From: Clostridia bacterium
GTDB taxonomy: Bacteria > Bacillota > Clostridia > DSM-8532 > SZUA-474
Direction: 5' to 3'
DNA length: 64,000 bases
Assembly: GCA_003251775.1 (NCBI GenBank)
Contig: QKEK01000156.1
Coordinates: forward strand, 24,855-88,854
Positions within the stretch are counted from its first letter, which is position 1. Each line of letters opens with the position of its first letter. A program made the translations under genes and the position numbers. Below, piece after piece: positions 1-64,000 of the stretch. The notes beneath the pieces were generated by a model. It did no database searches and was not told where the DNA came from. It was given only the letters and a program-made list of their open reading frames with translations.

Positions 1-552
1 AGGTTTGAAATTGAAAATTTCTATCTGGAACCCCGAATATCCCTGCTTTTTAAGGGAAACTTGGGTGGAGAAGTTGTTCAAAACAATTTTCACTCATTTC
101 GGAATCTGGATCATCTGGTTTTACCCTATAAAAACAGTGAAACCGGAGTAGAGCTGGATTTTGAAGGGGGATTAAATATTGATCCATTTACTCTCAGTAT
201 GGAATTTAAACTGCCGTCTGCAATAAAGCCGGTTTCAGCAGCAATTAATCTGAATTTCTGGCTGGATTTGAATTATGCAATTCTGGATTTTACAGCAGGA
301 TATAAACAATACCTTACAGAAATTCCAGAGTATTCTGAATTTTTAAGGTCAGGAGTAGTTTCAGGAGGTCAAATAATTCTGTTATTTCCTTATAATATCA
401 CAATAAATATGGGTTTCTTTATTTTTCCTGCTAGAAATCTCAATAATGATCCCGGGTATTTATATAAGGAAAGATGGTTTTCACCTCAATTCTGGGTGGC
501 ATTTGGAGTAAATGGGGAAAAATACAGGGCTAATAGTGTGGTAAACTTCTAA
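1..552 (+). CDS. C-terminal part of a putative outer-membrane beta-barrel-like protein (5' end outside window)
   Basis: Frame 1 is open from base 1, with no stop before the listed TTG at 61. The sequence alternates hydrophobic and polar residues and ends ...SVVNF (a terminal Phe, as in OMP beta-signals). No family recognised. Confidence 0.4.
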   Translation, partial: RFEIENFYLEPRISLLFKGNLGGEVVQNNFHSFRNLDHLVLPYKNSETGVELDFEGGLNIDPFTLSMEFKLPSAIKPVSAAINLNFWLDLNYAILDFTAGYKQYLTEIPEYSEFLRSGVVSGGQIILLFPYNITINMGFFIFPARNLNNDPGYLYKERWFSPQFWVAFGVNGEKYRANSVVNF

Positions 553-573
553 ATAAGGATTTATATTTAACTA

Positions 574-2640
574 ATGAACAGTGAGATCTTTAATCTAATT
601 TACTCAAGTAAAGAGTCTTTCTCATCGGACCTGGAAGCAGCAATCAGTTATGCCAGGAAAGCTGTAGATATCTCAAGAAAGAGTAAACTTAAAGAGGAGT
701 TGGCAGAGAGTCTTATTACACTTGTTCATGCTCTTTCCGAGAAGGGAAATATAGATAAAGTTGATGATTATCTTTATGAAGCAATTAGAATCCTGGAAAC
801 TATTGAAAACAGCAATATACTTTTAAAAGCCTATTCTGCCCTTGGGACAGTATATTTAAAAACCGGGGAACTGGATAATGCTTTAACAGCTTTTAAAACC
901 TCACTGGATCTCTCCTTAAAAATAGATGAGTTAGATGAAAAGACAAAAACACTTCTTGGGATAGGTTCAGTCCTGGCACTTAAAAAGTCCTATGATGATG
1001 CACTTAACTACTCAAATTTAGCACTGGAGGCATCAAGAAAGTCAGGAGACATAAACTCTGAGCTAAAATCTCTAAACAACATCGGTTTTATATATAACTG
1101 TTTGAATAGGCTTGATAAGGCGGAAGAGTCCTTAAACCAATGTATATTACTCTGTAATACAAGAGGGTATGACAATGTTTTAGTAACAGCTTTAGATGAA
1201 CTTGGAGTAATTTGTAAAAAAAAGGGTAATGGGGAAAAAGCTGAAGAAAACTGGAAAAAAGCAATAGAGTTTGATACTAAAAGAGGGGAATCCTTCTACA
1301 GTATCGCACCATTGCTTAACCTTGCAGATTATTATTTCAGTATTAAAAAGTTGGAAGAGTCTAAAAACTATCTGCAACGTGCAAGAAAACTTTGTATTAG
1401 AACAAATTCAAAACTTGACCTAATTTCAATATATGAACTGGAGAGTAAAATTAACGAAGCCAGAGGGCAGTATAAAGAAGCATTAAAATTCTATAAGAAA
1501 ATGCATAAACTGGATAAAGAGATTGGGGATCAGGACTCAGTAAGAGAGTTAAAAGAGAGAGAGTATAAAATAATACAAGAATCAAAGGAGAGATTAGTTG
1601 CCCTTGGCCATGTAGGTCGAGCCATAACAGAAACCCTGGATATGGAAACCATGGTTTGCAATATAAACAAGTATGCTAAAGAGATTTTTAATTTCAATAT
1701 AATCGGTATTGCCCAGTATAGAGAGGAAAAAAGAGAGATAGCCTATGAGTTTTTTATGGAAGACGGGGCAATTATTCCAAAATTCTACTCCGATGTGGAT
1801 AATGTAAGTAATCTGGCTGGCTGGGTAATAAGAAATAAAAAAAGCATTGTGATTCAGGATACTGAAAAAGAGGTCTTTAAATATGTTGTATGCCAGGAAA
1901 AGATTGCAAACAGATGGGGTGCCACAGGCAAAATGCCAAGATCCATACTTTATAATCCATTAATTGTTGCAGACAAAATAATTGGAATCTTTACAATACA
2001 GAGTTACTCAATTAACAGTTTTTCAGCTGATGATATAGAATCATTTAAAATTTTATCCTCCTATGTAGCAATTGGTTTTAACAATGCACTACAATCAAGA
2101 AAAATTAAGGATCAGAATAAAGAACTTCTTAAACTCTCTATAACAGATAGCCTAACGGGACTAAAAAACAGAAGATCTTTTTTTGATGATCTGAATCTGT
2201 GCTGGAACTGGTCATTTAGAACCAGAGCTCCTCTAAGTGTAATCCTTCTGGATCTTGATCATTTTAAGGAGATAAATGACACATACGGGCATCCCGCAGG
2301 GGACTACTGCCTAATTGAAATTGCAAAAATATTAAGGAGGGCAATAAGGCGGGAGAGTGATGAAGTAGCCAGATTAGGTGGAGAGGAATTTGGAATATTC
2401 CTTGGGGGCACAGATAATGATGGTGCAAATACCGTAGCAGAGAGCATTCTTTCAGAAATTAGAGATTTTGATTTTAACTTTATAGGAATGGATTTTAAAA
2501 TAACTGCAAGTATTGGTATAAAAACCGTATTCCCGGCTATTGAGCATAAAATTGATATTGGAGAGGTCATATCCGATGCAGATAAGGCCCTTTACGAAGC
2601 AAAAAGATCAGGAAGAAACTGTGTGGTGAATTTCTTTTAA
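574..2640 (+). CDS. TPR-like repeats / GAF / GGDEF diguanylate cyclase (cytoplasmic)
   Basis: The N-terminus has TPR-like helical repeats and the middle is GAF-like. The C-terminus reads DSLTGLKNRR...GGEEF, with an RESD I-site (RxxD) 5 residues upstream. No TM segments. Confidence 0.85.
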   Translation: MNSEIFNLIYSSKESFSSDLEAAISYARKAVDISRKSKLKEELAESLITLVHALSEKGNIDKVDDYLYEAIRILETIENSNILLKAYSALGTVYLKTGELDNALTAFKTSLDLSLKIDELDEKTKTLLGIGSVLALKKSYDDALNYSNLALEASRKSGDINSELKSLNNIGFIYNCLNRLDKAEESLNQCILLCNTRGYDNVLVTALDELGVICKKKGNGEKAEENWKKAIEFDTKRGESFYSIAPLLNLADYYFSIKKLEESKNYLQRARKLCIRTNSKLDLISIYELESKINEARGQYKEALKFYKKMHKLDKEIGDQDSVRELKEREYKIIQESKERLVALGHVGRAITETLDMETMVCNINKYAKEIFNFNIIGIAQYREEKREIAYEFFMEDGAIIPKFYSDVDNVSNLAGWVIRNKKSIVIQDTEKEVFKYVVCQEKIANRWGATGKMPRSILYNPLIVADKIIGIFTIQSYSINSFSADDIESFKILSSYVAIGFNNALQSRKIKDQNKELLKLSITDSLTGLKNRRSFFDDLNLCWNWSFRTRAPLSVILLDLDHFKEINDTYGHPAGDYCLIEIAKILRRAIRRESDEVARLGGEEFGIFLGGTDNDGANTVAESILSEIRDFDFNFIGMDFKITASIGIKTVFPAIEHKIDIGEVISDADKALYEAKRSGRNCVVNFF

Positions 2641-2661
2641 AAAAAAATATATATAAAGGTT

Positions 2662-3711
2662 GTGTATAGACCTTTTAAAACCTTTCTTTACCTATTAATA
2701 ATCCTGTTTATTGCAAATTCCTGTAGTATTGGAGAAAAAAGAGAACTGGAACATCTGATTCTCGTCTATATGGCTGCTGATAATAATCTAAAAGATGCCG
2801 CTTTAATAGATATTAAAGAGATGGAGAGTGTAAACTATTATGGTTCCGGGATAAAAGTTATTGCACTCCTTGATACACCCTTTGGAGCAAATATTTATGA
2901 AGTCAGCTTCGATGAAAGTAAAAGCAGAGACAATATAACTTCTAAAAAAGTCGAAGCTCTTTTTCCCGGGAATTCCAAGATTAATATGGGTGATGGTGAA
3001 GTTCTTAAACAATTTATAGCATTTAGTAAACAAAAGTATCCGTCAGAGAGATACTCCTTAATAATCTGGAATCATGGAGAGGGGTTAAGAGTCTGTCAGG
3101 ATGGTGGCAGTAACGACTGGCTAACAACTGTAGAACTTGAAGCTGCTTTAAAAGATCACTTTTTTGAGTTTATTGGTTTTGATGCATGTTTTATGTCTGT
3201 TACAGATGTAGCTTATTGTCTTAAAAATAGTTCAGATATAATGGTCGCTTCCCAGGATTTTGAAGAAGAGGGTGGGTGGGACTACACATATATTTTAAAA
3301 GAATTTGCTAAGTCCCATAAAAATGGGGAAACTATGGGAAAAATATTGGTAAATTCCTACACAAATAAATACTCGGGAAAGAATCTATCTCTCTACTACT
3401 TAAGAAATATTGATAACTACATAAATGAACTTTACCTATTTTATGAAGAGCTTAAAAAACTGGATAAAGCAGTAATAAAAAGAATAATATTGGGTATTCC
3501 GCCTATAAATAACTCATTTTACGACGCAAAATCAGTTTTTTTAGCATTTTATTCCATTTTTGATACAAAATCGGTTAGCAATGAACTAGACTTATTTGTA
3601 GCTTTTGGAGGAACTTCATTGTACTTTCCGACTCAAAAACAGGACATTGATGTAGCATTTTACTCAAATAATGGACTTTTTAGGGATTATTTTGATGTTT
3701 TGTTACAATAA
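2662..3711 (+). CDS. Peptidase C11 (clostripain-family) cysteine protease, lipoprotein
   Basis: Family-typical blocks are present: LVYMAADNNL, IIWNHGEG (catalytic His) and GFDACFM (catalytic Cys). The signal peptide ends IANSC. GTG start lies 21 nt after the preceding GGDEF gene. Confidence 0.8.
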   Translation: MYRPFKTFLYLLIILFIANSCSIGEKRELEHLILVYMAADNNLKDAALIDIKEMESVNYYGSGIKVIALLDTPFGANIYEVSFDESKSRDNITSKKVEALFPGNSKINMGDGEVLKQFIAFSKQKYPSERYSLIIWNHGEGLRVCQDGGSNDWLTTVELEAALKDHFFEFIGFDACFMSVTDVAYCLKNSSDIMVASQDFEEEGGWDYTYILKEFAKSHKNGETMGKILVNSYTNKYSGKNLSLYYLRNIDNYINELYLFYEELKKLDKAVIKRIILGIPPINNSFYDAKSVFLAFYSIFDTKSVSNELDLFVAFGGTSLYFPTQKQDIDVAFYSNNGLFRDYFDVLLQ

Positions 3712-3795
3712 TGTTGGTTTTAAGGTATAAAACAACATAAATGTATTAATTAAAAAAATAGAAAACTTTCATTTTTGTACCGGTTAAAAATTGGC

Positions 3796-3847
3796 TTTAT
3801 GCAAAATAAATCTTTAATTACTTATCTGGTAATGATTTATGCAAAAT
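3796..3847 (+). promoter_or_regulatory. Two identical 12-bp direct repeats TTTATGCAAAAT (3796-3807, 3836-3847), candidate upstream activator sites
   Basis: The two copies are exact and spaced 40 bp start to start. They lie 22-73 bp upstream of the sigma54-type promoter of amtB. Confidence 0.35.
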
Positions 3848-3868
3848 TATGTATTGTTTCAAAAATGT

Positions 3869-3884
3869 TGGCACGGTGTTTGCT
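3869..3884 (+). promoter_or_regulatory. Sigma54 (-24/-12) promoter of amtB-glnK
   Basis: TGGCACGgtgtTTGCT has GG (3870-3871) and GC (3882-3883) 12 nt apart, matching the TGGCACG-N4-TTGCW consensus. It ends 33 nt upstream of the amtB ATG. Confidence 0.7.
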
Positions 3885-3916
3885 TTACCGGAAGCATATT
3901 GATTATGGAGTAATAT

Positions 3917-5260
3917 ATGAAATTTTTACACAACAGAAAAGTAATACTTTCACTTATTTTAGGGATATTAATACTGTCCCCGGCTGCTGCAGAGGGCGAC
4001 CAGGTAGCAACTATTGCTTTAGCAACTATTGCTTTAGGGCTTGATACTGTATGGGTTCTTCTTGGAGCATTTCTTGTATTTTTTATGCAAGCAGGGTTTG
4101 GAATGGTTGAGGCTGGTTTTATCCGGGCAAAAAACTCAACTAATATTTTAACAAAAAACTTTTTAGATTTCTGTATGGCATCTATTGGTTTCTTTATCTT
4201 TGGTTATGCAATCATGTTTGGAAAAGGAAATGACTTCCTTGGTTGGACAGGATTCTTTATGAAGGGTGCAGAGAGTGGTGCAGATGTTCCTCTTTTTGCT
4301 TTCTGGTTATTCCAGGCTGCTTTCTGTGGTGCTGCTGCTACAATTGTTGCCGGTGGTATGGCTGAGAGAATGAAATTTAAAGCGTATATTGTATACTCTT
4401 TCCTAATTTCTGCATTTATTTATCCAATTATTGGTCACTGGACATGGGGTGGCGGTTGGTTAGCCGGATTAAACTTTGCTGACTTTGCAGGTTCTGCTGT
4501 TGTACATACAACTGGTGGTGTTGCAGCTTTAGTAGGAACAATTATTTTAAAACCAAGAACAGGAAAATATAGACCAGACGGTTCTGTAAAAATGATATCA
4601 GGTCACAATATACCACTTGCATCACTAGGTGTTTTTATCCTGTGGTTCGGTTGGTTTGGTTTTAACGCAGGTTCAACACTTGGTGTTGGCGATGGTTCAC
4701 TTATCTCTTTAGTTGCAATTAACACTAACCTTGCTGCTGCAGCTGGTGGTATAATAGCAATGATTGTTGTATGGTCAAAAACAGGAAAACCGGATCTTTC
4801 TATGGCATTAAACGGTGCTTTAGCAGGATTGGTTGCTGTAACTGCTCCTTGTGCATTTATTAGCCCTGTTTCCGCAATTATTATTGGTGCTGTTGGTGGT
4901 TGTCTTGTTGTATTTGCATCACTTTTACTTGATAAGTTAAAAATTGATGACCCTGTAGGTGCTTTCCCGGTACATGGTGTAAATGGTATTTGGGGTACAT
5001 TGTCAATTGGTCTTTTTGGAAGAGAGTCATTAGGTTTAGCACATGATGGTCTTCTTTTTGGTGGCGGGTTTACACAATTAGGTGTTCAGGCTCTAGGTGT
5101 ATTTTCAATTGCTGCTTTTGTAGCTGTTGCAATGGGTATAATATTTATTATTATAGACAAAACAATAGGTTTAAGAGCATCAGTAGAAGAAGAGAATATT
5201 GGTCTTGATATTGGTGAACACGGTCTGGAATCTTATTCCGGTTTCCAAATAATAGAGTAG
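3917..5260 (+). CDS. amtB: Ammonium transporter (Amt family)
   Basis: The protein is about 11-TM and has Amt hallmarks: FMQAGFGMVEAG, AADFAGSAVVH-like NFADFAGSAVVHTTGG, and WFGWFGFNAGS. A P-II gene follows. Confidence 0.95.
   Translation: MKFLHNRKVILSLILGILILSPAAAEGDQVATIALATIALGLDTVWVLLGAFLVFFMQAGFGMVEAGFIRAKNSTNILTKNFLDFCMASIGFFIFGYAIMFGKGNDFLGWTGFFMKGAESGADVPLFAFWLFQAAFCGAAATIVAGGMAERMKFKAYIVYSFLISAFIYPIIGHWTWGGGWLAGLNFADFAGSAVVHTTGGVAALVGTIILKPRTGKYRPDGSVKMISGHNIPLASLGVFILWFGWFGFNAGSTLGVGDGSLISLVAINTNLAAAAGGIIAMIVVWSKTGKPDLSMALNGALAGLVAVTAPCAFISPVSAIIIGAVGGCLVVFASLLLDKLKIDDPVGAFPVHGVNGIWGTLSIGLFGRESLGLAHDGLLFGGGFTQLGVQALGVFSIAAFVAVAMGIIFIIIDKTIGLRASVEEENIGLDIGEHGLESYSGFQIIE
4006..4035 (+). 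repeat. Perfect 15-bp tandem duplication (AGCAACTATTGCTTT x2) inside the amtB 5' region
   Basis: Read directly from the sequence. It encodes ATIAL-ATIAL just after the predicted signal sequence. Confidence 0.9.
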
Positions 5261-5271
5261 GGGGGTATTAA

Positions 5272-5613
5272 ATGTTATTAATAACAGCAATGATTAAACC
5301 ACAAAGATTCGAAGAGGTGAAAAAAGCTCTTTTCGAAGCGGATATACATAAAATGACTGTTTCTTCAGTAAAAGGTTGTGGTCAACAGAAGGGATATGAA
5401 GAGTCATTTCGTGGAGTTGTTTCCGAGGTTAATTTATTAAATAAAATTAGACTTGATATTGCAGTAAATGAAGAATTTAAGCAAAAAACTATAGATGCAA
5501 TTATTAAAGGTGCAAGAACAGAGACAATCGGAGACGGTAAGATTTTTGTTACTGAGCTAAAAGAGTGTATTAGAATCAGAACTGGAGAAGAGGGTTCTGA
5601 AGCTATAGGCTAA
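5272..5613 (+). CDS. glnK: Nitrogen regulatory protein P-II (GlnK type, amtB-linked)
   Basis: The 113-aa protein aligns without gaps to the canonical P-II pattern (IKPxxxxxVxxAL...MTVxxVKGxGxQKG...GDGKIFV...IRIRTGE). It starts 11 nt after amtB. Confidence 0.9.
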
Positions 5614-5640
5614 TAATATTCTTTACCAACAATTAAAATT

Positions 5641-5676
5641 GACTTATCATGGTAACATGGTAAGTCGGTTTTTTTT
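5641..5676 (+). terminator. Rho-independent terminator-like hairpin after glnK
   Basis: An 11-bp stem (5641-5651 pairs with 5656-5666, one G-U) has a GTAA loop and is followed by GG plus T8 (5669-5676). It overlaps the probable ATG (5657) of the next gene. Confidence 0.55.
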
Positions 5677-7366
5677 CTTTATAACCTTTCTTTTTTCATT
5701 TTCACTACTGTTTTCAGAGGCAGAATCTGGAAGTATAGATGTTTTAGGTAAATTATCAGAAAAAAACAGTACAATAAAGCTGGACGGTGAGTGGGAATTT
5801 TACTGGAAGGAGTTTATCCCTCCTGTTGGAAACAGTGTAAAACCATCATCCTTAATAACAGTACCTGGTTACTGGACTGATAACAGCACCTACTCATCCT
5901 GGGGTTATGGTAGTTACAGACTTTTAATAAAAAATCTAGTCCCAGGTAAAATCTACTCCCTCTATATAGGTGATGTTTATTCAAATTATAATCTCTATAT
6001 TAATGGGAATTTAGTAAGTCAAAACGGTGTAGTCTCATCTAATCCTATGGAGAGTATACCTCAAAGTCTACCAAAAATTGTCTCCTTTACGACTAAAGCT
6101 CCCACAGTAGAACTTGTTATACATATAAGTAATTACGACTACAGGGTAAGTGGAATTTGGCGGAGCCTTATACTGGGAAGTGAAGATGGAGTAAGAAATT
6201 TCGAATTTTCCAGACTGTTTATAGATATTTTTGTAATTGGTATTTTGTTGGCAGTATCTCTTCTCCATTTTGGAATATACTTTTATAGGAAAGTGAATAG
6301 AACTCCATTTATTTTTGCTATAATCTGTTTTTCAATAATATTTCGTGTAATGAATACGGGAGAGCAGTTAATGACCCGATTTTTCCCTGGTATCTCATGG
6401 GAAATAATTCGAAAACTAGAATTTTTACCTTTTTTTATTACAACCCCACTTTTTATAGTTCTAACAACAAAACTGTTTCCTGAAGAGTCAATTAATAAAA
6501 TAAACAGATTTTTTTATATAAGTTGTTCCGGGATTCTGGGAGTATTTATTCTGGTAACCCCTATGAAATTTGCCAACTACTCAGTTCCTGTTGCTGAAGT
6601 TTTAATAGGTTTAATTGTCTTTTATCTTATTTTTATTGTTGTTAAAGCTGTTATACACAGAAGAGATTTCTCAATTTTATATACAATAACTTTTGGTGTT
6701 TTTTTTATCGCAGTTTTTAACGATATTCTTTATGCTTTAATGGTTATTCAATCCATCTACATTGGGCCTCTCTTTTTTATTATAGCAATTATTGGTCAAT
6801 CCCAAATTCAGACCAAGCAATTTATACATAGAATCTGCGAAACTGATAAAATAGAGGAGAGCAGGGACTTTTTTATGAAAATAAGTGACACTGATGCTTT
6901 AACATCCCTCTATAATTCACGATTTCTATACCGAACCCTAACTAAAAGCATAAAGGATACTCTGGATACCCGGACAAAACTATCATTAATAATGATAGAT
7001 GTAGATGATTTTAAGATGTATAACGACACTTATGGTCACACAATGGGGGATAAAGTTTTAAGAAGTATTGCAAACTCAATTAAAAGTTCCGCCAGAGATC
7101 ACGATTTAATCTGTAGATATGGGGGAGAGGAATTTACAATAATTTTACCAGATACTGATATTGAAGAAGCAAAGAAAATATCAGAAAGAATTCGACTCAA
7201 TGTGGAACATAATACTTCCTTACTGGAAAATAATTTAATAATAACAATTTCCCTTGGGGTAACAGAATTACTCCCGGAGGATAGTAGTAAATCAATAATT
7301 GAGAGGGCTGATAAGGCTCTTTATATAGCAAAAAAACAAGGTAAAAATAGGGTAGAGGTACTTTAA
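5657..7366 (+). CDS. 7TMR-DISM sensor diguanylate cyclase (extracellular DISMED2-like domain, 7 TM, GGDEF)
   Basis: An N-terminal signal and extracellular domain (IKLDGEWEFYWKEF...) are followed by seven hydrophobic helices. The C-terminus reads DALTSLYNSRF...GGEEF with an RDHD I-site. The track lists a TTG start at 5639, but the ATG at 5657 gives a plausible signal peptide. Confidence 0.85.
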   Translation: MVSRFFFFITFLFSFSLLFSEAESGSIDVLGKLSEKNSTIKLDGEWEFYWKEFIPPVGNSVKPSSLITVPGYWTDNSTYSSWGYGSYRLLIKNLVPGKIYSLYIGDVYSNYNLYINGNLVSQNGVVSSNPMESIPQSLPKIVSFTTKAPTVELVIHISNYDYRVSGIWRSLILGSEDGVRNFEFSRLFIDIFVIGILLAVSLLHFGIYFYRKVNRTPFIFAIICFSIIFRVMNTGEQLMTRFFPGISWEIIRKLEFLPFFITTPLFIVLTTKLFPEESINKINRFFYISCSGILGVFILVTPMKFANYSVPVAEVLIGLIVFYLIFIVVKAVIHRRDFSILYTITFGVFFIAVFNDILYALMVIQSIYIGPLFFIIAIIGQSQIQTKQFIHRICETDKIEESRDFFMKISDTDALTSLYNSRFLYRTLTKSIKDTLDTRTKLSLIMIDVDDFKMYNDTYGHTMGDKVLRSIANSIKSSARDHDLICRYGGEEFTIILPDTDIEEAKKISERIRLNVEHNTSLLENNLIITISLGVTELLPEDSSKSIIERADKALYIAKKQGKNRVEVL

Positions 7367-8238
7367 TGTTTAAATTAACAGAAGAATTTTTAAAAGAGAT
7401 TGGCAATTTTACTAATATTAAATGGACACCAACACTGAATCTCTTTTCCGGTTTATTAATAGACCAGCTAAAATCCCTTGCAGGATTCCATGAAGATGAG
7501 AATATGCTCACAATGGAACAGCGAGAGGAGATCGCAAAGGAGAACCAGGTTAAGCATAAAAAAGAGCGGGAAGAACTTCCATCAGACTACCCGGTAAAGT
7601 TTAGCTGGCTGGATGTTGATGGTAAAAACTATATGACCCCGGTTAAAAATCAGGGTTTTTGCAGTTCATGTGTTGCCTTTGGTTCCCTTGCAGCAGTAGA
7701 GACTATGGCTATGAAAATAAGTGGTAAAATTGAGAATCTCTCAGAAGCACAGCTCTTCTTTGGCAGTCCCGGAGACCATAACTGTAAAACAGGTTGGAAA
7801 ATAGACCCTGCTTTAAAATTTATTGAATCAACAGGGGTAGTTCCCGAATCAATGTATCCATATAACCTTGAAAACAGAAACCAAAAACTCCCTGAAAATT
7901 GGGAAAAATCGGTTACTAAAATCACCGGTTACGAAACTTTAACTACTATTACAGATATGAAGAAGTGGATTTCCACTAAGGGGCCATTAATTACAGCCAT
8001 GATGCTTAATCTGGATTTTCTTTTTTATGGTAAAGGAATTTACCACCATGTTATTGGGCCACAACTAGGTGGACACTGTGTATGCGTTGTAGGCTATAAC
8101 GACGATTATGGTGCCTGGCTCTGTAAAAACTCCTGGAGCGACCACTGGGGGGAAGAGGGCTACTTCTGGATAGAGTATGGCCAGTGTGGTATAGGTGCAG
8201 AGATGTGGGGCATAAATGGAGTATTAACACTTCCTTAA
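7366..8238 (+). CDS. Papain-family (C1A) cysteine peptidase, no signal peptide
   Basis: Motifs: NQGFCSSCVAF (Gln/Cys), GGHCVCVVGY (His) and KNSWSDHWGEEGYFWI (Asn block). The start overlaps the stop of the GGDEF gene (TAATG). Confidence 0.85.
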   Translation: MFKLTEEFLKEIGNFTNIKWTPTLNLFSGLLIDQLKSLAGFHEDENMLTMEQREEIAKENQVKHKKEREELPSDYPVKFSWLDVDGKNYMTPVKNQGFCSSCVAFGSLAAVETMAMKISGKIENLSEAQLFFGSPGDHNCKTGWKIDPALKFIESTGVVPESMYPYNLENRNQKLPENWEKSVTKITGYETLTTITDMKKWISTKGPLITAMMLNLDFLFYGKGIYHHVIGPQLGGHCVCVVGYNDDYGAWLCKNSWSDHWGEEGYFWIEYGQCGIGAEMWGINGVLTLP

Positions 8239-8880
8239 AATAAAGTAGGCAAAACCCTTATTTAAACCATTGTAAACCTGGTTATCTATAATCTCGAAAA
8301 GAAGATTAAACTCCTTACCAAATATGTCTCTAATATCATTACTATTTAAAAACCACTCATCAAGGTATAAATATGGGAAGTAGGAAGGCTCCTTAGTCTC
8401 AATATGCTCTTTCTCCCTATACCAGGCACCAATTATATATAAAGTGCTTTTATCGGCTCTTTTAGAAACATTTTTAAGGTAAGCGGCTCTTGCCTCAGGG
8501 GGTATGCTATGAAAACAGCCACAATCAATAATAATGTCATAATGGTCATCTAAGGGTAAATTGTCCTCAGTAATATCCAGATGAACAAATTTCTTACTTC
8601 CACTATACTTCCCTTTGCAAAATTCAACAGCTTTATCTGCAAAATCTGCCCCTGTGTATTCCAGGGCATAACTAGGAAATTCCTCAACAATCATGGAATT
8701 TCTACCATTCCCACAACCAATATCAAGCATTTTATAGCTGCCAATACACCTCTGCTTTAAGCAATCCCCAATAATGGAAATAAGGTTTGGATCAGTCCCT
8801 GGACTTGACCAGCCAGGCTTAAACTCCTCTTTCTCATAAATTTCATTCCAAATAGACTTATCATTAACTTTTTTACTCAT
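8224..8880 (-). CDS. Class I SAM-dependent methyltransferase
   Basis: The glycine-rich SAM motif LDIGCGNGRNS and later acidic loops are present. The preferred start is MSKKVND at 8880, because ATGAGTAA overlaps the stop of the upstream rSAM gene. The track ORF extends to 8937. Confidence 0.8.
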   Translation of the reverse strand: MSKKVNDKSIWNEIYEKEEFKPGWSSPGTDPNLISIIGDCLKQRCIGSYKMLDIGCGNGRNSMIVEEFPSYALEYTGADFADKAVEFCKGKYSGSKKFVHLDITEDNLPLDDHYDIIIDCGCFHSIPPEARAAYLKNVSKRADKSTLYIIGAWYREKEHIETKEPSYFPYLYLDEWFLNSNDIRDIFGKEFNLLFEIIDNQVYNGLNKGFAYFILRKC

Positions 8881-10666
8881 ATAAACCCCTAATTTCATCT
8901 TCAAAAGTAGGAAGAGGAATAAAATATCCATCTTCACTAATAGCTATCTTTTTATTAATAGCCCAAATTTGATCAGAACTCCCGGTAAATTCACAATTTT
9001 TAAGTAATAACCTAACTAAATTATCCGAAAGCTCACACTTTAAATCGGTTCCATCAAGACCTCTAGTGTCCAGTAAAACCACACTACCATTACCCTGCTT
9101 GCAAATGTGAAGCCTTGGTTTACTAAATTCAGACCTCCACTTATCTCTCCAGCCCTGGGCAAGCTTTATAACCCTCTCTATAACATCGGAATTTAAGGTC
9201 TCATATTTATAGTCACCACTGTGAATTATTGCAATTTTATCACTGTCTGCCCATTCTGGAAAAACTTTTCTATAAGAATCTATTGGTTTAATGTTGGAAA
9301 TACCAAATTTTTGTGGGTAATTTAGGCAAGGGCTAAATTTTACCAAAGTCATGTGGAAAGCTCCCAAAGGTGGAATTAAATGCTCTATTAATGGAATTAA
9401 CTTAACAACCCTCTCGTAATCCTCAATAGTCTCCCCGGGAACACCCCAGACCATATTCCAAAAAACAGAAATTCCGACATTTGTAGCATCTCTTAAAAAT
9501 TGAATATTCTGTTTTAAAGTATTACCCTTTTGCATTTTATTTAAAACAGTTGTAGATAAACTCTCAATTCCGGGCTGAATATCAGTAACCCCTGCATTTT
9601 TAAGCATAATTAGCTGTTGGTGGGTTAACCCGGCCTTCTCTTCGTAATAAAATTTCCAACCATCTTTTAAAGTGGCAATTTTTTGCAAAAAACCGCTAAA
9701 AAAAGAGTAAGGCATAATTAAATCTGCCATATGCAAGTATTTAATACCCCACTTTTTAGCACTTTCAAACTCCCTAAGAAGCCTATCCTCACTCTTTTGT
9801 CTATACTTTACTCTATCAGAAGTCCCGCAAAAGCAGCATTGACTCTTCTCTCCCCACCAGCAACCCCGGCTACTCTCCATAGCAAGGCTTAAACCACCCT
9901 TATTTGCAAATTTCTCTGGTAGCCACCTCTCAAGCTGGGTAAAAAAATCAGAATAATCTAAATCGGGTATCCCATCCAAATCCATAACAGGCTCGCTATA
10001 AATAACCCGCTCTTTTGGTAAAACCCCACTGTTCAAACCATGTAAAAAATTGACAAAACTAACTTCACTCTCACCGGAAAAAACATAATCCAGAAACTCC
10101 CTATCGGGATCAAGGGAGACAATACCTATAGCAGAATCCCCCTCGCAATTAAATCCGCCTGTAAAAGTAACAACATTAGGGTTACTGCTCTTAATAGCCC
10201 TAAGTATAGAAACCCCTGCATTAATCTGCTCAAAACTGCTGGTAACCCCAACAACGTTGTAAGGGATATCCCTAAACCTCTCATATAGTTCACTAATCCA
10301 CTCCCCGGCATAATTAGCTGTTTTTATTAAATCTTTAACAGGAATATCACTATCTTCAGGAAAAAACCGTACAGGGCTCTTATTACACTTATACAAAGTG
10401 AAATAATCATACAAATCCTTTCCAAATTGCTCAGGAACACTATCTCCCCAGGCTGTTTTAGCAAATGGCCTCTCTCCTAGCAGAAAATAGTTCATTTTAC
10501 AGTAATCATTGTATAAATCCCCAATTCTGGCAGCAAACTCCATATTTGCATATAGAATATCAACATTATATCCAGCTTCTTTACCGCAAGCCTGTAAAGT
10601 GTGCATAGCTAGGGATTGAATCTCGCAGGATCCAAAAGGTGGTACAATCAATAAAACATTAATCAC
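8873..10666 (-). CDS. B12-binding-domain radical SAM protein resembling RiPP-maturation radical SAM C-methyltransferases (TIGR03975-like)
   Basis: The N-terminus is a Rossmann-like B12-type domain (VLLIVPPF...ILYANMEFAARIG). The Cys cluster reads SSRGCWWGEKSQCCFCG...YRQKS. Length is about 600 aa. The GTG start overlaps the upstream stop (GTGATTAA). Confidence 0.75.
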   Translation of the reverse strand: MINVLLIVPPFGSCEIQSLAMHTLQACGKEAGYNVDILYANMEFAARIGDLYNDYCKMNYFLLGERPFAKTAWGDSVPEQFGKDLYDYFTLYKCNKSPVRFFPEDSDIPVKDLIKTANYAGEWISELYERFRDIPYNVVGVTSSFEQINAGVSILRAIKSSNPNVVTFTGGFNCEGDSAIGIVSLDPDREFLDYVFSGESEVSFVNFLHGLNSGVLPKERVIYSEPVMDLDGIPDLDYSDFFTQLERWLPEKFANKGGLSLAMESSRGCWWGEKSQCCFCGTSDRVKYRQKSEDRLLREFESAKKWGIKYLHMADLIMPYSFFSGFLQKIATLKDGWKFYYEEKAGLTHQQLIMLKNAGVTDIQPGIESLSTTVLNKMQKGNTLKQNIQFLRDATNVGISVFWNMVWGVPGETIEDYERVVKLIPLIEHLIPPLGAFHMTLVKFSPCLNYPQKFGISNIKPIDSYRKVFPEWADSDKIAIIHSGDYKYETLNSDVIERVIKLAQGWRDKWRSEFSKPRLHICKQGNGSVVLLDTRGLDGTDLKCELSDNLVRLLLKNCEFTGSSDQIWAINKKIAISEDGYFIPLPTFEDEIRGLYE

Positions 10667-11726
10667 AAATTAGCTCCAAAACTTTTTGACAATAAAATTT
10701 ATCATTAGACCCAACATTATGGTACTCATCGGATGGGCGTAATTTTCCACTTTCTCTACACTTACACAAAAATCTGCAACCAGAACACAAAGGACTCTCA
10801 CTTTCAGTATTTTCTATATATAGGGATGATGATAAAATACTCTCCAAAACCCCTTTTGTGTAACTTCCCAAGTTAATATTGCAGGAATGGTTTAGTGTTA
10901 TATTTAAATTTTGCAGTACAACAATTTTACCAGCTCTGGAAATCTCAGGGGATGGAGTTAGCCATTTTAGTCCTAACTCTTTTGCAACAACTGTGGTCAG
11001 TGAATTTTCCAGAATAAAACTGTTATATCCACCAAGTGTTAAAAAACCTGCAATTTTAACCAGTGCTATTAAATCTTCTGGTTCAAGTTTTAAATCTGAA
11101 ACATTATAATATTCACTCTCAATACCCCTAAGCTGTATAAAAACAACTGCTTTAATACCCGGGTAGGAATTATATAAATCACTGGTAAATTTAGGTAGGG
11201 AATTCAAATTACTTTTACTAACAACACAATAAACTGTTACAGATAGTCCAAATTCCAGACCGATTTTTAAACCTTCTGTAGCTAATTTGTAGGACCCTGC
11301 ACCCCTTACACTATCATGCTCATCTTTATACCCATTAATTGTGCAGCTATACTCAATTATTCCATTATATTTAGCTAGTTTACTGCAAACTTCTTTTGTA
11401 ATCAGGTGCCCGTTAGTATTTAAAAAAATATATGTATAACCCATATTAACAGCCAATTCTAAAAAATCATACAAATGTGGCCACAATAGTGGTTCACCAC
11501 CGGTTATACTTAATTGGGTATATCCTAACTCTTTGCCTTCTTTTGCAATCTCAATTGCAGTATCCAGGTTAATATGGGCTAGTTTTTCTGTGTTTTCGTG
11601 GGCAAAACAATTTTTACATTTTAAATTACACTTTGTTGTTACTTCTATTGATATCATTAAAAAAGGATAACCCATTTTTTGAAATAAATAAATTAAATAT
11701 GAATTTTGACAACTCAACAATTTCAT
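10659..11726 (-). CDS. Radical SAM / SPASM-twitch domain protein
   Basis: It has the CX3CX2C motif (TTKCNLKCKNC), a GGEPLL SAM-binding motif, and a C-terminal Cys cluster CSGCRFLCKC...C. The start is uncertain, with alternative ATGs at 11675 and 11654. There is no room for an N-terminal RRE domain. Confidence 0.8.
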   Translation of the reverse strand: MKLLSCQNSYLIYLFQKMGYPFLMISIEVTTKCNLKCKNCFAHENTEKLAHINLDTAIEIAKEGKELGYTQLSITGGEPLLWPHLYDFLELAVNMGYTYIFLNTNGHLITKEVCSKLAKYNGIIEYSCTINGYKDEHDSVRGAGSYKLATEGLKIGLEFGLSVTVYCVVSKSNLNSLPKFTSDLYNSYPGIKAVVFIQLRGIESEYYNVSDLKLEPEDLIALVKIAGFLTLGGYNSFILENSLTTVVAKELGLKWLTPSPEISRAGKIVVLQNLNITLNHSCNINLGSYTKGVLESILSSSLYIENTESESPLCSGCRFLCKCRESGKLRPSDEYHNVGSNDKFYCQKVLELICD

Positions 11727-11807
11727 AGTTGCTAAATAAAGATGGTTACTAAGAAAATGGAAGGTCGTAAAGATAATGACAAAATTACGGACTGGTTCAA
11801 AACCTTA

Positions 11808-12911
11808 TTAAATGGATTTCTTAAGTAATTCAAGCAGCTTAAGGTTTATAAATATTTTTTCTCTTCCAATTTTGTACTGCTTTAATATTCCTACATCCTC
11901 TAATTGCACTAAATATTTAGATGCAGCTTTTCTTTCTATTCCAAGAACATTTACTAAAAACTCAATTTTACAGTATGGATGCACAAATAATTCTTCTACA
12001 AGTTCTTTAGAGTATATTTTAGGTAGAGATTTTTTGACATATTCAACGGTCTCATCTAGCAAGTCTTTTATTTTTACTATTTTATTAATTGTTTCCTTTG
12101 CAACAATTTCAACACCTTTCAGTATATAAATTATCCAATCTTCCCAGTTTTCATTTATTGTAACTTCTCTTAATAATCGATAATATTCCGATTTATTTTT
12201 TATTATATATGAACTTAAATATAATATTGGTATATCTAAATATTCTTTAAGAATCAGAAATAATATATTTATAATTCGACCTGTTCTCCCATTCCCGTCA
12301 TAAAATGGATGAATTGATTCAAACTGATAGTGAATAATTGCCATTTTAGATAGTGAATCACTATCATTATTTAAATATGCTACTAAATTTCCTAATAATT
12401 GATTAATAATTTCTTCACTTTGAGGAGGTGTATAAACAACTTCTCCTGTTTGGTCATTTATTAATTTTGTTCCTGTTGTTTTTCTAATTCCTGCATCATT
12501 TTTTAACAATAATATCTGTATATCTATAATATCCTTTACAGAAAGAATTTTTCTTTCTGTTATTCTTTTAAATCCAGCATGTAGAGCTTCTCGATAATAT
12601 AACACCTCTTTTATGGCAGGGTTATTAATATTTTGATTTCCAGAAATAGCTTTATATAATTCATCCTGGGTTGTTATAATATTTTCAATCTCTGAACTAT
12701 CTTTAGCTTCTTGTAAAATTATTGCATTAATCAGTATTGATTGATTAGGAATTATTTTTGCTATTCCTTTCAATTCTGCTATTGCTGAACGGCTTTTATT
12801 TTCCTGTTTTAGTATATTTATTGTTTCTATTTTATCATTTACTGGGGGTAATAATGGTAAATTATTGTATGGTATTTTTGGATTAAATGTATTCATGCGT
12901 ACCATTATCAC
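11808..12911 (-). CDS. Fic family protein (AMPylase-type; Fic_N plus Fic plus C-terminal wHTH-like)
   Basis: The Fic motif HPFYDGNGRTGR lies at 12276-12311. An N-terminal inhibitory-helix-like motif SSEIEN, fitting (S/T)xxxE(G/N), lies at 12681-12698. The start may be the ATG at 12896. Confidence 0.9.
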   Translation of the reverse strand: MIMVRMNTFNPKIPYNNLPLLPPVNDKIETINILKQENKSRSAIAELKGIAKIIPNQSILINAIILQEAKDSSEIENIITTQDELYKAISGNQNINNPAIKEVLYYREALHAGFKRITERKILSVKDIIDIQILLLKNDAGIRKTTGTKLINDQTGEVVYTPPQSEEIINQLLGNLVAYLNNDSDSLSKMAIIHYQFESIHPFYDGNGRTGRIINILFLILKEYLDIPILYLSSYIIKNKSEYYRLLREVTINENWEDWIIYILKGVEIVAKETINKIVKIKDLLDETVEYVKKSLPKIYSKELVEELFVHPYCKIEFLVNVLGIERKAASKYLVQLEDVGILKQYKIGREKIFINLKLLELLKKSI

Positions 12912-13118
12912 ACTTTTTTGTACATTTGAATACGTATATGTGTCTATTATTTAATTATTGGTACATATTTTCCTAATATGCTCCTATTTTTTATATTTGA
13001 TCCCAAATTCCATTTAACATTAATAGTTCTGCTTTAGGTATTATGTACTATCTCAGGGCTTTTTTATTTATAAATAGCTATTATGTATTATGTTGACAAT
13101 ATATAATGGTAATTATGT

Positions 13119-13147
13119 TTGACAAGTAGCTCAACCACTAATATTAT
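13119..13147 (+). promoter_or_regulatory. Near-consensus sigma70 promoter for the small Nif11-like gene
   Basis: TTGACA (13119-13124), a 17-nt spacer, then TATTAT (13142-13147). A strong RBS AAGGAAGG follows (about 13166-13173) before the ATG at 13178. A second TTGACA lies at 13093-13098. Confidence 0.5.
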
Positions 13148-13177
13148 ATTAACTATGTTTATTTAAAAGGAAGGTAT

Positions 13178-13384
13178 ATGAAAAATTTTATTGATTTTAT
13201 TGTAGACGCTGCAAAAGACAGTACATTAGGTGAAGAACTAAAGAAACATCTAGACTCTTCTGACCACAAAACAATTGCATCATGGCTTGGTGACAAAGGT
13301 TACGATGTTCAAGAAGGTGATGTGAAAAAGATTGTTGATAATAAAGAAGAGATCAAAACAGGTAGTTTAGGGTACGCATACTAA
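13178..13384 (+). CDS. Small acidic Nif11-domain-like protein or candidate leader-type peptide (68 aa)
   Basis: MKNFIDFIVDAAKDSTLGEELKK...IASWLGDKGYDVQEGDV matches the Nif11 / Nif11-leader pattern (xxFxxxVxxDxxLxxxLK...AxxxGFxxxxxDL). It has a strong promoter and RBS and ends ...KTGSLGYAY. Confidence 0.55.
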   Translation: MKNFIDFIVDAAKDSTLGEELKKHLDSSDHKTIASWLGDKGYDVQEGDVKKIVDNKEEIKTGSLGYAY

Positions 13385-13409
13385 TTATCTTTATGGAGAA
13401 ATTTTGCTT

Positions 13410-15479
13410 ATGAAGTGTGTAAAAAATCTATTATTATTTCTGCTATTGTTGATAGTAAGTTTCCTTTATTCAGAGGTAATTGAGGAAAACGATTATATTA
13501 CGGAAATAAAATCTTTTGATAAACCTCATGAATTAATTTCTCCATGGATAATCCAATCTGTTGCTGATAATGTTACGATGGATGATACTATAAAAAATCC
13601 TTCATATGTTGTGACACCCTTTTCTCCTTGGCAGTTTAGTGTTCCTGAATTAGCTAATTATTATGGTAAATCATTATACACATTAACATTTAAAATTTCT
13701 AATGAAGATATAATTAATGATAATGGTTTATATATCCCTGTTTCTTATAGTGGGTATGAATTATTTTTAAATAAGAGATTAATACATAAAACATATAATT
13801 TAAGTGATTTATCACAAAAAGTGGTAATTATTCCAAATGGACTTCTTACTTTAGGGGTTAATGAAATTGGAATAGTTTCTTCGACAGCAAGTGGTTGGGG
13901 TGGCTTTGGAGGTGGTTCACAGATTAAAATTGGAAAATATGATAATTTATTAAAAAATTATATAATAGATGTAATTATTAAAATTAGTATTAGTGCAATA
14001 TGTTTCTTCTTGAGTATATATTTTATTTTCTTTTATATGTTTAGAAGAGGTGAAAAATATAATATCTTTTTTTCTGGTTTCTGCTTGGCTGTAGGAATGT
14101 TTATAATGGGTTATTATGGGTTTTGGTATTATTTCTTTGACTACCCTTGGGCATATTGGGTTTTAACATTTATTGGTGGTATAAACATGTACCTTATGCC
14201 AATATTGTTTATTAGTTCATTCTATGGTGACAGGTTAACTCTTTTTTCTAAAATATTAGCTGGTTTTTATTGCTTCCTATCTATGTTTGTTATAGTAGAG
14301 TATCTGATTACAGGTCAGATATTCTATTTTAACAAATACTTATATTTAGGCTTTAACTTTAGTTATATTATTCTTGTTGTGTATTTAAACATTATGAGTA
14401 TTAAAGCTGTTAGAAAAAAACAAATGTATTCCAAACTAATGTTAATAAGTATTATTTTGTTATCTGTTACATTTGTGTATAGTATGCTTTGTTTTGCTGT
14501 TATAATTATAAAACCACCATTAATAGGTGAAGGCTTCTTCCTTATGGCTGTGGTATATTCTATTGTTCTTGCTAGAAGATATGCTGATACTCATGTTATG
14601 CTTGAGAATTCATTAACTGTTAATATGGAATTAAACAGGACTCTGGAAGTTAGGGTTGCAGAGAGAACTAAAGAGTTAAATGATCAGAAACAGGAGATGG
14701 AAGATAGTATAGTTTATGCATCCAGGATTCAGACAACAATGCTGCCTTTTAACAATGTATTATCTAAACATTTTTCAGACTTTTTTACATATTGGAGACC
14801 AAAAGATATTGTTGGTGGAGACTCTTACTGGTTCCATGAGACAGAAGATGGATTTATATATGCAGTATTAGATTGTACAGGACATGGGGTACCTGGAGCT
14901 GTATTATCAACAACAGCAAATAATATGCTGGACACAATAGTCACCTACAAGAATAGTGATGATCCTGCAAAAATATTGCAGGAATTAAATATTACATTTA
15001 AAAGAATACTAAGCCAGGAGAACCCATTCGATATTGCAGATGATGGGCTTGATATTGGTCTATGCTGCTATTCATACAGTACAAATGTTATGAAGTATGC
15101 AGGGTCTAAAATCAGGTTACACTATGTTAAACCCGGGGATGCAGAGCTATCGGAAGTTCGAGGGAATAGTCAGGGAATTGGTTATAAAAGATCAAAAGCA
15201 AATTACGCCTATACCAATCATACAGTACCTGTAACCCAGGATACTATGTTTTTTATGACAACAGACGGATATCTTGATCAGCATGGTGGTCAGAGAGATT
15301 TTGGATTTGGTTGGACCAGATACAAAGATGTTCTATTCGACAACAGAAAGAGAAGCATGGAAGAGCAAAAAAACGCTTTAACTATTGCAATAAAGGAATT
15401 TCAAGGCGATAATGAACAGAGAGATGATATTACAGTTGTCGGATTTAAAATAAAAGTGAGACCAGAGGCAAAAAAGTAA
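13410..15479 (+). CDS. 7TMR-DISM sensor PP2C/SpoIIE-type serine phosphatase (SiaA-like)
   Basis: A signal peptide and extracellular domain are followed by 7 TM helices and a coiled coil. The PP2C blocks are VGGDSYWF, DCTGHGVPGA, TDGYLDQ and DDITVVGF. A DUF1987/SiaC-like gene follows. Confidence 0.8.
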   Translation: MKCVKNLLLFLLLLIVSFLYSEVIEENDYITEIKSFDKPHELISPWIIQSVADNVTMDDTIKNPSYVVTPFSPWQFSVPELANYYGKSLYTLTFKISNEDIINDNGLYIPVSYSGYELFLNKRLIHKTYNLSDLSQKVVIIPNGLLTLGVNEIGIVSSTASGWGGFGGGSQIKIGKYDNLLKNYIIDVIIKISISAICFFLSIYFIFFYMFRRGEKYNIFFSGFCLAVGMFIMGYYGFWYYFFDYPWAYWVLTFIGGINMYLMPILFISSFYGDRLTLFSKILAGFYCFLSMFVIVEYLITGQIFYFNKYLYLGFNFSYIILVVYLNIMSIKAVRKKQMYSKLMLISIILLSVTFVYSMLCFAVIIIKPPLIGEGFFLMAVVYSIVLARRYADTHVMLENSLTVNMELNRTLEVRVAERTKELNDQKQEMEDSIVYASRIQTTMLPFNNVLSKHFSDFFTYWRPKDIVGGDSYWFHETEDGFIYAVLDCTGHGVPGAVLSTTANNMLDTIVTYKNSDDPAKILQELNITFKRILSQENPFDIADDGLDIGLCCYSYSTNVMKYAGSKIRLHYVKPGDAELSEVRGNSQGIGYKRSKANYAYTNHTVPVTQDTMFFMTTDGYLDQHGGQRDFGFGWTRYKDVLFDNRKRSMEEQKNALTIAIKEFQGDNEQRDDITVVGFKIKVRPEAKK

Positions 15480-15850
15480 TGATTGATATACAAGCAGGAA
15501 AGTCAACACCAAGAGTTTTATTAGATAATCATAGTGGAGTATATTTAATTGAGGGACAGTCATACCCTGAGAATTCCAGTGCATTTTATGAACCAATAAT
15601 TGATTGGTTTAAGAAATTTATACAAGTCTCAAAAGAAGAGATTAATTTAAAAGTAAAGTTAATATATTTAAATACAAGTAGTACAAAAGCAATGTTTTAT
15701 TTGTTTGATCTGTTGGATGAATCTTATAAGAAAGGTTCAAAAATTAGAATTGAATGGTACTATGATGTAGAAAATGAGATGGCCCACGATACAGGCATCG
15801 ATCTATTGGAAGATTTAACACTTCCTTACAAAATTATTCCTGTTTTGTAA
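15479..15850 (+). CDS. SiaC-like (DUF1987) regulatory phosphoprotein
   Basis: TPRVLLD..GVYLIEGQSYPENSSAFYEPIIDWF and YLNTSSTK match the DUF1987 pattern. The start overlaps the phosphatase stop (TAATG). Confidence 0.75.
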   Translation: MIDIQAGKSTPRVLLDNHSGVYLIEGQSYPENSSAFYEPIIDWFKKFIQVSKEEINLKVKLIYLNTSSTKAMFYLFDLLDESYKKGSKIRIEWYYDVENEMAHDTGIDLLEDLTLPYKIIPVL

Positions 15851-16391
15851 AATATTCTGTTTTTATTGAGAAAAAAGTCTCTCCAGAAGGGAGAGTGTCG
15901 AAATTGTATTCAACATTATCTGCTTTTCTGCTTAACTCAATTAACCCAAGGCTTGCACCTTTGCTAAGTTCATTTAGATTGTCGTTTCTTAACTGATATT
16001 TAAAAAGCTTGTTTAATTCATCCCTGGATTTACCTTTTAGTTCTTCAAGTCGCTCTTTTAAAACAGTTTCGTGCTCCTTGTCTACAGGGTTTCCACTAAT
16101 TATAAAAATGTTCCCATTCTCAATACCTGTAAGTATTAGACCATGGCTCATTCTTGTTCCATCCTCTTCCTTAATAGTATTGGAAGAGTAGTGTAAAATA
16201 TTTTGTGCTTGTTCAATAAAAAGGCTCAAGTAACGGCTGTTCATTCGAAGTGCAGAGTAAGATGACAGTTTTTTGTTCATAACCAAACTTATCTCTTCGA
16301 TCATCTCCTGTAAAAAAGGTCCCTGGTAACTTAAAACAATCCCATCTTTATTAAAAATATTATAATATTTGGAAACATCTTCAATCTTCAT
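15834..16391 (-). CDS. SiaB-like small protein kinase
   Basis: The N-terminal block GIVLSYQGPFLQEMIEEIS fits the SiaB pattern ILxxxxGPxxxxLIEEIG. It is 185 aa and overlaps the upstream GGDEF gene by 11 nt. Confidence 0.65.
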   Translation of the reverse strand: MKIEDVSKYYNIFNKDGIVLSYQGPFLQEMIEEISLVMNKKLSSYSALRMNSRYLSLFIEQAQNILHYSSNTIKEEDGTRMSHGLILTGIENGNIFIISGNPVDKEHETVLKERLEELKGKSRDELNKLFKYQLRNDNLNELSKGASLGLIELSRKADNVEYNFDTLPSGETFFSIKTEYFTKQE

Positions 16392-17139
16392 AACTATTTA
16401 CCATATTCCTTCCACCAATTTTACTCTTATATAGCTCTTTATCTGCAAGTTCAAGACATTTGTTAATTCCATATTCCGGATTATATCCACAAACTCCCAA
16501 AGATATTGTAACATTAATTTGGCAATCGTTAAATGACATTTTTAAATTCTCTATTTTTTCTCTCATTTTTTCAGCCAAAATCTTGGCACCTTCTATATTG
16601 GTGTCAGGCAGTGCAAGTAAAAACTCCTCTCCTCCCCATCTTGCTATATGGTCGAAGGCTCGTAATGATGTGCAAAGTGTATCGGAAATTTCTTTCAGAA
16701 CTAGATCTCCGGTTAAATGACCATAGGAGTCATTAATTCGTTTAAAGTGATCAATATCAATAATAATTATTGAAAATGCATCCCCAAATCTTTTGTTCCG
16801 AGTAATTAATTCTGTAAGAAAATTATTAATTCCTCGTCTGTTATGTAATCCTGTTAAAGAGTCTGTAAGAGCAAGTTTTTTAAGCTTTTCCTCTGCTTGA
16901 GTAAGTTTAATTACTTTTTCCTCAACAATTTCGTTAGTTTCAATAAGTTTTTTTTGATTATAATCAGCCATATTGATCAGTTTTTGAGTCTGTTTTAAAA
17001 GTTTCTCATAATTTGACGCTAAATATCGATACTCTTTTCTTAGATGCGAGATATCTAGGTCTAGTTTATTAGAAATTTTATCAGCATGGTTTAAAATCTC
17101 AATTTCAGTTGTAAATATTCCATCTTCCACTATAGCCAT
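16381..17139 (-). CDS. Cytoplasmic coiled-coil GGDEF diguanylate cyclase (SiaD-like)
   Basis: It has DSLTGLHNRR...GGEEF with an RAFD I-site and an N-terminal coiled coil. It is the first gene of a two-gene operon with the SiaB-like gene. Confidence 0.8.
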   Translation of the reverse strand: MAIVEDGIFTTEIEILNHADKISNKLDLDISHLRKEYRYLASNYEKLLKQTQKLINMADYNQKKLIETNEIVEEKVIKLTQAEEKLKKLALTDSLTGLHNRRGINNFLTELITRNKRFGDAFSIIIIDIDHFKRINDSYGHLTGDLVLKEISDTLCTSLRAFDHIARWGGEEFLLALPDTNIEGAKILAEKMREKIENLKMSFNDCQINVTISLGVCGYNPEYGINKCLELADKELYKSKIGGRNMVNSYED

Positions 17140-17197
17140 TACTCAATTTTATTTCCAATAAGGTAAAAGGTAAATCTTTTTTTTAAAATTATTAATT

Positions 17198-18349
17198 TTA
17201 GTTAAGAATATTGCTAAATATCTTATCAAAAAGTTCAATACCCTTTAATAACTCATCATTCCCAGTATCAAGATCCGGAAGACTAAAGAGTTTATCTATA
17301 AACATCCCGGCGCTACCGTAGGCTATAGCCTTGTCTTTGAGTGGACTTAAACAGACTTCGCAGTTAGCAGCAGTAGGGTAAGACCAGTTTTTTTGAATAT
17401 TATTTTTAAAACTTTTAATAACATACTCCTGGTATTTCTGAAGTTCCCCTGAGATAATCACCCTTGTAAGGTTTAAACTGTTAACAAGAAGTGCAATATT
17501 TCTGCCTAATTCATCAATTAAAAGAGGCATAACTTCATTGTTTAAATAACTGGTTTTAAACTGACTCTCAGAACCATTTTCCCAATCGATACTTCTAAAC
17601 TCACCGGCAGAATAATCTGCTCCATGGTGAACCTGCTCTCTAATAACTATACCTGTACCTATTGCAAGGCTTAAATTGTCATTTTTTTTAGCCTGTACAT
17701 TTCTTAACTCACTCTGGATAAATATAAAATCGCTGGCTCTATCCAGGTTCTGAATTAACTCAGAATAGCAGCCGCAGTTTGCGTCGTTTTCAATTAAAAT
17801 AGGAATATTTGTTTTATCTTTTACAACATCGTAAAAATTAAAAGGTTCAAAAATTTCCAGAGGATAGGATTGATTTATTATACCATCTTTTGGATTAATA
17901 ATTCCTGATAAAGCCACACCAATACCTATTAAAGGTAAGTTTGTAGAGTTTATCTTACCCTGAAGTGCCCCTAATATGTAGAAAAATGCTTCATCTATGT
18001 TCATATTTTGGAAATTAAGGTTATCCTGATACTCAAAGACAATATCACCATGGAGGTTTAAACCAACAGCTTGATAAGTTCTTGTCTGAATTTCTATACC
18101 TAATACCAGGCCATAGTTTTTATTGATTTCCAAAAATATCGGCTTCCTACCACCCTGAGGGCTTGCATCCCCTTCATTTAAAATTTCAATTATATTTTTT
18201 TCCTGAAGTGTTGAAACTATTTTAGTAACAGTAGATTTGTCTAAATTTAAAATTCTTGAAATATCTATACGGGACAACTTTCTGTTTTGCCACAATATTT
18301 TTAAAACTCTGGAGGCATTTATTGTATTAACTTTATTTAACTTTGCCAT
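17198..18349 (-). CDS. ROK-family transcriptional regulator (N-terminal wHTH plus ROK sugar-kinase fold)
   Basis: The wHTH segment reads ISRILNLDKSTVTKIVSTL. The ROK-type glycine motifs are GIEI...GVALSGII and ENDANCG. Confidence 0.85.
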   Translation of the reverse strand: MAKLNKVNTINASRVLKILWQNRKLSRIDISRILNLDKSTVTKIVSTLQEKNIIEILNEGDASPQGGRKPIFLEINKNYGLVLGIEIQTRTYQAVGLNLHGDIVFEYQDNLNFQNMNIDEAFFYILGALQGKINSTNLPLIGIGVALSGIINPKDGIINQSYPLEIFEPFNFYDVVKDKTNIPILIENDANCGCYSELIQNLDRASDFIFIQSELRNVQAKKNDNLSLAIGTGIVIREQVHHGADYSAGEFRSIDWENGSESQFKTSYLNNEVMPLLIDELGRNIALLVNSLNLTRVIISGELQKYQEYVIKSFKNNIQKNWSYPTAANCEVCLSPLKDKAIAYGSAGMFIDKLFSLPDLDTGNDELLKGIELFDKIFSNILN

Positions 18350-18356
18350 AATTCTC

Positions 18357-19514
18357 CTATCTTTTAGCCGGTATTAAAATATCAACACAGTATGCCGGTG
18401 TGCTAATGTAGTCTGAAGCAGGAAATTCTTCGAATGAATAATCACTATACCTGTGAACAGTATACTCTTTATTAAAAATTAATTCTTTAATAACATTTAT
18501 TACTTTTTCGGAATTTTTATTAATAATTAGTAAACCACCACTTTTACCCCCAATGCGAAAAACAGATTTATCGCTATCCTGTTCCAGTATCTCTATGTCC
18601 TGATTTTTATCTTGCAAACTAGCGAAGTCCTGAATACTTTTATATAATGTAGTCGGTTTGTTTGTTGGACCAAAGAGGGCATGGGCACCATAGGTTTGCA
18701 GGCAGAAGTAGTTTGCATAATCCAGTTTAGCGATGAGAAAATTTGCTAAAGTTTCTACTGTCCATATTAAGGCTGTCTGATCCTGGAGATGGTGATAATT
18801 ATTTGTATCCCAATGGAGAGCATACTCTGTTATTCCAAATTTAATATTTTTATTAGTAACCCAGGACCTGTATTTATTAATCATGGGAACTGCTAAATCT
18901 GCGGTTTTTAATGCATTTGAGTCAGAACTTTTACCGCTTGTCGGATACCAGTGCCAGATTAGATAGTCAGTAATATCTTCATTCATTTCGATAAATGTTT
19001 TCATCCAGTCATCTTTGGGCTGGCTTAATGCTGGACCTGCAATTTTTATATTTGGAAATTCCTTTTTTAATGCCAGAGCAAATTCTCTGAATCTTTTAGC
19101 CGAATACTCTTTAGTATACTCTGTACTTCTTCTATGACTCGAGTAGAGATCAGGCTCATTTCCAATAATCCATGCCAGTGGTTTAAGGTCTACTTTTTCG
19201 GCAAGACGTACATATTCTACAGCTTCCTGAGGGGTGCTTTTCCAGAATGGAAGTTGCATAAAAAACGGAGGATCATTTAAAATTGAGGCCTGTAATTTAA
19301 ACATTTTTAGTCTTGGCTCTGTTAATGGTTGTTCGTCTCCAATATTTCCGGCAGGAAAAGTTAGAATTTGCCAATCTATATTGTCAGTATATTTTTTAAT
19401 TAAAGGGACCGGCATACTGTCGCTGACATTAGTACCTATAATATTGTAGTTTTCAGTGGTACTGCATGAGAATATAAATAATATAAGGGTAAAACAGGTT
19501 AATTTAATTTTCAT
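18357..19514 (-). CDS. Clan GH-A-like glycoside hydrolase lipoprotein (family not assigned)
   Basis: The lipobox is LILFIFSC. IIGNEPDLY is an NEP acid/base-type motif, and a later GITEYALHW is a candidate nucleophile. The gene sits in a beta-glucoside locus. Confidence 0.55.
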   Translation of the reverse strand: MKIKLTCFTLILFIFSCSTTENYNIIGTNVSDSMPVPLIKKYTDNIDWQILTFPAGNIGDEQPLTEPRLKMFKLQASILNDPPFFMQLPFWKSTPQEAVEYVRLAEKVDLKPLAWIIGNEPDLYSSHRRSTEYTKEYSAKRFREFALALKKEFPNIKIAGPALSQPKDDWMKTFIEMNEDITDYLIWHWYPTSGKSSDSNALKTADLAVPMINKYRSWVTNKNIKFGITEYALHWDTNNYHHLQDQTALIWTVETLANFLIAKLDYANYFCLQTYGAHALFGPTNKPTTLYKSIQDFASLQDKNQDIEILEQDSDKSVFRIGGKSGGLLIINKNSEKVINVIKELIFNKEYTVHRYSDYSFEEFPASDYISTPAYCVDILIPAKR

Positions 19515-19550
19515 GTGTCAAGTATAAGTACCATTTTTACTATTTGTCAA

Positions 19551-19569
19551 GTTAGTGTTATCTTTCAAC
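19551..19569 (-). promoter_or_regulatory. Candidate operator copy A (GTTGAAAgataacACTAAC on the minus strand) upstream of the GH/ROK operon
   Basis: It shares GTTGAAA-N6-ACTAAC with copy B, in the same orientation and at a similar distance relative to its downstream gene. Confidence 0.4.
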
Positions 19570-19649
19570 CAATTAAACTTTAAATTGTATAAAATTTCAT
19601 TTTTTTTAAGTTTATACTCAATTTTGCTTAAAAATTTGAAAAAAAATAT

Positions 19650-19679
19650 TTGACAGCAATGTGTAACTGGGTGTATGGT
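19650..19679 (+). promoter_or_regulatory. Sigma70-type promoter of the CUT1 ABC operon
   Basis: TTGACA (19650-19655), an 18-nt spacer, then TATGGT (19674-19679). The RBS AAGGAGG lies upstream of the ATG at 19747. Confidence 0.4.
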
Positions 19680-19681
19680 TA

Positions 19682-19700
19682 GTTGAAAGCGTCAACTAAC
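19682..19700 (+). promoter_or_regulatory. Candidate operator copy B (GTTGAAAgcgtcaACTAAC), immediately downstream of the -10
   Basis: It contains the inverted repeat AGTTGA-N5-TCAACT (19681-19697) and shares 14/19 positions with copy A. Confidence 0.4.
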
Positions 19701-19746
19701 ATAAAGTCGTCATCGCAAAAAGCGAATAAAAAAAGGAGGCAGACTT

Positions 19747-21051
19747 ATGAAAAAAGCATTATTGGTGTTATTAGCTTTAATTACAGCTACAACAGTATTT
19801 GCTAATGGTCAAAAAGAAGAAAAAGGAAAAAGTGTTCCTGCTATGGATCCTAACAAGATGTACGAATTAAACATCGGTTGTTTTGGAGATTTTGAAAGTA
19901 TCGTAAATGCTATTCAGGCTACAGATGATTGGAAAAAAACATTTCCTAATGTTAAATTAGTTCCACAGCCGGCAGATTACGGTGGTCATCATAATAGACT
20001 TGTAACAGTATTTGCAGCTGGAGATGGTGCAAACACTTTAGAATATGTTGACTTTGGTTATATTGGTCAGTTTGTAAGCATGGGTTATTTAACAAACTTA
20101 AGCGATAAATACAATGCTGAAGAAGTTGTTAAAAACTCAGCTAAATTTGCAGTAGACAACGCAAGAAACTTTGAAGGTAAACTTGAAGCTATGCCTGTTG
20201 ACCTTGCACCAAGTGTAATTTACTACAATGTAGAACTTGCAGAAGCTTCCGGAGTTTCTCAGGCTCAAATGGAAAGTATGCAAACTTGGGATGATTTCTA
20301 TGCAATTGCTGCTAAATTAACAAGAGATACAGATGGTGACGGTGCTATTGATCAATGGGCAATACCACACCCAACAGATATATCTGATGTTCCTTTAAAT
20401 GGTGGTAAAGGTAACTGGTTTAAAAATGGAAAACCTTTTGAACCTAAAGCTAAATTTATGGGTGCATTAAATATGGTTGATAAAGTTAGATCAAATGGTT
20501 GGGATGCAAACTTTGGTCAATGGTCAGGTGAGTGGACTTCTGGTATCTATAAATCATTTGTTATTTTCCCTACAGGTGCATGGATGTTAGGTCACTTACA
20601 AAACTGGATGGCTCCGGATTTAGCTGGAAAAATCAGAGTTGCTAAATTACCTGCAAAAGAGCCAGTTGCATCAAATGGTGGTTCATATATTACAGTTCCA
20701 ACTTCTACACCGGATGATTTAAAAGATGTTGCATTTAAAGTAGCTGCTTACCTTGCATCTAACGATAATGCTCAAAAAACAGCTTTAAAAGCTTCAGGTG
20801 CATTCCCTGTAAAAACTACATTATATAAAGATTCAATTATGAGTGAGCCGGTAGAATATCTTGGTGGTCAAAAAGCTAGAGAGATTTTTGCTGAACTTGT
20901 ACTAAAAATTCCTGCAAACGAAGTAACACAATTTGATGCTGCTCTATTAAGTGTTTGGAGAACAGCTGTAAGTAACATTATTAATGGTGAAGCTACTGTA
21001 GATGAAGCTTATAACGCTGCAGTAAAAGAAGCATTGGTATTAATCCAATAG
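19747..21051 (+). CDS. CUT1-family ABC transporter extracellular sugar-binding protein
   Basis: It has a signal peptide and is about 430 aa. Two MalFG-type permease genes follow. The composition is typical of family 1 solute-binding proteins. Confidence 0.85.
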   Translation: MKKALLVLLALITATTVFANGQKEEKGKSVPAMDPNKMYELNIGCFGDFESIVNAIQATDDWKKTFPNVKLVPQPADYGGHHNRLVTVFAAGDGANTLEYVDFGYIGQFVSMGYLTNLSDKYNAEEVVKNSAKFAVDNARNFEGKLEAMPVDLAPSVIYYNVELAEASGVSQAQMESMQTWDDFYAIAAKLTRDTDGDGAIDQWAIPHPTDISDVPLNGGKGNWFKNGKPFEPKAKFMGALNMVDKVRSNGWDANFGQWSGEWTSGIYKSFVIFPTGAWMLGHLQNWMAPDLAGKIRVAKLPAKEPVASNGGSYITVPTSTPDDLKDVAFKVAAYLASNDNAQKTALKASGAFPVKTTLYKDSIMSEPVEYLGGQKAREIFAELVLKIPANEVTQFDAALLSVWRTAVSNIINGEATVDEAYNAAVKEALVLIQ

Positions 21052-21074
21052 TTATCTTAAAATATTATTAAGAG

Positions 21075-21101
21075 GAGCCAACAATCTGTTGGCTCTGTTT
21101 T
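21075..21101 (+). terminator. Intra-operon hairpin/attenuator after the binding-protein gene
   Basis: A 9-bp perfect stem GAGCCAACA/TGTTGGCTC with loop ATC is followed by TGTTTT. The position is typical for elevating binding-protein mRNA over permease mRNA. Confidence 0.45.
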
Positions 21102-21116
21102 AAAGGAGTAAGGTGC

Positions 21117-21953
21117 ATGACCAAAAAAACTAATTGGCGGTTACTTGTGGGAAAAATATTTTTGTATCTGCTAATGTTTTTGGCAGCTATAGCATTTGCG
21201 TTCCCTTTCTATTACATGTTTGTTCTATCTTCATGGCAGAATATATTTTCAAATCCTCCACGGTTTTGGTTCGGAACAGATGTTGCTCACAATTTTAAAG
21301 CTCTAACTACCCAAATACCATTTTTAGTTAACTTTTTTAACAGTTTTGGTATTGCAACTCTTGGAACAATTGGAACAGTTATTGTTGCAACTGTATGTGG
21401 TTATGGATTTTCAAAGTTTGATTTTAAAGGTAAAAATATTTTAATGACCTTTGTATTATCAACAATGATGATTCCGCCATTTTTAAATATTATACCTTTC
21501 TTCCAGATGATGAAAACCTTTAAATGGTTAAATACATGGTTACCTTTAGTAATACCTGCAATGGGTAGTGCTTACGGTGTATTTTTAATGACACAATTTT
21601 TGAAAAACAGTGTTCCTGAAAGTTTAATCGATGCTGCAAGAATAGATGGATTAAATGAGATAGGAATTTTAGCTAATATAGTATTTCCTTTGGGTAAAAA
21701 CGGAATTGCGGTTTTAGGTACAATAACATTTGTAAATTCCTGGAATAACTTTATGGGTGCCCTTGTAATGCTTCCAAACTATAAAAAAAGTACTCTACCT
21801 GTAGCTCTCTCGACAATGATGCAGAGATCAGACACAAGTTGGGGTGGTTTAATGTTAGGAACACTACTATCGGTAATGCCACTTTTAATAGTTATAATAT
21901 TCTTTTCAAAGCAGATTATTGGTAATTTAACTGCTGGTAGTGTTAAAGGTTAG
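21117..21953 (+). CDS. Carbohydrate ABC transporter permease (MalG-like)
   Basis: 6 TM segments and the EAA loop IDAARIDGLNEIGILANIVFPL. Confidence 0.9.
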   Translation: MTKKTNWRLLVGKIFLYLLMFLAAIAFAFPFYYMFVLSSWQNIFSNPPRFWFGTDVAHNFKALTTQIPFLVNFFNSFGIATLGTIGTVIVATVCGYGFSKFDFKGKNILMTFVLSTMMIPPFLNIIPFFQMMKTFKWLNTWLPLVIPAMGSAYGVFLMTQFLKNSVPESLIDAARIDGLNEIGILANIVFPLGKNGIAVLGTITFVNSWNNFMGALVMLPNYKKSTLPVALSTMMQRSDTSWGGLMLGTLLSVMPLLIVIIFFSKQIIGNLTAGSVKG

Positions 21954-21962
21954 GGGGATAAA

Positions 21963-22847
21963 ATGAATAAAAAATGGACACCATACTTACTTATTAGCCC
22001 TTTCTTTGTATTCTTTCTTATATTTGGACTATATCCTATTGGCTATTCTCTGGTTATGAGTTTTCAAAAATATGGTCTGGGTGGTAAAGTGCAGTTTGTT
22101 GGTTTATTTAACTATAAACTAATGCTTACAGAGGATCCCTATTTCTGGAAATCACTAATAAATACATCAATTTTACTGGTTTTCGGTTCTCTACTACAGC
22201 ATGTTTTTGCCATTCCATTAGCAATTATGCTAAATACAAAGTTTTTAAAAGGAAGAGATATTTTTAAAACAACATTCTTTTTGCCTTTTATTACTAGTAC
22301 TGTTTCTGTTGTTATTATATTTACAAGAATTTTTAGTGAAAACTACGGTTTTGTAAACTTTGTATTAAAAGCTATAGGGCTTGATCCTGTAAGGTGGATG
22401 AGTGACCCGACAGCAATTAAAGTTCTACTAAGTATAATTATTAACTGGAAATGGATAGGCTGGAATACCATTATCTATTTAGCTGGATTACAGGCAATAC
22501 CTGATGATCTTTATGAAGCTGCAAGAATAGATGGGGCATCTGAAATTGCTCAGGGTCTTAAAATAACTATTCCTCTTCTTGTACCAATTATATTCTTTAG
22601 TACTACAATGAGTGTTATTGGTGGAATGCAGATGTTCGATGAACCCTATGTTCTTTTAGGTGGATATGAACTTATGGGTGGAACCGCAAATTCAGGTTTA
22701 ACAACAGCATTTTATATTCTTACTCAGGGTATGAGGTGGTTAAGGTTTGGTAAGGCCTCAGCAATAAGCTGGCTGCTATTTGCTGTTATACTTATTCTAA
22801 CAACAATTAACAGGTTTGTTACTAAAAAGATAAATAGTGATAATTAA
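21963..22847 (+). CDS. Carbohydrate ABC transporter permease (MalF-like)
   Basis: 6 TM segments and the EAA loop YEAARIDGASEIAQGLKITIPLL. Confidence 0.9.
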   Translation: MNKKWTPYLLISPFFVFFLIFGLYPIGYSLVMSFQKYGLGGKVQFVGLFNYKLMLTEDPYFWKSLINTSILLVFGSLLQHVFAIPLAIMLNTKFLKGRDIFKTTFFLPFITSTVSVVIIFTRIFSENYGFVNFVLKAIGLDPVRWMSDPTAIKVLLSIIINWKWIGWNTIIYLAGLQAIPDDLYEAARIDGASEIAQGLKITIPLLVPIIFFSTTMSVIGGMQMFDEPYVLLGGYELMGGTANSGLTTAFYILTQGMRWLRFGKASAISWLLFAVILILTTINRFVTKKINSDN

Positions 22848-22878
22848 AAAAAAGGACTCAATTTGAGTCCTTTTTTTT
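22846..22878. terminator. Bidirectional rho-independent terminator between convergent permease and GH1 genes
   Basis: The sequence reads A8, then GGACTCA-att-TGAGTCC, then T8. The hairpin is flanked by U-tracts on both strands. Confidence 0.75.
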
Positions 22879-22885
22879 ATGAGAA

Positions 22886-24247
22886 TTATAAGTTCTCTCC
22901 ATTGGATTGGATAACTGTTTTATACCAGTAGCCTGAGTCTTTAATAGTTCTTTTCTGTGTTGAAAAATCTACGTGAATAAGACCAAATCTTTCCCTGTAT
23001 CCTAATGCCCATTCAAAATTATCCATAATTGACCAGTGAAAGTAACCTTCAATATCAATTCCCTCTTCTGCGGCTCTCCTATACTCTTTTAAGTATCTGT
23101 GGGTAAAATCGATACGTTGGGGATCATGAACTTTTCCATCCAGACTTACCCAATCCTTGTTGGAAAGTCCATTTTCAGTAATTATTATTGGAAGTTTATA
23201 TCTTTCATAAAGAAACTTTGGCCCCCAATAGAGGCTTCCCGGAGTTACTCTCCAGTTAAAACCTGTCAATGGCTCTCCCTCTTCAGGTTTTGTAAGTTCA
23301 GGTTCTCCATCTCTACCCATTTGTACAAAATTTCCGTGGTAATTGTTATTTCCAATAAAATCCACTGGTTGGCTAATTATTTTCAGGTCCTCTTTGTAGG
23401 ATTCAGGAAGGTACTGCTCCGCCTCTAATAAGCCATCTTCAGGGTACTTTCCAAGACAGACCGGGTCCATAAACCAGGAGGTTGTCCAGGCAGTGAAATT
23501 TTCACCATTTTTGTTACTGAACATTGCATCCCGGGCTGCTTTTATATTTTTAGGTTCATCATTAATTGGTATAAAAACAGGACAAACTGGAGCCATTCCA
23601 ACCCTTGGTGTGAGTTTGGAATTTTCCCTTATTGTTTTTACAGATTTTCCATGACTTAATAGCACATTGTGTATTATTGTTGTCATATCCCTTTTTTGAA
23701 GTTTTAACCCCGGGGCGTGTTCTCCATTCCCATGGCCCAAGCCGACAAAACATTGGGGTTCATTTAGTGTAAACCATCTATCAACCCTATCAGAGAGGGC
23801 ATCTACCATCACCTGAGTATATTCTGCAAACCAATCAGAGGAATCTCTGTTTAACCACCCACCCTTTGTATATAGCTCATAGGGATAGTCCCAGTGAAAC
23901 AGTGTCGGAAATGGAATTATATCATTTTTTAAAAGCTCATCTGTAAAATTATTGTAAAAATCCAGTCCTTTCTGGTTTACATTCCCAATGCCATTGGGTA
24001 GAACCCTTGGCCATGAAATAGAAAATCTGTAGGATTGTAATCCCATCTCCTTCATAAGTTTTATATCTTCTTTATAATTAAAATAGTGGTTGCACGCCGT
24101 ATTTCCTGTATGATTCTGGTAAACTGCCCCGGGTTTTTGAACAAAATGGTCCCAGACAGACATACCTTTTCCATCCTGATTCCAGGCCCCTTCAATCTGA
24201 TATGAAGCAGCAGCAGCACCCCATAAAAACTCTTTTTTAAAACTCAT
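22886..24247 (-). CDS. bglA: GH1 beta-glucosidase
   Basis: GH1 signatures are present: FLWGAAAASYQIEGA, TLNEP (acid/base) and ITENG (nucleophile). Confidence 0.95.
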   Translation of the reverse strand: MSFKKEFLWGAAAASYQIEGAWNQDGKGMSVWDHFVQKPGAVYQNHTGNTACNHYFNYKEDIKLMKEMGLQSYRFSISWPRVLPNGIGNVNQKGLDFYNNFTDELLKNDIIPFPTLFHWDYPYELYTKGGWLNRDSSDWFAEYTQVMVDALSDRVDRWFTLNEPQCFVGLGHGNGEHAPGLKLQKRDMTTIIHNVLLSHGKSVKTIRENSKLTPRVGMAPVCPVFIPINDEPKNIKAARDAMFSNKNGENFTAWTTSWFMDPVCLGKYPEDGLLEAEQYLPESYKEDLKIISQPVDFIGNNNYHGNFVQMGRDGEPELTKPEEGEPLTGFNWRVTPGSLYWGPKFLYERYKLPIIITENGLSNKDWVSLDGKVHDPQRIDFTHRYLKEYRRAAEEGIDIEGYFHWSIMDNFEWALGYRERFGLIHVDFSTQKRTIKDSGYWYKTVIQSNGENL

Positions 24248-24332
24248 AATAGGCTCCTATTAGTATTATATGAATATAATAATTCCCTTAGTAAAGCTAT
24301 ACAATAGAAACATTTTCACATATTATAAATAT

Positions 24333-25157
24333 ATGAAGAATATATTCTTTTTTAATGTTACAGCCCACGAAAAAAACCTTCCATATTTTTGTTATGGTGC
24401 AGCAGCAGATTATGAACAGGAAGATGTAATAAAACCAAACGGGTTTCAGTGGTTTCAGATTAATATCTGCCTATCGGGAAGCGGAACCCTGTTTTTAAAT
24501 AATTTGGAAATTCAGGTTAAAAAAGGGGAGTGTTTAATTATTTACCCAAATATTCCCTATAAGTATATACCCGGGAAGGATGGATTAATTGTTTCATGGG
24601 TCTCCTTTGATGGATTTCATGTATCAAGTATGTTAAATTTTATAGGAATCAAGATGTCCGGAGTGTATAAATTTCTGGAACCGGAATTTGTTTCTGCTTC
24701 AATTAAGGAGATGGTAAATTTCGGTAAACTCTCAATTTCCGATCAGGGATATGCCGGTTCGAGGGTTTTATACAACTTGCTTCTCTCATTTAAAGAGACA
24801 TTAATTAGCAGTAGTATGGGGCAGAATGAATCCCAGTATAAAAAAATAAAACCAGCTATAGATTTTATGAATGTAAACCTTAAAAAACAGATTGGAATAG
24901 AGGATATTGCAGACTCAATAAATGTAACACCTCAGCACTTTTGTCTGCTGTTTAAATCTGTTATGAATCAGCGTCCATTTGAGTATTTAAACTCTTTAAG
25001 GATAAATAACGCAAAGAATTTGTTAATTCACAGGAAAGATTTAACTATTAACCAGATAGCAATGATGTCGGGTTATATAAACCATAGCTACTTTTGCCAT
25101 CTCTTTAAAATGCAGGAGCGGGTAACACCAAATCAGTTTAGACTTTTGTACTTATAA
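24333..25157 (+). CDS. AraC-family transcriptional regulator (cupin plus HTH_AraC)
   Basis: The C-terminal double HTH reads IEDIADSINVTPQHFCLLFK...INQIAMMSGYINHSYFCHLFK. The preferred start is the ATG at 24333; the track starts at 24270. Confidence 0.85.
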   Translation: MKNIFFFNVTAHEKNLPYFCYGAAADYEQEDVIKPNGFQWFQINICLSGSGTLFLNNLEIQVKKGECLIIYPNIPYKYIPGKDGLIVSWVSFDGFHVSSMLNFIGIKMSGVYKFLEPEFVSASIKEMVNFGKLSISDQGYAGSRVLYNLLLSFKETLISSSMGQNESQYKKIKPAIDFMNVNLKKQIGIEDIADSINVTPQHFCLLFKSVMNQRPFEYLNSLRINNAKNLLIHRKDLTINQIAMMSGYINHSYFCHLFKMQERVTPNQFRLLYL

Positions 25158-25214
25158 TTGAACATTTTTTAATAATTTCTGGTAATATGGTAAATGTTGA
25201 TTTATTATTAAATT

Positions 25215-26219
25215 ATGGTTAGTAAGACTAAGGTTTCTCTCCATTATAGAGATATTAATAAAGTTTTTAAGCATAATTTTAAAAATGAGAATATTCTGGA
25301 TTTAAAAGAGTTAAAAGACGGCTGTTTTAATGTTTCATATTTAGTAAAAATGGATAATTTAAAAGAGTATGTGCTAAAAGTTTCACCTCCCGAGGATTTA
25401 AAGGTTTTAACCTATGAAAGAGATATGATGCTTACAGAGGTAAATTTTCATCTAATGGTTCAAAATCACTTAAGAATACCGGTACCGGATATTTTGCGTT
25501 ATGATTTCAGTAAAGAGATAATTCCTTATAATTATTACATAATGAATAAACTGGAAGGTATGCCTTTAAGTTTGTATAAAGATGTCTGTGATAGTAAGAG
25601 ACGGATAATTTATACAAAGTTGGCACAATATCTTGCATATTTGCATAATATTAAGGGCGATCATTATGGCTATGTAGCTATGAAGGAAGATTTTAAAAAT
25701 ATGAGTTACTTTAATTCTTTTATAATTATGTTTAAAAACATAATTAAAGATGCAGAGAGTGTTCATGTCTTTCTTCCAATTTCCCACGATAAAATAATAA
25801 ATACATTAAATGAGTATGAATGGGCGTTTGAAAATGTTCAGGAACCTGTTCTTGTTCATTACGATTTATGGGATGGAAATATTTTTGTTAGTCAAATGGA
25901 TAAAGAACCGGTAATAGAGGGTATTATCGATTTTGAAAGAGGTTTTTATGCTGACCCAGCTGCTGATATGTCTCAAATAGCTGGTTATATAGACATTGAA
26001 GAGAATGATTTTTTTCTCAATGTTTATAACTCCTATGCTAATTCACCCTTTATTTTAGGCCCCAGTGAAAAAGCCCGAATTAAATTATTCAGGCTCTATG
26101 TATTTGGAATAATGATTGTTGAGTCATACCTTAGGGATGTTGAAGGAAGTTACAATAACCAGTTAAGTTATGCTATAAGCAGATTTATACACTTATATAA
26201 CTCAATGGCCGTTGTATAG
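25215..26219 (+). CDS. Phosphotransferase-family kinase (APH/ChoK-like fold)
   Basis: The Brenner-type catalytic motif is VHYDLWDGNIFV and the metal-binding block is IDFERG. Substrate unknown. Confidence 0.7.
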   Translation: MVSKTKVSLHYRDINKVFKHNFKNENILDLKELKDGCFNVSYLVKMDNLKEYVLKVSPPEDLKVLTYERDMMLTEVNFHLMVQNHLRIPVPDILRYDFSKEIIPYNYYIMNKLEGMPLSLYKDVCDSKRRIIYTKLAQYLAYLHNIKGDHYGYVAMKEDFKNMSYFNSFIIMFKNIIKDAESVHVFLPISHDKIINTLNEYEWAFENVQEPVLVHYDLWDGNIFVSQMDKEPVIEGIIDFERGFYADPAADMSQIAGYIDIEENDFFLNVYNSYANSPFILGPSEKARIKLFRLYVFGIMIVESYLRDVEGSYNNQLSYAISRFIHLYNSMAVV

Positions 26220-27149
26220 GTTACTGATAGGGATACCCTGATTAGTAAAGGTAATAACCTCTGAGAACAGTTCAGCAACTGAGACTATTATAAGTTTCTC
26301 CGATTTTTTATGTTCCGGAACAAAGACGGTATCAGTAACTACCAATTTTTTAATATTTGATTTTTCAAGTCTCTCTATAGCATGACCGGAGAGAACACCA
26401 TGTACACAGTATGCAACAATCTCACTTGCACCATTTTTTTCAAGTAATTCTGCAGCCTCTATTAGTGAGCCGGCAGATGCTACTTCATCATCAAATATTA
26501 TTGCCTTTTTACCCTTTACGTCACCTATAATATTTTCCATAAGTGGGGTTTCAGAGTCATCAGCTCTTCTTTTATCCAGTATAGCAAGGGGAAGTCCAAG
26601 GTTTCTAGCATGTTTCCCTGCATGTTTTGCACTTCCTGCATCTGGAGCCACAACAACAGAATTTTCTATGCCATCATTTTTACAGTAGCTATTTAGAATT
26701 TTTCCGGCCATTAGGTGATCGCAGGGAATATTAAAAAAGCCCTGAATTTGTGGGGAGTGTAGATTCATTGTCATTACTCTGTCTGCACCGGAAGCTTTTA
26801 TAAGATTAGCTACTAATTTTGCTGTTATTGAAATTCTTGGTTGGTCTTTTTTATCGGATCTAACATAGGGAAAGTAGGGGACAACTGCTGTTACTCTGTT
26901 TGCACTGGCATTTTTAGCAGCATCTATCATAATTAATAATTCCATTAATCCTTCATTAACCGGTGCGCATGATGGTTGTATAATATATACATCCTTTCCT
27001 CTAAGACTCTCTTTGTATGCAACTTTTATATTGTCGTTACTAAACTTAATAATTTCACAATTTCCAAGTTCCACTCCTGCAAATTTACAAATTGACTCAG
27101 CAAGAGGTCTATTTGCATTACCTGAGAAGATCTTTAGCTCTCCAAACAT
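26202..27149 (-). CDS. prs: Ribose-phosphate pyrophosphokinase
   Basis: MFGELKIFSGNANRPLAE..., the NLHSPQIQGFF block and the PRPP-binding loop are present. The ATG at 27149 has a GGAG RBS. The longer track ORF (to 27245) adds a non-homologous extension. Confidence 0.95.
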   Translation of the reverse strand: MFGELKIFSGNANRPLAESICKFAGVELGNCEIIKFSNDNIKVAYKESLRGKDVYIIQPSCAPVNEGLMELLIMIDAAKNASANRVTAVVPYFPYVRSDKKDQPRISITAKLVANLIKASGADRVMTMNLHSPQIQGFFNIPCDHLMAGKILNSYCKNDGIENSVVVAPDAGSAKHAGKHARNLGLPLAILDKRRADDSETPLMENIIGDVKGKKAIIFDDEVASAGSLIEAAELLEKNGASEIVAYCVHGVLSGHAIERLEKSNIKKLVVTDTVFVPEHKKSEKLIIVSVAELFSEVITFTNQGIPISNLYNGH

Positions 27150-27236
27150 ATACGCTCCTTTTTTATAGATATAAATATCTATGACTTCGAAAAAATATTC
27201 AAGATAATATGGCAATTTTGGTATATAATAAGATAT

Positions 27237-29423
27237 ATGGTTCACGGAATTAAAAATAAGCTTCTGCTATGGTTTGTAATATTTACTATATTTTTAGGTT
27301 TGTTAACTACAGTAATTGTAAATAACACAAGTAACAGGGCATCAATAATAAATACAGAGAGACTCAATAAGTATATTATCAGTAGTATAGGTAAGGATGT
27401 TGCAGCTATATTAACCTATACCTACAGGGTAAATGATCAGCTTTCAGGATTGCATACTCTTAATAACTACTCAATTGGGTATACCGAGTCTGATATAGTA
27501 AGTTTTTCAGATTTTAACACTTTTGCCAGTCTTTTCAGTATTGATGATTTTAATACTGTTTTAAGCGAGATTAAGCAGAAACCCGGGTTTTACAATGTAA
27601 AAAAATATGGTTTTGATTATATTGGCCTTCTTAGGTTAATAGATAATGGAAAGAAAATACTAATTACCTGTTTTAGAGCCGATCTTTTATACGATCTTTT
27701 TACAAATTCAGAATTGAGTAATAAAGGTGGAATTTATTTAATTGATGATAAAAGCAGGACTCTTCTCTCAACATTCAGATCCCAGGATTTGGAGGTTATA
27801 AATTTCAGTTATTTTAATTTAAAGAATAAAGATATGATGTTTTATAAGGAATTCAAGGATGGAGAAAACCTTATTAATTACTACTATTTAAAGGACTTTA
27901 ATCAGATTCTCTATTTTAGAGTAAACAGAGTATTTACAAGTGGTGGTTTAAATCAGTTAAAAAGTCTTGCATTTTTAATTGAGTTTTTTAGAACTGTAAT
28001 ACTTATAGTTATTGCCTATATTTTAATTAGTTATTTTGTAAAACCTATAGAGATTTTAACTTTTTATATGAATAAATTTATGGCTAACCGTGGTAGAAGC
28101 AGTATAGAAGACAAGATTATAAAATCTTTAAATAGTAGAATAAATTCAAATACTGAAGTCGGAGCTCTTACAAAAACATTCTGTTCCCTATTAATAAGTC
28201 AGAGGGATTTAAATGATGAAATAATTTTTAGGGAGAAATTAAAGGTTGAGGAAGAGAGGATGTCAAAAAACTATATGACATCTATATTCAACTCTATTCC
28301 ATCTATGATTGTCTCAATAGACAGTAGTGAAACAATTACTCACTGGAATACGGGAGCTGAAAAACTTACTGGAAGATTGCGTGAGGATGTTTTAGGATCG
28401 AGTATCTGGGAAGTTTTTCCTGTTCTACAGAGATTTAGATATGACATTGGTAAAATAATTGATGTGTCTATGACTGATCAGTGTTTTGATACTAAAAATG
28501 TTAAATGGGATGGGAAATTTATAAATATTGTTGCAAATGAACTCTCAGATAAGTATGCCAGAGGTGTAATTATAAGGGTTGATGATGTTACGGAGAAGGT
28601 TAGAATTGGTGAGATTCTAATTCAGAGTGAGAAGATGCTGTCGGTAGGTGGTCTTGCAGCGGGTATGGCCCATGAGATAAATAATCCACTAGCAGGTATG
28701 ATGCAGAGTGCAAGTGTTATTAATAACAGACTTTGGGAGTGTATTGATATTCCTGTTAGCCAAAAAGCTGCTGAGGAGGCCGGAACTTCAGTTGAAGCTG
28801 TAAAGAGATTTATCTCCGCTAGAAATATTCCAAAAATGCTAGAAAATATTCAGGAATCAGGGGTTTTAATTAAAACTATAATAACAAATATGCTCGGTTT
28901 TGCACGAAAAGGTTCTGACATAACTTCTGTTTATGATATTGGTGAAATTCTGGAAAAGTCTCTAAAGCTGGCATCTGCAGATTTAAGATGTGTTACTGTT
29001 TCCAAGTTTATTGAAGATAGTGTTCCCCGGGTTCAGTGTGATTCTGTTAAAATTCAGCAGGTATTTCTTAATATAATAGTTAATGCTGTTCATGCAATGG
29101 AAGGGGCTTTAACTGAAAATCCAAAATTAGATATTTTTGTCAGGATGGATAAAGAAGATTTAAACAGAGTTGTTATAGAGTTTGAAGACAATGGCCCGGG
29201 AATTGATTTTAATAGCAGAAAGAGAATTTTTGAACCATTTTTTACTACAAAACCAGTAGGTTTAGGTACTGGTCTTGGTCTAAGCGTTTCTTACTTTATT
29301 ATTACCGAGAACCACGGAGGAGAACTTTCAGTAGATTCTACCCCTGGTTATGGTGCAAAATTTATTATTAAATTACCTATTAAGCATTTGCTTTTAGAAT
29401 CAGGCTCTGCCCCCACTCTTTAG
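27237..29423 (+). CDS. Sensor histidine kinase (periplasmic sensor, TM, PAS, HisKA, HATPase_c), orphan
   Basis: The H-box reads GMAHEINNPLAG. The N, G1 and G2 boxes are NAVHAM, DNGPGI and GLGTGLGLS. A PAS-like region precedes them (ITHWNTGAEKLTG). No response regulator gene is adjacent. Confidence 0.85.
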   Translation: MVHGIKNKLLLWFVIFTIFLGLLTTVIVNNTSNRASIINTERLNKYIISSIGKDVAAILTYTYRVNDQLSGLHTLNNYSIGYTESDIVSFSDFNTFASLFSIDDFNTVLSEIKQKPGFYNVKKYGFDYIGLLRLIDNGKKILITCFRADLLYDLFTNSELSNKGGIYLIDDKSRTLLSTFRSQDLEVINFSYFNLKNKDMMFYKEFKDGENLINYYYLKDFNQILYFRVNRVFTSGGLNQLKSLAFLIEFFRTVILIVIAYILISYFVKPIEILTFYMNKFMANRGRSSIEDKIIKSLNSRINSNTEVGALTKTFCSLLISQRDLNDEIIFREKLKVEEERMSKNYMTSIFNSIPSMIVSIDSSETITHWNTGAEKLTGRLREDVLGSSIWEVFPVLQRFRYDIGKIIDVSMTDQCFDTKNVKWDGKFINIVANELSDKYARGVIIRVDDVTEKVRIGEILIQSEKMLSVGGLAAGMAHEINNPLAGMMQSASVINNRLWECIDIPVSQKAAEEAGTSVEAVKRFISARNIPKMLENIQESGVLIKTIITNMLGFARKGSDITSVYDIGEILEKSLKLASADLRCVTVSKFIEDSVPRVQCDSVKIQQVFLNIIVNAVHAMEGALTENPKLDIFVRMDKEDLNRVVIEFEDNGPGIDFNSRKRIFEPFFTTKPVGLGTGLGLSVSYFIITENHGGELSVDSTPGYGAKFIIKLPIKHLLLESGSAPTL

Positions 29424-29871
29424 CTCTATCCAGTTTCTCTTCCAGTTTTTGGGTTATTGGTTCTACTATGTCTATTTTGTCTATTATATTGTTACCTTCC
29501 AAGCTTTTTTCAAAATTACTAAAAACTTTTCCCATACCCCCTGCATGACAACAGAAAAGTGCTACCTTCTTATTTTTTAAGGAGTGTTCACTAAAAAGTG
29601 TGTTAAAAGTTGGTGCAAATGTTCCTGCCCACACAGGAGTTCCAAATATTATAAGGTCATAATCTTCCATTTTATGTGTTAATGGAACAAGAACCGGCTT
29701 CTTTTTCATAACTGCTGCACGACCACCCCAAACATACTTCATAAATCCTTTTGAAGTCATCTCTTTTTCAGGCTTTAGTTCCATAATATCTGCCTCTATG
29801 GATTTTCCGATTGTTTCTGCAATTATTTTTGTATTTCCTTCGTATGAGTAATAAACAATTAATGTTTTCAC
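29380..29871 (-). CDS. Flavodoxin-family protein
   Basis: The N-terminus MKTLIVYYSYEGNTK is an FMN phosphate-binding loop. The protein is about 160 aa. Confidence 0.8.
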   Translation of the reverse strand: MKTLIVYYSYEGNTKIIAETIGKSIEADIMELKPEKEMTSKGFMKYVWGGRAAVMKKKPVLVPLTHKMEDYDLIIFGTPVWAGTFAPTFNTLFSEHSLKNKKVALFCCHAGGMGKVFSNFEKSLEGNNIIDKIDIVEPITQKLEEKLDRAKEWGQSLILKANA

Positions 29872-30611
29872 TTTTTGTCTCTCCCGATATCTATATAATT
29901 TATTTGTGTAATTATCTTTTTTTCACTGAATTCAAGATATCTCCAGCCAGGATTGTAAGATTCGATAGTAAAATCCAGATGGTTTCTGTCTATTTGAAAT
30001 ATGTTTGAAGGTGTTAGGTATATTTGCTGATTTCCATACTCTTTTATTATTTCTGTATGGTAGTGTCCACAAAAAATTGTCAGCTTTTTATTTATATTTA
30101 AGAAAAGTTCCTGGGTCTGTTCAATATTTCGTAAAGGATATTTTGTATCCATAAACTTTGAACCCATTAGTACAGGTGGGTGGTGCATAAATATGATAAT
30201 TTCATCATCGGTGTTATTTTTTATCTCATTTTTGATCCAATCCTGTTGTTCTATTGGAAGTCTGTTATTATATGTATCAAGAAAGAGAACCTGTCTATTC
30301 CACTCTTTTAGAGAGTAGAATGTTGTACTCATGTTAAATACTTCTTTTATCATTTGCGGATTATCATGATTTCCCGGAATTATAAGGTATTCAAAACCCC
30401 ACTCATCCAGTTTTTCCTTAATCCATTTATAGATGTATATTTTAGGTACGTTATAGCAAAGATCGCCGGTTATTATAATGAAATTTATATTGCTGGATTT
30501 TATATCCTGGAATAGTTTAAGAAGATTACTTTTAGTACTAATGTTATATCTTAACTCTTCATCATTATCTATGTGTATATCAGTTATAACAGCAACTCTA
30601 TATGGTATCAT
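29868..30611 (-). CDS. Calcineurin-like metallophosphoesterase (CpdA-like)
   Basis: Motifs ITDIHID, GDL, GNHD, HHPP and GHYH occur in the canonical order. A 4-nt overlap links it with the flavodoxin gene. Confidence 0.8.
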   Translation of the reverse strand: MIPYRVAVITDIHIDNDEELRYNISTKSNLLKLFQDIKSSNINFIIITGDLCYNVPKIYIYKWIKEKLDEWGFEYLIIPGNHDNPQMIKEVFNMSTTFYSLKEWNRQVLFLDTYNNRLPIEQQDWIKNEIKNNTDDEIIIFMHHPPVLMGSKFMDTKYPLRNIEQTQELFLNINKKLTIFCGHYHTEIIKEYGNQQIYLTPSNIFQIDRNHLDFTIESYNPGWRYLEFSEKKIITQINYIDIGRDKK

Positions 30612-30663
30612 TTTTTCATTTTAGTTCTATATTAATAAGTTAACAACCGTTTATGTTTAAAAT

Positions 30664-30696
30664 ATAAAAAAAGTCGGAATACCAAGTATTCCGACT
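30664..30696 (-). terminator. Rho-independent terminator of the sugar ABC operon (minus strand)
   Basis: An 11-bp perfect stem AGTCGGAATAC/GTATTCCGACT (30672-30696) is followed on the minus strand by a T-run (plus-strand A-run 30664-30671). Confidence 0.7.
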
Positions 30697-30702
30697 AAAA
30701 AA

Positions 30703-31674
30703 CTAGAGCTTTTTTTTGATCATGGTTCTTGACTGAACAATAACAACAGCTAAAAGGATAACTCCTGTTGCAATGTTTTGCCACCATGTATTTAAATTTC
30801 CCTGGAGATTAAAAATTTGTCTCATAATACCAAGTATTAGAACACCAAAAAATGTTCCGCTTAGCTTCCCTCTACCACCTGTAATTAGGGTTCCACCAAT
30901 TACTGTTGCAGCAATTGCATACATCTCCCATCCGTCACCTGCTGTAAACTGCCCTGAACCTAGTCTTGAAGTCATTACAAGTCCAGACACTGAAGCTAAA
31001 AGTCCGCTAATCATGTATGTTGCCCATTTTACCTTGTTAACATTAATACCCATCATCCTTGCAGCTTCAATATTTCCACCGATAGCATAAATATGTCGTC
31101 CAAATCTAGTATATTTTAACAGAAGACCACCAATAATAAGAATTAAAAGAAACCATAAAAGGGCGTTAGGTATCATTGGAATAATTTCACCTTTAGCTAT
31201 TGCTTTAAAAGCTAAAGTTCTATCGGGAGTAGGTACAGATTTACTTCCCGTAGTTAAGTGAATATATCCTCTTATCCCGATCATGGATGCCAGAGTTGCA
31301 ATAAATGGTACAATTTTTAATTTTACTACCATAAATGCATTTAAGGAACCAAGAGCCAATCCGGTTAGGAGGGTTAGGGCTACAACTATAACAATATTGT
31401 AACTACTCATCCTTGCTGCAACAATACCACTAATAGCCAGAATTGAACCTACTGAAAGATCAATACCACCGGCAATAATAACTATTGTCATACCAAAAGC
31501 GATAAAACCAACCATTGTGTTTTGAACAAGCAGGTTTGTCACAAAGAGTCGTGATAAGAATACATCATACTTTATAGAAGCAAATATAAATAATAATATA
31601 AATATCAGCAATGAACTGTGCTCTTTTAAAACGTATTGTAAGTTAAAATTTTTATGTTTTTTAATATCCATCAC
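30703..31674 (-). CDS. Sugar ABC transporter permease (RbsC/YjfF-like)
   Basis: The protein has about 10 TM segments and looks like the BPD_transp_2 type. It is the last gene of a binding protein-ATPase-permease-permease operon. Confidence 0.9.
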   Translation of the reverse strand: MMDIKKHKNFNLQYVLKEHSSLLIFILLFIFASIKYDVFLSRLFVTNLLVQNTMVGFIAFGMTIVIIAGGIDLSVGSILAISGIVAARMSSYNIVIVVALTLLTGLALGSLNAFMVVKLKIVPFIATLASMIGIRGYIHLTTGSKSVPTPDRTLAFKAIAKGEIIPMIPNALLWFLLILIIGGLLLKYTRFGRHIYAIGGNIEAARMMGINVNKVKWATYMISGLLASVSGLVMTSRLGSGQFTAGDGWEMYAIAATVIGGTLITGGRGKLSGTFFGVLILGIMRQIFNLQGNLNTWWQNIATGVILLAVVIVQSRTMIKKKL

Positions 31675-31679
31675 TACCC

Positions 31680-32645
31680 CTACCTTTTACTGTGTAAAAA
31701 TCTCTGAGCCCAGAGTGCCAATATAATAATTATAGCTTTTAATATAAGTGAATATTCAAAAGATATATTATTCATATTTACCATTGTTGTTATTACCTGA
31801 ATTATTAATGCACCAAAAACAGTACCAATAATATTAGGTTTTCCACCATTCATTGGTGTACCACCAATTGCTACTGCTGCTATTGCATCAAGTTCTATCA
31901 TACTTCCAAGAATATTTGCATCTGATGCGGATATCCTTGCTGTATCAATAACTCCTGCAATACTTGCAAGGAAAGCACAGGTCGCATATATACCGATTTT
32001 AACAACAAATGTATTTATACCAACTAATTCTGTAGCTTTATGGTTCTCTCCTACTGCCTGGATTTTCCTTCCAAAAACCATTCTTGAAGAGATAAAATAC
32101 ATAATTATTATTGCTACAAATGCAATTACAACCTGTATTGGTATTTCTCCAAAAATTCTGTGTCTCCCGATAAATACATATTCAGGACTGTCTAATCTCA
32201 GAATTTTTGAGTCATTAATTATCTGTGCAACTCCCCTTATTCCGATCATTAGAGAAAGAGTTACAATTATTGGTTGTATATTGAATTTTGCTATTATAGC
32301 CCCTGCTAAAACTCCAGATAATATACCTGTAATTATACCTATTGTAATGGATTGAACAGCTCCTATACCAACAAGTTTTGCTGATACCATGGACACTAAT
32401 GCCATTACAGACCCTACAGAGATATCAATTCCACCGGAAGCAATAACCCATGTCATTCCCAAAGCTACAAGCAGTGAGGATGTTACCTGTATTGCCAGGT
32501 TTCTTAAAGTATTAACACTTGCAAAATTAGGTGTAAAAATAACATTAACAATAACAATAAAAAATAGAACCATTAACGGTGAATAATCAATTAAACGATT
32601 AATAACAATGTCTCTATTTAGTCTTTCTTTAAGTGGTGCTACCAT
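31680..32645 (-). CDS. Sugar ABC transporter permease (RbsC/YtfT-like)
   Basis: It is a paralogous multi-TM permease and contains a GGIDISVGS block. Confidence 0.9.
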   Translation of the reverse strand: MVAPLKERLNRDIVINRLIDYSPLMVLFFIVIVNVIFTPNFASVNTLRNLAIQVTSSLLVALGMTWVIASGGIDISVGSVMALVSMVSAKLVGIGAVQSITIGIITGILSGVLAGAIIAKFNIQPIIVTLSLMIGIRGVAQIINDSKILRLDSPEYVFIGRHRIFGEIPIQVVIAFVAIIIMYFISSRMVFGRKIQAVGENHKATELVGINTFVVKIGIYATCAFLASIAGVIDTARISASDANILGSMIELDAIAAVAIGGTPMNGGKPNIIGTVFGALIIQVITTMVNMNNISFEYSLILKAIIIILALWAQRFLHSKR

Positions 32646-32660
32646 TTAAGCCTCCTAATT

Positions 32661-34175
32661 TTAGTTAATTACTGCTCCATGAGCAATTTTATCCATGATT
32701 GCGCTAACCGTTATGGCTTCATTCTTTAATCCACCTACTGTTTTACCATCTTTAATAACCTGAACCCTGTCACAAGACTGTACCAGCTCTTCAAGTTCTG
32801 ATGATACCATTAATACGCTTATTCCATCTTCAGCAAGTTGTTCTACAAGATCAAGAATCTCTTTTTTTGCACCAACATCAATTCCTCTAGTTGGTTCATC
32901 AAGAATAAGCAGTTCAGGATGGGCACAGAGCCATCTGGCAAGTAGAACCTTTTGCTGATTTCCTCCACTTAAACTTCTTATTGGCTGATTTGGATTGGAA
33001 ACTTTAATTTTTAGAGCTTTAATATATTTATCTACAATTTTATTTTGCTCTCTTCTAGAAAGGAGTCCAAACCTGGATATACTACCCATAATTGCCAGGG
33101 TTAGATTCTCTCTAACAGACATATAGGGAATAATTCCTTCAGATTTTCTGTCTTCAGAGCAGTAGGCAATTTTGTTTTTTATTGCTGCTCTAGTATTATG
33201 GATTTTAGTTTTTTCACCATTAACTTCAAAATGACCGGATGAAAGGTAGTCTGCTCCAAATATTAGCCTGATAAGTTCTGTTCTTCCTGAACCCAATAGA
33301 CCTGCAAGTCCAAGGATCTCTCCTTTTCTAACTTCAATATTTTGTCCGTTTACCTTAGGCTTTGCAACAAGGTCTATACCTTTTACTATTGCCTCATCCT
33401 TAATTTTAGAGTCATTGTAAGCTTTTCTATATGAAACAATACTTGAAGCATCCATTCCAATCATTTTTGAAACCATTTCAAGTCTTGTTATATTTTCTGT
33501 TTTAGATGTTGCAACTAGTTCACCATCTTTTAATATACTCATTTCATCACTCATTTCAAAAACTTCATCAAGTCTGTGAGTAATAAATATAACCGAGATT
33601 CCTCTTGCTTTTAAATCTCTGATTACCTGAAACAGAATCTGAACTTCAGAACTGTCCAGAGAAGAGGTTGGCTCATCCAGTACAACAAGTTTTGCATTAA
33701 TTGATATAGCTCTGGCAATTGAAACCATCTGCTGTATTGCTGTGCTTTTAGTAGAAAGGATATCGTTTACATTAACATCTATACCCATGGATTTTAAAAT
33801 CTCATCAGCCCGTCTTTCGGTCTCTTTCCAATCTATAAAGCTATTTTTTCTAATCTCTCTCCCAAGAAATATATTTTCACAAATACTTAGATCCGGTATT
33901 AGATCCAGTTCTTGATAAACGGTACTAACACCTTTGTGATTCGCTTCAGCCGGAGAGTTAATTACTATTGTCTCTCCATCCAGGATTACTTCTCCAGAGT
34001 CCATGGTTTCAACACCTGTTAATACTTTTATTAGTGTTGATTTCCCAGCTCCGTTTTCACCCATTAAAGCGTGTACTTTCCCTCTGGAAACTATCAACTC
34101 TACATTATTTAAAGCTTTAACTCCTGGATATTGCTTATTGATATTCTTCATGTGTAATAATACATCTCTATCCAA
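32661..34175 (-). CDS. Sugar ABC transporter ATP-binding protein, duplicated ATPase (RbsA/YtfR-like)
   Basis: There are two nucleotide-binding domains: Walker A GENGAGKST and GLLGSGRTE, signature LSGGNQQK, and Walker B LILDEPT. Confidence 0.95.
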   Translation of the reverse strand: MDRDVLLHMKNINKQYPGVKALNNVELIVSRGKVHALMGENGAGKSTLIKVLTGVETMDSGEVILDGETIVINSPAEANHKGVSTVYQELDLIPDLSICENIFLGREIRKNSFIDWKETERRADEILKSMGIDVNVNDILSTKSTAIQQMVSIARAISINAKLVVLDEPTSSLDSSEVQILFQVIRDLKARGISVIFITHRLDEVFEMSDEMSILKDGELVATSKTENITRLEMVSKMIGMDASSIVSYRKAYNDSKIKDEAIVKGIDLVAKPKVNGQNIEVRKGEILGLAGLLGSGRTELIRLIFGADYLSSGHFEVNGEKTKIHNTRAAIKNKIAYCSEDRKSEGIIPYMSVRENLTLAIMGSISRFGLLSRREQNKIVDKYIKALKIKVSNPNQPIRSLSGGNQQKVLLARWLCAHPELLILDEPTRGIDVGAKKEILDLVEQLAEDGISVLMVSSELEELVQSCDRVQVIKDGKTVGGLKNEAITVSAIMDKIAHGAVIN

Positions 34176-34278
34176 AACATGGTCTCCTTTTTATCTGTAT
34201 ACAAATATGCCGACCATAATCAGCCGGCACATTTTTACATAGTCTTTAATATTTTGCTCTTCAAATTACAGGGTATAA

Positions 34279-35265
34279 TTAGAATGCAAACTCATAGCTG
34301 TTAGCAGCATTTTTTATAGTAAAAATCTTGTCTGGAACAATTGTTTCTTTTTTAACAACTCCACCATCAAGAACTGTTTGAATTACATCAAATACTGTTG
34401 GTCCCTGCATTGGTGAACATTGAACACAAGCTTCCCACTCACCAGCAAGAATTGCATCTAAAGCTTCTTTTTGACCATCGATAGAAACGATTTTGATATC
34501 AACACCTGGAGTTAAACCAGCATCTTTAATTGCTTGAGTTACACCTAGTGCCATACCATCGTTGTGAGCGAATACATAGTCAATATTTTCAGCACCTTGT
34601 GATTCAATGATGTTAGCCATTGCATCTAAAGCTTCAGTCATATTGAAGTTACATGTTTGTTCAACAATAATTTTCATATTAGGGAACTGCTCTTTCATTA
34701 CTTTTCTGAATCCTGCAGCTCTACCATCAACTGATGAAGTTCCCTCGATTCCTCTAATTTCTACAACTCTTGCAGCCGGGTTATCAGCACCTACAACTTC
34801 AGCACATCTTTCACCTTCCCAAGCTTGGTCTGAGTATACTGTTGTTAAGTAAGGACCGTTAGTAGTTCTACCTGTTGTAATAACTGTAACACCCATCTCT
34901 TTTGCTGTTTCTAGAACTGACTCTAAACCAGTATTCTCCATAGGTGCAACTACAAGGAAATCTAAACCTTGAGCTAACATATCCTCAATGTTTGATACGT
35001 GTGTAGCCATATCATCGTTAGCATCAGTATAAACATACTTAACACCACGAATTTTAGCTTCTTTTTCCATACTTTCTGTTAATGCAACCATCCAAGGATT
35101 TGGGTTACCACTCTGTGCAAAACCAACTTTAAGTTCTTTCATAGTTTTTGGTTTAGCATCCATTTTTTTGTCAGATTCTTTTGACCCATTAGCAAATACA
35201 AAACTGGTTTGTAATGCAAACAACACAACTAACAATGATACAATTTTTTTCATTTGTCTCTCCAT
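34279..35265 (-). CDS. Periplasmic sugar-binding protein (type I PBP, RbsB/YtfQ-like)
   Basis: It has a signal peptide, is about 330 aa with type I PBP composition, and is the first gene of the ABC operon. Confidence 0.9.
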   Translation of the reverse strand: MERQMKKIVSLLVVLFALQTSFVFANGSKESDKKMDAKPKTMKELKVGFAQSGNPNPWMVALTESMEKEAKIRGVKYVYTDANDDMATHVSNIEDMLAQGLDFLVVAPMENTGLESVLETAKEMGVTVITTGRTTNGPYLTTVYSDQAWEGERCAEVVGADNPAARVVEIRGIEGTSSVDGRAAGFRKVMKEQFPNMKIIVEQTCNFNMTEALDAMANIIESQGAENIDYVFAHNDGMALGVTQAIKDAGLTPGVDIKIVSIDGQKEALDAILAGEWEACVQCSPMQGPTVFDVIQTVLDGGVVKKETIVPDKIFTIKNAANSYEFAF

Positions 35266-35402
35266 TTTTTTTAATATCGTACTTTAAGTGTAACTCACAT
35301 CTGGCAGTTGTAAATGAAATAGATTTTGAATATTGTTCATTATTATTTGATATTTATTTATTTATTATAATTTTTTTTGAAATATAAAATATTTTTTGAA
35401 AA

Positions 35403-36374
35403 CTAGAATGCTTCATCAATATATTTATAAGCATTTTCCTTGGTGAATATTCTGTCATTATTAATGTATAGTTCTTCAATCTTTTCGTTGTTTATATGCT
35501 TGTTTATAATATCAAAAACTTTTGGTCCAAAATAGGGTGTACATCCAATTGATGCCAGAAGATCATCTGCAATAATTGCTTTTAGTGCATCTTTCTCCCC
35601 ATCTATAGATATAACTGTTACATCTACACCAGGTTCAATACCAGCTGCTTTAAGGGCAATTATAGCTCCTATAGCCATTTCATCATTGTGGGCAAAAACT
35701 GCAGAAATGTTCTCTTTATGCTCTCTTATAATATTTTCCATAGCCTTTTTTCCTGCAGATCTGTAAAAATCTGCGCTTATTGAGGCGATAATATTCATTT
35801 TAGGGTACTGATTTATTATTTGTTTAAATCCTAAAGTTCTTTCTGCTGCACTGGATGATCCCGGGGTTCCTGTTAACTCGATAATATTTGCTGTCCCATT
35901 TGTTGCTTCTGCAAGTATTTTTCCTGCCTGCTCTGCTTCCCATATATTATCTGAGATTATAAGTGTCAGGTAGTCAACTCCCGGTCGCCCCTGGGTTGCT
36001 CTATCAATTAATATTACCTTGCAGTTCTTGTTTCTGGCCATTATAAGGGCTTTTCTAAAGTCGTAATATGTTTTTGGTGCAAGAATAAGATAGTCCAGGT
36101 TCTGTTCAAGTAAATACTCTATATCTTTTAATTGCTGCTCTATTGAACCTTTTGCATCTCTATAAAAGAGTTCAACCCCAAGATTTTCAGCTTCAGAAAT
36201 AATACTGTTGGTTTCTGTAACCCTCCATGGACCATTGTTCTCCATCTGGGAAAAGCCAACTCTTACATCGGATATTTTCTCAACTATTCGCCTGTTTTCA
36301 CTGTTTTTATTGTTAGGAGTACAACCTGTTATAAGAAACAGTATTACCAGAAAAAAATAAATTTTATTTATCAT
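35403..36374 (-). CDS. Second type I periplasmic sugar-binding lipoprotein, probable sensor partner of the adjacent YesMN-like system
   Basis: The lipobox is LFLITGC and the fold is RbsB-like. It is monocistronic and divergent from the histidine kinase gene. The ATG at 36374 is preferred over the TTG at 36392. Confidence 0.75.
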   Translation of the reverse strand: MINKIYFFLVILFLITGCTPNNKNSENRRIVEKISDVRVGFSQMENNGPWRVTETNSIISEAENLGVELFYRDAKGSIEQQLKDIEYLLEQNLDYLILAPKTYYDFRKALIMARNKNCKVILIDRATQGRPGVDYLTLIISDNIWEAEQAGKILAEATNGTANIIELTGTPGSSSAAERTLGFKQIINQYPKMNIIASISADFYRSAGKKAMENIIREHKENISAVFAHNDEMAIGAIIALKAAGIEPGVDVTVISIDGEKDALKAIIADDLLASIGCTPYFGPKVFDIINKHINNEKIEELYINNDRIFTKENAYKYIDEAF

Positions 36375-36539
36375 GTCGAATTTTTTCTCCAATTATGGAT
36401 ATTTTTATATTATTATATACCTATTACGGAATCATGAAACATCATTTTTTTGCAAATACATAATATATGTGCTATATTGTCATGTAAGAATATTGGAGGG
36501 TTGGTGCTTAAGCAGAACATACAAGATTTTTTTGGAAAA

Positions 36540-38312
36540 ATGAATCTTCAGAAAAGGCTTTTTATATATTTTATAATAGTCTGTATAGTTCCTCTAATTA
36601 CAATTGGGAGTATATCTATTTTCCTATCTATAAATTCTACAAGGGATTCAGCTATTGAATTTAGTGATTCCACCCTATTACAGGTAAAAACGAGAATTGA
36701 GGCAATTATGGATGTTGCATTTACTCTTAGCCAGCAATTAAGTGACGATTTAACAGTTCAATCAGTTCTAAGAAAACCTCTGGAAAAAAATGTATCACTA
36801 AGATATCAGACTGATCTGGCAATGGATACCTACCTTAATTATGAGCTTAACTATATAAAAGAGATTTATGGATTCTATATAATTGGCGAGAATAAGGGAA
36901 AGTATAAAAGTGCCTATAACTCTTTTTTTCAGAATGATTTAACAACTACACTATGGTATCAGACTATTATGTCTACACAAAAGCCGGTTTGGTTTTCCAA
37001 GCATAAAAATTCACAGGCAGTAAAAACCTCTGGTCAGCACTTTATATCCAGTGGTATGAGAATTGAAGATAAGGCCAGTAATAACGACCTTGGTGTTATT
37101 CTGGTGGATATTGATCTTTATGAAATTGAGAAGGTTTTAATAGATTCCTTTGGGGATCTTGGCCAAGTACTGCTTATTGATGAGAAAAACAGAATTATAG
37201 CAAATTCTGAAAATCTCTTTGCTCCTGATTCTCAAATTGTTAACAGCGCAATAACAAAACTCTCCGAGAACCCTGAAATTGTTAATTTAAAGAGTTCAAT
37301 TAAAAATAATCTGGTATTAAGCAAAAAGCTGGATCATGCAGACTGGAGACTTTTGGCTATAATACCCTCATCACTTCTTTTAAAAGATAGTATTATTTCT
37401 GTAACAATTCTTGTTGTTTTATTATTAATAATAAGTTCTTTTACCTTTATTATTTCCAAAATTATTACTTCCACAATAACTATTCCTATTAATAATATGA
37501 TTTCCTTAATGAAAGAGGTAGAGTCTGGAAATCTGAACGTAAAAACCGAGGTTAATTATGATGATGAAATCGGCCGTTTAAGTGATAGTTTTAATACAAT
37601 GACTAATAAAGTAAAGACTCTAATGGATAAAAATGTTGAGGAGCAGGTAAAGTTGCGAAAGTCAGAGTTAAAAGCCCTGCAGTCCCAGATTAATCCCCAT
37701 TTCTTGTATAATACCCTTGATTCTGTTGTATGGCTTGCAAGGATGAAACAACATGAAGATATAATAAAAATTATTAGTGCAATAACCAGGCTGTTCAGAA
37801 TTAGTTTAAGCAGAGGAAATGATATAATATCTATTGATGAGGAGATATCTCATGTTACAAACTATCTTCTTATTCAAAAGTTCAGGTATAGAACACAGTT
37901 TAATTACTCCATTGATATTCCGGAATCTATTACAAACTATAAAACTCTAAAACTAATAATACAGCCTCTTGTGGAGAATGCTATCTATCATGGTATTAAA
38001 TTAAAAAGAGAGGGTGGGACGATATCTATAGTAGGTTTTGAACTGGAGCATGATATTATTATAAAGGTTATTGATACAGGGGCAGGTATGACAGTTGACA
38101 GATTGAACGCCATACATGAATATCTAGAATCGGGAGAGAGCAATAATATTACAATGTATGGTATTAAAAACGTAAATGAAAGGATAGAGATATTTTTTGG
38201 TAAATCCTATGGACTTCGTTTTACCAGCGAAGTAGGAAAAGGAACAACCGCAATAATAAGAATTCCAAAATATTCAGGAGATAATACAAGTGCTAAAAAC
38301 AGTTATAATTGA
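36540..38312 (+). CDS. Sensor histidine kinase, YesM/LytS-type (two TM, extracellular Cache-like domain, HAMP, His_kinase, HATPase_c)
   Basis: LKALQSQINPHFLYNTLDSV is the PF06580-type H-box. A HAMP domain and the ATPase blocks ENAIYHG and DTGAGM are also present. The start is uncertain: the track gives 36450, a GTG lies at 36504, and an ATG at 36540. Confidence 0.8.
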   Translation: MNLQKRLFIYFIIVCIVPLITIGSISIFLSINSTRDSAIEFSDSTLLQVKTRIEAIMDVAFTLSQQLSDDLTVQSVLRKPLEKNVSLRYQTDLAMDTYLNYELNYIKEIYGFYIIGENKGKYKSAYNSFFQNDLTTTLWYQTIMSTQKPVWFSKHKNSQAVKTSGQHFISSGMRIEDKASNNDLGVILVDIDLYEIEKVLIDSFGDLGQVLLIDEKNRIIANSENLFAPDSQIVNSAITKLSENPEIVNLKSSIKNNLVLSKKLDHADWRLLAIIPSSLLLKDSIISVTILVVLLLIISSFTFIISKIITSTITIPINNMISLMKEVESGNLNVKTEVNYDDEIGRLSDSFNTMTNKVKTLMDKNVEEQVKLRKSELKALQSQINPHFLYNTLDSVVWLARMKQHEDIIKIISAITRLFRISLSRGNDIISIDEEISHVTNYLLIQKFRYRTQFNYSIDIPESITNYKTLKLIIQPLVENAIYHGIKLKREGGTISIVGFELEHDIIIKVIDTGAGMTVDRLNAIHEYLESGESNNITMYGIKNVNERIEIFFGKSYGLRFTSEVGKGTTAIIRIPKYSGDNTSAKNSYN

Positions 38313-39915
38313 TGATGAAGATTTAATTAGAGAGGGGCTTGTTGCATCTATTAATTGGAATGATCTTGGGTTTGAAATTGCCGGTCAGGCATCAGATGGT
38401 GAGAGAGCTATTGAACTTATACAGAATTTAAGGCCGGATATTATAGTTACAGATATAAGAATGCCTTTTATGAATGGTCTGGAGTTAATAGAATTTATTA
38501 AACCCATGGTGCCTGAATCCTATATAATAATTATTAGTGGGCATGATGAGTTTCAGTATGCCCAGAAGGCTTTACAGCTAGGAGTTTACGATTTTATTTT
38601 AAAACCCTTTGAGCTGGACTATTTTGTAAAGGTTTTAACTAAAATTAAATATGATTACACAATTAAAAAGAGCAGTAATCGATCTGTCCTTCCAAAAGAG
38701 GATGTGGAGTCTCTTAAAATAGGTTTTTTAAAATCAATATGTCTTAATAAGATTGACGACGATCAGATTATTAACAGATTGAGAATTTATGATCTTCAGT
38801 ATTTGGAAGAGAGACTCTTTGCTACAATTATTGTCCAAATTGATAACTATCATATCTCTATTTCGGATAATACTTTTGATGAAATTAATGATGTACATAA
38901 GGTTTATCATCAATTAATAGAGAGTGTTGTAAAAGGTGAGGAGAAGATTCATCTTATTGAAGGAAATTCCGGGGATATAATACTCCTTCTTAACAGTACT
39001 AATGAGCTGGATTTATATAATAAGATTAGTAATTTAACAACCCAGTTAAGATGCGTCTTTGATAATGAGTCCAACCTGTCAGTTACAATAGCCTATAGTC
39101 AGATAGTGAATTCAATTTATAATATACATAAATCGTATAAGCAGTCATATAAAGCCTGTAACCAGCGTTTTGTAATTGGTTATAATCACAATATCTCCTA
39201 TGATATAACCGAGTCTCATCAGAATAATCATATAGCAAAATCTAATGTTCCTCAAATTAAATTTGATAGAAAGGCTTTTTCAGACGTCATAAAAGAGGGG
39301 GATAATTGTAAAATTTCTGAATATATAGATTCTATATTTAGTGAGATGTCAAATAAAGGGGGCGGTTCTGCACTTTTTGGAACAATGTTTGTTACCTCAG
39401 TTTATATAGAGCTGTTAAATATATTGGAAAATCAGGATCTTACAATTGGAGATCTATATGATGATCCAATTGCAATATACAAGCATCTTTCAATTTCAAA
39501 AAATATTGATGACTCAAGGGAGTTAATTACAGAAATTGCCGAAAAGGTCGCCCACCATCTAAGTTTAACAGGTTCTGAGCAGTATGACATGAGAATAAAA
39601 GAGGCTATAAATTATATAGAAAAGAATTTTGCAAACCCCAATATAACTCTGCAGGAGGTTGCAGAACATATTAATATGGGGGTTTGTTACTTTAGCAGCA
39701 CATTTAAAAAGGAGACCGGAGACTCATTTATTAACTATTTGAATAATACCAGAATAGAAAAAGCCAAGGATCTGTTTGAAAAAACATCATATAAAGCCTA
39801 TGAAATCTCTTACATGGTTGGATATAAAACACCAACCTACTTTAGCTCTCTATTTAAAAAGATACTCGGTATATCTCCAACGGAGTATAAAACTCAAAAG
39901 CTGATTGCAGATTAA
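38290..39915 (+). CDS. Response regulator with AraC-type DNA-binding output (YesN-like)
   Basis: The REC domain reads VIIDDE...DIIVTDIRMPFMNG...K. The C-terminal double HTH_AraC is present. The GTG start overlaps the kinase gene by 23 nt. Confidence 0.9.
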   Translation: MLKTVIIDDEDLIREGLVASINWNDLGFEIAGQASDGERAIELIQNLRPDIIVTDIRMPFMNGLELIEFIKPMVPESYIIIISGHDEFQYAQKALQLGVYDFILKPFELDYFVKVLTKIKYDYTIKKSSNRSVLPKEDVESLKIGFLKSICLNKIDDDQIINRLRIYDLQYLEERLFATIIVQIDNYHISISDNTFDEINDVHKVYHQLIESVVKGEEKIHLIEGNSGDIILLLNSTNELDLYNKISNLTTQLRCVFDNESNLSVTIAYSQIVNSIYNIHKSYKQSYKACNQRFVIGYNHNISYDITESHQNNHIAKSNVPQIKFDRKAFSDVIKEGDNCKISEYIDSIFSEMSNKGGGSALFGTMFVTSVYIELLNILENQDLTIGDLYDDPIAIYKHLSISKNIDDSRELITEIAEKVAHHLSLTGSEQYDMRIKEAINYIEKNFANPNITLQEVAEHINMGVCYFSSTFKKETGDSFINYLNNTRIEKAKDLFEKTSYKAYEISYMVGYKTPTYFSSLFKKILGISPTEYKTQKLIAD

Positions 39916-40328
39916 TTTTTAGGAGTTAATGCTGAAATTCCTAATCGTGCCAATTCTTCATCTTCCTGTCCGCTCATCCCGCTAACAGCTACAGCTCCTA
40001 TTACCTCATTATTAACAATAATTGGCACACCTCCCTGGAGGCCTGTATATCTTATATCTCCTAAATCTGTAATATTGAATTGGTTAATTTTAGAATTCTC
40101 TCCCAGTTCTCCGCTGGTCTGTTTATCTCTTGCTGCAGTAAATGCCTTGTTTATAGAGATATTAATTGATGAGAGAGGACTTTTGTCTGTTCTGAAAAAA
40201 GATAATAACTCTCCATGACTATCTACAACAGAAACCGAAACTCCTTTATCAAGAGGGATTATATACTCTTTTATCTTGTTATTAATTAACTCAACATCCT
40301 TTAGTGTTAACTTGTAAATTGTATCCAT
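39912..40328 (-). CDS. GlcG/HbpS-like heme-binding protein (DUF336)
   Basis: The GGVPIIVNNEVIGAVAVSG block is typical of DUF336. The protein is 138 aa. Confidence 0.75.
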   Translation of the reverse strand: MDTIYKLTLKDVELINNKIKEYIIPLDKGVSVSVVDSHGELLSFFRTDKSPLSSINISINKAFTAARDKQTSGELGENSKINQFNITDLGDIRYTGLQGGVPIIVNNEVIGAVAVSGMSGQEDEELARLGISALTPKN

Positions 40329-40388
40329 ATTTTATATTCTACAATTATTTTTTATATATTGAAATAAGAATATTGTTTTTTTTATTAT

Positions 40389-40417
40389 TGGACAATCACA
40401 ATAAGCTGTTTTATAAT
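40389..40417 (+). promoter_or_regulatory. Sigma70-type promoter of the MCP-PBP fusion gene
   Basis: TGGACA (40389-40394), a 17-nt spacer, then TATAAT (40412-40417). The RBS GAGGGAAGG precedes the ATG at 40438. Confidence 0.5.
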
Positions 40418-40437
40418 CGTACTTAGAGGGAAGGAAA

Positions 40438-42672
40438 ATGATTAGGAATAAATTTTACAAACAACTTTATAAACTGGAAAAAGATGTACTTAATATTATA
40501 AATGAAGATGGAAGTAGTGACCTAACAAAGCGATTTACATCAATTCGTAAATACTCCGGTATTGCAAAGGGCATAAATATCTTTATGTCAATAATGGATA
40601 ACCTTATATATAAATTAAAAAGTGCAGCCAGAGATAGTGGTGAGAATCTTTCTGTTTTAAATAGTAAGTCCAAAGAAGTAAGTAATGCATCCGATGTAAT
40701 AGCCAAGGAGTTGCAGGAGATAGAGAAGAGGATGGAAGTTCTCTCTAATGCAATTGAAGAAGTTAAAAACAAGAGTCAGAATGTTACTGATTCGTCTCTC
40801 AATATCTCAAGTGAAATTGAGAAGCAGTCTGTAGCATTGGAAGAGTCTTCTGCTGCTATTACCCAGATGACTGCCTCTATAAGAAGTATAACAAATACTA
40901 CTTCTGACAGATTTTCAATAATTGGAGAACTAAAGAATGTTGCCAATACAAGTAGTAATAAAATTCAGAAAAATGAGGACATTATTGGTCAAATAGCAAA
41001 TAAAGCCGATCAGATTCAAGCATTTATTGCAATTATTGATAATGTTGCTGCTCAGACCAATTTGCTAGCAATGAATGCTGCAATAGAGGCTGCCCACGCA
41101 GGGGAAGCTGGTAGAGGTTTTAGTGTTGTTGCTGATGAAATCAGAAAACTTGCTGAGAGTACCGGGGTAAATGCAAAAAATATTGGTTCTACAATGAATG
41201 AGATTCTTTCGGGAATACATCAGGCTCAGACACTTTCAAGGGATGTTACAGATTCATATAAGTCTATTTTAAATGGTGTTGATCAGTTTGCTGACAGTAT
41301 TACTGAGGTTTCAGCAGGTTTAACCCAGCTCTCGTCCGGTACCGGTGAGATCGATAAAGCCCTAGCTGAATTATCCTCTGTAACAAGTGATGTTAAAGAG
41401 TCTTCAGTAAGTATTATAAATGACTCTGAAGAAATTTTAAACTCAATGGATAAAGTAAGTCTTTTAACAGAAGAGAATACAAAATTTATTGGGAAAATAG
41501 GTGACCAGGTTGATCTTTCTAACTCAATTATTTCTGAATTTGACACTATTTGTAGCAGCAGCTATACAGACATAAACTCACTTTTAAAACAGGTAGACAG
41601 ATATAAGATAACAGATTTGGGTTCACTAAGAAGTGGGGATGATCAGCAGTTAATTATGTGGAATTCTGTACAGAAAGTAATTCCTCCACGGCCTGCAAAC
41701 CCAGACTCCTTTCCAAAATCTGACTCGAGACACTGGCATGATACAGAATATGCAGGATATGGGGTTAAGAAAGCTGAATTACCAAAATCACCATGTGATG
41801 GTCCAAATGGTAAAAAAGTTGCAGTATTCATCCCAGGGGATCACCCTTATTATAAAGCCTATCAGTTAGGAATGGGCAAAATTGCCAAGTTAATGGGTGT
41901 AAATCTGGAATTTACAGTAGGTGACTGGACTGGGGGGCCACAGGTTAAGTTTTTTGATAAAATTATGAATTCAAAACAGGACATGGTTATTATTATTCCA
42001 GCTGAAAGAAAGAATTTTGAGTCTCAGATTATTGCAGCCTATAATAAAAATATCCCAATTATTGTATCCCAGGAAGCACCATCCCAGGAAGCATTTAAAT
42101 ACATTATTAGTTATACAGGTTTTGATGATTGGGGTAGCCATAGATTCTTTGGTAGACATTTTGCTGATACTTTAAACAAACAGGGTGGATATGCCATAGT
42201 AGAACATTTGGAAGGAACAGGACAGAATACAGCCAGATGTTATGGTTTCTCTACTGAGATTACAACCTATGCCCCTGAAATGAAATTATTGGATATGAAG
42301 GGTACTGAACTTGATGAAGAGAAAACCCTTGTATTAGTAAGATCCTGGTTAAAGAAATATGGAGATCAACTAAAAGGGATTTACTCTGCAGATAGTTTGT
42401 ATCCTGTTAAAGGGATTGTTAGAGCTATTGAAGAGAGTGGAAGAAAGGATATTATTGTTTATACAACAGGTGTTAATAAATTCTCACTGGACATGACAAA
42501 GGCAGGTAAGTGTCATGGAATCAGGTGGGAATCTGCAGAAGCTGATGGAGCATTGGCTGTTGAAACTGCATGTAACTGGTTTAGTGGACTATTTGTTGAG
42601 CCTATTAAATTTCTGCCATACAGTTGCGTTACAATTAAAAATGCAGATGATTACTACCCTGCACAATGGTAG
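40438..42672 (+). CDS. Soluble methyl-accepting chemotaxis protein with a C-terminal type I periplasmic-binding-protein-like (sugar-binding) domain
   Basis: The MCP hairpin tip reads [40 protein letters not shown] found no hydrophobic TM segment. From about residue 455 (nt about 41809) the sequence looks like a PBP1 fold ([14 protein letters not shown]...IPIIVS...). Confidence 0.8.
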
Positions 42673-42695
42673 AATTTCTGTAGTTGTACAAATTG

Positions 42696-42725
42696 ATCCT
42701 GAAGTTAATACTTCAGGATTTTTTT
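42696..42725 (+). terminator. Rho-independent terminator after the MCP-PBP gene
   Basis: A 9-bp stem ATCCTGAAG/CTTCAGGAT with loop TTAATA is followed by T6. Confidence 0.7.
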
Positions 42726-43570
42726 CATTTTTCATTTTTAAATTTTACCGGGGATATTCCCGTTGTCTTTTTAAATTGGGTTGAAAATTCATATTGAGAC
42801 TTATATCCAAGAAGATCTGATACCTCGCCAATTGACTTATCGGAGGTTTTTAATAGTTGGCAGGCCATGTCTATTCTTCGTCTTACAATATACTGTCCCG
42901 GGGAGATTCCCAGGCTCTCTTTAAATCTTTTTCTGAATGACTCGTAACCAAGTCCTTTATCATTACAATATTCCTGTAGATTAATTCTTTTTTTTAAATC
43001 TTTAGTAAAGTCAGTACAGCACTTATCAATAATTTTCTGAGGGATATCGAACTTAATATTTGCAATTGACTGGTTAAGAATCTCCCTTAAAAAAGAGATA
43101 TTTGCAATAAGAAGTTCCGGTATTTCTGACTCCGGGCAATTTTCAAGGTTTTTCATCTTGTGAAATATTGACTCTTCAATAACTCTATCCGGTGTATAAT
43201 TAAATACAGGAATGTTTTTATTTATTATTCTCATATTAACTAAAAAGTTGAAAATTTCTGTACCAAAATCCATATAACATTCTGACCAGTTACTATCGGG
43301 ATCCAGAATTGTTGAATGTATTGCCCCTGGAAAACGCTGATAAATTGTTCCGGGAGAAAGGTTATACTCATTCCCATCACTATCAATATACTTTCCCTGA
43401 CCTCTAATTACGTATACTACTGAATAGTAGAAGAATTTAGTATCTTTTACATCAATTCTCTGACCAAATTTGTGGAGGAATCCAAAACCTATCTGTGCCC
43501 CTGTATTATTTATACCAACAGACCTTACTACTTTACATGATTCTATGTTATCAATACCCGGATAATTCAT
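42725..43570 (-). CDS. AraC-family transcriptional regulator (cupin plus HTH_AraC), divergent from lacZ
   Basis: The C-terminal HTH_AraC reads LQEYCNDKGLGYESFRKRFK...IGEVSDLLGYKSQYEFSTQFK. Confidence 0.85.
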   Translation of the reverse strand: MNYPGIDNIESCKVVRSVGINNTGAQIGFGFLHKFGQRIDVKDTKFFYYSVVYVIRGQGKYIDSDGNEYNLSPGTIYQRFPGAIHSTILDPDSNWSECYMDFGTEIFNFLVNMRIINKNIPVFNYTPDRVIEESIFHKMKNLENCPESEIPELLIANISFLREILNQSIANIKFDIPQKIIDKCCTDFTKDLKKRINLQEYCNDKGLGYESFRKRFKESLGISPGQYIVRRRIDMACQLLKTSDKSIGEVSDLLGYKSQYEFSTQFKKTTGISPVKFKNEK

Positions 43571-43610
43571 ATTATAAAAATACCATTTAACATATAAATT
43601 ATACCAGTAA

Positions 43611-46766
<3,156 letters not shown>

Positions 46767-46812
46767 TATACTTAATATGGCAGAGGGAAACTTCTGCCAT
46801 ATTGAGGTACTT

Positions 46813-47904
46813 ATGACAAAATCAATTAGAAATGCCTATATGATAGGCAAGTTTAACAGTAAAAAGTTTTATGATTGGTGGTGGCACTCATTTTGTGCAG
46901 TAAACAGAAAAACAGGTGAGCTGGAACCATTTTTTATTGAGTATTATGTAATAAATCCCGGTTTGGGAGGGGATAATCCTATCTTTGGGCAACTTCCCGG
47001 TAATAAAAAACCATCCTATGCAATGATAAAAGCCGGAAAATGGGGTGAAAACAGAGCCCAAATACATAATTTCTGGGGTATAAACTCATTTAAAGCATCA
47101 AAAAAAGAGATGAATGTTCAAATAGACTCTAATGTAGCCACAGAAAATGTTCTTAAGGGACGTGTTTCTGTTTTAAGAGAAGTCCCAGAAAACCACCCGG
47201 AGTATATGACTGATTGGGGTGAAATGAGTTGGGATTTAAAAGTTGAAAAGAGACTTAATTTCTCAGTAGGTTACGGTGCATCAAAAATTTTTAGAAGTAT
47301 GAATCTGTTTTCAATGTTTTGGCATGTTCAGGGAATGAAAGCAGAATATAGTGGGACTATTGTTTATAATAATCAACCTTATGATGTTATTCCACAAAGC
47401 TCCTATGGGTATCAGGATAAAAATTGGGGAAAAGATTATACAAATCCCTGGATATGGCTTAACTGCAATAATTTCAGGGATAAGGATGGCAAGAGTTTAA
47501 CAAACAGTTCTCTGGATATTGGGGGAGGCAACCCAAAAATTGGTCCAATAAGTTTAGGGGAGAAGATTCTGGTCTGCTTTTATTTGGAAGGCAGAAAGTT
47601 TGAATTTAATTTTACCCATCTTTTATTTCAGAAACAGAACTGGAAATGCTATGAGGATGAGAACAATATTTACTGGGATGTAGATGTAAGTAATTTAAAA
47701 CACAGATTAAAAGTAAATTTTTCCTGTAAAAAGGATGGGATGATTCTTGTAAACTACGAAAATCCTGAAGGTTTAAAAAATCATAAAAAACTCTGGAATG
47801 GAGGGTATGCACAAGGAACTCTGGAACTTTATGAAAAAAAGAGTAATATATTGCTTTGCTCCTTAACCGGAGAAAATGGTGGTTGTGAATATGGAAGATA
47901 TTAA
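46813..47904 (+). CDS. Tocopherol-cyclase-like family protein (function unknown here)
   Basis: YGYQDKNWGKDYTNPWIWLNCNNF...GGG...VCFYLEGRKFEF resembles the plant/cyanobacterial tocopherol cyclase block [23 protein letters not shown]...GGG...VHYDGKMYEF, recalled from memory. The ATG at 46813 has a GAGG RBS, and the upstream ATG at 46777 lies inside a hairpin. Confidence 0.45.
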   Translation: MTKSIRNAYMIGKFNSKKFYDWWWHSFCAVNRKTGELEPFFIEYYVINPGLGGDNPIFGQLPGNKKPSYAMIKAGKWGENRAQIHNFWGINSFKASKKEMNVQIDSNVATENVLKGRVSVLREVPENHPEYMTDWGEMSWDLKVEKRLNFSVGYGASKIFRSMNLFSMFWHVQGMKAEYSGTIVYNNQPYDVIPQSSYGYQDKNWGKDYTNPWIWLNCNNFRDKDGKSLTNSSLDIGGGNPKIGPISLGEKILVCFYLEGRKFEFNFTHLLFQKQNWKCYEDENNIYWDVDVSNLKHRLKVNFSCKKDGMILVNYENPEGLKNHKKLWNGGYAQGTLELYEKKSNILLCSLTGENGGCEYGRY

Positions 47905-48362
47905 AGAAGAGAAACCTTACTTACAACTATCCATTCACTGTTGGTGTACTCCATTGTAAGAATATAGGATCTTTCCTGAGTTGTTCCATCGGTTATGGAG
48001 GCAACAATACTAACTGTGTTATTGCCTTTAACTTTGTAAAGGGTATCAGCTACACTTATTTTAGAACCCTCAGTTGTCTCACTGTTACTGTAGTCGCTTA
48101 TTTTTTTTATATTATAAAGCCTGCTCCTTAGTTTCTGGCAGACTTCATCAGAGGGATCAAACTCTTTTTGCTGGATTTTATCTTTTTGATCAGTAAATAT
48201 TGAGATAAAAACAGAACTTCCATTATCAATTTCTCTGGAGCTGTTTCCAAGAAAATATTCAAAAGCTGTTAGTTGAATATCTTCAATATCATTGGGATTA
48301 TATAAATTACAGGAAATAATATTTATAGTGATAATTAGAAGTATTGTTTTAAATTTTTTCAT
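47901..48362 (-). CDS. Hypothetical small lipoprotein
   Basis: The signal peptide has the lipobox INIISC. No recognisable family. Confidence 0.5.
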   Translation of the reverse strand: MKKFKTILLIITINIISCNLYNPNDIEDIQLTAFEYFLGNSSREIDNGSSVFISIFTDQKDKIQQKEFDPSDEVCQKLRSRLYNIKKISDYSNSETTEGSKISVADTLYKVKGNNTVSIVASITDGTTQERSYILTMEYTNSEWIVVSKVSLL

Positions 48363-48579
48363 AATTAACTATTATTATATTTACAAAACAGTAAAGTTGT
48401 AAAGGAATCAGGATTATTTATTTAAAAAAATGAATATTTAATCTTTATGTTGTCTATTTAATTCCTTATGTAGTTATAAATAATGTGTATATTTATAAAA
48501 AAGTTCTGCAAAAAAAGATAGTGCTAGTTTTTTTGATTAAGCAGATATATAATAGAATTAAATTGTGGAGGTTACAATT

Positions 48580-49134
48580 ATGAAAAAAATATTATTATTT
48601 GTATCGTTGATAATGTTGACATCAGGCCTTTTTGCTCAGTTTCAAATAGGGCCTACTGCAATGTTAAATTTACAACTTACTGGTGAAGATGTTCAGTACA
48701 TCGCTGAAGAAGGTGCATCGGTTGTAAATGAGTTATCAATTGATGATTTTACATTTGGTGTAGATACAAGACTTAATCTTGGATTATTACAGATTGGAGC
48801 ATATGGTTTATTCTCTCCTGGTTATGATTTAAGTAATATTACTGATGGTGCAACTATTCGAGCTTTTTTTGATGCAGGTGTAACCATTGATCTGTTTATA
48901 TTACGATTAAGTGCTGGTGTTGGACCATCTATGGATTTCCTTTTATCAGAAAATGCTGACTCTACAGAGACATTTGATGCTGGTTTCAATATGAAAATCA
49001 GTGCTGATGTTCAATTAGGGGGAATAGCTGCAAGTGTTGTTTATTTAACAGATGTAAAGCTGACAGTTGAGGATATTTCCAAAGCATTTCAAAATATTAA
49101 TGGATTTGTTGGTGTAAGCTTACTTTTCTACTAA
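48580..49134 (+). CDS. Small outer-membrane beta-barrel-like protein
   Basis: It has a GGAGG RBS and a signal peptide MKKILLFVSLIMLTSGLFA. The sequence alternates beta-strand pattern and ends ...VSLLFY (aromatic C-terminus). Confidence 0.5.
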   Translation: MKKILLFVSLIMLTSGLFAQFQIGPTAMLNLQLTGEDVQYIAEEGASVVNELSIDDFTFGVDTRLNLGLLQIGAYGLFSPGYDLSNITDGATIRAFFDAGVTIDLFILRLSAGVGPSMDFLLSENADSTETFDAGFNMKISADVQLGGIAASVVYLTDVKLTVEDISKAFQNINGFVGVSLLFY

Positions 49135-49162
49135 TAATGTCTTACAATTAAACTGTGCATAG

Positions 49163-49193
49163 AAAGCTCTATTTATTAATAGAGCTTTTTTTT
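49163..49193 (+). terminator. Rho-independent terminator after the small OMP gene
   Basis: A 9-bp stem AAAGCTCTA/TAGAGCTTT with an 8-nt loop is followed by a T-run to 49193. It lies inside the listed 5' extension of the next ORF, which argues for the ATG at 49230. Confidence 0.7.
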
Positions 49194-49229
49194 CATCAAA
49201 ATATTTTATTTCATAAAAAGGATTTTATT

Positions 49230-51029
49230 ATGAGTAACAGTTTAAAAAGGAAGAAATTTTTCTCAATTCGATCTGTCTATATCTCAATTTATGGACTTTT
49301 TGCTGTGTTGTGCGTGTTTATAGCACTGGCCCTTGTTGGTAATATAAAAAAAAGTGATGACAGTATATCCAGATTTATGACTAGATCACAAAAAGCAGAC
49401 AGTATTTTACTGGATATAACTTTTGCCACCGGTTATGGAGGTTTAATTCATAACTTTAAAAATTATATTATTAGTAAAGATGTACAGTATTTTGATAAAG
49501 TAGATGCACAGTACAAAAAATTTCAGGAATTAACTCAAGAGCTGAAAAATTTCCTGGATTTGACAGAGGAAGAGAAGACAAGTATTAAAATCCTTGAAGA
49601 TACAATGGGAGAGTACAGATCTAAGGCCAATGTTTTAAAGAAATCCTTTTCTGAACCTGATATTGATATAGAAACTATTAATAAAATTTCAATAGTTGAT
49701 GATACAGCAGCAATAAAGGCAATAAAAGATTTAAAGAGATCATTTGGGGATGAAGCAGCAACCCAGGGAATCTTTGTCCAACAGCAGAGTAGTCTACTGG
49801 TAAAAATTGCTATAGGAACAATAGTTGCAATATTAGTTTTGTCAGGCTCCCTTCTTTTTGTTATATATAGGATGATGTCTGATCAACTAACATATTTTGC
49901 TGCAGTTACAAAAGAGATGGCTAGAGGGGATCTCTCAAAAAGAGTAGATATAAATCTAAAGGATGTTATAGGAGATCTTTCCAGAAATTTCGACTCTTCT
50001 ATTGAGTCATTTTCCAGAATGATTGGGAAAGTTCAAACTTCCGCAACTGATAATGGTGAAATAAATAGCCAACTACTGGAAACTGTAGAGAAGAGCCTGG
50101 ATGAAAGTAGCCAGATATTAAAGAGTGCAAAGAATAGCAACCAGCAATTTTATTCTCTAATGGATAAGATAAATACCAGCTCATCGACAATTGAGGAGAT
50201 ACAGGCTCTTGTTAATAACTTTTCTAACAGGTCTATCGATCAGGTTAGCGCAGTAGATCAGACTTCATCATCTGTAGAGGAGATGATAGCTTCAATAAAA
50301 AATGTTGCTAAAATTTCTGATGCAAAACTGGCTATAACAAAGGATCTGGTTAGAGTTACCCTGGAAGGAAACAGCCTGATAAGTGATACAAATGATGTAA
50401 CCCACCAGATTAGTAGCAGTGCCACAGGTATGCTTGAAATTTCCGATGTTATTAATAATATTGCATCCCAGACAAATTTACTGGCAATGAATGCTGCTAT
50501 TGAGGCAGCCCATGCAGGTGATGCCGGAAAGGGTTTTGCTGTAGTTGCTGATGAGATAAGAAAATTGGCAGAATCTACAGGTTCAAATGCCACATATATT
50601 TCTGAAAATCTGAAGAGGTTAATGATTGATGTAGAACAGGCACTTGAGTCCAGTAATAAAAGTGGAGAGGCTTTTTCGGAAATAGAGAAACATGTAAAAG
50701 ATGTTGCCCACTCCTTTGAAGAAATTCAGATGAGTATGAGTGAATTATCCCAGGGAAGTATGGAGATTCTAAATAGTACAGAGTCTTTAAAAAATATCTC
50801 CAGTGAGATTGAGATTGGAAGTCAGGAGATGAATATTGGAATTAAAAATATTAATGATTCATTACTTGAAATTAAAGAGTACGGCTATAAATCCAAGAGT
50901 ATTATGGAAGAGATTGAGGAGAGATCTGAAGCTATAAATAGTCTGGTATCCAATGTCTCAGGTCTTACTGATACCTCAAACAAAAAATTGAAACTTCTTT
51001 TAGATGAAGTTGAACTATTTAAAGTATAA
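49230..51029 (+). CDS. Transmembrane methyl-accepting chemotaxis protein (4HB-like sensor, HAMP, MCP signal)
   Basis: Two TM segments flank a helical periplasmic region. A HAMP domain follows. The hairpin tip reads [39 protein letters not shown]. Confidence 0.9.
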
Positions 51030-51080
51030 AGTGAATAATATTGCCCTTTAACTTTTTAGCTTAAAGGGCTAATATAAAGT

Positions 51081-51605
51081 ATGAAAAAATTTATTTTGTA
51101 TATAGCATTTCTTTTGGGGGTACAAATCTTCCCTCAAACAATAATTTTTGAACCGGGAGAATTTTCTAATTCATCAGATCAACTAATAATAGATAAAGAG
51201 CATAATATCTATAAAAGACCATATAATAGTAAAATTGATGGAAACTACATAATAAAGCGTATAAATGTTGTTCCAAATTCAACTAACTCTACAGTTGAAT
51301 TCTATGGAAAGGAATATAGAGCCAAGTATTACATTTATCCTGGAACCCAGGAAACCATATATCTGTTTAAAATACCTAATCTTGGAAATTTATCTCTAAC
51401 ACTCTTTAGGGAGGATGGAAAAATTAAATACCTTTATAAGATACCAAACAGGGGATTATTTTCTAAAAACCCGTTAAGGGAGCTTCCTGAAAGTGATAAA
51501 GAACTTTTAAAAAGCAGAGGTTTTAGTGAACAGGATATAAATTATATTAAAGATGATGAGAAATTTACTCTTTTTTATACCGGCTGTGCTACTTTTAAGA
51601 AGTAA
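51081..51605 (+). CDS. Hypothetical secreted protein
   Basis: It has a signal peptide MKKFILYIAFLLGVQIFPQ. No recognisable family. Confidence 0.45.
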   Translation: MKKFILYIAFLLGVQIFPQTIIFEPGEFSNSSDQLIIDKEHNIYKRPYNSKIDGNYIIKRINVVPNSTNSTVEFYGKEYRAKYYIYPGTQETIYLFKIPNLGNLSLTLFREDGKIKYLYKIPNRGLFSKNPLRELPESDKELLKSRGFSEQDINYIKDDEKFTLFYTGCATFKK

Positions 51606-52155
51606 TTAGGTGCTCTACTAATATTTTTGCTCCAATTATAATTAGTACACAACCACTAACAATTTCCACACCTTTCTCCAGGAGATGTCCAAAAAGTTTT
51701 CCAACTTTAATTCCAATTATACTTAGAATAAAAGTAATACTTCCTGCTGTTATTGTCATTACCATAATATTTGCATTAAGAAGCGATGCGGAAAATCCTG
51801 CAGCTAAAGCATCGATACTTGTGGCAATAGCAGCAATTAGGAGAGTTTTTGTATTAAAGAAATCTTTACTCTCTTCCTCACACTGGTCAAATGACTCTTT
51901 TATCATATGCAGGCCAATAATAAATAGAAGAATAAAAGCAATCCAATGGTCAAACTTCTGAATGTCAAAGGGTAGATTTTTACCTGTGTAAAAGCCTAAT
52001 AATGGCATTAATGCCTGAAATCCTCCAAAAAAAAGGGCAACCTTTAATGTTTCAGGTATGGTTACACTTTTTTTACTTAAACCGCAAGTTATTGAAACTG
52101 CAAATGCATCCATAGCCAGAGCAATAGCTATAATAATTATCTCCAAAGTTTTCAT
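51595..52155 (-). CDS. mntP: Manganese efflux pump MntP
   Basis: It has a duplicated DUF204 architecture with AMDAFAVS and SIDALAAG motifs and 6 TM segments. The ATG at 52155 is preferred over the TTG at 52167. Confidence 0.85.
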   Translation of the reverse strand: MKTLEIIIIAIALAMDAFAVSITCGLSKKSVTIPETLKVALFFGGFQALMPLLGFYTGKNLPFDIQKFDHWIAFILLFIIGLHMIKESFDQCEEESKDFFNTKTLLIAAIATSIDALAAGFSASLLNANIMVMTITAGSITFILSIIGIKVGKLFGHLLEKGVEIVSGCVLIIIGAKILVEHLITS

Positions 52156-52233
52156 CAAATACCTCAATTTTCTTTTAATATATTATAATTTGTCGTAATA
52201 TTATATACAATATTAGTAAAATAAGGAGTTATA

Positions 52234-53559
52234 ATGAGCGAAAAAATTATCGGCATTAGTGAAAGACCTTCCATTGGTAAATGGATTCCACTAAGTCTGC
52301 AACATGTTTTTGCAATGTTTGGTGCAACAGTATTGGTTCCGGCACTAACTGGTTTAAGTCCAACAACAGCACTGTTTACCTCTGGAATTGGAACTTTAAT
52401 TTATATTTTAATAACAAAAGGTAAAGTTCCTGCATATTTAGGATCATCATTTGCATTTATTGCCCCAATTATTCTGATTTCTTCAAAATATGGTGTTCCT
52501 TATGCAATGGGTGCTGCTTTCTGTGTCGGTTTAATGTATACCTTGGTTGCGTTAATTATCCGACAATTTGGTAAAGGGTGGATTGACAGGGTTCTTCCTC
52601 CGGTTGTAGTTGGTTCAATAATTATAGTTATTGGTTTAACACTAGCACCTGTAGCTATGGGTATGGCAATGAATACAGTTGTAGATCCTGCAGGTTACAG
52701 TCTTGTCCATCTATCAATTGCGGGAGTTACTCTGGCAATTGCTGTAATCTCATCAATAGTTTTAAAGGGATTTTTTAATGTAATTCCAATTTTAATAGGT
52801 ATTGTAGGTGGTTATCTGTTTACATTGATAATGGGAAGTTTTATTCCGGCTTATCATCTGATTGATTTTGCAGCAATATCTCAAGCAGCTCCATTCTCAT
52901 TACCAACCTTTCTATTTCCTAAATTTGGTTTAATCCCTATAGTAACATTTTTACTAGTAGCTTTTGCTACAATTGCCGAGCATTTAGGTGATACTATGGT
53001 TCTTGGAAAAGTTTGTAAAAAGGATTTCTATAAAGAACCAGGTATACATAGAACTTTAACAGGGGATGGTGTTGCAACTTCTGTTGCTGCACTGTTTGGT
53101 GGACCACCAAATACAACTTATGGTGAGAATGTTGGTGTTATGGCAATTACAGGAGTACACTCAGTTTGGGTTACTGGTGGAGCTGCTGTAGTAGCAATTA
53201 TTCTATCTTTTATTCCACCTGTTGGAGCTTTTATCCAGACAATACCTGCCCCTGTAATGGGAGGTGTATCGGCTATGTTATTTGGAATTATTGCATCTGC
53301 TGGTATTAGAACAATCTCCGAGAGTGGGATTAATTATGGGGAAAAGAGAAACCTTACAATAAGTTCGGTTGTTCTTGTTGTTGGAATAGGTGGTGGTAAA
53401 ATTATTGCTCCTATTACTGAAGGTGTATCATTTGAACTGGGAGGAGTAGCATTAGCTGCTTTTATTGGTATTATTTTAAATCTTATACTTCCAAAAAGTT
53501 TAAATGACATTCCGGAAGAGACTGCTGAAGAGATGATTCAACACGAAATTGATAAATAA
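52234..53559 (+). CDS. uraA: NCS2-family nucleobase (uracil/xanthine) permease
   Basis: The protein has about 14 TM segments and the blocks LSLQHVFAMFGATVLVP and TTYGENVGVMAITG, typical of UraA/PyrP. Confidence 0.8.
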   Translation: MSEKIIGISERPSIGKWIPLSLQHVFAMFGATVLVPALTGLSPTTALFTSGIGTLIYILITKGKVPAYLGSSFAFIAPIILISSKYGVPYAMGAAFCVGLMYTLVALIIRQFGKGWIDRVLPPVVVGSIIIVIGLTLAPVAMGMAMNTVVDPAGYSLVHLSIAGVTLAIAVISSIVLKGFFNVIPILIGIVGGYLFTLIMGSFIPAYHLIDFAAISQAAPFSLPTFLFPKFGLIPIVTFLLVAFATIAEHLGDTMVLGKVCKKDFYKEPGIHRTLTGDGVATSVAALFGGPPNTTYGENVGVMAITGVHSVWVTGGAAVVAIILSFIPPVGAFIQTIPAPVMGGVSAMLFGIIASAGIRTISESGINYGEKRNLTISSVVLVVGIGGGKIIAPITEGVSFELGGVALAAFIGIILNLILPKSLNDIPEETAEEMIQHEIDK

Positions 53560-53562
53560 CAG

Positions 53563-53592
53563 ATAGGGGTTTATATAGCCCCTATTTTTTTT
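53563..53592 (+). terminator. Rho-independent terminator after the permease gene (overlaps the 3' end of the convergent HAD gene)
   Basis: The stem ATAGGGG/CCCCTAT with a 9-nt loop is followed by T8. Confidence 0.6.
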
Positions 53593-54167
53593 AAGTCTGC
53601 AGTGCATTTTTCAGGTGTTGTAAAATGTACTGTTTTAATTCCTATCTCTTTAGCGGTTTTTATATTTGCTTCGGAATCATCAATAAATATTGTTTCGTTT
53701 TTTTCCAGACTATATTTCTCTAATATGTAATTAAAAATTGATTTGTCCGGTTTTATCATTTTAACAAAACATGAAAATTCAATTCCACTAAAAAGCTCCC
53801 AAAAGTCGTAGTTATCAGTTAAAAAGTTTGCAAAATCAATATGCATATTGGATAGAACATAGAGGTTATGGCCGTTCTTTTTTGTTTCTTTTATAATATC
53901 TACAGTTTCTTTATTAAGAGTTAAAGCATTCGGAACAGAGTCCAGAGACATTTTTATTCTTTTTTTTTCTATACCTGTTCTGATAAAAGATCTATTTATA
54001 GCCTCTTCTGTTAAAAGTGTACCTCTGTCCATCTCTATCCAGTCCGGGTGGAAAAAAAGATTATCAGCTATCAGTTTTCTTTCTGACTCATCATCAAAAA
54101 GTTTTTTAATAAGTTTTTCGGGTTGCCAATTAAATACAACACCACCAAGATCATAAATTATATTCAT
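53571..54167 (-). CDS. HAD-superfamily hydrolase (subfamily IA-like)
   Basis: Motif I is a variant, IYDLGGVVF (DxG rather than DxD). Motif II SN and motif IV IFIDDS are present. Confidence 0.75.
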   Translation of the reverse strand: MNIIYDLGGVVFNWQPEKLIKKLFDDESERKLIADNLFFHPDWIEMDRGTLLTEEAINRSFIRTGIEKKRIKMSLDSVPNALTLNKETVDIIKETKKNGHNLYVLSNMHIDFANFLTDNYDFWELFSGIEFSCFVKMIKPDKSIFNYILEKYSLEKNETIFIDDSEANIKTAKEIGIKTVHFTTPEKCTADLKKIGAI

Positions 54168-54272
54168 AATGTATTGTATAGTTTATTCTTTACAGTTTAA
54201 AGATATTCGTTGTTAAATATCATGGTAGCTAAAACTGTATTTTTTGGTTTATACTGGTGATAGGAAGGTATT

Positions 54273-55559
54273 ATGGAAAAATTCTGGCAGGAACGTAGAA
54301 GTGGGAGTTTAATTCAGAGACCCGAAAATCATAGAGACTCATATGAGAGGGATAGAGCAAGAATAATTCATTCTGCTGCTTTTAGACGTTTACAGTCTAA
54401 AACCCAGGTTCTAGGCGTTACTGATGGGGATTTTCACAGAACTAGATTAACTCACTCAATGGAAGTGGCTCAAATAGCTAAGGGTATAGTAACCCAACTT
54501 GCCGGTAAGAATAAATTTCTGCCTCCTGTTGATCTTGTGGAGGCTATTAGTCTTGCTCATGATATAGGACATCCTCCCTTTGGGCATGGTGGTGAACTTG
54601 CTTTAAATACTATGATGCGTTACTGGGGTGGCTTTGAAGGGAATGGCCAGACATTAAGGCTTTTATCCAAACTGGAAGCCCATACTCCGGGTTTTGGACT
54701 AAACCTTACCAGGAGATCTCTTCTTGGAGTTATTAAGTATCCAGTAAATTACTCCCTATTAATAAAAAAGAGTGTGGAAGATGAAAAAAGTGTAAAAGTA
54801 CATCCTCCAAAATGTTTTCACGATTCTGAACTGGATGTTTTTGACTGGATCATGAAACCATTTTCTAATAATGACAGGGAGCTGTTTTCCTCCTATATTC
54901 ATCCTACAGAATTTAAGGTTGGCAAGACCCAATTCCACTCCCTTGATACATCTATAATGGAACTTGCAGATGATATTTCCTACGCTGTTCATGATTTTGA
55001 AGATGGAGTTGCATTAAAACTTATAACCAGAGATGTATGGGATGATGTGGAGAGTCGTGTTGATCCTTTATGGCTCAATAAAATGGGGTTAAAAAATGTT
55101 AGACAGGATATTTTTAACTCAGAGGATGATTTTAACCATTCAAGGAAGAGAGCCATTGGTGGATTGGTTCATGCTTTAATTATCTCTGCACAAATTATAG
55201 AAGTTGAGGGTTTTGAATCATCAATTCTTAATTCCAATGTCGTTTTAACCCAGGAAGCTCAGGTCTTACTGGATGTATTAAAGGAAATTACTACAAAATA
55301 CATAATTAAGTCTCAATCCGGTCAGACTATTGAGTATAAAGGTCGTCATCTGGTTACAAGACTTTTTGAGGCTATCTCATCGGATCCTGAAATGCTGATG
55401 CCAAAGGATTTTGTAAGTGTTTATAAAAGACAGGAAACCGAGTCTGAGAGCAAGAGAGTAATTTGTGATTATATAGCCGGAATGTCAGATGCATACGCAG
55501 GGAAAATTTACAGCAGACTATTTATTCCCGGAAGTGGTACTGCATTTGATCTGTTGTAA
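54273..55559 (+). CDS. dgt: dGTP triphosphohydrolase-like HD-domain protein
   Basis: RDRARIIHSAAFRRLQSKTQV, RLTHSMEVAQIA, HDIGHPPFGH and DFEDG are typical Dgt-family blocks. Confidence 0.85.
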   Translation: MEKFWQERRSGSLIQRPENHRDSYERDRARIIHSAAFRRLQSKTQVLGVTDGDFHRTRLTHSMEVAQIAKGIVTQLAGKNKFLPPVDLVEAISLAHDIGHPPFGHGGELALNTMMRYWGGFEGNGQTLRLLSKLEAHTPGFGLNLTRRSLLGVIKYPVNYSLLIKKSVEDEKSVKVHPPKCFHDSELDVFDWIMKPFSNNDRELFSSYIHPTEFKVGKTQFHSLDTSIMELADDISYAVHDFEDGVALKLITRDVWDDVESRVDPLWLNKMGLKNVRQDIFNSEDDFNHSRKRAIGGLVHALIISAQIIEVEGFESSILNSNVVLTQEAQVLLDVLKEITTKYIIKSQSGQTIEYKGRHLVTRLFEAISSDPEMLMPKDFVSVYKRQETESESKRVICDYIAGMSDAYAGKIYSRLFIPGSGTAFDLL

Positions 55560-55582
55560 CCTGGAATATAGAGGAGAAGTTT

Positions 55583-56284
55583 ATGGATTTCAGGATTCTT
55601 GTAATTGAGGATGATAAAACCCTGTTAAAATTGATTGAGAATTCATTACTGGACTCAGGTTATTTTGTAACTGCATCCAGTTCCGGGCGGGATGGGCTGA
55701 GCCATATAAGAATAAGCTATTATGATTTAATTGTTACAGATCTTGATCTTGGGGATATAAATGGTCAGGAAATTATAAGTAACATAAGAAAGAATGAAAA
55801 TGATATACCTATAATAGTAATCTCTACCACAAATAATATTGATTCAAAAATTGAGTTATTTAAGACAGGATGTGATGATTATATAACGAAGCCTTTTTTT
55901 ATAGATGAATTTCTTGTCCGGGTAAAACGTATACTAAAAAGGAGTGCAGTTAATAATTCAGTAATAAATAATAGAGAGCACTCTAAAATATACTCAATTG
56001 GTGATTTAACAATTGATGCCGGGAATTTTAAGATTATGAAAAATAATGAAGCCCTGGATGTAACCAGAAAAGTTTTTGATATGCTGGTTTATTTTATTGA
56101 AAATTCAAACCAGTTAATAACAAAAGATCAGTTAATTAGTAAATTCTGGGAAGAATCCGGTGTATCGGATTTTAATTGTTTAAACGTTCATATATTCAAG
56201 ATTAGATCAATTATAGAAGTTTCTCCAAAATCACCTAAATTACTTAAGACAGTTAGGGGTCAGGGTTATATCTTCTCTATGTAA
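55583..56284 (+). CDS. OmpR-family response regulator (REC plus winged helix)
   Basis: ILVIEDD...DLIVTDLDLGD...K in the REC domain, and a C-terminal Trans_reg_C ending RGQGYIF. Confidence 0.9.
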   Translation: MDFRILVIEDDKTLLKLIENSLLDSGYFVTASSSGRDGLSHIRISYYDLIVTDLDLGDINGQEIISNIRKNENDIPIIVISTTNNIDSKIELFKTGCDDYITKPFFIDEFLVRVKRILKRSAVNNSVINNREHSKIYSIGDLTIDAGNFKIMKNNEALDVTRKVFDMLVYFIENSNQLITKDQLISKFWEESGVSDFNCLNVHIFKIRSIIEVSPKSPKLLKTVRGQGYIFSM

Positions 56285-57986
56285 TTAAATGTTAGTGTAA
56301 ATTCAGATCCGGAACTTGAAGACCTAAGTTCAATATCTCCCCTTATATGACCTAATAGTGTTTTAATTATATACAGTCCAAGGCCTGTGGATTTTTCACC
56401 TCCTGTAGGTTTTGCGGACAGAGTTGTAAAACTATTATACATAAGGGATATATCAGTTTCAGAGAAACCGGGACCCCCATCTTTAATTTGCCAAATTACT
56501 CTACTATTTACTAATTTACAGGTTATATAAATTGTGCTGGATTTACTGGAGTATTTAACAGCATTACTTATAAGATTCTCTATTACAGCTTCAATAATTA
56601 GCTGATTGGAATTAATAAAGGTATAATCTTCCAATTCCATTTTTAATTTTATATCCTTATTATTACAGCTGAATTTGTATCTGTAACTTAGATTTTCTGT
56701 AATTTCCGACAGATCAACTATATCATTGGTTTTGTCTAACCCTTCATCAATTTTTAGATATATTAAAAGATTATCAATTAAACTCTTAAGGTTTTTAGAT
56801 GCGATATACATCTCTTCGAAATTTTTTCTATCAGGGAATTCCTGCATTAAGTATTGGGAATTGTTTAATAATACTGTAATTGGTGATGCACTGTTGTGGC
56901 TGATTACATGCAAAAGAGTGGTTCTTAACTCTACAAGAGCTCTGTTTTTTTTATTAACCTTTCTTAACTCTTCAATATTCGATTCAATTTTTCTTGCCAT
57001 TTTATTAATGAATTTGTTTATTCTAAAAAATTCATCGCTACTGTATTTATAAAATTTTGGGCTGAAATCACCATTCTTAATATTAAGAATATGGTTATTA
57101 ATATTGTTAATATTAGATACTATCATATTGGTTACTAGAAAAATTATAATTATAACGATAGCTGTAATAACAGAAATAATGAAAACAGTGTATATAAGTA
57201 TAGGTCTAATTTTATCTCTTATAATATTATAGGGGATTAAATTGACTACATAAAGATCCAGTAATTCTATATTGTTAACCAGTGTGTAGAACCTTGTATC
57301 TTCAATATTTATAATATTACTTTCTGGATCATCTATTACTTTTTTTAGATCTATATACTTTCTGTAATCTACAGGTTCATCCACTCTTCTGGAAATTATT
57401 ATTGGGGTGTAATTTTTGTTAACAAATAGTATCCTTATATCATTATAAATGGAATTTTCTCTTAATTGGTTCATAAAATAAGCAGGATTTATTTCAAAGT
57501 ATAGGAATCCTGCTAAACTTTTGTCCGGATTAAGATATGCTTTATAAACGGCTATTATTTTACTGCTTGTTATTTCGGATATTTTTGGCTTTGACCAGAC
57601 AATGTCACCTTTAAGGTTGGATTTTTCTATTAAGGTTTTGAATAGATCCATTTTTGCAATATTGAGAGAACTGTTACCTGATAATGCAAAATCATTTGAA
57701 ATAAAAAGAGCATTATCTATCCATTGTGCGTATTGTACAAAATTACTAATATCATTTTGTATTCTGATTTTATCTATTTTATTACCGGAAATTAAGAAAT
57801 TGTTAAAAAGATTATTGGTAACTTCAACCTGAATATTAAAACTGGGGTATTATAATTACTGTATTCAATATTTATAATTATCGATTTAAAATAGTTAATA
57901 AGAATCAGATCCAGAAGAACAAGTGGTAATAGTATAAAAAAAATGTAAAAAAAATGGAACTTGCTGTTTAGTTTCTGTTTTCTCAT
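56266..57986 (-). pseudogene. Sensor histidine kinase interrupted by a single-base frameshift (N-terminal TM ORF 57986-57792, remainder open 57849-56266)
   Basis: The sensor-domain reading frame stays open upstream of the listed Met (57651) back to 57849 without a start codon. The N-terminal TM segment is in another frame. Adding one G to the G4 run at 57844-57847 fuses them (..SNYNTPSFNIQVEV..). The C-terminal HisKA/HATPase is intact (ISHNSASPIT, NAVKYS, DGGPGF, GLGLYI). Confidence 0.7.
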
Positions 57987-58055
57987 TATATTCTTCAATT
58001 AGTTACCCTTAGTTCTACCTTGATAATACTATATTTTTTTACTATTATACACCCT

Positions 58056-58835
58056 ATGAGTAAAAGACAAATAATTAATATTAAATTAATGTTTATTGTG
58101 GCAGCTATTTTAATACCTGTTAGTATTTTTGCTACAGTTAAACTTGTAAACTATCAGAATATTGTCAGGAATAGATCTGTATACTCTGAACATATATATA
58201 ACAGTTTATCTTCCCATCTGAAGCCTATAACTGTAGGTGGAGAGTTACTTTCCAAAAATCAGTATCTGATTGAATTACTAAAAAGTGAAATTGACAAGGA
58301 TGAGTTGTACAGTTTTATTAGTAAAAATATAGAACTCATGGATTGTGATGGTCTCGATATTGTTGCAAGTAAGTCTCTAACATGCTATCAGACTGGTGGC
58401 ACCCAGGTTGTTATGGAAGAAGGTAATGACAGGGATAAATGGTACTTTGACTTATTGTCATCAGGCCAGAACTGGAGTACGGAAATGTATTACGACTCTA
58501 ACTATGGAGTTCTATACATATATTATAATATTATTGTTAAGGATGTTGATGATACAGTCTTAGGTGTTTTAGGTTTTTTAATTTCCTATGACAGCATAAG
58601 TAAGGAACTTGGTAAATTCCTTGACAAAGGAATTGTTGCTTATCTGGTAGATGATAAAGGTGTTATATATCTTCATCCTGATCAATCCAAGATTGGAGCA
58701 ATAGATATATATGACTACTATGGACTTTTACAAAAATCCACCTCTACTGAACATACCCAGGAGATTAAGTCAAGTAAGAGATTTTTACATAAACTTGATA
58801 AAATAGATGGATTTCTTGTTGTTGAATATAAATAA
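58056..58835 (+). CDS. Membrane-anchored Cache-like sensor-domain protein with no output domain
   Basis: It has a single N-terminal TM segment (IKLMFIVAAILIPVSIFATV). About 220 aa of extracytoplasmic region follow with Cache-like blocks (YYDSNYGVLYIYYNIIV...VLGVLGFLISYD...AYLVDDKGVIYLHPD). It ends without a second TM segment or a kinase domain. Confidence 0.5.
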   Translation: MSKRQIINIKLMFIVAAILIPVSIFATVKLVNYQNIVRNRSVYSEHIYNSLSSHLKPITVGGELLSKNQYLIELLKSEIDKDELYSFISKNIELMDCDGLDIVASKSLTCYQTGGTQVVMEEGNDRDKWYFDLLSSGQNWSTEMYYDSNYGVLYIYYNIIVKDVDDTVLGVLGFLISYDSISKELGKFLDKGIVAYLVDDKGVIYLHPDQSKIGAIDIYDYYGLLQKSTSTEHTQEIKSSKRFLHKLDKIDGFLVVEYK

Positions 58836-58877
58836 AATATTAATGTTCAATTAATATTCGTAGTATATTCTTGCTTT

Positions 58878-59603
58878 ATGGATAGTAAAGTAAATAATAA
58901 AGTTTTAATAATTGAAGATGATTCCTCATTATTGGAATTAGTTATTAGCTCTTTTAAAAGTGAAGGTTTTACTTGTACCGGAATTTCTAATGGAACAGAT
59001 GCCATGGCAGATTTAAGTCGGAACTGTTATGACTTAATTGTAATGGATCTGGATTTAGGGGATATAAACGGCAAGGAGATAATTGATCTTATGAGGAAAC
59101 AGTCATTTGATCAGCCAATTATTGTTATGTCAACATATAGCAGCATAAATACCAAGGTAGAACTTTTTAATATTGGTTGTGATGATTATATTACAAAACC
59201 ATTTATTGTTGATGAGTTACTTATAAGATCCAGAAGATTACTTAAGAGATGCAGAGTTGCAAAGGTTGTTGGAGAGCAGATTCTTACTTCTCCAAATTTT
59301 AATTTTGGAAATGTGGATATGAACTATCTTGATTCCACAGTTGTGAAAGATGGTGAAACAATTAAATTAACCAAAAAGCTGTTTGAGATGCTCTCATTCT
59401 TTATTAGTCATCAGGATCAGATAGTTACAAAAGATACTCTGGTTTCCAGATTCTGGGATGGTAAAGATGTATATATTGATAATACTCTCTCTGTACATAT
59501 TCATAAGTTAAGAAATGCTATAGAGGAAGATCCGAATAATCCGGTTTATCTTACTACCAAAAGAGGTCAGGGGTATATTTTTTCACTAAAAAATAATCTA
59601 TAG
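58878..59603 (+). CDS. OmpR-family response regulator, paralogue of 55583-56284
   Basis: VLIIEDD...DLIVMDLDLGDINGKEII...GCDDYITKPF...RGQGYIF. Long collinear identity runs are shared with the other regulator. Confidence 0.9.
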   Translation: MDSKVNNKVLIIEDDSSLLELVISSFKSEGFTCTGISNGTDAMADLSRNCYDLIVMDLDLGDINGKEIIDLMRKQSFDQPIIVMSTYSSINTKVELFNIGCDDYITKPFIVDELLIRSRRLLKRCRVAKVVGEQILTSPNFNFGNVDMNYLDSTVVKDGETIKLTKKLFEMLSFFISHQDQIVTKDTLVSRFWDGKDVYIDNTLSVHIHKLRNAIEEDPNNPVYLTTKRGQGYIFSLKNNL

Positions 59604-59768
59604 ATATATTTGAAATCTGATTATTTTTTTATATAATAAATTAATAGATAATTAATTAGTAATTAATAAGGTTAAATTAATATTAATTATTTATTATTTA
59701 ATGGAAACGTTGTTTCTATAATATAATTTAACAAAGCAATAATTATTGCTGCAAAAAAAGGATTAAAA

Positions 59769-60431
59769 ATGAAATCTATTAAAAGAACATTTGTTTTAGT
59801 TGCAAGTGTATTACTTGTAATTATGGCTTCTTCATGTGCTTCATCAGCATTTTCTGAAAAATCAAGCATTATGAACAATGAAATGACTACATTCCAAAAT
59901 GTAAATCTTGATTCAACTATTAAGTTAGAAGAATTAAAACGTCTAGGACAAATAACAGCACAAAGAACAATTACTTATACATTACAACCAAATGGAGATT
60001 ATGTAATGGAAATGGGTGATTTTAAGTATAGTTATACTGCTTTATCAACAAAAGTTGATATTGAAGGTGTAAGAGTTATTGGTAATCTAAAATCTGCATC
60101 TGTTGCTGGTCCTGCTGCTATTGGTGGCGGAAGCATGGATTTATTCAGCATGTTATTACCTTCAGGTCCAGCTGCAGCACCGGAAGCTCCTTCTGTAGCA
60201 ACAATTGGTCCAAAATCAGTAGCATTAGATGCTGTAAACTTTGATTTAATGAAAGCTGCAGCTGCTAAAGGTGGTGTTGCATTATTAATGCCTGAGTATT
60301 CATGGGAAATTGAAGAAGATCAAACAGGAACAAAAACTGATGGTTTCTTAATTCTACCTCCAACAAAAACATACTCTACAAAAGTTTTAAAATATACTGT
60401 AACTGCTAGAGCAACTGCGGTAGCTTTTTAA
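59769..60431 (+). CDS. Hypothetical lipoprotein with an Ala/Pro/Gly-rich central segment
   Basis: The signal peptide has the lipobox VIMASSC. No recognisable family. Confidence 0.5.
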   Translation: MKSIKRTFVLVASVLLVIMASSCASSAFSEKSSIMNNEMTTFQNVNLDSTIKLEELKRLGQITAQRTITYTLQPNGDYVMEMGDFKYSYTALSTKVDIEGVRVIGNLKSASVAGPAAIGGGSMDLFSMLLPSGPAAAPEAPSVATIGPKSVALDAVNFDLMKAAAAKGGVALLMPEYSWEIEEDQTGTKTDGFLILPPTKTYSTKVLKYTVTARATAVAF

Positions 60432-60455
60432 TATAAAACTATTTTAGATTGATTC

Positions 60456-60493
60456 GGTTGCTGTAATAATTTAATATTACAGCAACCTTTTTT
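60456..60493 (+). terminator. Strong rho-independent terminator
   Basis: A 13-bp perfect stem GGTTGCTGTAATA/TATTACAGCAACC with a 6-nt loop is followed by T6. Confidence 0.8.
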
Positions 60494-60524
60494 ATTTATA
60501 AGCATTCAAGGAGAAATAAACTAT

Positions 60525-61613
60525 ATGAAGCAAGTAATATCTTTAACTCTATTAATGATAATTTTTTCATCATGTGTTTCACCTCCTTCAGACAATGTGG
60601 AAATTGATTGGCCAAATCTCTCTCTTTTTGAATGGGAAAAAATGAATCCGGAAGGATTAATGACAATTCTTAACTATGGTTTAGATGTAAATCAGTCAAA
60701 TTCATCAGGAATTACCGGATTAATGTTTGCATCCCAGCTAAATACGAATCTTGAACTTTTTGAACTGTTTCTTGATAAAGGTGCAGATATTAATGCACAA
60801 AGTTTAACTGGAGAAACCCCGGTAATGTTTGCAGCAACTTTTAATAATAACTTTGAAGTTACCAGATTTTTTATTGAAAATGGTGCAAATCTTACTTTAT
60901 TAAACGATTATGGACTATCCCCTTTAAGTGCAGCCATGAACTATGGGCATAGCATAGAGACAATTCTTTTATTAATTAGAGAGGAAGGTAGATCCCCTAC
61001 TCCTGGCAGCAATTCCAATAGATTGATTAATGGAATTCTTAATCACAAGAAAAATAGTGAAATTATAAGTCTTGTTGAAAGTGGTTGGGATATTAATGAG
61101 AGAGATAATCAGGGTAGAAGTCCTCTAATTGCTGCAGCCCGGGAGTCCGGGGATATAGAAATTATAGAGTTACTTTTATTAAATGGGGCAGATATTGAGG
61201 CTCTGGATTCTAAAAGATGGAGCCCAGGAGTAACAGCAGCAGTTTATAATAGCAATCCTGAAATTTTAAAATACTTAATTAATAATGGAGTTAATCTAAA
61301 TCTTTCCCATGAAGAGGAGTATACCGCTCTTATGTTTGCTGCAGGGAATAACAGTAGTAAAGAGGTACTAAAACTTTTACTGGATAGTGGGCAGGATATT
61401 AATGCTAAGACAAAATCCGGGTATACTCCGCTAATGTGTGCTGCTTTTAATAGTAAAAGTAGTGAAATTATTGAGTTTTTACTGTTAAATGGTGCAGATC
61501 CTTCAATGAAGAATAGTAATGGAGAGAGAGCATGGGATATTATTCAGAAAAACAAATTTCTTAAAAGCAGTAAGGGGTATTGGACTTTAAACGATAAAAC
61601 CCATAGAAGATAA
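60525..61613 (+). CDS. Ankyrin-repeat lipoprotein (about 8 ANK repeats)
   Basis: The lipobox is MIIFSSC. ANK consensus repeats recur (G.TPLM.AA..N..E....LL..GADIN). Confidence 0.85.
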   Translation: MKQVISLTLLMIIFSSCVSPPSDNVEIDWPNLSLFEWEKMNPEGLMTILNYGLDVNQSNSSGITGLMFASQLNTNLELFELFLDKGADINAQSLTGETPVMFAATFNNNFEVTRFFIENGANLTLLNDYGLSPLSAAMNYGHSIETILLLIREEGRSPTPGSNSNRLINGILNHKKNSEIISLVESGWDINERDNQGRSPLIAAARESGDIEIIELLLLNGADIEALDSKRWSPGVTAAVYNSNPEILKYLINNGVNLNLSHEEEYTALMFAAGNNSSKEVLKLLLDSGQDINAKTKSGYTPLMCAAFNSKSSEIIEFLLLNGADPSMKNSNGERAWDIIQKNKFLKSSKGYWTLNDKTHRR

Positions 61614-61633
61614 TATAAACTGGAGTTGATGAT

Positions 61634-64000
61634 ATGAAGAGAGAAGATTTAGTAGGTTTAATGAATAGAAGAATTCTTGTTCTAGATGGTGCAATGGGAA
61701 CAATGATTCAGAGAGCTTGTCTTAATGAGAATGATTTTAGAGGTGAACGGTTTAAAGATCATTCAAAACCATTAACTGGAGATAATGATCTTCTTTCAAT
61801 AACAAAACCGGATTTAATTCAGAAAATACATTCAGATTTTCTTGAAGCCGGTGCAGATATTATTTCTACAAACTCTTTCAACTCTACCTCTGTTTCCCAG
61901 GAGGATTATGGGTTACAGGAGTTAGTCTACGAACTTAACTATGAGAGTGCTAAAATTGCCAAAGAGGTCGCACTTAAATTTTCAACAGATATTAAACCAA
62001 GGTTTGTTGCTGGATCCATTGGGCCTACCAGTAGAACTCTATCATTAAGTCCAGATGTTAATAATCCGGGGTTCAGAAATATTGATTTTGACACTTTAAT
62101 GAATGACTACTATATTGCTGTTAGTGGGTTAATTGAAGGTGGTGCAGATATTCTCTTAATTGAGACAATATTTGATACCCTAAACGCCAAAGCTGCAATT
62201 TATGCAATAACAAAGTATACAGATGAGCATAATCTTGATATTCCTGTTATGGTTTCCGGAACAATAACAGATGCCAGTGGAAGAACCCTGTCAGGCCAGA
62301 CTGCAACAGCTTTCTACTACTCAATATCCCATATAAACCCAGTCTCTGTTGGTTTTAACTGTGCACTTGGTGCCCAGGATCTAAAACCACATCTTGAGGA
62401 TATAAGCAACATAGCATGGTGTGGTGTGTCGTCCCATCCCAATGCTGGACTACCAAATGAATTTGGTGAGTATGATCAAACTCCTGATTATATGGCAAGT
62501 ATAATAAGGGAATTTGCAAAAGACGGACTTTTAAATATTGTTGGTGGATGTTGCGGAACAACTCCGGAGCATATTAAGAAAATAGCTTTGGCTGTAGAAG
62601 ATATTAAACCTAGAGACTTTAAAGTAAATCCCCACAATAGTTTCTTCTCAGGACTTGAACCTTTAGTAATCAGAGAAAACTCCCTGTTTCTAAATGTTGG
62701 AGAGAGGAATAATGTTACTGGATCCAGAAAATTTGCACGATTGATAAGAGAGAAAAAGTATGAGGAAGCACTGGAAATATCCAGAATTCAGGTGGCAAAT
62801 GGTGCAGATATTATTGATATAAATCTGGATGAAGCCATGCTGGACTCTGTTTCAGAGATGAAGACATTTCTTAATCTTATTGCATCAGAACCGGAAATTT
62901 GCAGAGTTCCTTTAATGATAGACTCTTCTAAGTGGGAAGTTATTGAACAGGGTCTTAAATGTGTTCAGGGTAAAGCAATTGTAAACTCTATAAGTTTAAA
63001 AGAGGGTGAAGAAAAATTCCTTGATTATGCAAAAAAGATACGAAGTTATGGTGCAGCAACAGTAGTTATGGCATTTGATGAAGTTGGTCAAGCTGATAGT
63101 GCAAAAAGAAAAATTGAAATATGTAAAAGAAGTTATGACCTGCTGATAAACAGAGTGAATTTTCCACCGGAAGATATAATTTTTGATCCAAATATTTTGG
63201 CAATAGCAACAGGTATTGAAGAGCATAATAATTACGCAGTAGATTTTATTAATGCTCTTGGAGAAATCAAAAAAACTCTACCTTATGCAAGAATTAGTGG
63301 TGGAGTGAGTAATGTATCCTTCTCTTTCAGAGGAAATGATCCTGTTCGTGAAGCAATTCATACAGTATTTTTATACCATGCAATAAAAAATGGAATGGAT
63401 ATGGGAATTGTAAATGCCGGGCAACTAGGTGTATATGATGAAATTCCCAAAGAACTGCTTGAATTGATTGAGGACGTTGTTTTAAATCGAAGATCAGATG
63501 CAACTGACAGGTTAATTGAAGCTGCTTCAACATTTCAGTCATCCGGTAAAACAGTAACTGAAGATCTTGGCTGGAGAGATGCAAATCCTGAGGAGAGAGT
63601 TGCTCATTCCCTTGTAAAAGGTATAAGTTCCTTCTTAAATGAAGATATTGAGGAGTTAAGGCTAAAATACTCCAAAGCAATTGAAGTAATTGAGGGCCCA
63701 TTAATGGCGGGAATGGATAGAGTAGGGGATCTATTTGGTTCCGGAAAGATGTTTCTGCCCCAGGTTGTAAAAAGTGCAAGGGTTATGAAACAGGCTGTTT
63801 CAATTCTAATGCCATATATTCAGTCAGAAAAATCCGGAGCATCAACATCTAAAGGAAAAATGGTTATTGCCACAGTTAAAGGCGATGTTCATGATATTGG
63901 CAAAAATATAGTTTCAGTAGTTCTGCAGTGCAATAATTATGAGGTTATTGATCTTGGAGTGATGGTTCCATGTGAGAGAATTTTGGAAGTTGCAAGAAAA
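61634..64000 (+). CDS. metH: Cobalamin-dependent methionine synthase, N-terminal 789 codons (3' end outside window)
   Basis: This ORF is not in the track because it has no stop within the window. It starts at the ATG at 61634 after a GGAG RBS. Recognisable blocks are [26 protein letters not shown], the Zn-site GFNCALG and [11 protein letters not shown], a pterin-binding domain, and the B12 motif GDVHDIGKN near 63890. Confidence 0.95.

Follow-up and report, generated by a model that had tools for sequence, protein, structure and literature searches.

A SiaABCD-type c-di-GMP partner switch genetically linked to a probable maturation cassette for a tyrosine-ended peptide

The window is the whole 64,000-nucleotide stretch of DNA that was analysed, and the features of interest within it are collected in Table 1. 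A sequence-only reading had placed five open reading frames here, a peptide gene and genes for four Sia-like proteins, and all five were found at the coordinates claimed, with the quoted motifs (SYPENSSAFYEP and NTSSTK) present in the translation. The siaA-like stop and the siaC-like start share 1 nt, and 11 nt are common to the siaD-like stop and the siaB-like start. At about 9.8 kb (7366-17139), not 4 kb, the unit of interest takes in a maturation block (window 7366-11726), with a Fic gene sitting between this block and the peptide gene.

Table 1. Features of the locus, with positions in the window
Feature	Position	Strand	Basis
Papain-family (Peptidase_C1) cysteine protease	7366..8238	+	PF00112, 139.5 bits
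Class I SAM-dependent methyltransferase	8224..8937	-	Methyltransf_25/12/11 matches
Large radical-SAM enzyme, TIGR03975 family	8873..10666	-	TIGR03975, 435.7 bits (cutoff 281.85)
Small radical-SAM enzyme	10659..11726	-	PF04055, 77 bits
Sigma-70-like promoter candidate, TTGACA-17-TATTAT	13119..13147	+	11/12 consensus positions
Precursor-like peptide, 68 aa	13178..13384	+	Family alignment A3, AF2 model
SiaA-like receptor phosphatase, 691 aa	13404..15479	+	PF07695, PF07228, PDB 6k4e
SiaC-like switch protein (DUF1987), 123 aa	15479..15850	+	PF09345, PDB 6kko_C
SiaB-family protein kinase (DUF6272), 185 aa	15834..16391	-	NF038262, PDB 6kko_A
SiaD-like diguanylate cyclase, 252 aa	16381..17139	-	PF00990, NF038266

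All four functions of the Pseudomonas aeruginosa SiaABCD system had been called recognisable, and profile searches and alignments to the P. aeruginosa structures agree on this. The 123-aa and 185-aa proteins, on which the claim had been set beforehand to stand or fall, both passed their profile searches. The SiaC-like protein scored 126.4 bits against PF09345 (cutoff 24.5) and 84 bits against PDB 6kko_C, with LIYLNTSSTK lying opposite P. aeruginosa LLYLNTSSIK, so that by alignment its phospho-site is N65-T66-S67 (in P. aeruginosa SiaC, T68 is the phospho-site and N67/T68/S69 form the SiaD-binding triad). The SiaB-like protein scored 142.6 bits with the SiaB-family kinase model NF038262 (cutoff 85) and 104 bits with DUF6272, and its match to PDB 6kko_A (E = 1e-12) sets IEQAQN opposite IEMTQN, the motif which contains the predicted catalytic E61 of P. 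aeruginosa SiaB. The cyclase has a helical stalk of about 90 aa and a GGDEF domain (PF00990, 152 bits) with a GGEEF active site and a RAFD I-site; its top NCBIfam model is SiaD (NF038266, 188.7 bits, under the equivalog cutoff of 290), and a profile of its clade aligns with P. aeruginosa SiaD (7e6g_A) along the stalk, where a SiaD-like docking motif, KVARISDRYQ, lies opposite k-L-i-k-l-s-D-n-t-q.

The receptor phosphatase runs from a signal/anchor through a periplasmic jelly roll of about 165 aa, a 7TMR-DISM 7TM block (residues ~190-385) and a coiled-coil linker to a SiaA-type PP2C domain (~440-685), as judged from profiles and hydropathy; its start may be the ATG at 13410. The SpoIIE and 7TMR-DISM profiles proposed as a check gave 66.3 bits (PF07228) and 35.3 bits (PF07695, cutoff 29) respectively. 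The PP2C half matches P. aeruginosa SiaA-PP2C (PDB 6k4e) at E = 1e-52 and its GGD, DCTGHG, TDG and RDD motifs are invariant across the clade, while the SiaA model NF038263 covers only this C-terminal half (244 bits versus 700). The predicted identity of this part of the locus as a SiaABCD-type partner switch is solid: each of the four proteins either passes its profile or has it as the top-scoring model, and each can be matched to its solved P. aeruginosa counterpart residue for residue, with agreement at the N-T-S site of SiaC, the IE..QN motif of SiaB, the Asp motifs that bind metal in PP2C and the docking motif on the SiaD stalk.

The phosphatase had also been said to carry a DISMED2-like domain together with seven transmembrane helices; the helices stood up, but the DISMED2 assignment did so at the level of fold only. 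No match to DISMED2 (PF07696) was found in the periplasmic domain by profile search even at E <= 1, and hhalign against DISMED2-bearing homologues gave 1.4% probability; the domain is not a member of that Pfam family. The predicted fold is a galactose-binding-like jelly roll (AF2 pLDDT 86.9), whose closest structural matches are GH2 N-terminal sugar-binding domains (Foldseek E = 2e-6, TM ~0.6). On this model a sugar or envelope cue would fit the domain at least as well as one derived from a peptide.

The peptide gene proved genuine and conserved, whereas its description as Nif11-like finds sub-threshold matches only (TIGR03798, 17.6 bits versus 32.3; PF07862, 14.1 versus 23.8). The AF2 model has helices over residues 4-61, making a Nif11-like body, and a disordered tail at 62-68 (pLDDT below 50) that ends ...LGYAY-COOH. 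Residues M1, K2, F4, D6, K13, W36, G41, Y42, G65 and Y68 are invariant (alignment A3), and the peptide is better conserved than its neighbours (71-72% identity versus about 49%), its full length being conserved in the manner of a folded domain, from the alignment and the AF2 model. Neither a Gly-Gly cleavage motif nor, in the translation, a signal peptide was found. The peptide belongs to an uncurated family of 212 representatives, almost always adjoining the small radical-SAM enzyme, in which a C-terminal Tyr is near-invariant (56/56 complete homologues adjacent to a radical-SAM gene; 136 of the 145 small library representatives). The consensus promoter candidate and then a ribosome binding site (AAAGGAAGG) precede the gene, and a TTGACA box occurs at a similar position in several relatives; this candidate promoter is a consensus match only and not proof of function.

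Within the maturation block the small radical-SAM enzyme has a CxxxCxxC motif and four conserved C-terminal cysteines (C314, C317, C323 and C346; alignment A5), which imply one auxiliary cluster; translation probably begins near 11657 (MISIEVTT). Every curated model stays under its cutoff on this protein, which matches no curated maturase family (61-80 bits for the mycofactocin maturase model, whose cutoff is 265). From its sequence and neighbours it would be the enzyme that partners the family of Tyr-ended peptides, and the radical-SAM enzymes probably modify the peptide. The large enzyme, scoring above the TIGR03975 cutoff, is predicted to belong to the RiPP maturation radical SAM C-methyltransferase family. 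The C1 protease, which lacks an obvious signal peptide, is a candidate for the peptidase releasing leader or tail. For the methyltransferase the start codon is in doubt, and an ATG some 19 codons into the frame is likelier.

Linkage was scored in those spirochaete loci whose peptide gene is intact and whose flanks are long enough, of which there were nine: the window, L001 (Thiospirochaeta perfilievii), L002, L083 (Spirochaeta isovalerica), L084, L086/87, L088, L089 and L092. In all nine the small radical-SAM, TIGR03975 radical-SAM and SAM methyltransferase genes are linked to the Sia module, with the methyltransferase downstream of the large radical-SAM gene (duplicated in L089), and in 7/9 a papain-like C1 peptidase gene is adjacent, beside the methyltransferase. 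The peptide gene had been taken for a mere leader of the phosphatase operon, but it is instead the precursor-like component of a maturation block that is conserved. In most loci this block is upstream of the peptide, but in L083 and L086/87 it comes after the cyclase, so the linkage survives rearrangement, and the peptide gene keeps company with the receptor, which is always directly downstream of it in relatives, rather than with the maturases. Where the block is absent (L090), the peptide gene is a pseudogene and only a remnant of the cyclase is left. This linkage, its survival of rearrangement, the decay in L090 and the higher conservation of the peptide argue for coupling, and the best reading of the locus (about 7366-17139) is a SiaABCD-type c-di-GMP partner switch coupled genetically to a cassette for maturing a Tyr-ended peptide.

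Beyond the clade, the small radical-SAM family was found less than 1 kb from an open reading frame of the peptide family in 37 of the 49 metagenome loci with enough flank. At five loci (L093, L099, L101, L103 and L107) the peptide gene stands immediately before that of a homologous jelly-roll and 7TM receptor (29% identity to the window's sensor over 300 aa, E = 8e-18) with a different output, HisKA-HATPase-REC-SpoIIE, and neither SiaB nor SiaC was found nearby. The same peptide thus stands before homologous sensors with different outputs, linking it to the sensor rather than to the output, and from these sequences the peptide-receptor pairing has apparently arisen independently with another output domain. 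In the wider family a 7TMR-DISM receptor is usually missing from the cassette's neighbourhood (one was present in 3 of the 16 loci that have 3.5 kb of flank or more), so the general role of the cassette need not be receptor signalling.

By homology in sequence and structure, the SiaB-like kinase would phosphorylate the SiaC-like protein at T66 and the PP2C domain of the receptor would strip this phosphate off; unphosphorylated SiaC would then dock on the helical stalk of the GGEEF cyclase and switch on c-di-GMP synthesis, with product inhibition acting through the RxxD I-site. The peptide may share a transcript with the receptor and SiaC. The small radical-SAM enzyme may act on the peptide's invariant C-terminal Tyr or close to it, with the TIGR03975 C-methyltransferase and SAM methyltransferase adding further tailoring, after which the papain-like peptidase could free a small C-terminal product to serve as the cue for the jelly-roll/7TM sensor. 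The result would be an autoinducer-like circuit, with precursor and receptor in one operon and c-di-GMP as output. Taken whole, a Sia-type partner switch with a receptor that answers to the matured peptide product is the best explanation, and we put it at somewhat better than an even chance; as to the ligand, what gene neighbourhoods suggest, short of proof, is that c-di-GMP synthesis is under the control of a peptide product the cell makes itself. This coupling is the most interesting aspect of the locus, ahead of its gene layout.

That layout, two convergent arms (peptide-A-C and D-B) with a 17-nt overlap at 15834-15850, was present as described, the siaC-like and siaB-like 3' ends overlapping with both stop codons included. 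It could be supposed that the overlap is itself regulatory, with transcription collision or antisense RNA across siaC/siaB setting the ratio of phosphatase arm to kinase arm: the convergent arrangement is conserved throughout the clade and absent from 80 other SiaA-type loci, and the junction (-25 to +16 nt in relatives) leaves no room for separate terminators. The 17-nt overlap, however, is not itself conserved, its length varying and some relatives having a gap, and the sole terminator-like hairpin lies in a conserved part of the siaB coding sequence, where the PSGETFFS codons account for it. The overlap of the 3' ends is an incidental and not a conserved feature, and a regulatory role for the layout is very improbable, though transcriptional collision could coexist with any other explanation.

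Two other readings bear on the coupling itself. The 7TMR-DISM receptor of a plain Sia module might read an external carbohydrate or envelope cue beside an unrelated RiPP cluster (for example an antimicrobial one), which would suit the GH2-like periplasmic domain, the scarcity of receptors near cassettes of the wider family and the finding of neither an exporter nor immunity genes tying the two halves together in the cluster. We consider this improbable given linkage in every informative locus and across a rearrangement, a peptide gene that follows the receptor instead of the maturases, joint decay of peptide and cyclase where maturases are absent, and the independent pairing with another output. 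Somewhat less improbable, but still doubtful, is that the halves are linked in another direction or place: the receptor phosphatase may be acted on inside the cell, either by the modified peptide or by a small molecule or cofactor derived from Tyr, or the Sia module may sense or regulate the making of the peptide product, for feedback or self-protection, instead of taking it as an intercellular signal. Mycofactocin MftA/MftC and, more loosely, PqqA/PqqE are precursors modified at a C-terminal Tyr by radical-SAM/SPASM enzymes, and an invariant C-terminal Tyr beside an auxiliary-cluster radical-SAM enzyme recalls such cofactor precursors; the lack of signal peptide and exporter in the cluster and the domain-like conservation of the full-length peptide point the same way. 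Against this, the peptide co-varies with the extracytoplasmic/7TM sensor module and not with cytoplasmic output domains, and a precursor and receptor in one operon, as in staphylococcal agrBDCA, is the classic autoinducer arrangement.

The likeness of the locus to agrBDCA is one of analogy, not homology: a precursor gene, probably co-transcribed with that of a polytopic membrane receptor, has a cysteine-protease-type processing enzyme nearby, but the receptor is a phosphatase and not a histidine kinase, output would be c-di-GMP through a partner switch, maturation would be by radical-SAM enzymes, and no export function was found in the cluster. Mycofactocin and, more loosely, PQQ systems offer a similar analogy in a small precursor whose last residue is an invariant Tyr (often G-x-Y), an adjacent radical-SAM enzyme with a predicted auxiliary Fe-S cluster and a dedicated peptidase in the cluster; MftB/D/E/F are absent from the window, however, its radical-SAM enzyme falls far below the MftC cutoff and has only four conserved C-terminal cysteines, and the leader is a Nif11-like helical domain. 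Nif11-derived RiPP precursors (N11P, TIGR03798) share that helical N-terminal region, on weak profile matches, and an adjacent TIGR03975 maturase above cutoff, but the window's peptide is under the N11P cutoff, lacks the Gly-Gly motif and a nearby PCAT/ABC exporter, and has a core of about 4-7 residues with an invariant final Tyr in place of a variable one of about 23 aa.

The SiaABCD biofilm switch of P. aeruginosa (PA0172-PA0169) has the same four functions, conserved at residue level, with the docking motif K-[VL]...[SA]-D..Q and the cyclase I-site in common. The window differs in that all four Sia proteins fall under the NCBIfam equivalog cutoffs, the cyclase stalk has a 14-residue insertion, S82 is Ala, the genes are convergent rather than a single co-directional siaABCD operon, and the module is linked to a peptide/radical-SAM cassette that is not known from Pseudomonas. 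A jelly roll and 7TMR-DISM 7TM block replace the two transmembrane helices and HAMP of P. aeruginosa SiaA, which bears out the claim of a distinct architecture in a distant, low-GC (spirochaete) lineage. With 7TMR-DISM receptors (LadS/RetS-type, and 7TMR-DISM PP2C proteins) the receptor shares the plan of an N-terminal extracytoplasmic beta-sandwich, seven transmembrane helices and a cytoplasmic signalling domain, and homologues with DISMED2, 7TM and SpoIIE occur in databases; it differs from these in its extracytoplasmic domain, which is not PF07696 DISMED2, in its SiaA-type PP2C output, which would act on a DUF1987 partner, and in the conserved precursor-like peptide gene that precedes it.

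The sequence-only reading had claimed five open reading frames, and each was found at its claimed position, as was the convergent overlap of 17 nt (15834-15850) between the 123-aa and 185-aa genes. The siaA-like stop overlaps the siaC-like start by 1 nt and the siaD-like stop overlaps the siaB-like start by 11 nt, which is consistent with translational coupling within each of the two units. That reading treated 13178-17139 as the unit and missed four upstream genes which encode functions of a peptide-maturation type (see table).

Genes of the maturation block and of the Sia module in the window
Product	Positions	Strand	Basis
Papain-family peptidase	7366-8238	+	
SAM methyltransferase	8224-8937	-	
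597-aa radical-SAM enzyme	8873-10666	-	TIGR03975, 435.7 bits (cutoff 281.85)
355-aa small radical-SAM enzyme	10659-11726	-	
68-aa peptide	13178-13384	+	ORF in window
691-aa SiaA-like receptor phosphatase	13404-15479	+	ORF and profile matches
123-aa SiaC-like protein	15479-15850	+	ORF and profile matches
185-aa SiaB-like kinase	15834-16391	-	ORF and profile matches
252-aa SiaD-like cyclase	16381-17139	-	ORF and profile matches

The nearest full-length relatives are from spirochaetes (38-53% identity: Thiospirochaeta perfilievii, Spirochaeta isovalerica and several Spirochaetaceae/Spirochaetales MAGs), and all of them share the gene order, with peptide, A and C genes in one direction and B and D genes convergent upon them. 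The C/B junction in these relatives ranges from -25 to +16 nt, and so of the architecture first proposed it is the split convergent layout that is conserved, and not the 17-nt overlap. For gene layout, 80 SiaA-type PP2C loci from other phyla served as controls, listed from a genome-collection scan with a SiaA-like alignment (at least 80 matches, driven by PP2C motifs, the spirochaete clade not being among the matches listed). Where SiaB and SiaC genes are present in these 80 loci they are co-directional with A, as A>B>C(>D) or B>C>A(>D), with the exception of two A> C< B< cases, and the spirochaete A>C> <B<D arrangement was seen in none of the 80.

A terminator between the convergent operons was considered and rejected, the sole candidate hairpin (15895-15879, minus strand) being part of conserved siaB coding sequence and accounted for by the codons there. 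This GC-rich, terminator-like hairpin with its following T-run (15869-15895, minus strand) is within the 3' end of the siaB-like gene, about 35 nt before the stop, and is probably a by-product of coding, coinciding with the conserved PSGETFFS codons. An Rfam scan over the entire window gave zero matches and hence no c-di-GMP riboswitch. A ROK-family/MarR-HTH regulator gene (17198-18349, minus strand), which is not conserved in the relatives, lies 58 nt upstream of the siaD-like gene and is co-directional with it, so read-through into the siaD-like gene is possible. The window also encodes a further large GGDEF protein (about 571-2637, plus strand) and, upstream of the cluster, an ammonium transporter and P-II gene pair (3917-5613, plus strand) that is syntenic with T. 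perfilievii (locus L001, 1430-3108), supporting a chromosomal context shared by the two organisms. A relative's metagenome-derived locus (L002) has a second, different partner-switch-like set a few kb from its main module (13688-17950, minus strand), with genes for a GGDEF protein, a methyltransferase, a SpoIIE phosphatase (477 aa), a DUF6272/HATPase kinase and a 115-aa protein, all co-directional.

Profile searches bore out the proposal that all four Sia functions (SiaC of PF09345, a SiaB-family kinase, a SiaA-type PP2C phosphatase and a GGDEF cyclase) are present in the window, and the 123-aa and 185-aa proteins, when scored against SiaC and SiaB profiles, passed the cutoffs of PF09345 (126.4 bits, cutoff 24.5) and of the SiaB-family kinase model NF038262 (142.6 bits, cutoff 85) respectively. 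The 123-aa protein scores 122 against the NCBIfam SiaC equivalog NF038265 (cutoff 150) and so is not a SiaC equivalog by NCBI's rule; it has the DUF1987 fold and, where helix alpha2 begins, the L-N-T-S-S motif with its predicted phospho-acceptor Thr, and matches the P. aeruginosa SiaC structure 6kko_C at 84 bits. In that alignment LIYLNTSSTK stands opposite LLYLNTSSIK, the P. aeruginosa segment which holds the phospho-site T68 (PMC7647112), making T66 of the window protein its counterpart, and the N67/T68/S69 triad required for SiaD binding in P. aeruginosa (PMC8457831) is conserved. The 185-aa protein scores 82 against the SiaB equivalog NF038264 (cutoff 225), matches the P. aeruginosa SiaB structure 6kko_A (E = 1e-12) and keeps the catalytic-Glu motif IE..QN.

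The PP2C half of the 691-aa protein (residues 406-682) matches P. aeruginosa SiaA-PP2C (6k4e_A, E = 1.3e-52), and its GGD, DCTGHG, TDG and RDD motifs, with the metal-binding aspartates, are invariant across 18 clade members, which identifies it as SiaA-type; against the SiaA equivalog NF038263 it scores 244 bits (cutoff 700), covering only profile positions 384-657, the C-terminal half. For the 252-aa GGDEF cyclase, which carries GGEEF and an RxxD I-site, the best NCBIfam model is SiaD (NF038266, 188.7 bits, cutoff 290). Alignment of the stalk from one sequence was uninformative and the docking motif was resolved with a profile of nine clade cyclases, for which, of all PDB chains, only one ranks above P. 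aeruginosa SiaD (7e6g); it is the 7e6g_A alignment (177.5 bits), starting at profile position 18, that extends deepest into the helical stalk. The SiaC-docking segment KVARISDRYQ of P. aeruginosa SiaD, whose contact residues are listed in PMC8457831, stands opposite the clade consensus kLiklsDntq, and the predicted docking residues of the window cyclase are K53, L54, A58, D59 and Q62. With a predicted helical stalk and SiaC docking motif the cyclase appears to be of SiaD type, and a Sia-type partner-switch mechanism at the locus is well supported by the sequences; it is very likely that such a switch operates here.

Hydropathy of the 691-aa receptor places about seven TM helices at residues 190-385, behind an N-terminal anchor and an extracytoplasmic domain of some 165 aa, and this, together with a PF07695 7TMR-DISM_7TM match above cutoff (35.3 bits, cutoff 29, residues 197-391), bears out the seven-TM claim for the phosphatase; the SpoIIE domain is likewise above its cutoff. 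The naming of the extracytoplasmic domain as DISMED2-like fared differently. There was no match to PF07696 7TMR-DISMED2 at E <= 1, and when the clade N-termini were compared by hhalign with homologues that carry DISMED2 the probability was 1.4%, so DISMED2 membership was rejected. A confident AlphaFold model from 18 clade sequences (pLDDT 86.9) has a galactose-binding-like jelly roll, with best PDB matches to the N-terminal sugar-binding jelly rolls of GH2 beta-glucuronidases/galacturonidases (E = 2e-6, TM about 0.6). The earlier name is therefore acceptable solely as a statement of fold class, and we use "jelly-roll, GH2_N-like" in its place. SiaA-type PP2C domains are fused in public data to many sensors (dCache, SBP_bac_3, HAMP, PAS, TPR, Y_Y_Y propellers, YfiR and DISMED2 with 7TM), and so the sensor swap alone is unsurprising. 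A second 7TMR-DISM protein, with a 7TM domain (59.9 bits) and GGDEF, is encoded at 5639-7366 (plus strand) and is absent from the matching position in relatives; its gene is probably co-transcribed with that of the papain-like peptidase, as stop and start overlap by 1 nt. It was considered as a paralogue of the SiaA-like sensor and rejected for lack of significant similarity (E = 0.086).

The 597-aa enzyme of the upstream block is a member of TIGR03975, "RiPP maturation radical SAM C-methyltransferase". Small radical-SAM enzyme, large radical-SAM enzyme and methyltransferase are present in all 9 loci which have an intact peptide gene and enough flank, and the papain-like peptidase adjoins the block in 7 of the 9 informative loci. 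Two loci, those of S. isovalerica (L083) and of a Spirochaetales MAG (L086/L087), have the block on the other side, downstream of the cyclase, with the peptide gene still immediately upstream of the receptor gene, and so the linkage has survived rearrangement. The one locus without the block (L090, 887-4430) is a degenerate second module copy in the MAG of L002, where the peptide gene is broken by in-frame stops (M-INFIVEASH...*) and the cyclase is a 15-bit remnant, while the receptor, SiaC-like and SiaB-like genes are intact; its flanking genes (GntR, GH43, ABC permeases) show synteny with those at the T. perfilievii locus. Peptide genes are duplicated in some relatives: L002 has a pair of 68-aa peptide genes, whose products are 37% and 71% identical to that of the window, around a 174-aa Peptidase_C1 fragment (6934-7984), and L089, from a further relative, has two with an extra TIGR03975-like radical-SAM paralogue between them (7170-9967).

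Between the small radical-SAM gene and the peptide gene of the window lies a SoFic-like Fic/adenylyltransferase gene (11808-12911, minus strand; NF046030 439 bits, cutoff 550; Fic_N, Fic and SoFic-like_C domains). It was found at this position in the window only and in none of the related loci, and GC content in the surrounding stretch (12001-14000) is the lowest of the window, at 26.6%, which points to a recent insertion.

The window peptide is 71-72% identical to the peptides of two relatives, where the adjoining receptor is about 49% identical. Across 29 clade sequences the core MK.F.D...K...W...GY is invariant, the tail reads [KN]-[LIV]-G-(hydrophobic or aromatic)-x(0-2)-Y-COOH, and there is no conserved Cys or Gly-Gly motif. 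In the AlphaFold prediction residues 4-61 are helical and residues 62-68 form a disordered tail. As to the description of the peptide as Nif11-like, its scores lie below the cutoffs of the curated models (TIGR03798 17.6, cutoff 32.3; PF07862 14.1, cutoff 23.8). A profile search of 1.84 billion representatives gave 212 members of the peptide family, and a C-terminal Tyr ends 136 of the 145 small representatives listed. Nine separate stretches of a 2027-aa library protein (P0274) match the peptide profile (positions about 16-46), implying a large protein of repeated Nif11-like helical units, and three or four further long proteins (P0381, P0383, P0388, P0408) have the same repeated pattern.

The small radical-SAM enzyme has CxxxCxxC and four conserved C-terminal Cys (CX2CX5C...C); no PF13186 match was found in it and no NCBIfam or Pfam family model reached its cutoff on it (best curated scores 60-95 bits against cutoffs of 265-650). 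It is a radical-SAM enzyme, with one likely auxiliary cluster, that falls outside every named family. The family has 408 matches at E <= 1e-8. A metagenome scan with the peptide alignment used degenerate, weak patterns and gave no matches, and was replaced by a scan anchored on the small radical-SAM enzyme which gave 80 loci, 49 of them with at least 600 nt on both sides. A peptide-family ORF is present in 39 of these 49 (within 1 kb in 37), and all 56 complete peptides from the metagenome loci end in Tyr, so that peptide and enzyme form a coherent two-gene cassette, and the peptide's invariant C-terminal Tyr stands out as the candidate site of modification. One cassette variant without a 7TMR-DISM receptor (L094, 5568-15025) comprises the small radical-SAM enzyme, an 86-aa Tyr-ended peptide (...HNRDY), a Peptidase_C25, a 429-aa second radical-SAM enzyme and a PNPOx-like protein; the adjoining gene, for an adenylate/guanylate cyclase-AAA-TPR protein of 1148 aa, is a hint that the cassette is coupled to another nucleotide-signalling output.

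Further loci show the peptide tracking the sensor rather than the output. In five (L093, from Spirochaetes bacterium RBG_16_49_21, and L099, L101, L103 and L107) the peptide gene is directly upstream of a co-directional receptor gene, with small gaps or overlaps, and the small radical-SAM gene adjoins the pair. These receptors have a jelly roll, 7TMR-DISM 7TM, HisKA, HATPase, REC and SpoIIE domains, and their sensor module is homologous to that of the window (29% identity over 300 aa, E = 8e-18); neither SiaB nor SiaC genes were found near any of the five. As they share the sensor but not the Sia output, one triad of peptide, radical-SAM enzyme and sensor is wired to two different outputs, which is the strongest argument that matured peptide and sensor work together. 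Of the 16 cassettes flanked by at least 3.5 kb, only 3 have a receptor of this kind, and so the general role of the cassette is not necessarily receptor signalling. We consider a functional link between the Sia module and the peptide cassette to be probable.

By homology with P. aeruginosa, the SiaB-like kinase and the receptor PP2C domain would act antagonistically on T66 of the SiaC-like protein, which when unphosphorylated would dock on the cyclase stalk and switch on c-di-GMP synthesis, and the cyclase I-site would give product inhibition. The peptide gene is preceded by a sigma-70-like promoter candidate (13119-13147, 11 of 12 positions) and a strong RBS; alignment of the upstream regions gave a recurrent TTGACA box only and no conserved operator. 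Judging from the gene neighbourhood, the small radical-SAM enzyme may modify the Tyr tail, the C-methyltransferase of TIGR03975 and the SAM methyltransferase may tailor the peptide, the papain-like peptidase may trim it, and the mature product may then modulate the receptor phosphatase. No exporter gene was found near the cluster and no signal peptide on peptide or peptidase, so that a secreted product and an intracellular or membrane-diffusible one are equally plausible. A glycan, rather than the peptide product, could be what the jelly-roll domain binds, and that the matured peptide is the receptor's ligand is a tentative suggestion, which we find somewhat harder to believe than to doubt. 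Slightly more speculative again is the full reading, of an undescribed signalling system in which a Tyr-ended peptide with a Nif11-like leader, matured to a small signal by a dedicated, uncurated radical-SAM enzyme family, would be read by a matching jelly-roll/7TMR-DISM sensor, and in which this sensor would drive the Sia switch in one spirochaete clade, so that a self-produced autoinducer of RiPP type would set c-di-GMP levels.

Public databases already contain all the module proteins, under generic names, NCBIfam and Pfam already recognise members of the SiaB and SiaC families outside Pseudomonas, and DUF1987 is described as widespread in an eLife paper. In the openly searchable literature, as distinct from subscription-only content, we found no description of the spirochaete split layout, nor of the Tyr-ended peptide/small radical-SAM family (RiPP genome-mining papers may hold one), and no paper coupling that family to 7TMR-DISM receptors and a Sia-type switch; open searches on Nif11 with radical SAM and diguanylate cyclase, on RiPP with 7TMR-DISM and on RiPP with quorum sensing and c-di-GMP gave no paper on this arrangement. 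No Pfam or NCBIfam model capturing the family was found, and apart from any signalling role the Tyr-ended Nif11-like peptides and their small radical-SAM enzymes are a coherent, uncurated family with at least 212 peptide representatives. To our knowledge SiaABCD has so far been a Pseudomonas story with a poorly defined input signal, and the ligands of 7TMR-DISM receptors are, as far as we know, largely unknown. The window locus presents a SiaABCD-type switch in Spirochaetota with a different sensor and a testable candidate input, an encoded peptide with linked maturation genes. If the link is true, it joins radical-SAM RiPP biosynthesis, 7TMR-DISM receptors and c-di-GMP partner switching, which are not joined in the searchable literature, and if the signal reading is true, 7TMR-DISM receptors gain a defined ligand class and at least 200 "orphan" radical-SAM-peptide cassettes gain a function.

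Among known systems, the nearest chemical precedent that we know of is MftC, which acts on the C-terminal Tyr of MftA, but the MftC model scores far below its cutoff on the window enzyme, which also differs from SPASM proteins and their seven-Cys motif in having four conserved C-terminal Cys only. Canonical Nif11-derived precursors (PMC2887384) combine a leader of about 69 aa, which ends in GG, with a core of about 23 aa, whereas the window peptide lacks the GG motif and has a tail of just 4-7 residues. P. aeruginosa SiaA has two TM helices and a HAMP sensor (PMC7647112), in place of which the N-terminal 400 residues of the window receptor are a jelly roll and a 7TMR-DISM 7TM block, and the single co-directional siaABCD operon is replaced by peptide, A and C genes on the plus strand facing D and B genes on the minus strand.

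Follow-up and report, generated by a model that had tools for sequence, protein, structure and literature searches.

A soluble chemoreceptor with a C-terminal sugar-binding-protein module, a putative cytoplasmic sensor for uptake-dependent sugar chemoreception

Introduction

Sugar chemotaxis via periplasmic binding proteins (PBPs) that dock on membrane receptors is textbook knowledge, and sensing of sugars after their uptake is known mainly for PTS-linked taxis, there only at an indirect level. Inside the cell, the type I PBP fold serves as a sugar sensor in repressors of the LacI/GalR family. Azospirillum brasilense Tlp1 is reportedly a chemoreceptor (MCP) whose PilZ domain, at the C-terminus, binds c-di-GMP. 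Binding-protein-mediated sugar taxis in E. coli involves Trg together with RbsB or MglB, and Tar together with MalE (PMC8050422). A precedent for sensors placed at the C-terminus of an MCP is TlpD with its CZB domain (bioRxiv 10.64898/2026.01.16.699579).

Here we describe an MCP–PBP fusion encoded by a spirochaete-type gene in a 64,000-nucleotide stretch of DNA (the window). The combination of MCPsignal with a C-terminal Peripla_BP domain was not described in the literature searched, although the review of cytoplasmic chemoreceptors by Collins et al. 2014, outside that literature, may mention it, and MCPs with a C-terminal CZB or PilZ sensor domain are the closest precedents. Like the fusion protein, Helicobacter pylori TlpD and Salmonella McpA are cytoplasmic and devoid of transmembrane (TM) segments, and their sensor follows the C-terminal helix of the hairpin, opposite the kinase-control tip (bioRxiv 10.64898/2026.01.16.699579). 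However, the sensor of TlpD and McpA is a four-helix CZB bundle placed astride the coiled coil and responds to Zn2+ or oxidants, whereas that of the fusion is a type I PBP with two lobes and about 357 aa whose ligand is probably a sugar. [quoted passage not shown] Tlp1, as far as reported, also carries a cytoplasmic small-molecule sensor C-terminal to the MCP signalling domain; by contrast, it is membrane-bound, possesses an extra periplasmic sensor, and its PilZ domain is a small β-barrel that reads a second messenger and is not a nutrient-binding protein.

As in the case of E. coli Trg, the primary sugar sensor would be an RbsB-like type I PBP from a family that also serves an ABC importer (PMC8050422). 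Yet the E. coli PBP is a free periplasmic protein which binds, without covalent attachment, to the periplasmic domain of a TM receptor and signals the presence of sugar outside the cell, whereas the PBP of the fusion is covalently attached at the C-terminus and predicted to be cytoplasmic. The output of LacI/GalR-type repressors and of AraC-fused paralogues of the module is DNA binding, while that of the MCP fusion would be control of CheA; the module stands N-terminal to the output domain in the AraC fusions and C-terminal to it in the MCPs. The premise of an earlier note on this DNA, namely that sensors normally precede the MCP module and that PBPs normally act outside the cell, ignored regulators of the LacI/GalR type in its second part. 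The XylFII-LytS-YesN system of Clostridium beijerinckii (PDB 5xss, 5xsj) resembles the fusion in employing a Peripla_BP_4 protein for signalling and not for transport; unlike the fusion module, a XylFII-type PBP is an exported lipoprotein acting outside a TM histidine kinase. A three-component sugar-sensing system of this type is encoded immediately upstream in the window (35403-39915), and its PBP belongs to another subfamily; tblastn at E ≤ 1e-3 matched it nowhere to the module.

Results

The gene and its product

The fusion gene and its parts are as follows:

40438..42672, + strand: soluble MCP–PBP fusion gene; complete ORF, stop codon included, with a product of 744 aa
40389..40417, + strand: sigma-70-like promoter candidate TGGACA-17-TATAAT, 21 nt upstream of the start codon, with 11 of 12 consensus positions matched; a consensus match only, in a region with a total of 13 promoter-like sites against 10.0 expected from shuffles
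40438..40602, + strand: HAMP-like remnant, residues 1-55, with a helix (2-18), a connector that contains a DLTKR motif, and the beginning of the long helix
40603..41598, + strand: methyl-accepting signalling hairpin, residues 56-387, supported by Pfam MCPsignal, AF2 and alignment to a second MCP
41074..41121, + strand: canonical hairpin-tip motif of 16 residues, 213-228; expected CheA/CheW-contact region with columns invariant in 28 homologues
41599..41808, + strand: N-terminal extension of the PBP module, residues 388-457, supported by conservation across forms and by AF2
41809..42669, + strand: type I RbsB-like PBP core, residues 458-744, supported by Pfam Peripla_BP_4, Foldseek and hhalign
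42695..42720, + strand: intrinsic-terminator-like hairpin, 23 nt after the stop codon, with a T-run behind its 11-bp stem; a consensus match only

The ATG start codon is preceded by a GGAAGG ribosome-binding site, and an N-terminal extension of the ORF is impossible because an in-frame stop codon is located 21 nt upstream. The gene has a promoter-like and a terminator-like site of its own and lies between genes on the opposite strand, the next one downstream being that at 42725-43570.

Signalling part and topology

The MCPsignal domain (PF00015) was detected by Pfam at residues 167-323 (E 6.7e-31; 107.9 bits versus a cut-off of 34.6). It is part of a hairpin that turns at residue 221 and whose two antiparallel helices each have about 165 residues (about 24 heptads). 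In the AF2 full-length model, which is a monomer whereas MCPs work as dimers, the helices span residues 37-220 and 222-386 and form one continuous hairpin, directly followed by the module, and no segment falls below a pLDDT of 50. The canonical hairpin tip recognized in the earlier note was confirmed and begins at residue 213. Residues 1-55 align to the HAMP region (GEGDLTxR...) of TM-bearing homologues and contain no TM segment; Pfam did not detect HAMP in the fusion protein itself. The strict methylation consensus [ASTG][ASTG]xx[EQ][EQ]xx[ASTG][ASTG] found no match in the fusion protein. Two relaxed matches of 10 residues each are present at positions 138 and 292, and in homologues P0001, P0008 and P0014 the aligned position fits the strict consensus. 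A Pfam scan that covered 27 ORFs of the window detected no che genes; about 20 further ORFs of at least 180 aa lay outside that scan. The gene of homologue P0007 is adjoined by cheX.

The highest Kyte-Doolittle hydropathy over 19 residues is 1.23 in the fusion protein as compared with 2.7 in the TM helices of the neighbouring histidine kinase. Based on this difference the protein is predicted to have neither a TM segment nor a signal peptide, and in this respect it fits the cytoplasmic (soluble, topology class IV) chemoreceptors. TM-bearing relatives possess two N-terminal TM helices and a HAMP domain, and no family member has a TM segment between MCP and PBP. Because TM helices occur only N-terminal to HAMP, the PBP domain must be cytoplasmic. 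Thus, domain order and hydropathy bear out the TM-less architecture with a PBP C-terminal to the signalling domain that had been read from the sequence, and the topology of the relatives supports the cytoplasmic location then assigned to the ligand-binding domain.

The fusion protein ends in ...DYYPAQW, and the PBP core has a family-wide ...YYPAQW end. We considered this terminus as a pentapeptide that tethers CheR/CheB (xWxxF, NWETF-like) and rejected the idea: a YPxQW end is common to exported and permease-fused SBPs and is therefore a structural feature of the module, not a tether.

The C-terminal module

Peripla_BP_4 (PF13407) was detected at residues 467-713 (E 1.9e-24; 87.1 bits versus a cut-off of 35.1). 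The AF2 model of the module has a mean pLDDT of 95, and Foldseek aligned it to 2ioy with a TM-score of 0.87 (E 9e-21), with more than 700 PDB matches at E ≤ 0.001; comparison with E. coli RbsB by hhalign yielded a probability of 98.8. The earlier assignment to type I PBPs was thus confirmed at the level of the model, in which the C-terminal part is predicted to fold as a ribose-binding-protein-like, two-lobed α/β protein. By contrast, the supposed Pro/Ser-rich linker (about residues 388-457) is no spacer of low complexity but a conserved extension of the PBP module, modelled with confidence (pLDDT 87-97 in the module-only model). It is characterized by the motifs D..L.S.D.Q.LI, IPPRPxxP, HW.D.EYAG and SP.DG..GK, and is kept in the MCP-fused, exported, permease-fused and AraC-fused forms. 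Since alignments to solved RBP-like structures cover no more than about 275-300 of the 357 module residues and the profile alignment to RbsB begins at module residue 71, the extension appears to be without counterpart in those structures.

For the ligand pocket we relied on the RbsB contact residues which we take to be those given in the literature on 2DRI, transferred by a profile alignment at 18% identity to RbsB. They correspond to module positions H82, Y84, N158, R213, D265, G291 and Q311, which are conserved in all three classes (R213 in 74/74 module sequences), and the candidate pocket residues of the fusion protein itself are H469, Y471, Q545, R600, D652, G678 and E698. Accordingly, the H, Y, R, D and G positions are unchanged in the window protein, whereas its MCP subclade has the replacements N158Q, Q311E and P175F (Q545, E698 and F562 of the full-length protein), which are absent from exported or AraC-fused members. 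As no exported member has the exchanges leading to Q545 and E698, the ligand of this subclade may be a modified one. In the other MCP-fused groups the N158/Q311 pocket seen in exported SBPs is retained (13/18), and the classes are told apart by only two alignment columns. Judged by these alignments, the RbsB-contact positions appear to be as strongly conserved in the MCP fusions as in the SBPs of transporters. Averaged over 27 homologues, identity amounts to 48% for the N-terminal extension, 43% for the PBP core and 38% for the MA bundle; the module thus appears to be under purifying selection and as conserved as the signalling core.

A family with fixed register

Databases contain about 31 full-length homologues of the fusion protein (33-65% identity), and 21 further MCP fusions were found among genome loci. 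The closest match among the GTDB representatives scanned stems from a Spirochaetia MAG (58% identity). About 50 homologues from Spirochaetota-type bins have the same architecture and an invariant register: the distance from the tip to PxRP is 203 residues in 48 of 49 sequences, and that from DLTxR to the tip is 187 residues in all but one of 32. A second, TM-anchored MCP is encoded in the window at 49155-51029. The hairpin of the fusion aligns with it end to end, and this second receptor ends exactly where the module starts in the fusion. The module begins at a fixed helical position at which an ordinary receptor of this bundle length ends, level with the HAMP-like element, and TM-anchored family members carry it at the same register as the soluble ones.

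The module (about 357 aa) belongs to one small and distinctive PBP subfamily, with only 74 of 1.84 billion 50%-identity cluster representatives matching at E ≤ 1e-30. Relatives cover about 100% of residues 388-744, the former "linker" included, and bear signal peptides or lipoboxes, AraC helix-turn-helix domains or a permease. In 80 genome loci the module is MCP-fused (21), AraC-fused (6), exported (9) or preceded by a large N-terminal extension (44) that is a CUT2 permease in the full-length examples read. Permease-fused forms require an extra TM helix to place the module outside, which the MCP fusions lack. An export signal (signal peptide, lipobox or TM tether) is present in paralogues P0127, P0130-P0139 and L057 3391-4590; it is absent from the window domain, which is therefore an SBP homologue and not itself a transporter SBP. 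Members of the subfamily primarily serve CUT2-type ABC sugar importers as their SBP, exported or permease-tethered. In spirochaetes the module has been taken into the cytoplasm, without signal peptide, in two ways: N-terminal to AraC-type DNA-binding domains, as in paralogues P0124, P0125 and L074 513-2291 of the same subfamily, and C-terminal to MCPs.

Gene neighbourhoods

In loci L057 and L011 the genes for an ABC ATPase, a permease, an exported SBP (module) and an MCP-module fusion follow each other in this order on one strand, and in L074 and L002 an AraC-fused paralogue adjoins a transporter that carries an exported paralogue. That transporter and MCP fusion adjoin each other could be a relic of tandem duplication and need not speak for a functional link. 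MCP-fused loci are mostly located away from the transporter (URO-D in 2/24, a second module copy in 5), and the genes of the window's MCP subclade are not linked to transporter or URO-D loci. The consistent partners at transporter loci are URO-D-like genes, sometimes joined by genes for L-fucose isomerase, class II aldolase or rhamnose mutarotase; this gene content points to a monosaccharide-like substrate that would be processed by URO-D-like enzymes. L-fucose was not retained as candidate ligand, FucI being found in only 3/53 extracytoplasmic and 2/7 AraC-fused loci, a weak hint. In PMC10418091, which treats clusters of MtaA homologues, neither a sugar context nor one of ABC transporters is mentioned.

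The window's own 64 kb does not encode an exported paralogue of the module. As sources of the module we dismissed the window PBPs at 34279-35265 and 35403-36392, which are members of another subfamily and remained without tblastn match at E ≤ 1e-3. The proposal that taxis is driven by an intracellular sugar metabolite was strengthened in its general form by the CUT2-SBP and AraC paralogues, the conserved pocket and the linkage to transporter operons. The AraC/lacZ neighbourhood on which it had drawn is not a useful clue: the four other soluble-clade loci examined have no AraC or GH2 neighbours, and the gene is flanked by opposite-strand genes and bounded by the promoter-like and terminator-like sites described above.

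Discussion

We propose that the fusion protein is a soluble cytoplasmic MCP whose complete, C-terminal SBP-type module is a putative sensor, and we consider a role in uptake-dependent sugar chemoreception to be the probable one. With a full copy of an ABC-transporter sugar-binding protein at the end of the receptor, the cell probably steers by sugar that is sensed after import. According to this model the cell would import a sugar or make a close derivative of it, and the module would bind that molecule in the cytoplasm. Venus-flytrap closure might then displace the final helix of the four-helix bundle with respect to the HAMP-like element, and this shift would alter control of the CheA kinase at the tip, about 165 residues away. 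The outcome would be uptake-dependent sugar taxis, with the soluble form probably joining arrays that are built by membrane receptors of equal length.

The molecule that is bound need not be the transported sugar. A cytoplasm-specific metabolite (a derivative formed by phosphorylation, isomerisation or demethylation, or else some unrelated small molecule) would make the receptor report metabolic flux instead of uptake. This reading has a smaller but appreciable chance of being correct, given that N158Q, Q311E and P175F of the window subclade occur in no exported or AraC-fused member and that the genes of this subclade are unlinked to transporter or URO-D loci. On the other hand, 13 of 18 members of other MCP-fused groups retain the N158/Q311 pocket, some MCP fusions reside inside a transporter operon, and the five remaining pocket positions are the same in the window protein. 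It seems rather improbable that the module senses nothing and is a structural element that organises or localises cytoplasmic arrays, caps the open end of the bundle instead of the membrane, or recruits partners. PMC13001251 reports that the soluble receptor TlpD needs its C-terminus for polar localisation; moreover, the window protein lacks both TM anchoring and a strict methylation consensus, and most MCP-fused genes are unlinked to a transporter. Yet the MCP-fused copies keep RbsB-contact positions as conserved as those of transporter SBPs, only two alignment columns separate the classes, the PBP core is more conserved than the bundle, and TM-anchored members, which need no substitute for the membrane, keep the same module at the same register.

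Two further explanations concern the topology and the reality of the protein. That the PBP domain reaches the outside by an unrecognised topology or secretion route, sensing external sugar like a normal SBP, is highly improbable even though its closest non-fused relatives are all exported or tethered to the membrane outside the cell. Contact with CheA and CheW requires an MCP signalling tip to lie in the cytoplasm. Neither a signal peptide nor any hydrophobic segment is present in the window protein, TM-bearing homologues have their only TM helices N-terminal to HAMP and none between MCP and module, and the extra TM helix of the permease-fused forms is missing from the MCP fusions. The earlier note had raised the concern that the ORF is an artefactual fusion of two genes, or one might think of a recent accidental fusion, for example through a sequencing error near 41650-41800. 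Frameshift errors sometimes create such proteins, but we found no evidence for one here and regard this explanation as ruled out for practical purposes: the reading frame is continuous through the junction, the identical 744-aa protein is present in an independent assembly, more than 50 homologues down to 33% identity have the same architecture with indel-free spacing across the junction, and the junction region is conserved and confidently modelled.

Returning to uptake-dependent sugar chemoreception by the C-terminal module, we tentatively suggest that this is the first recognised chemoreceptor family with an intracellular Venus-flytrap SBP module, and that one module may have been reused for uptake, transcription and taxis of one sugar. 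The SBP, the AraC fusion and the MCP fusion represent a trio of matched proteins for ligand identification and for biosensors, and the family flags a widespread, uncharacterised set of CUT2 transporter and URO-D-like genes. A fusion of this kind would also make it possible to study how a large two-lobed sensor drives a methyl-accepting bundle from its C-terminal end. If the model is true, the fixed register would imply a mechanical coupling of flytrap closure to the C-terminal helix of the bundle, and the MCP signalling core would thereby have a new route of input. A covalent, cytoplasmic binding-protein receptor would be a direct and genetically simple system for uptake-dependent taxis, and spirochaetes that possess it would navigate by the amount of substrate that they have actually imported.

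Architecture of the fusion protein

The 744-amino-acid fusion protein is encoded by a single uninterrupted open reading frame (40438..42672, plus strand) with GGAAGG ahead of its ATG; because of an in-frame stop codon 21 nt upstream, a longer N-terminus is impossible. According to Pfam, an MCPsignal domain (residues 167–323; E 6.7e-31) is followed by a Peripla_BP_4 domain (residues 467–713; E 1.9e-24), both far over the gathering score. Named MCP equivalogs of NCBIfam gave only sub-threshold matches. The maximal 19-residue hydropathy of 1.23, compared with 2.7 for the transmembrane (TM) helices of the neighbouring histidine kinase on the same scale, and the hydrophilic N-terminus leave no room for a TM segment or a signal peptide. 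Thus, the earlier note was correct in describing a TM-less methyl-accepting chemotaxis protein (MCP) with a C-terminal domain of the periplasmic-binding-protein (PBP) type.

Genes flanking the fusion gene
39912–40328, opposite strand to the fusion gene: GlcG/HbpS-like gene
42725–43570, opposite strand to the fusion gene: AraC regulator

Given these opposite-strand neighbours, and its own promoter-like site (11 of 12 matches) and terminator-like hairpin, the fusion gene is most likely monocistronic.

The concern that two open reading frames had been joined by an artefact, also raised in the earlier note, carries next to no weight. The identical protein with the same neighbours occurs in an independent public assembly (Logan SRR7216773), and about 31 full-length relatives with 65% down to 33% identity and the same order of MCPsignal and C-terminal Peripla_BP_4 were retrieved from 5.8 billion proteins; their source labels, where named, are Spirochaetes, Spirochaetales or Spirochaetaceae. 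Another 21 MCP fusions turned up when species-representative genomes were scanned. When 53 fusion proteins were compared, the spacing between the hairpin tip and a PxRP motif located within the supposed linker was 203 residues in 48 of 49 informative cases, and that between the HAMP-like DLTxR motif and the tip was 187 in 31 of 32. Such an unvarying junction register among sequences that share as little as one-third identity rules out a sequencing error. Annotation pipelines have already seen this architecture, as illustrated by database entries such as 'methyl-accepting chemotaxis protein/ABC-type sugar transport system substrate-binding protein'.

Position of the module in the receptor

The AF2 model of the full-length protein (mean pLDDT 84.5, with every segment at 50 or higher) is built up as follows.

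Residues 2–18: helix
Between residues 18 and 37: connector
Residues 37–220: single continuous helix
Residue 221: turn
Residues 222–386: helix, with the module directly after it

With arms of about 165 residues (about 24 heptads) each beyond the HAMP-like element, the protein belongs, judged by arm length, to a long receptor class. A second MCP encoded in the window (49155–51029), which has two hydrophobic segments, HAMP and MCPsignal, shares the same bundle length, and its C-terminus aligns to residue 391 of the fusion protein, the point of module start. The module has therefore been attached precisely where a receptor of this length would normally end. The module must adjoin the HAMP-like element, at the opposite end from the kinase-control tip.

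Outside the window clade, most family members have a Pfam-detectable HAMP as well as a pair of TM helices at the N-terminus, accompanied by a short loop or by a large periplasmic domain; the window clade (the window protein and its homologs P0001–P0003, P0005 and P0007) has a HAMP-like remnant only. No member of the family contains a TM helix between bundle and module. This places the module in the cytoplasm in all MCP-fused members, and the chance that it resides outside the cytoplasm appears negligible.

The binding-protein module and its family

With residues 388–744 as sole query, relatives were found that are 35–47% identical over approximately 100% of the query, Pro-rich stretch included. 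The AF2 model of the module reached a mean pLDDT of 95 (pTM 0.91), with values of 87–97 in the N-extension. Foldseek matched the module to ribose-, arabinose- and polyol-binding proteins over approximately 275–300 columns at 16–21% identity (2ioy, TM 0.87), and the profile alignment with RbsB starts at module residue 71, which suggests that solved structures lack an equivalent of the N-extension of about 70 residues. The earlier note had proposed a Pro/Ser-rich linker followed by an RbsB/LacI-type PBP. While Pfam, AF2 and Foldseek agree on the PBP fold, the 'linker' is conserved in relatives and well modelled, and is thus better regarded as an ordered, subfamily-specific part of the module.

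In its exported form (about 390 amino acids) a signal peptide or lipobox is directly followed by the motif block of the module (D.S.LKS.DGQPL..., IPPRPxxP, HWYD.EYAGW, SPADG..GK), and the protein ends, like the fusion protein, with ...YPxQW. The AraC form (P0124, P0125, P0144; about 560 amino acids) lacks a signal peptide and places the module before an AraC-type HTH. In P0128 the module lies downstream of an ABC permease within one protein. Among 80 genome loci, the module was MCP-fused in 21, AraC-fused in 6, exported in 9 and preceded by a hydrophobic N-terminal extension in 44. The last class (L015–L083) was assigned by N-terminal length and hydropathy; its extension reaches about 440 residues and, in the full-length examples read, consists of a BPD_transp_2-type (CUT2-type) permease plus one extra TM helix. 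This largest class probably comprises mostly permease-fused, membrane-tethered substrate-binding proteins (SBPs), exceptions being L046, an over-extended exported lipoprotein, and L026, a mis-started or truncated open reading frame. Permease, extra TM helix and SBP module form a single open reading frame of about 750 amino acids in L018 (Planctomycetota) and L048 (Lacunisphaera), and the class stems mostly from Planctomycetota, Verrucomicrobiota/Lentisphaerota and Hydrogenedentota bins.

MCP-fused and AraC-fused modules were found in Spirochaetota-type bins; transporter forms occur also in Planctomycetota, Verrucomicrobiota/Lentisphaerota, Hydrogenedentota, Calditrichota and Moorella. The family is a small one with clear limits: at E<=1e-30 the module matched only 74 of 1.84 billion 50%-identity representatives. 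By a crude motif-based classification, these include at least 15 MCP-fused proteins, at least seven AraC-type fusions and 32 fragments or unclassified sequences.

Conservation of the ligand pocket

E. coli RbsB, in a sequence confirmed to be identical to the 2DRI/1URP chain, aligned with the module profile at an hhalign probability of 98.8. Seven of the 11 residues which we take from the 2DRI literature to be its ribose contacts (N13, F15, F16, N64, D89, R90, R141, F164, N190, D215, Q235) map to strongly conserved module residues (H82, Y84, N158, R213, D265, G291, Q311; numbered from full-length residue 388). R213 is kept in all 74 sequences and H82 in 73, and only two alignment columns separate MCP-fused from extracytoplasmic copies. 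Mean identity to the window protein within the MCP family is 48% in the N-extension, 43% in the PBP core and 38% in the signalling bundle. This conservation has the pattern expected of a working ligand pocket rather than of a vestige; a module with a non-sensory structural role is accordingly improbable. The window subclade departs from all exported and AraC-fused members by the substitutions N158Q, Q311E (Q545 and E698 of the full-length protein) and P175F, which may reflect an altered ligand.

Genomic context

Near the fusion gene, the stretch 43632–47904 holds a GH2 β-galactosidase-like gene (1044 amino acids) and, 10 nt behind it in the same orientation, a tocopherol-cyclase-like open reading frame (PF14249, E 2e-14), an unusual partner of a glycosidase. 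The earlier note read the adjacency of AraC and lacZ as a sugar clue. This adjacency is not conserved, since the four other soluble-clade loci examined contain neither an AraC nor a GH2 gene and have unrelated neighbourhoods. Another sugar-related region lies upstream of the fusion gene.

30703–31674 and 31680–32645, minus strand: CUT2 ABC permeases
32661–34175, minus strand: CUT2 ABC ATPase
34279–35265, minus strand: CUT2 SBP
35403–36392: second lipoprotein PBP, adjoining the CUT2 operon and divergent from the histidine kinase and regulator genes
36450–38312: LytS-type histidine kinase
38290–39915: YesN-type RR-AraC regulator, whose gene shares 23 nt with the kinase gene

Together, the genes at 30703–39915 resemble a three-component sugar sensor of the XylFII/LytS/YesN type next to its own transporter. 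The window also encodes a 362-amino-acid ankyrin-repeat protein (60525–61613) and 7TMR-DISM-GGDEF, 7TMR-DISM-SpoIIE phosphatase and TPR-GAF-GGDEF proteins (5639–7366, 13404–15479 and 574–2640).

At three loci, L072 of Moorella mulderi (1136–11701), L074 of Oceanispirochaeta (7266–9682) and L002 of a Spirochaetales MAG (13130–14179 and 20834–21686), the exported module is part of a CUT2 ABC operon that also contains between one and three URO-D-like (PF01208) genes. L-fucose isomerase is also encoded at L072 and L002, a class II aldolase at L072 and rhaM at L002. URO-D-like genes were found near the module at 38 of 53 extracytoplasmic, all seven AraC-fused and two of 24 MCP-fused loci; we found no paper on this gene set. 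The pairing with transporter forms recurs in several phyla; the other companions (fucose isomerase, class II aldolase, rhaM) are only occasional. This context suggests that the ligand is monosaccharide-like and is processed by the URO-D-like enzymes, and it hints only weakly at a 6-deoxyhexose.

At L074 an AraC fusion immediately precedes the transporter that contains its exported paralog. At L057 and L011, genes for an ABC ATPase, a permease, an exported SBP (the module, with a clear signal peptide) and an MCP–module fusion follow each other on one strand, and at L023, L025 and L076 a second module copy is likewise located just upstream of the MCP fusion. The copy at L076 (315–1398) is broken across three reading frames, being a pseudogene or an assembly error. 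Judged from such loci, one ligand-binding module appears to serve uptake, transcription control and taxis, sometimes side by side. The only chemotaxis gene adjoining any family member examined is cheX, divergent from the soluble-clade homolog P0007 (L086 7365–7841).

Proposed mechanism

A C-terminal sensor on an MCP has precedents in the cytoplasmic CZB domains of TlpD and McpA, and DcrH reportedly carries a C-terminal hemerythrin. PBP-fold sugar sensors acting in the cytoplasm are already known from LacI/GalR. Tlp1, another MCP with a sensor in this position, has a C-terminal PilZ domain (PMC3604760), and RbsB-like PBPs are classical indirect periplasmic chemotaxis sensors (PMC8050422). Our literature search, whose scope did not extend to a key 2014 review of cytoplasmic chemoreceptors, yielded no description of an SBP module placed C-terminally on an MCP and acting inside the cell, nor of the paralogous trio of SBP, AraC fusion and MCP fusion.

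The evidence for the architecture is solid. The protein represents a cytoplasmic MCP whose C-terminal extension is a conserved, pocket-bearing paralog of ABC-importer SBPs at a fixed helical register. As to function, we infer that the substrate would be imported, via the cognate CUT2 transporter where present, and bound by the module in the cytoplasm. As the lobes close, the final helix of the bundle would shift against the HAMP-like element, and this shift would change bundle packing and CheA control at the tip. With respect to adaptation, the window protein contains no strict methylation consensus. Taxis driven by an intracellular sugar metabolite, as envisaged in the earlier note, loses the support of AraC and lacZ; cytoplasmic sensing nevertheless is a reasonably probable function in view of module paralogy, pocket and the other loci. 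A variant of this model in which the module binds a cytoplasm-specific derivative is considerably less probable, though slightly more probable than a purely structural role. Sensing of the imported substrate would amount to uptake-dependent chemotaxis. PTS-linked taxis in E. coli follows a similar logic, yet the sensor proposed here would be direct and covalently attached to the receptor.
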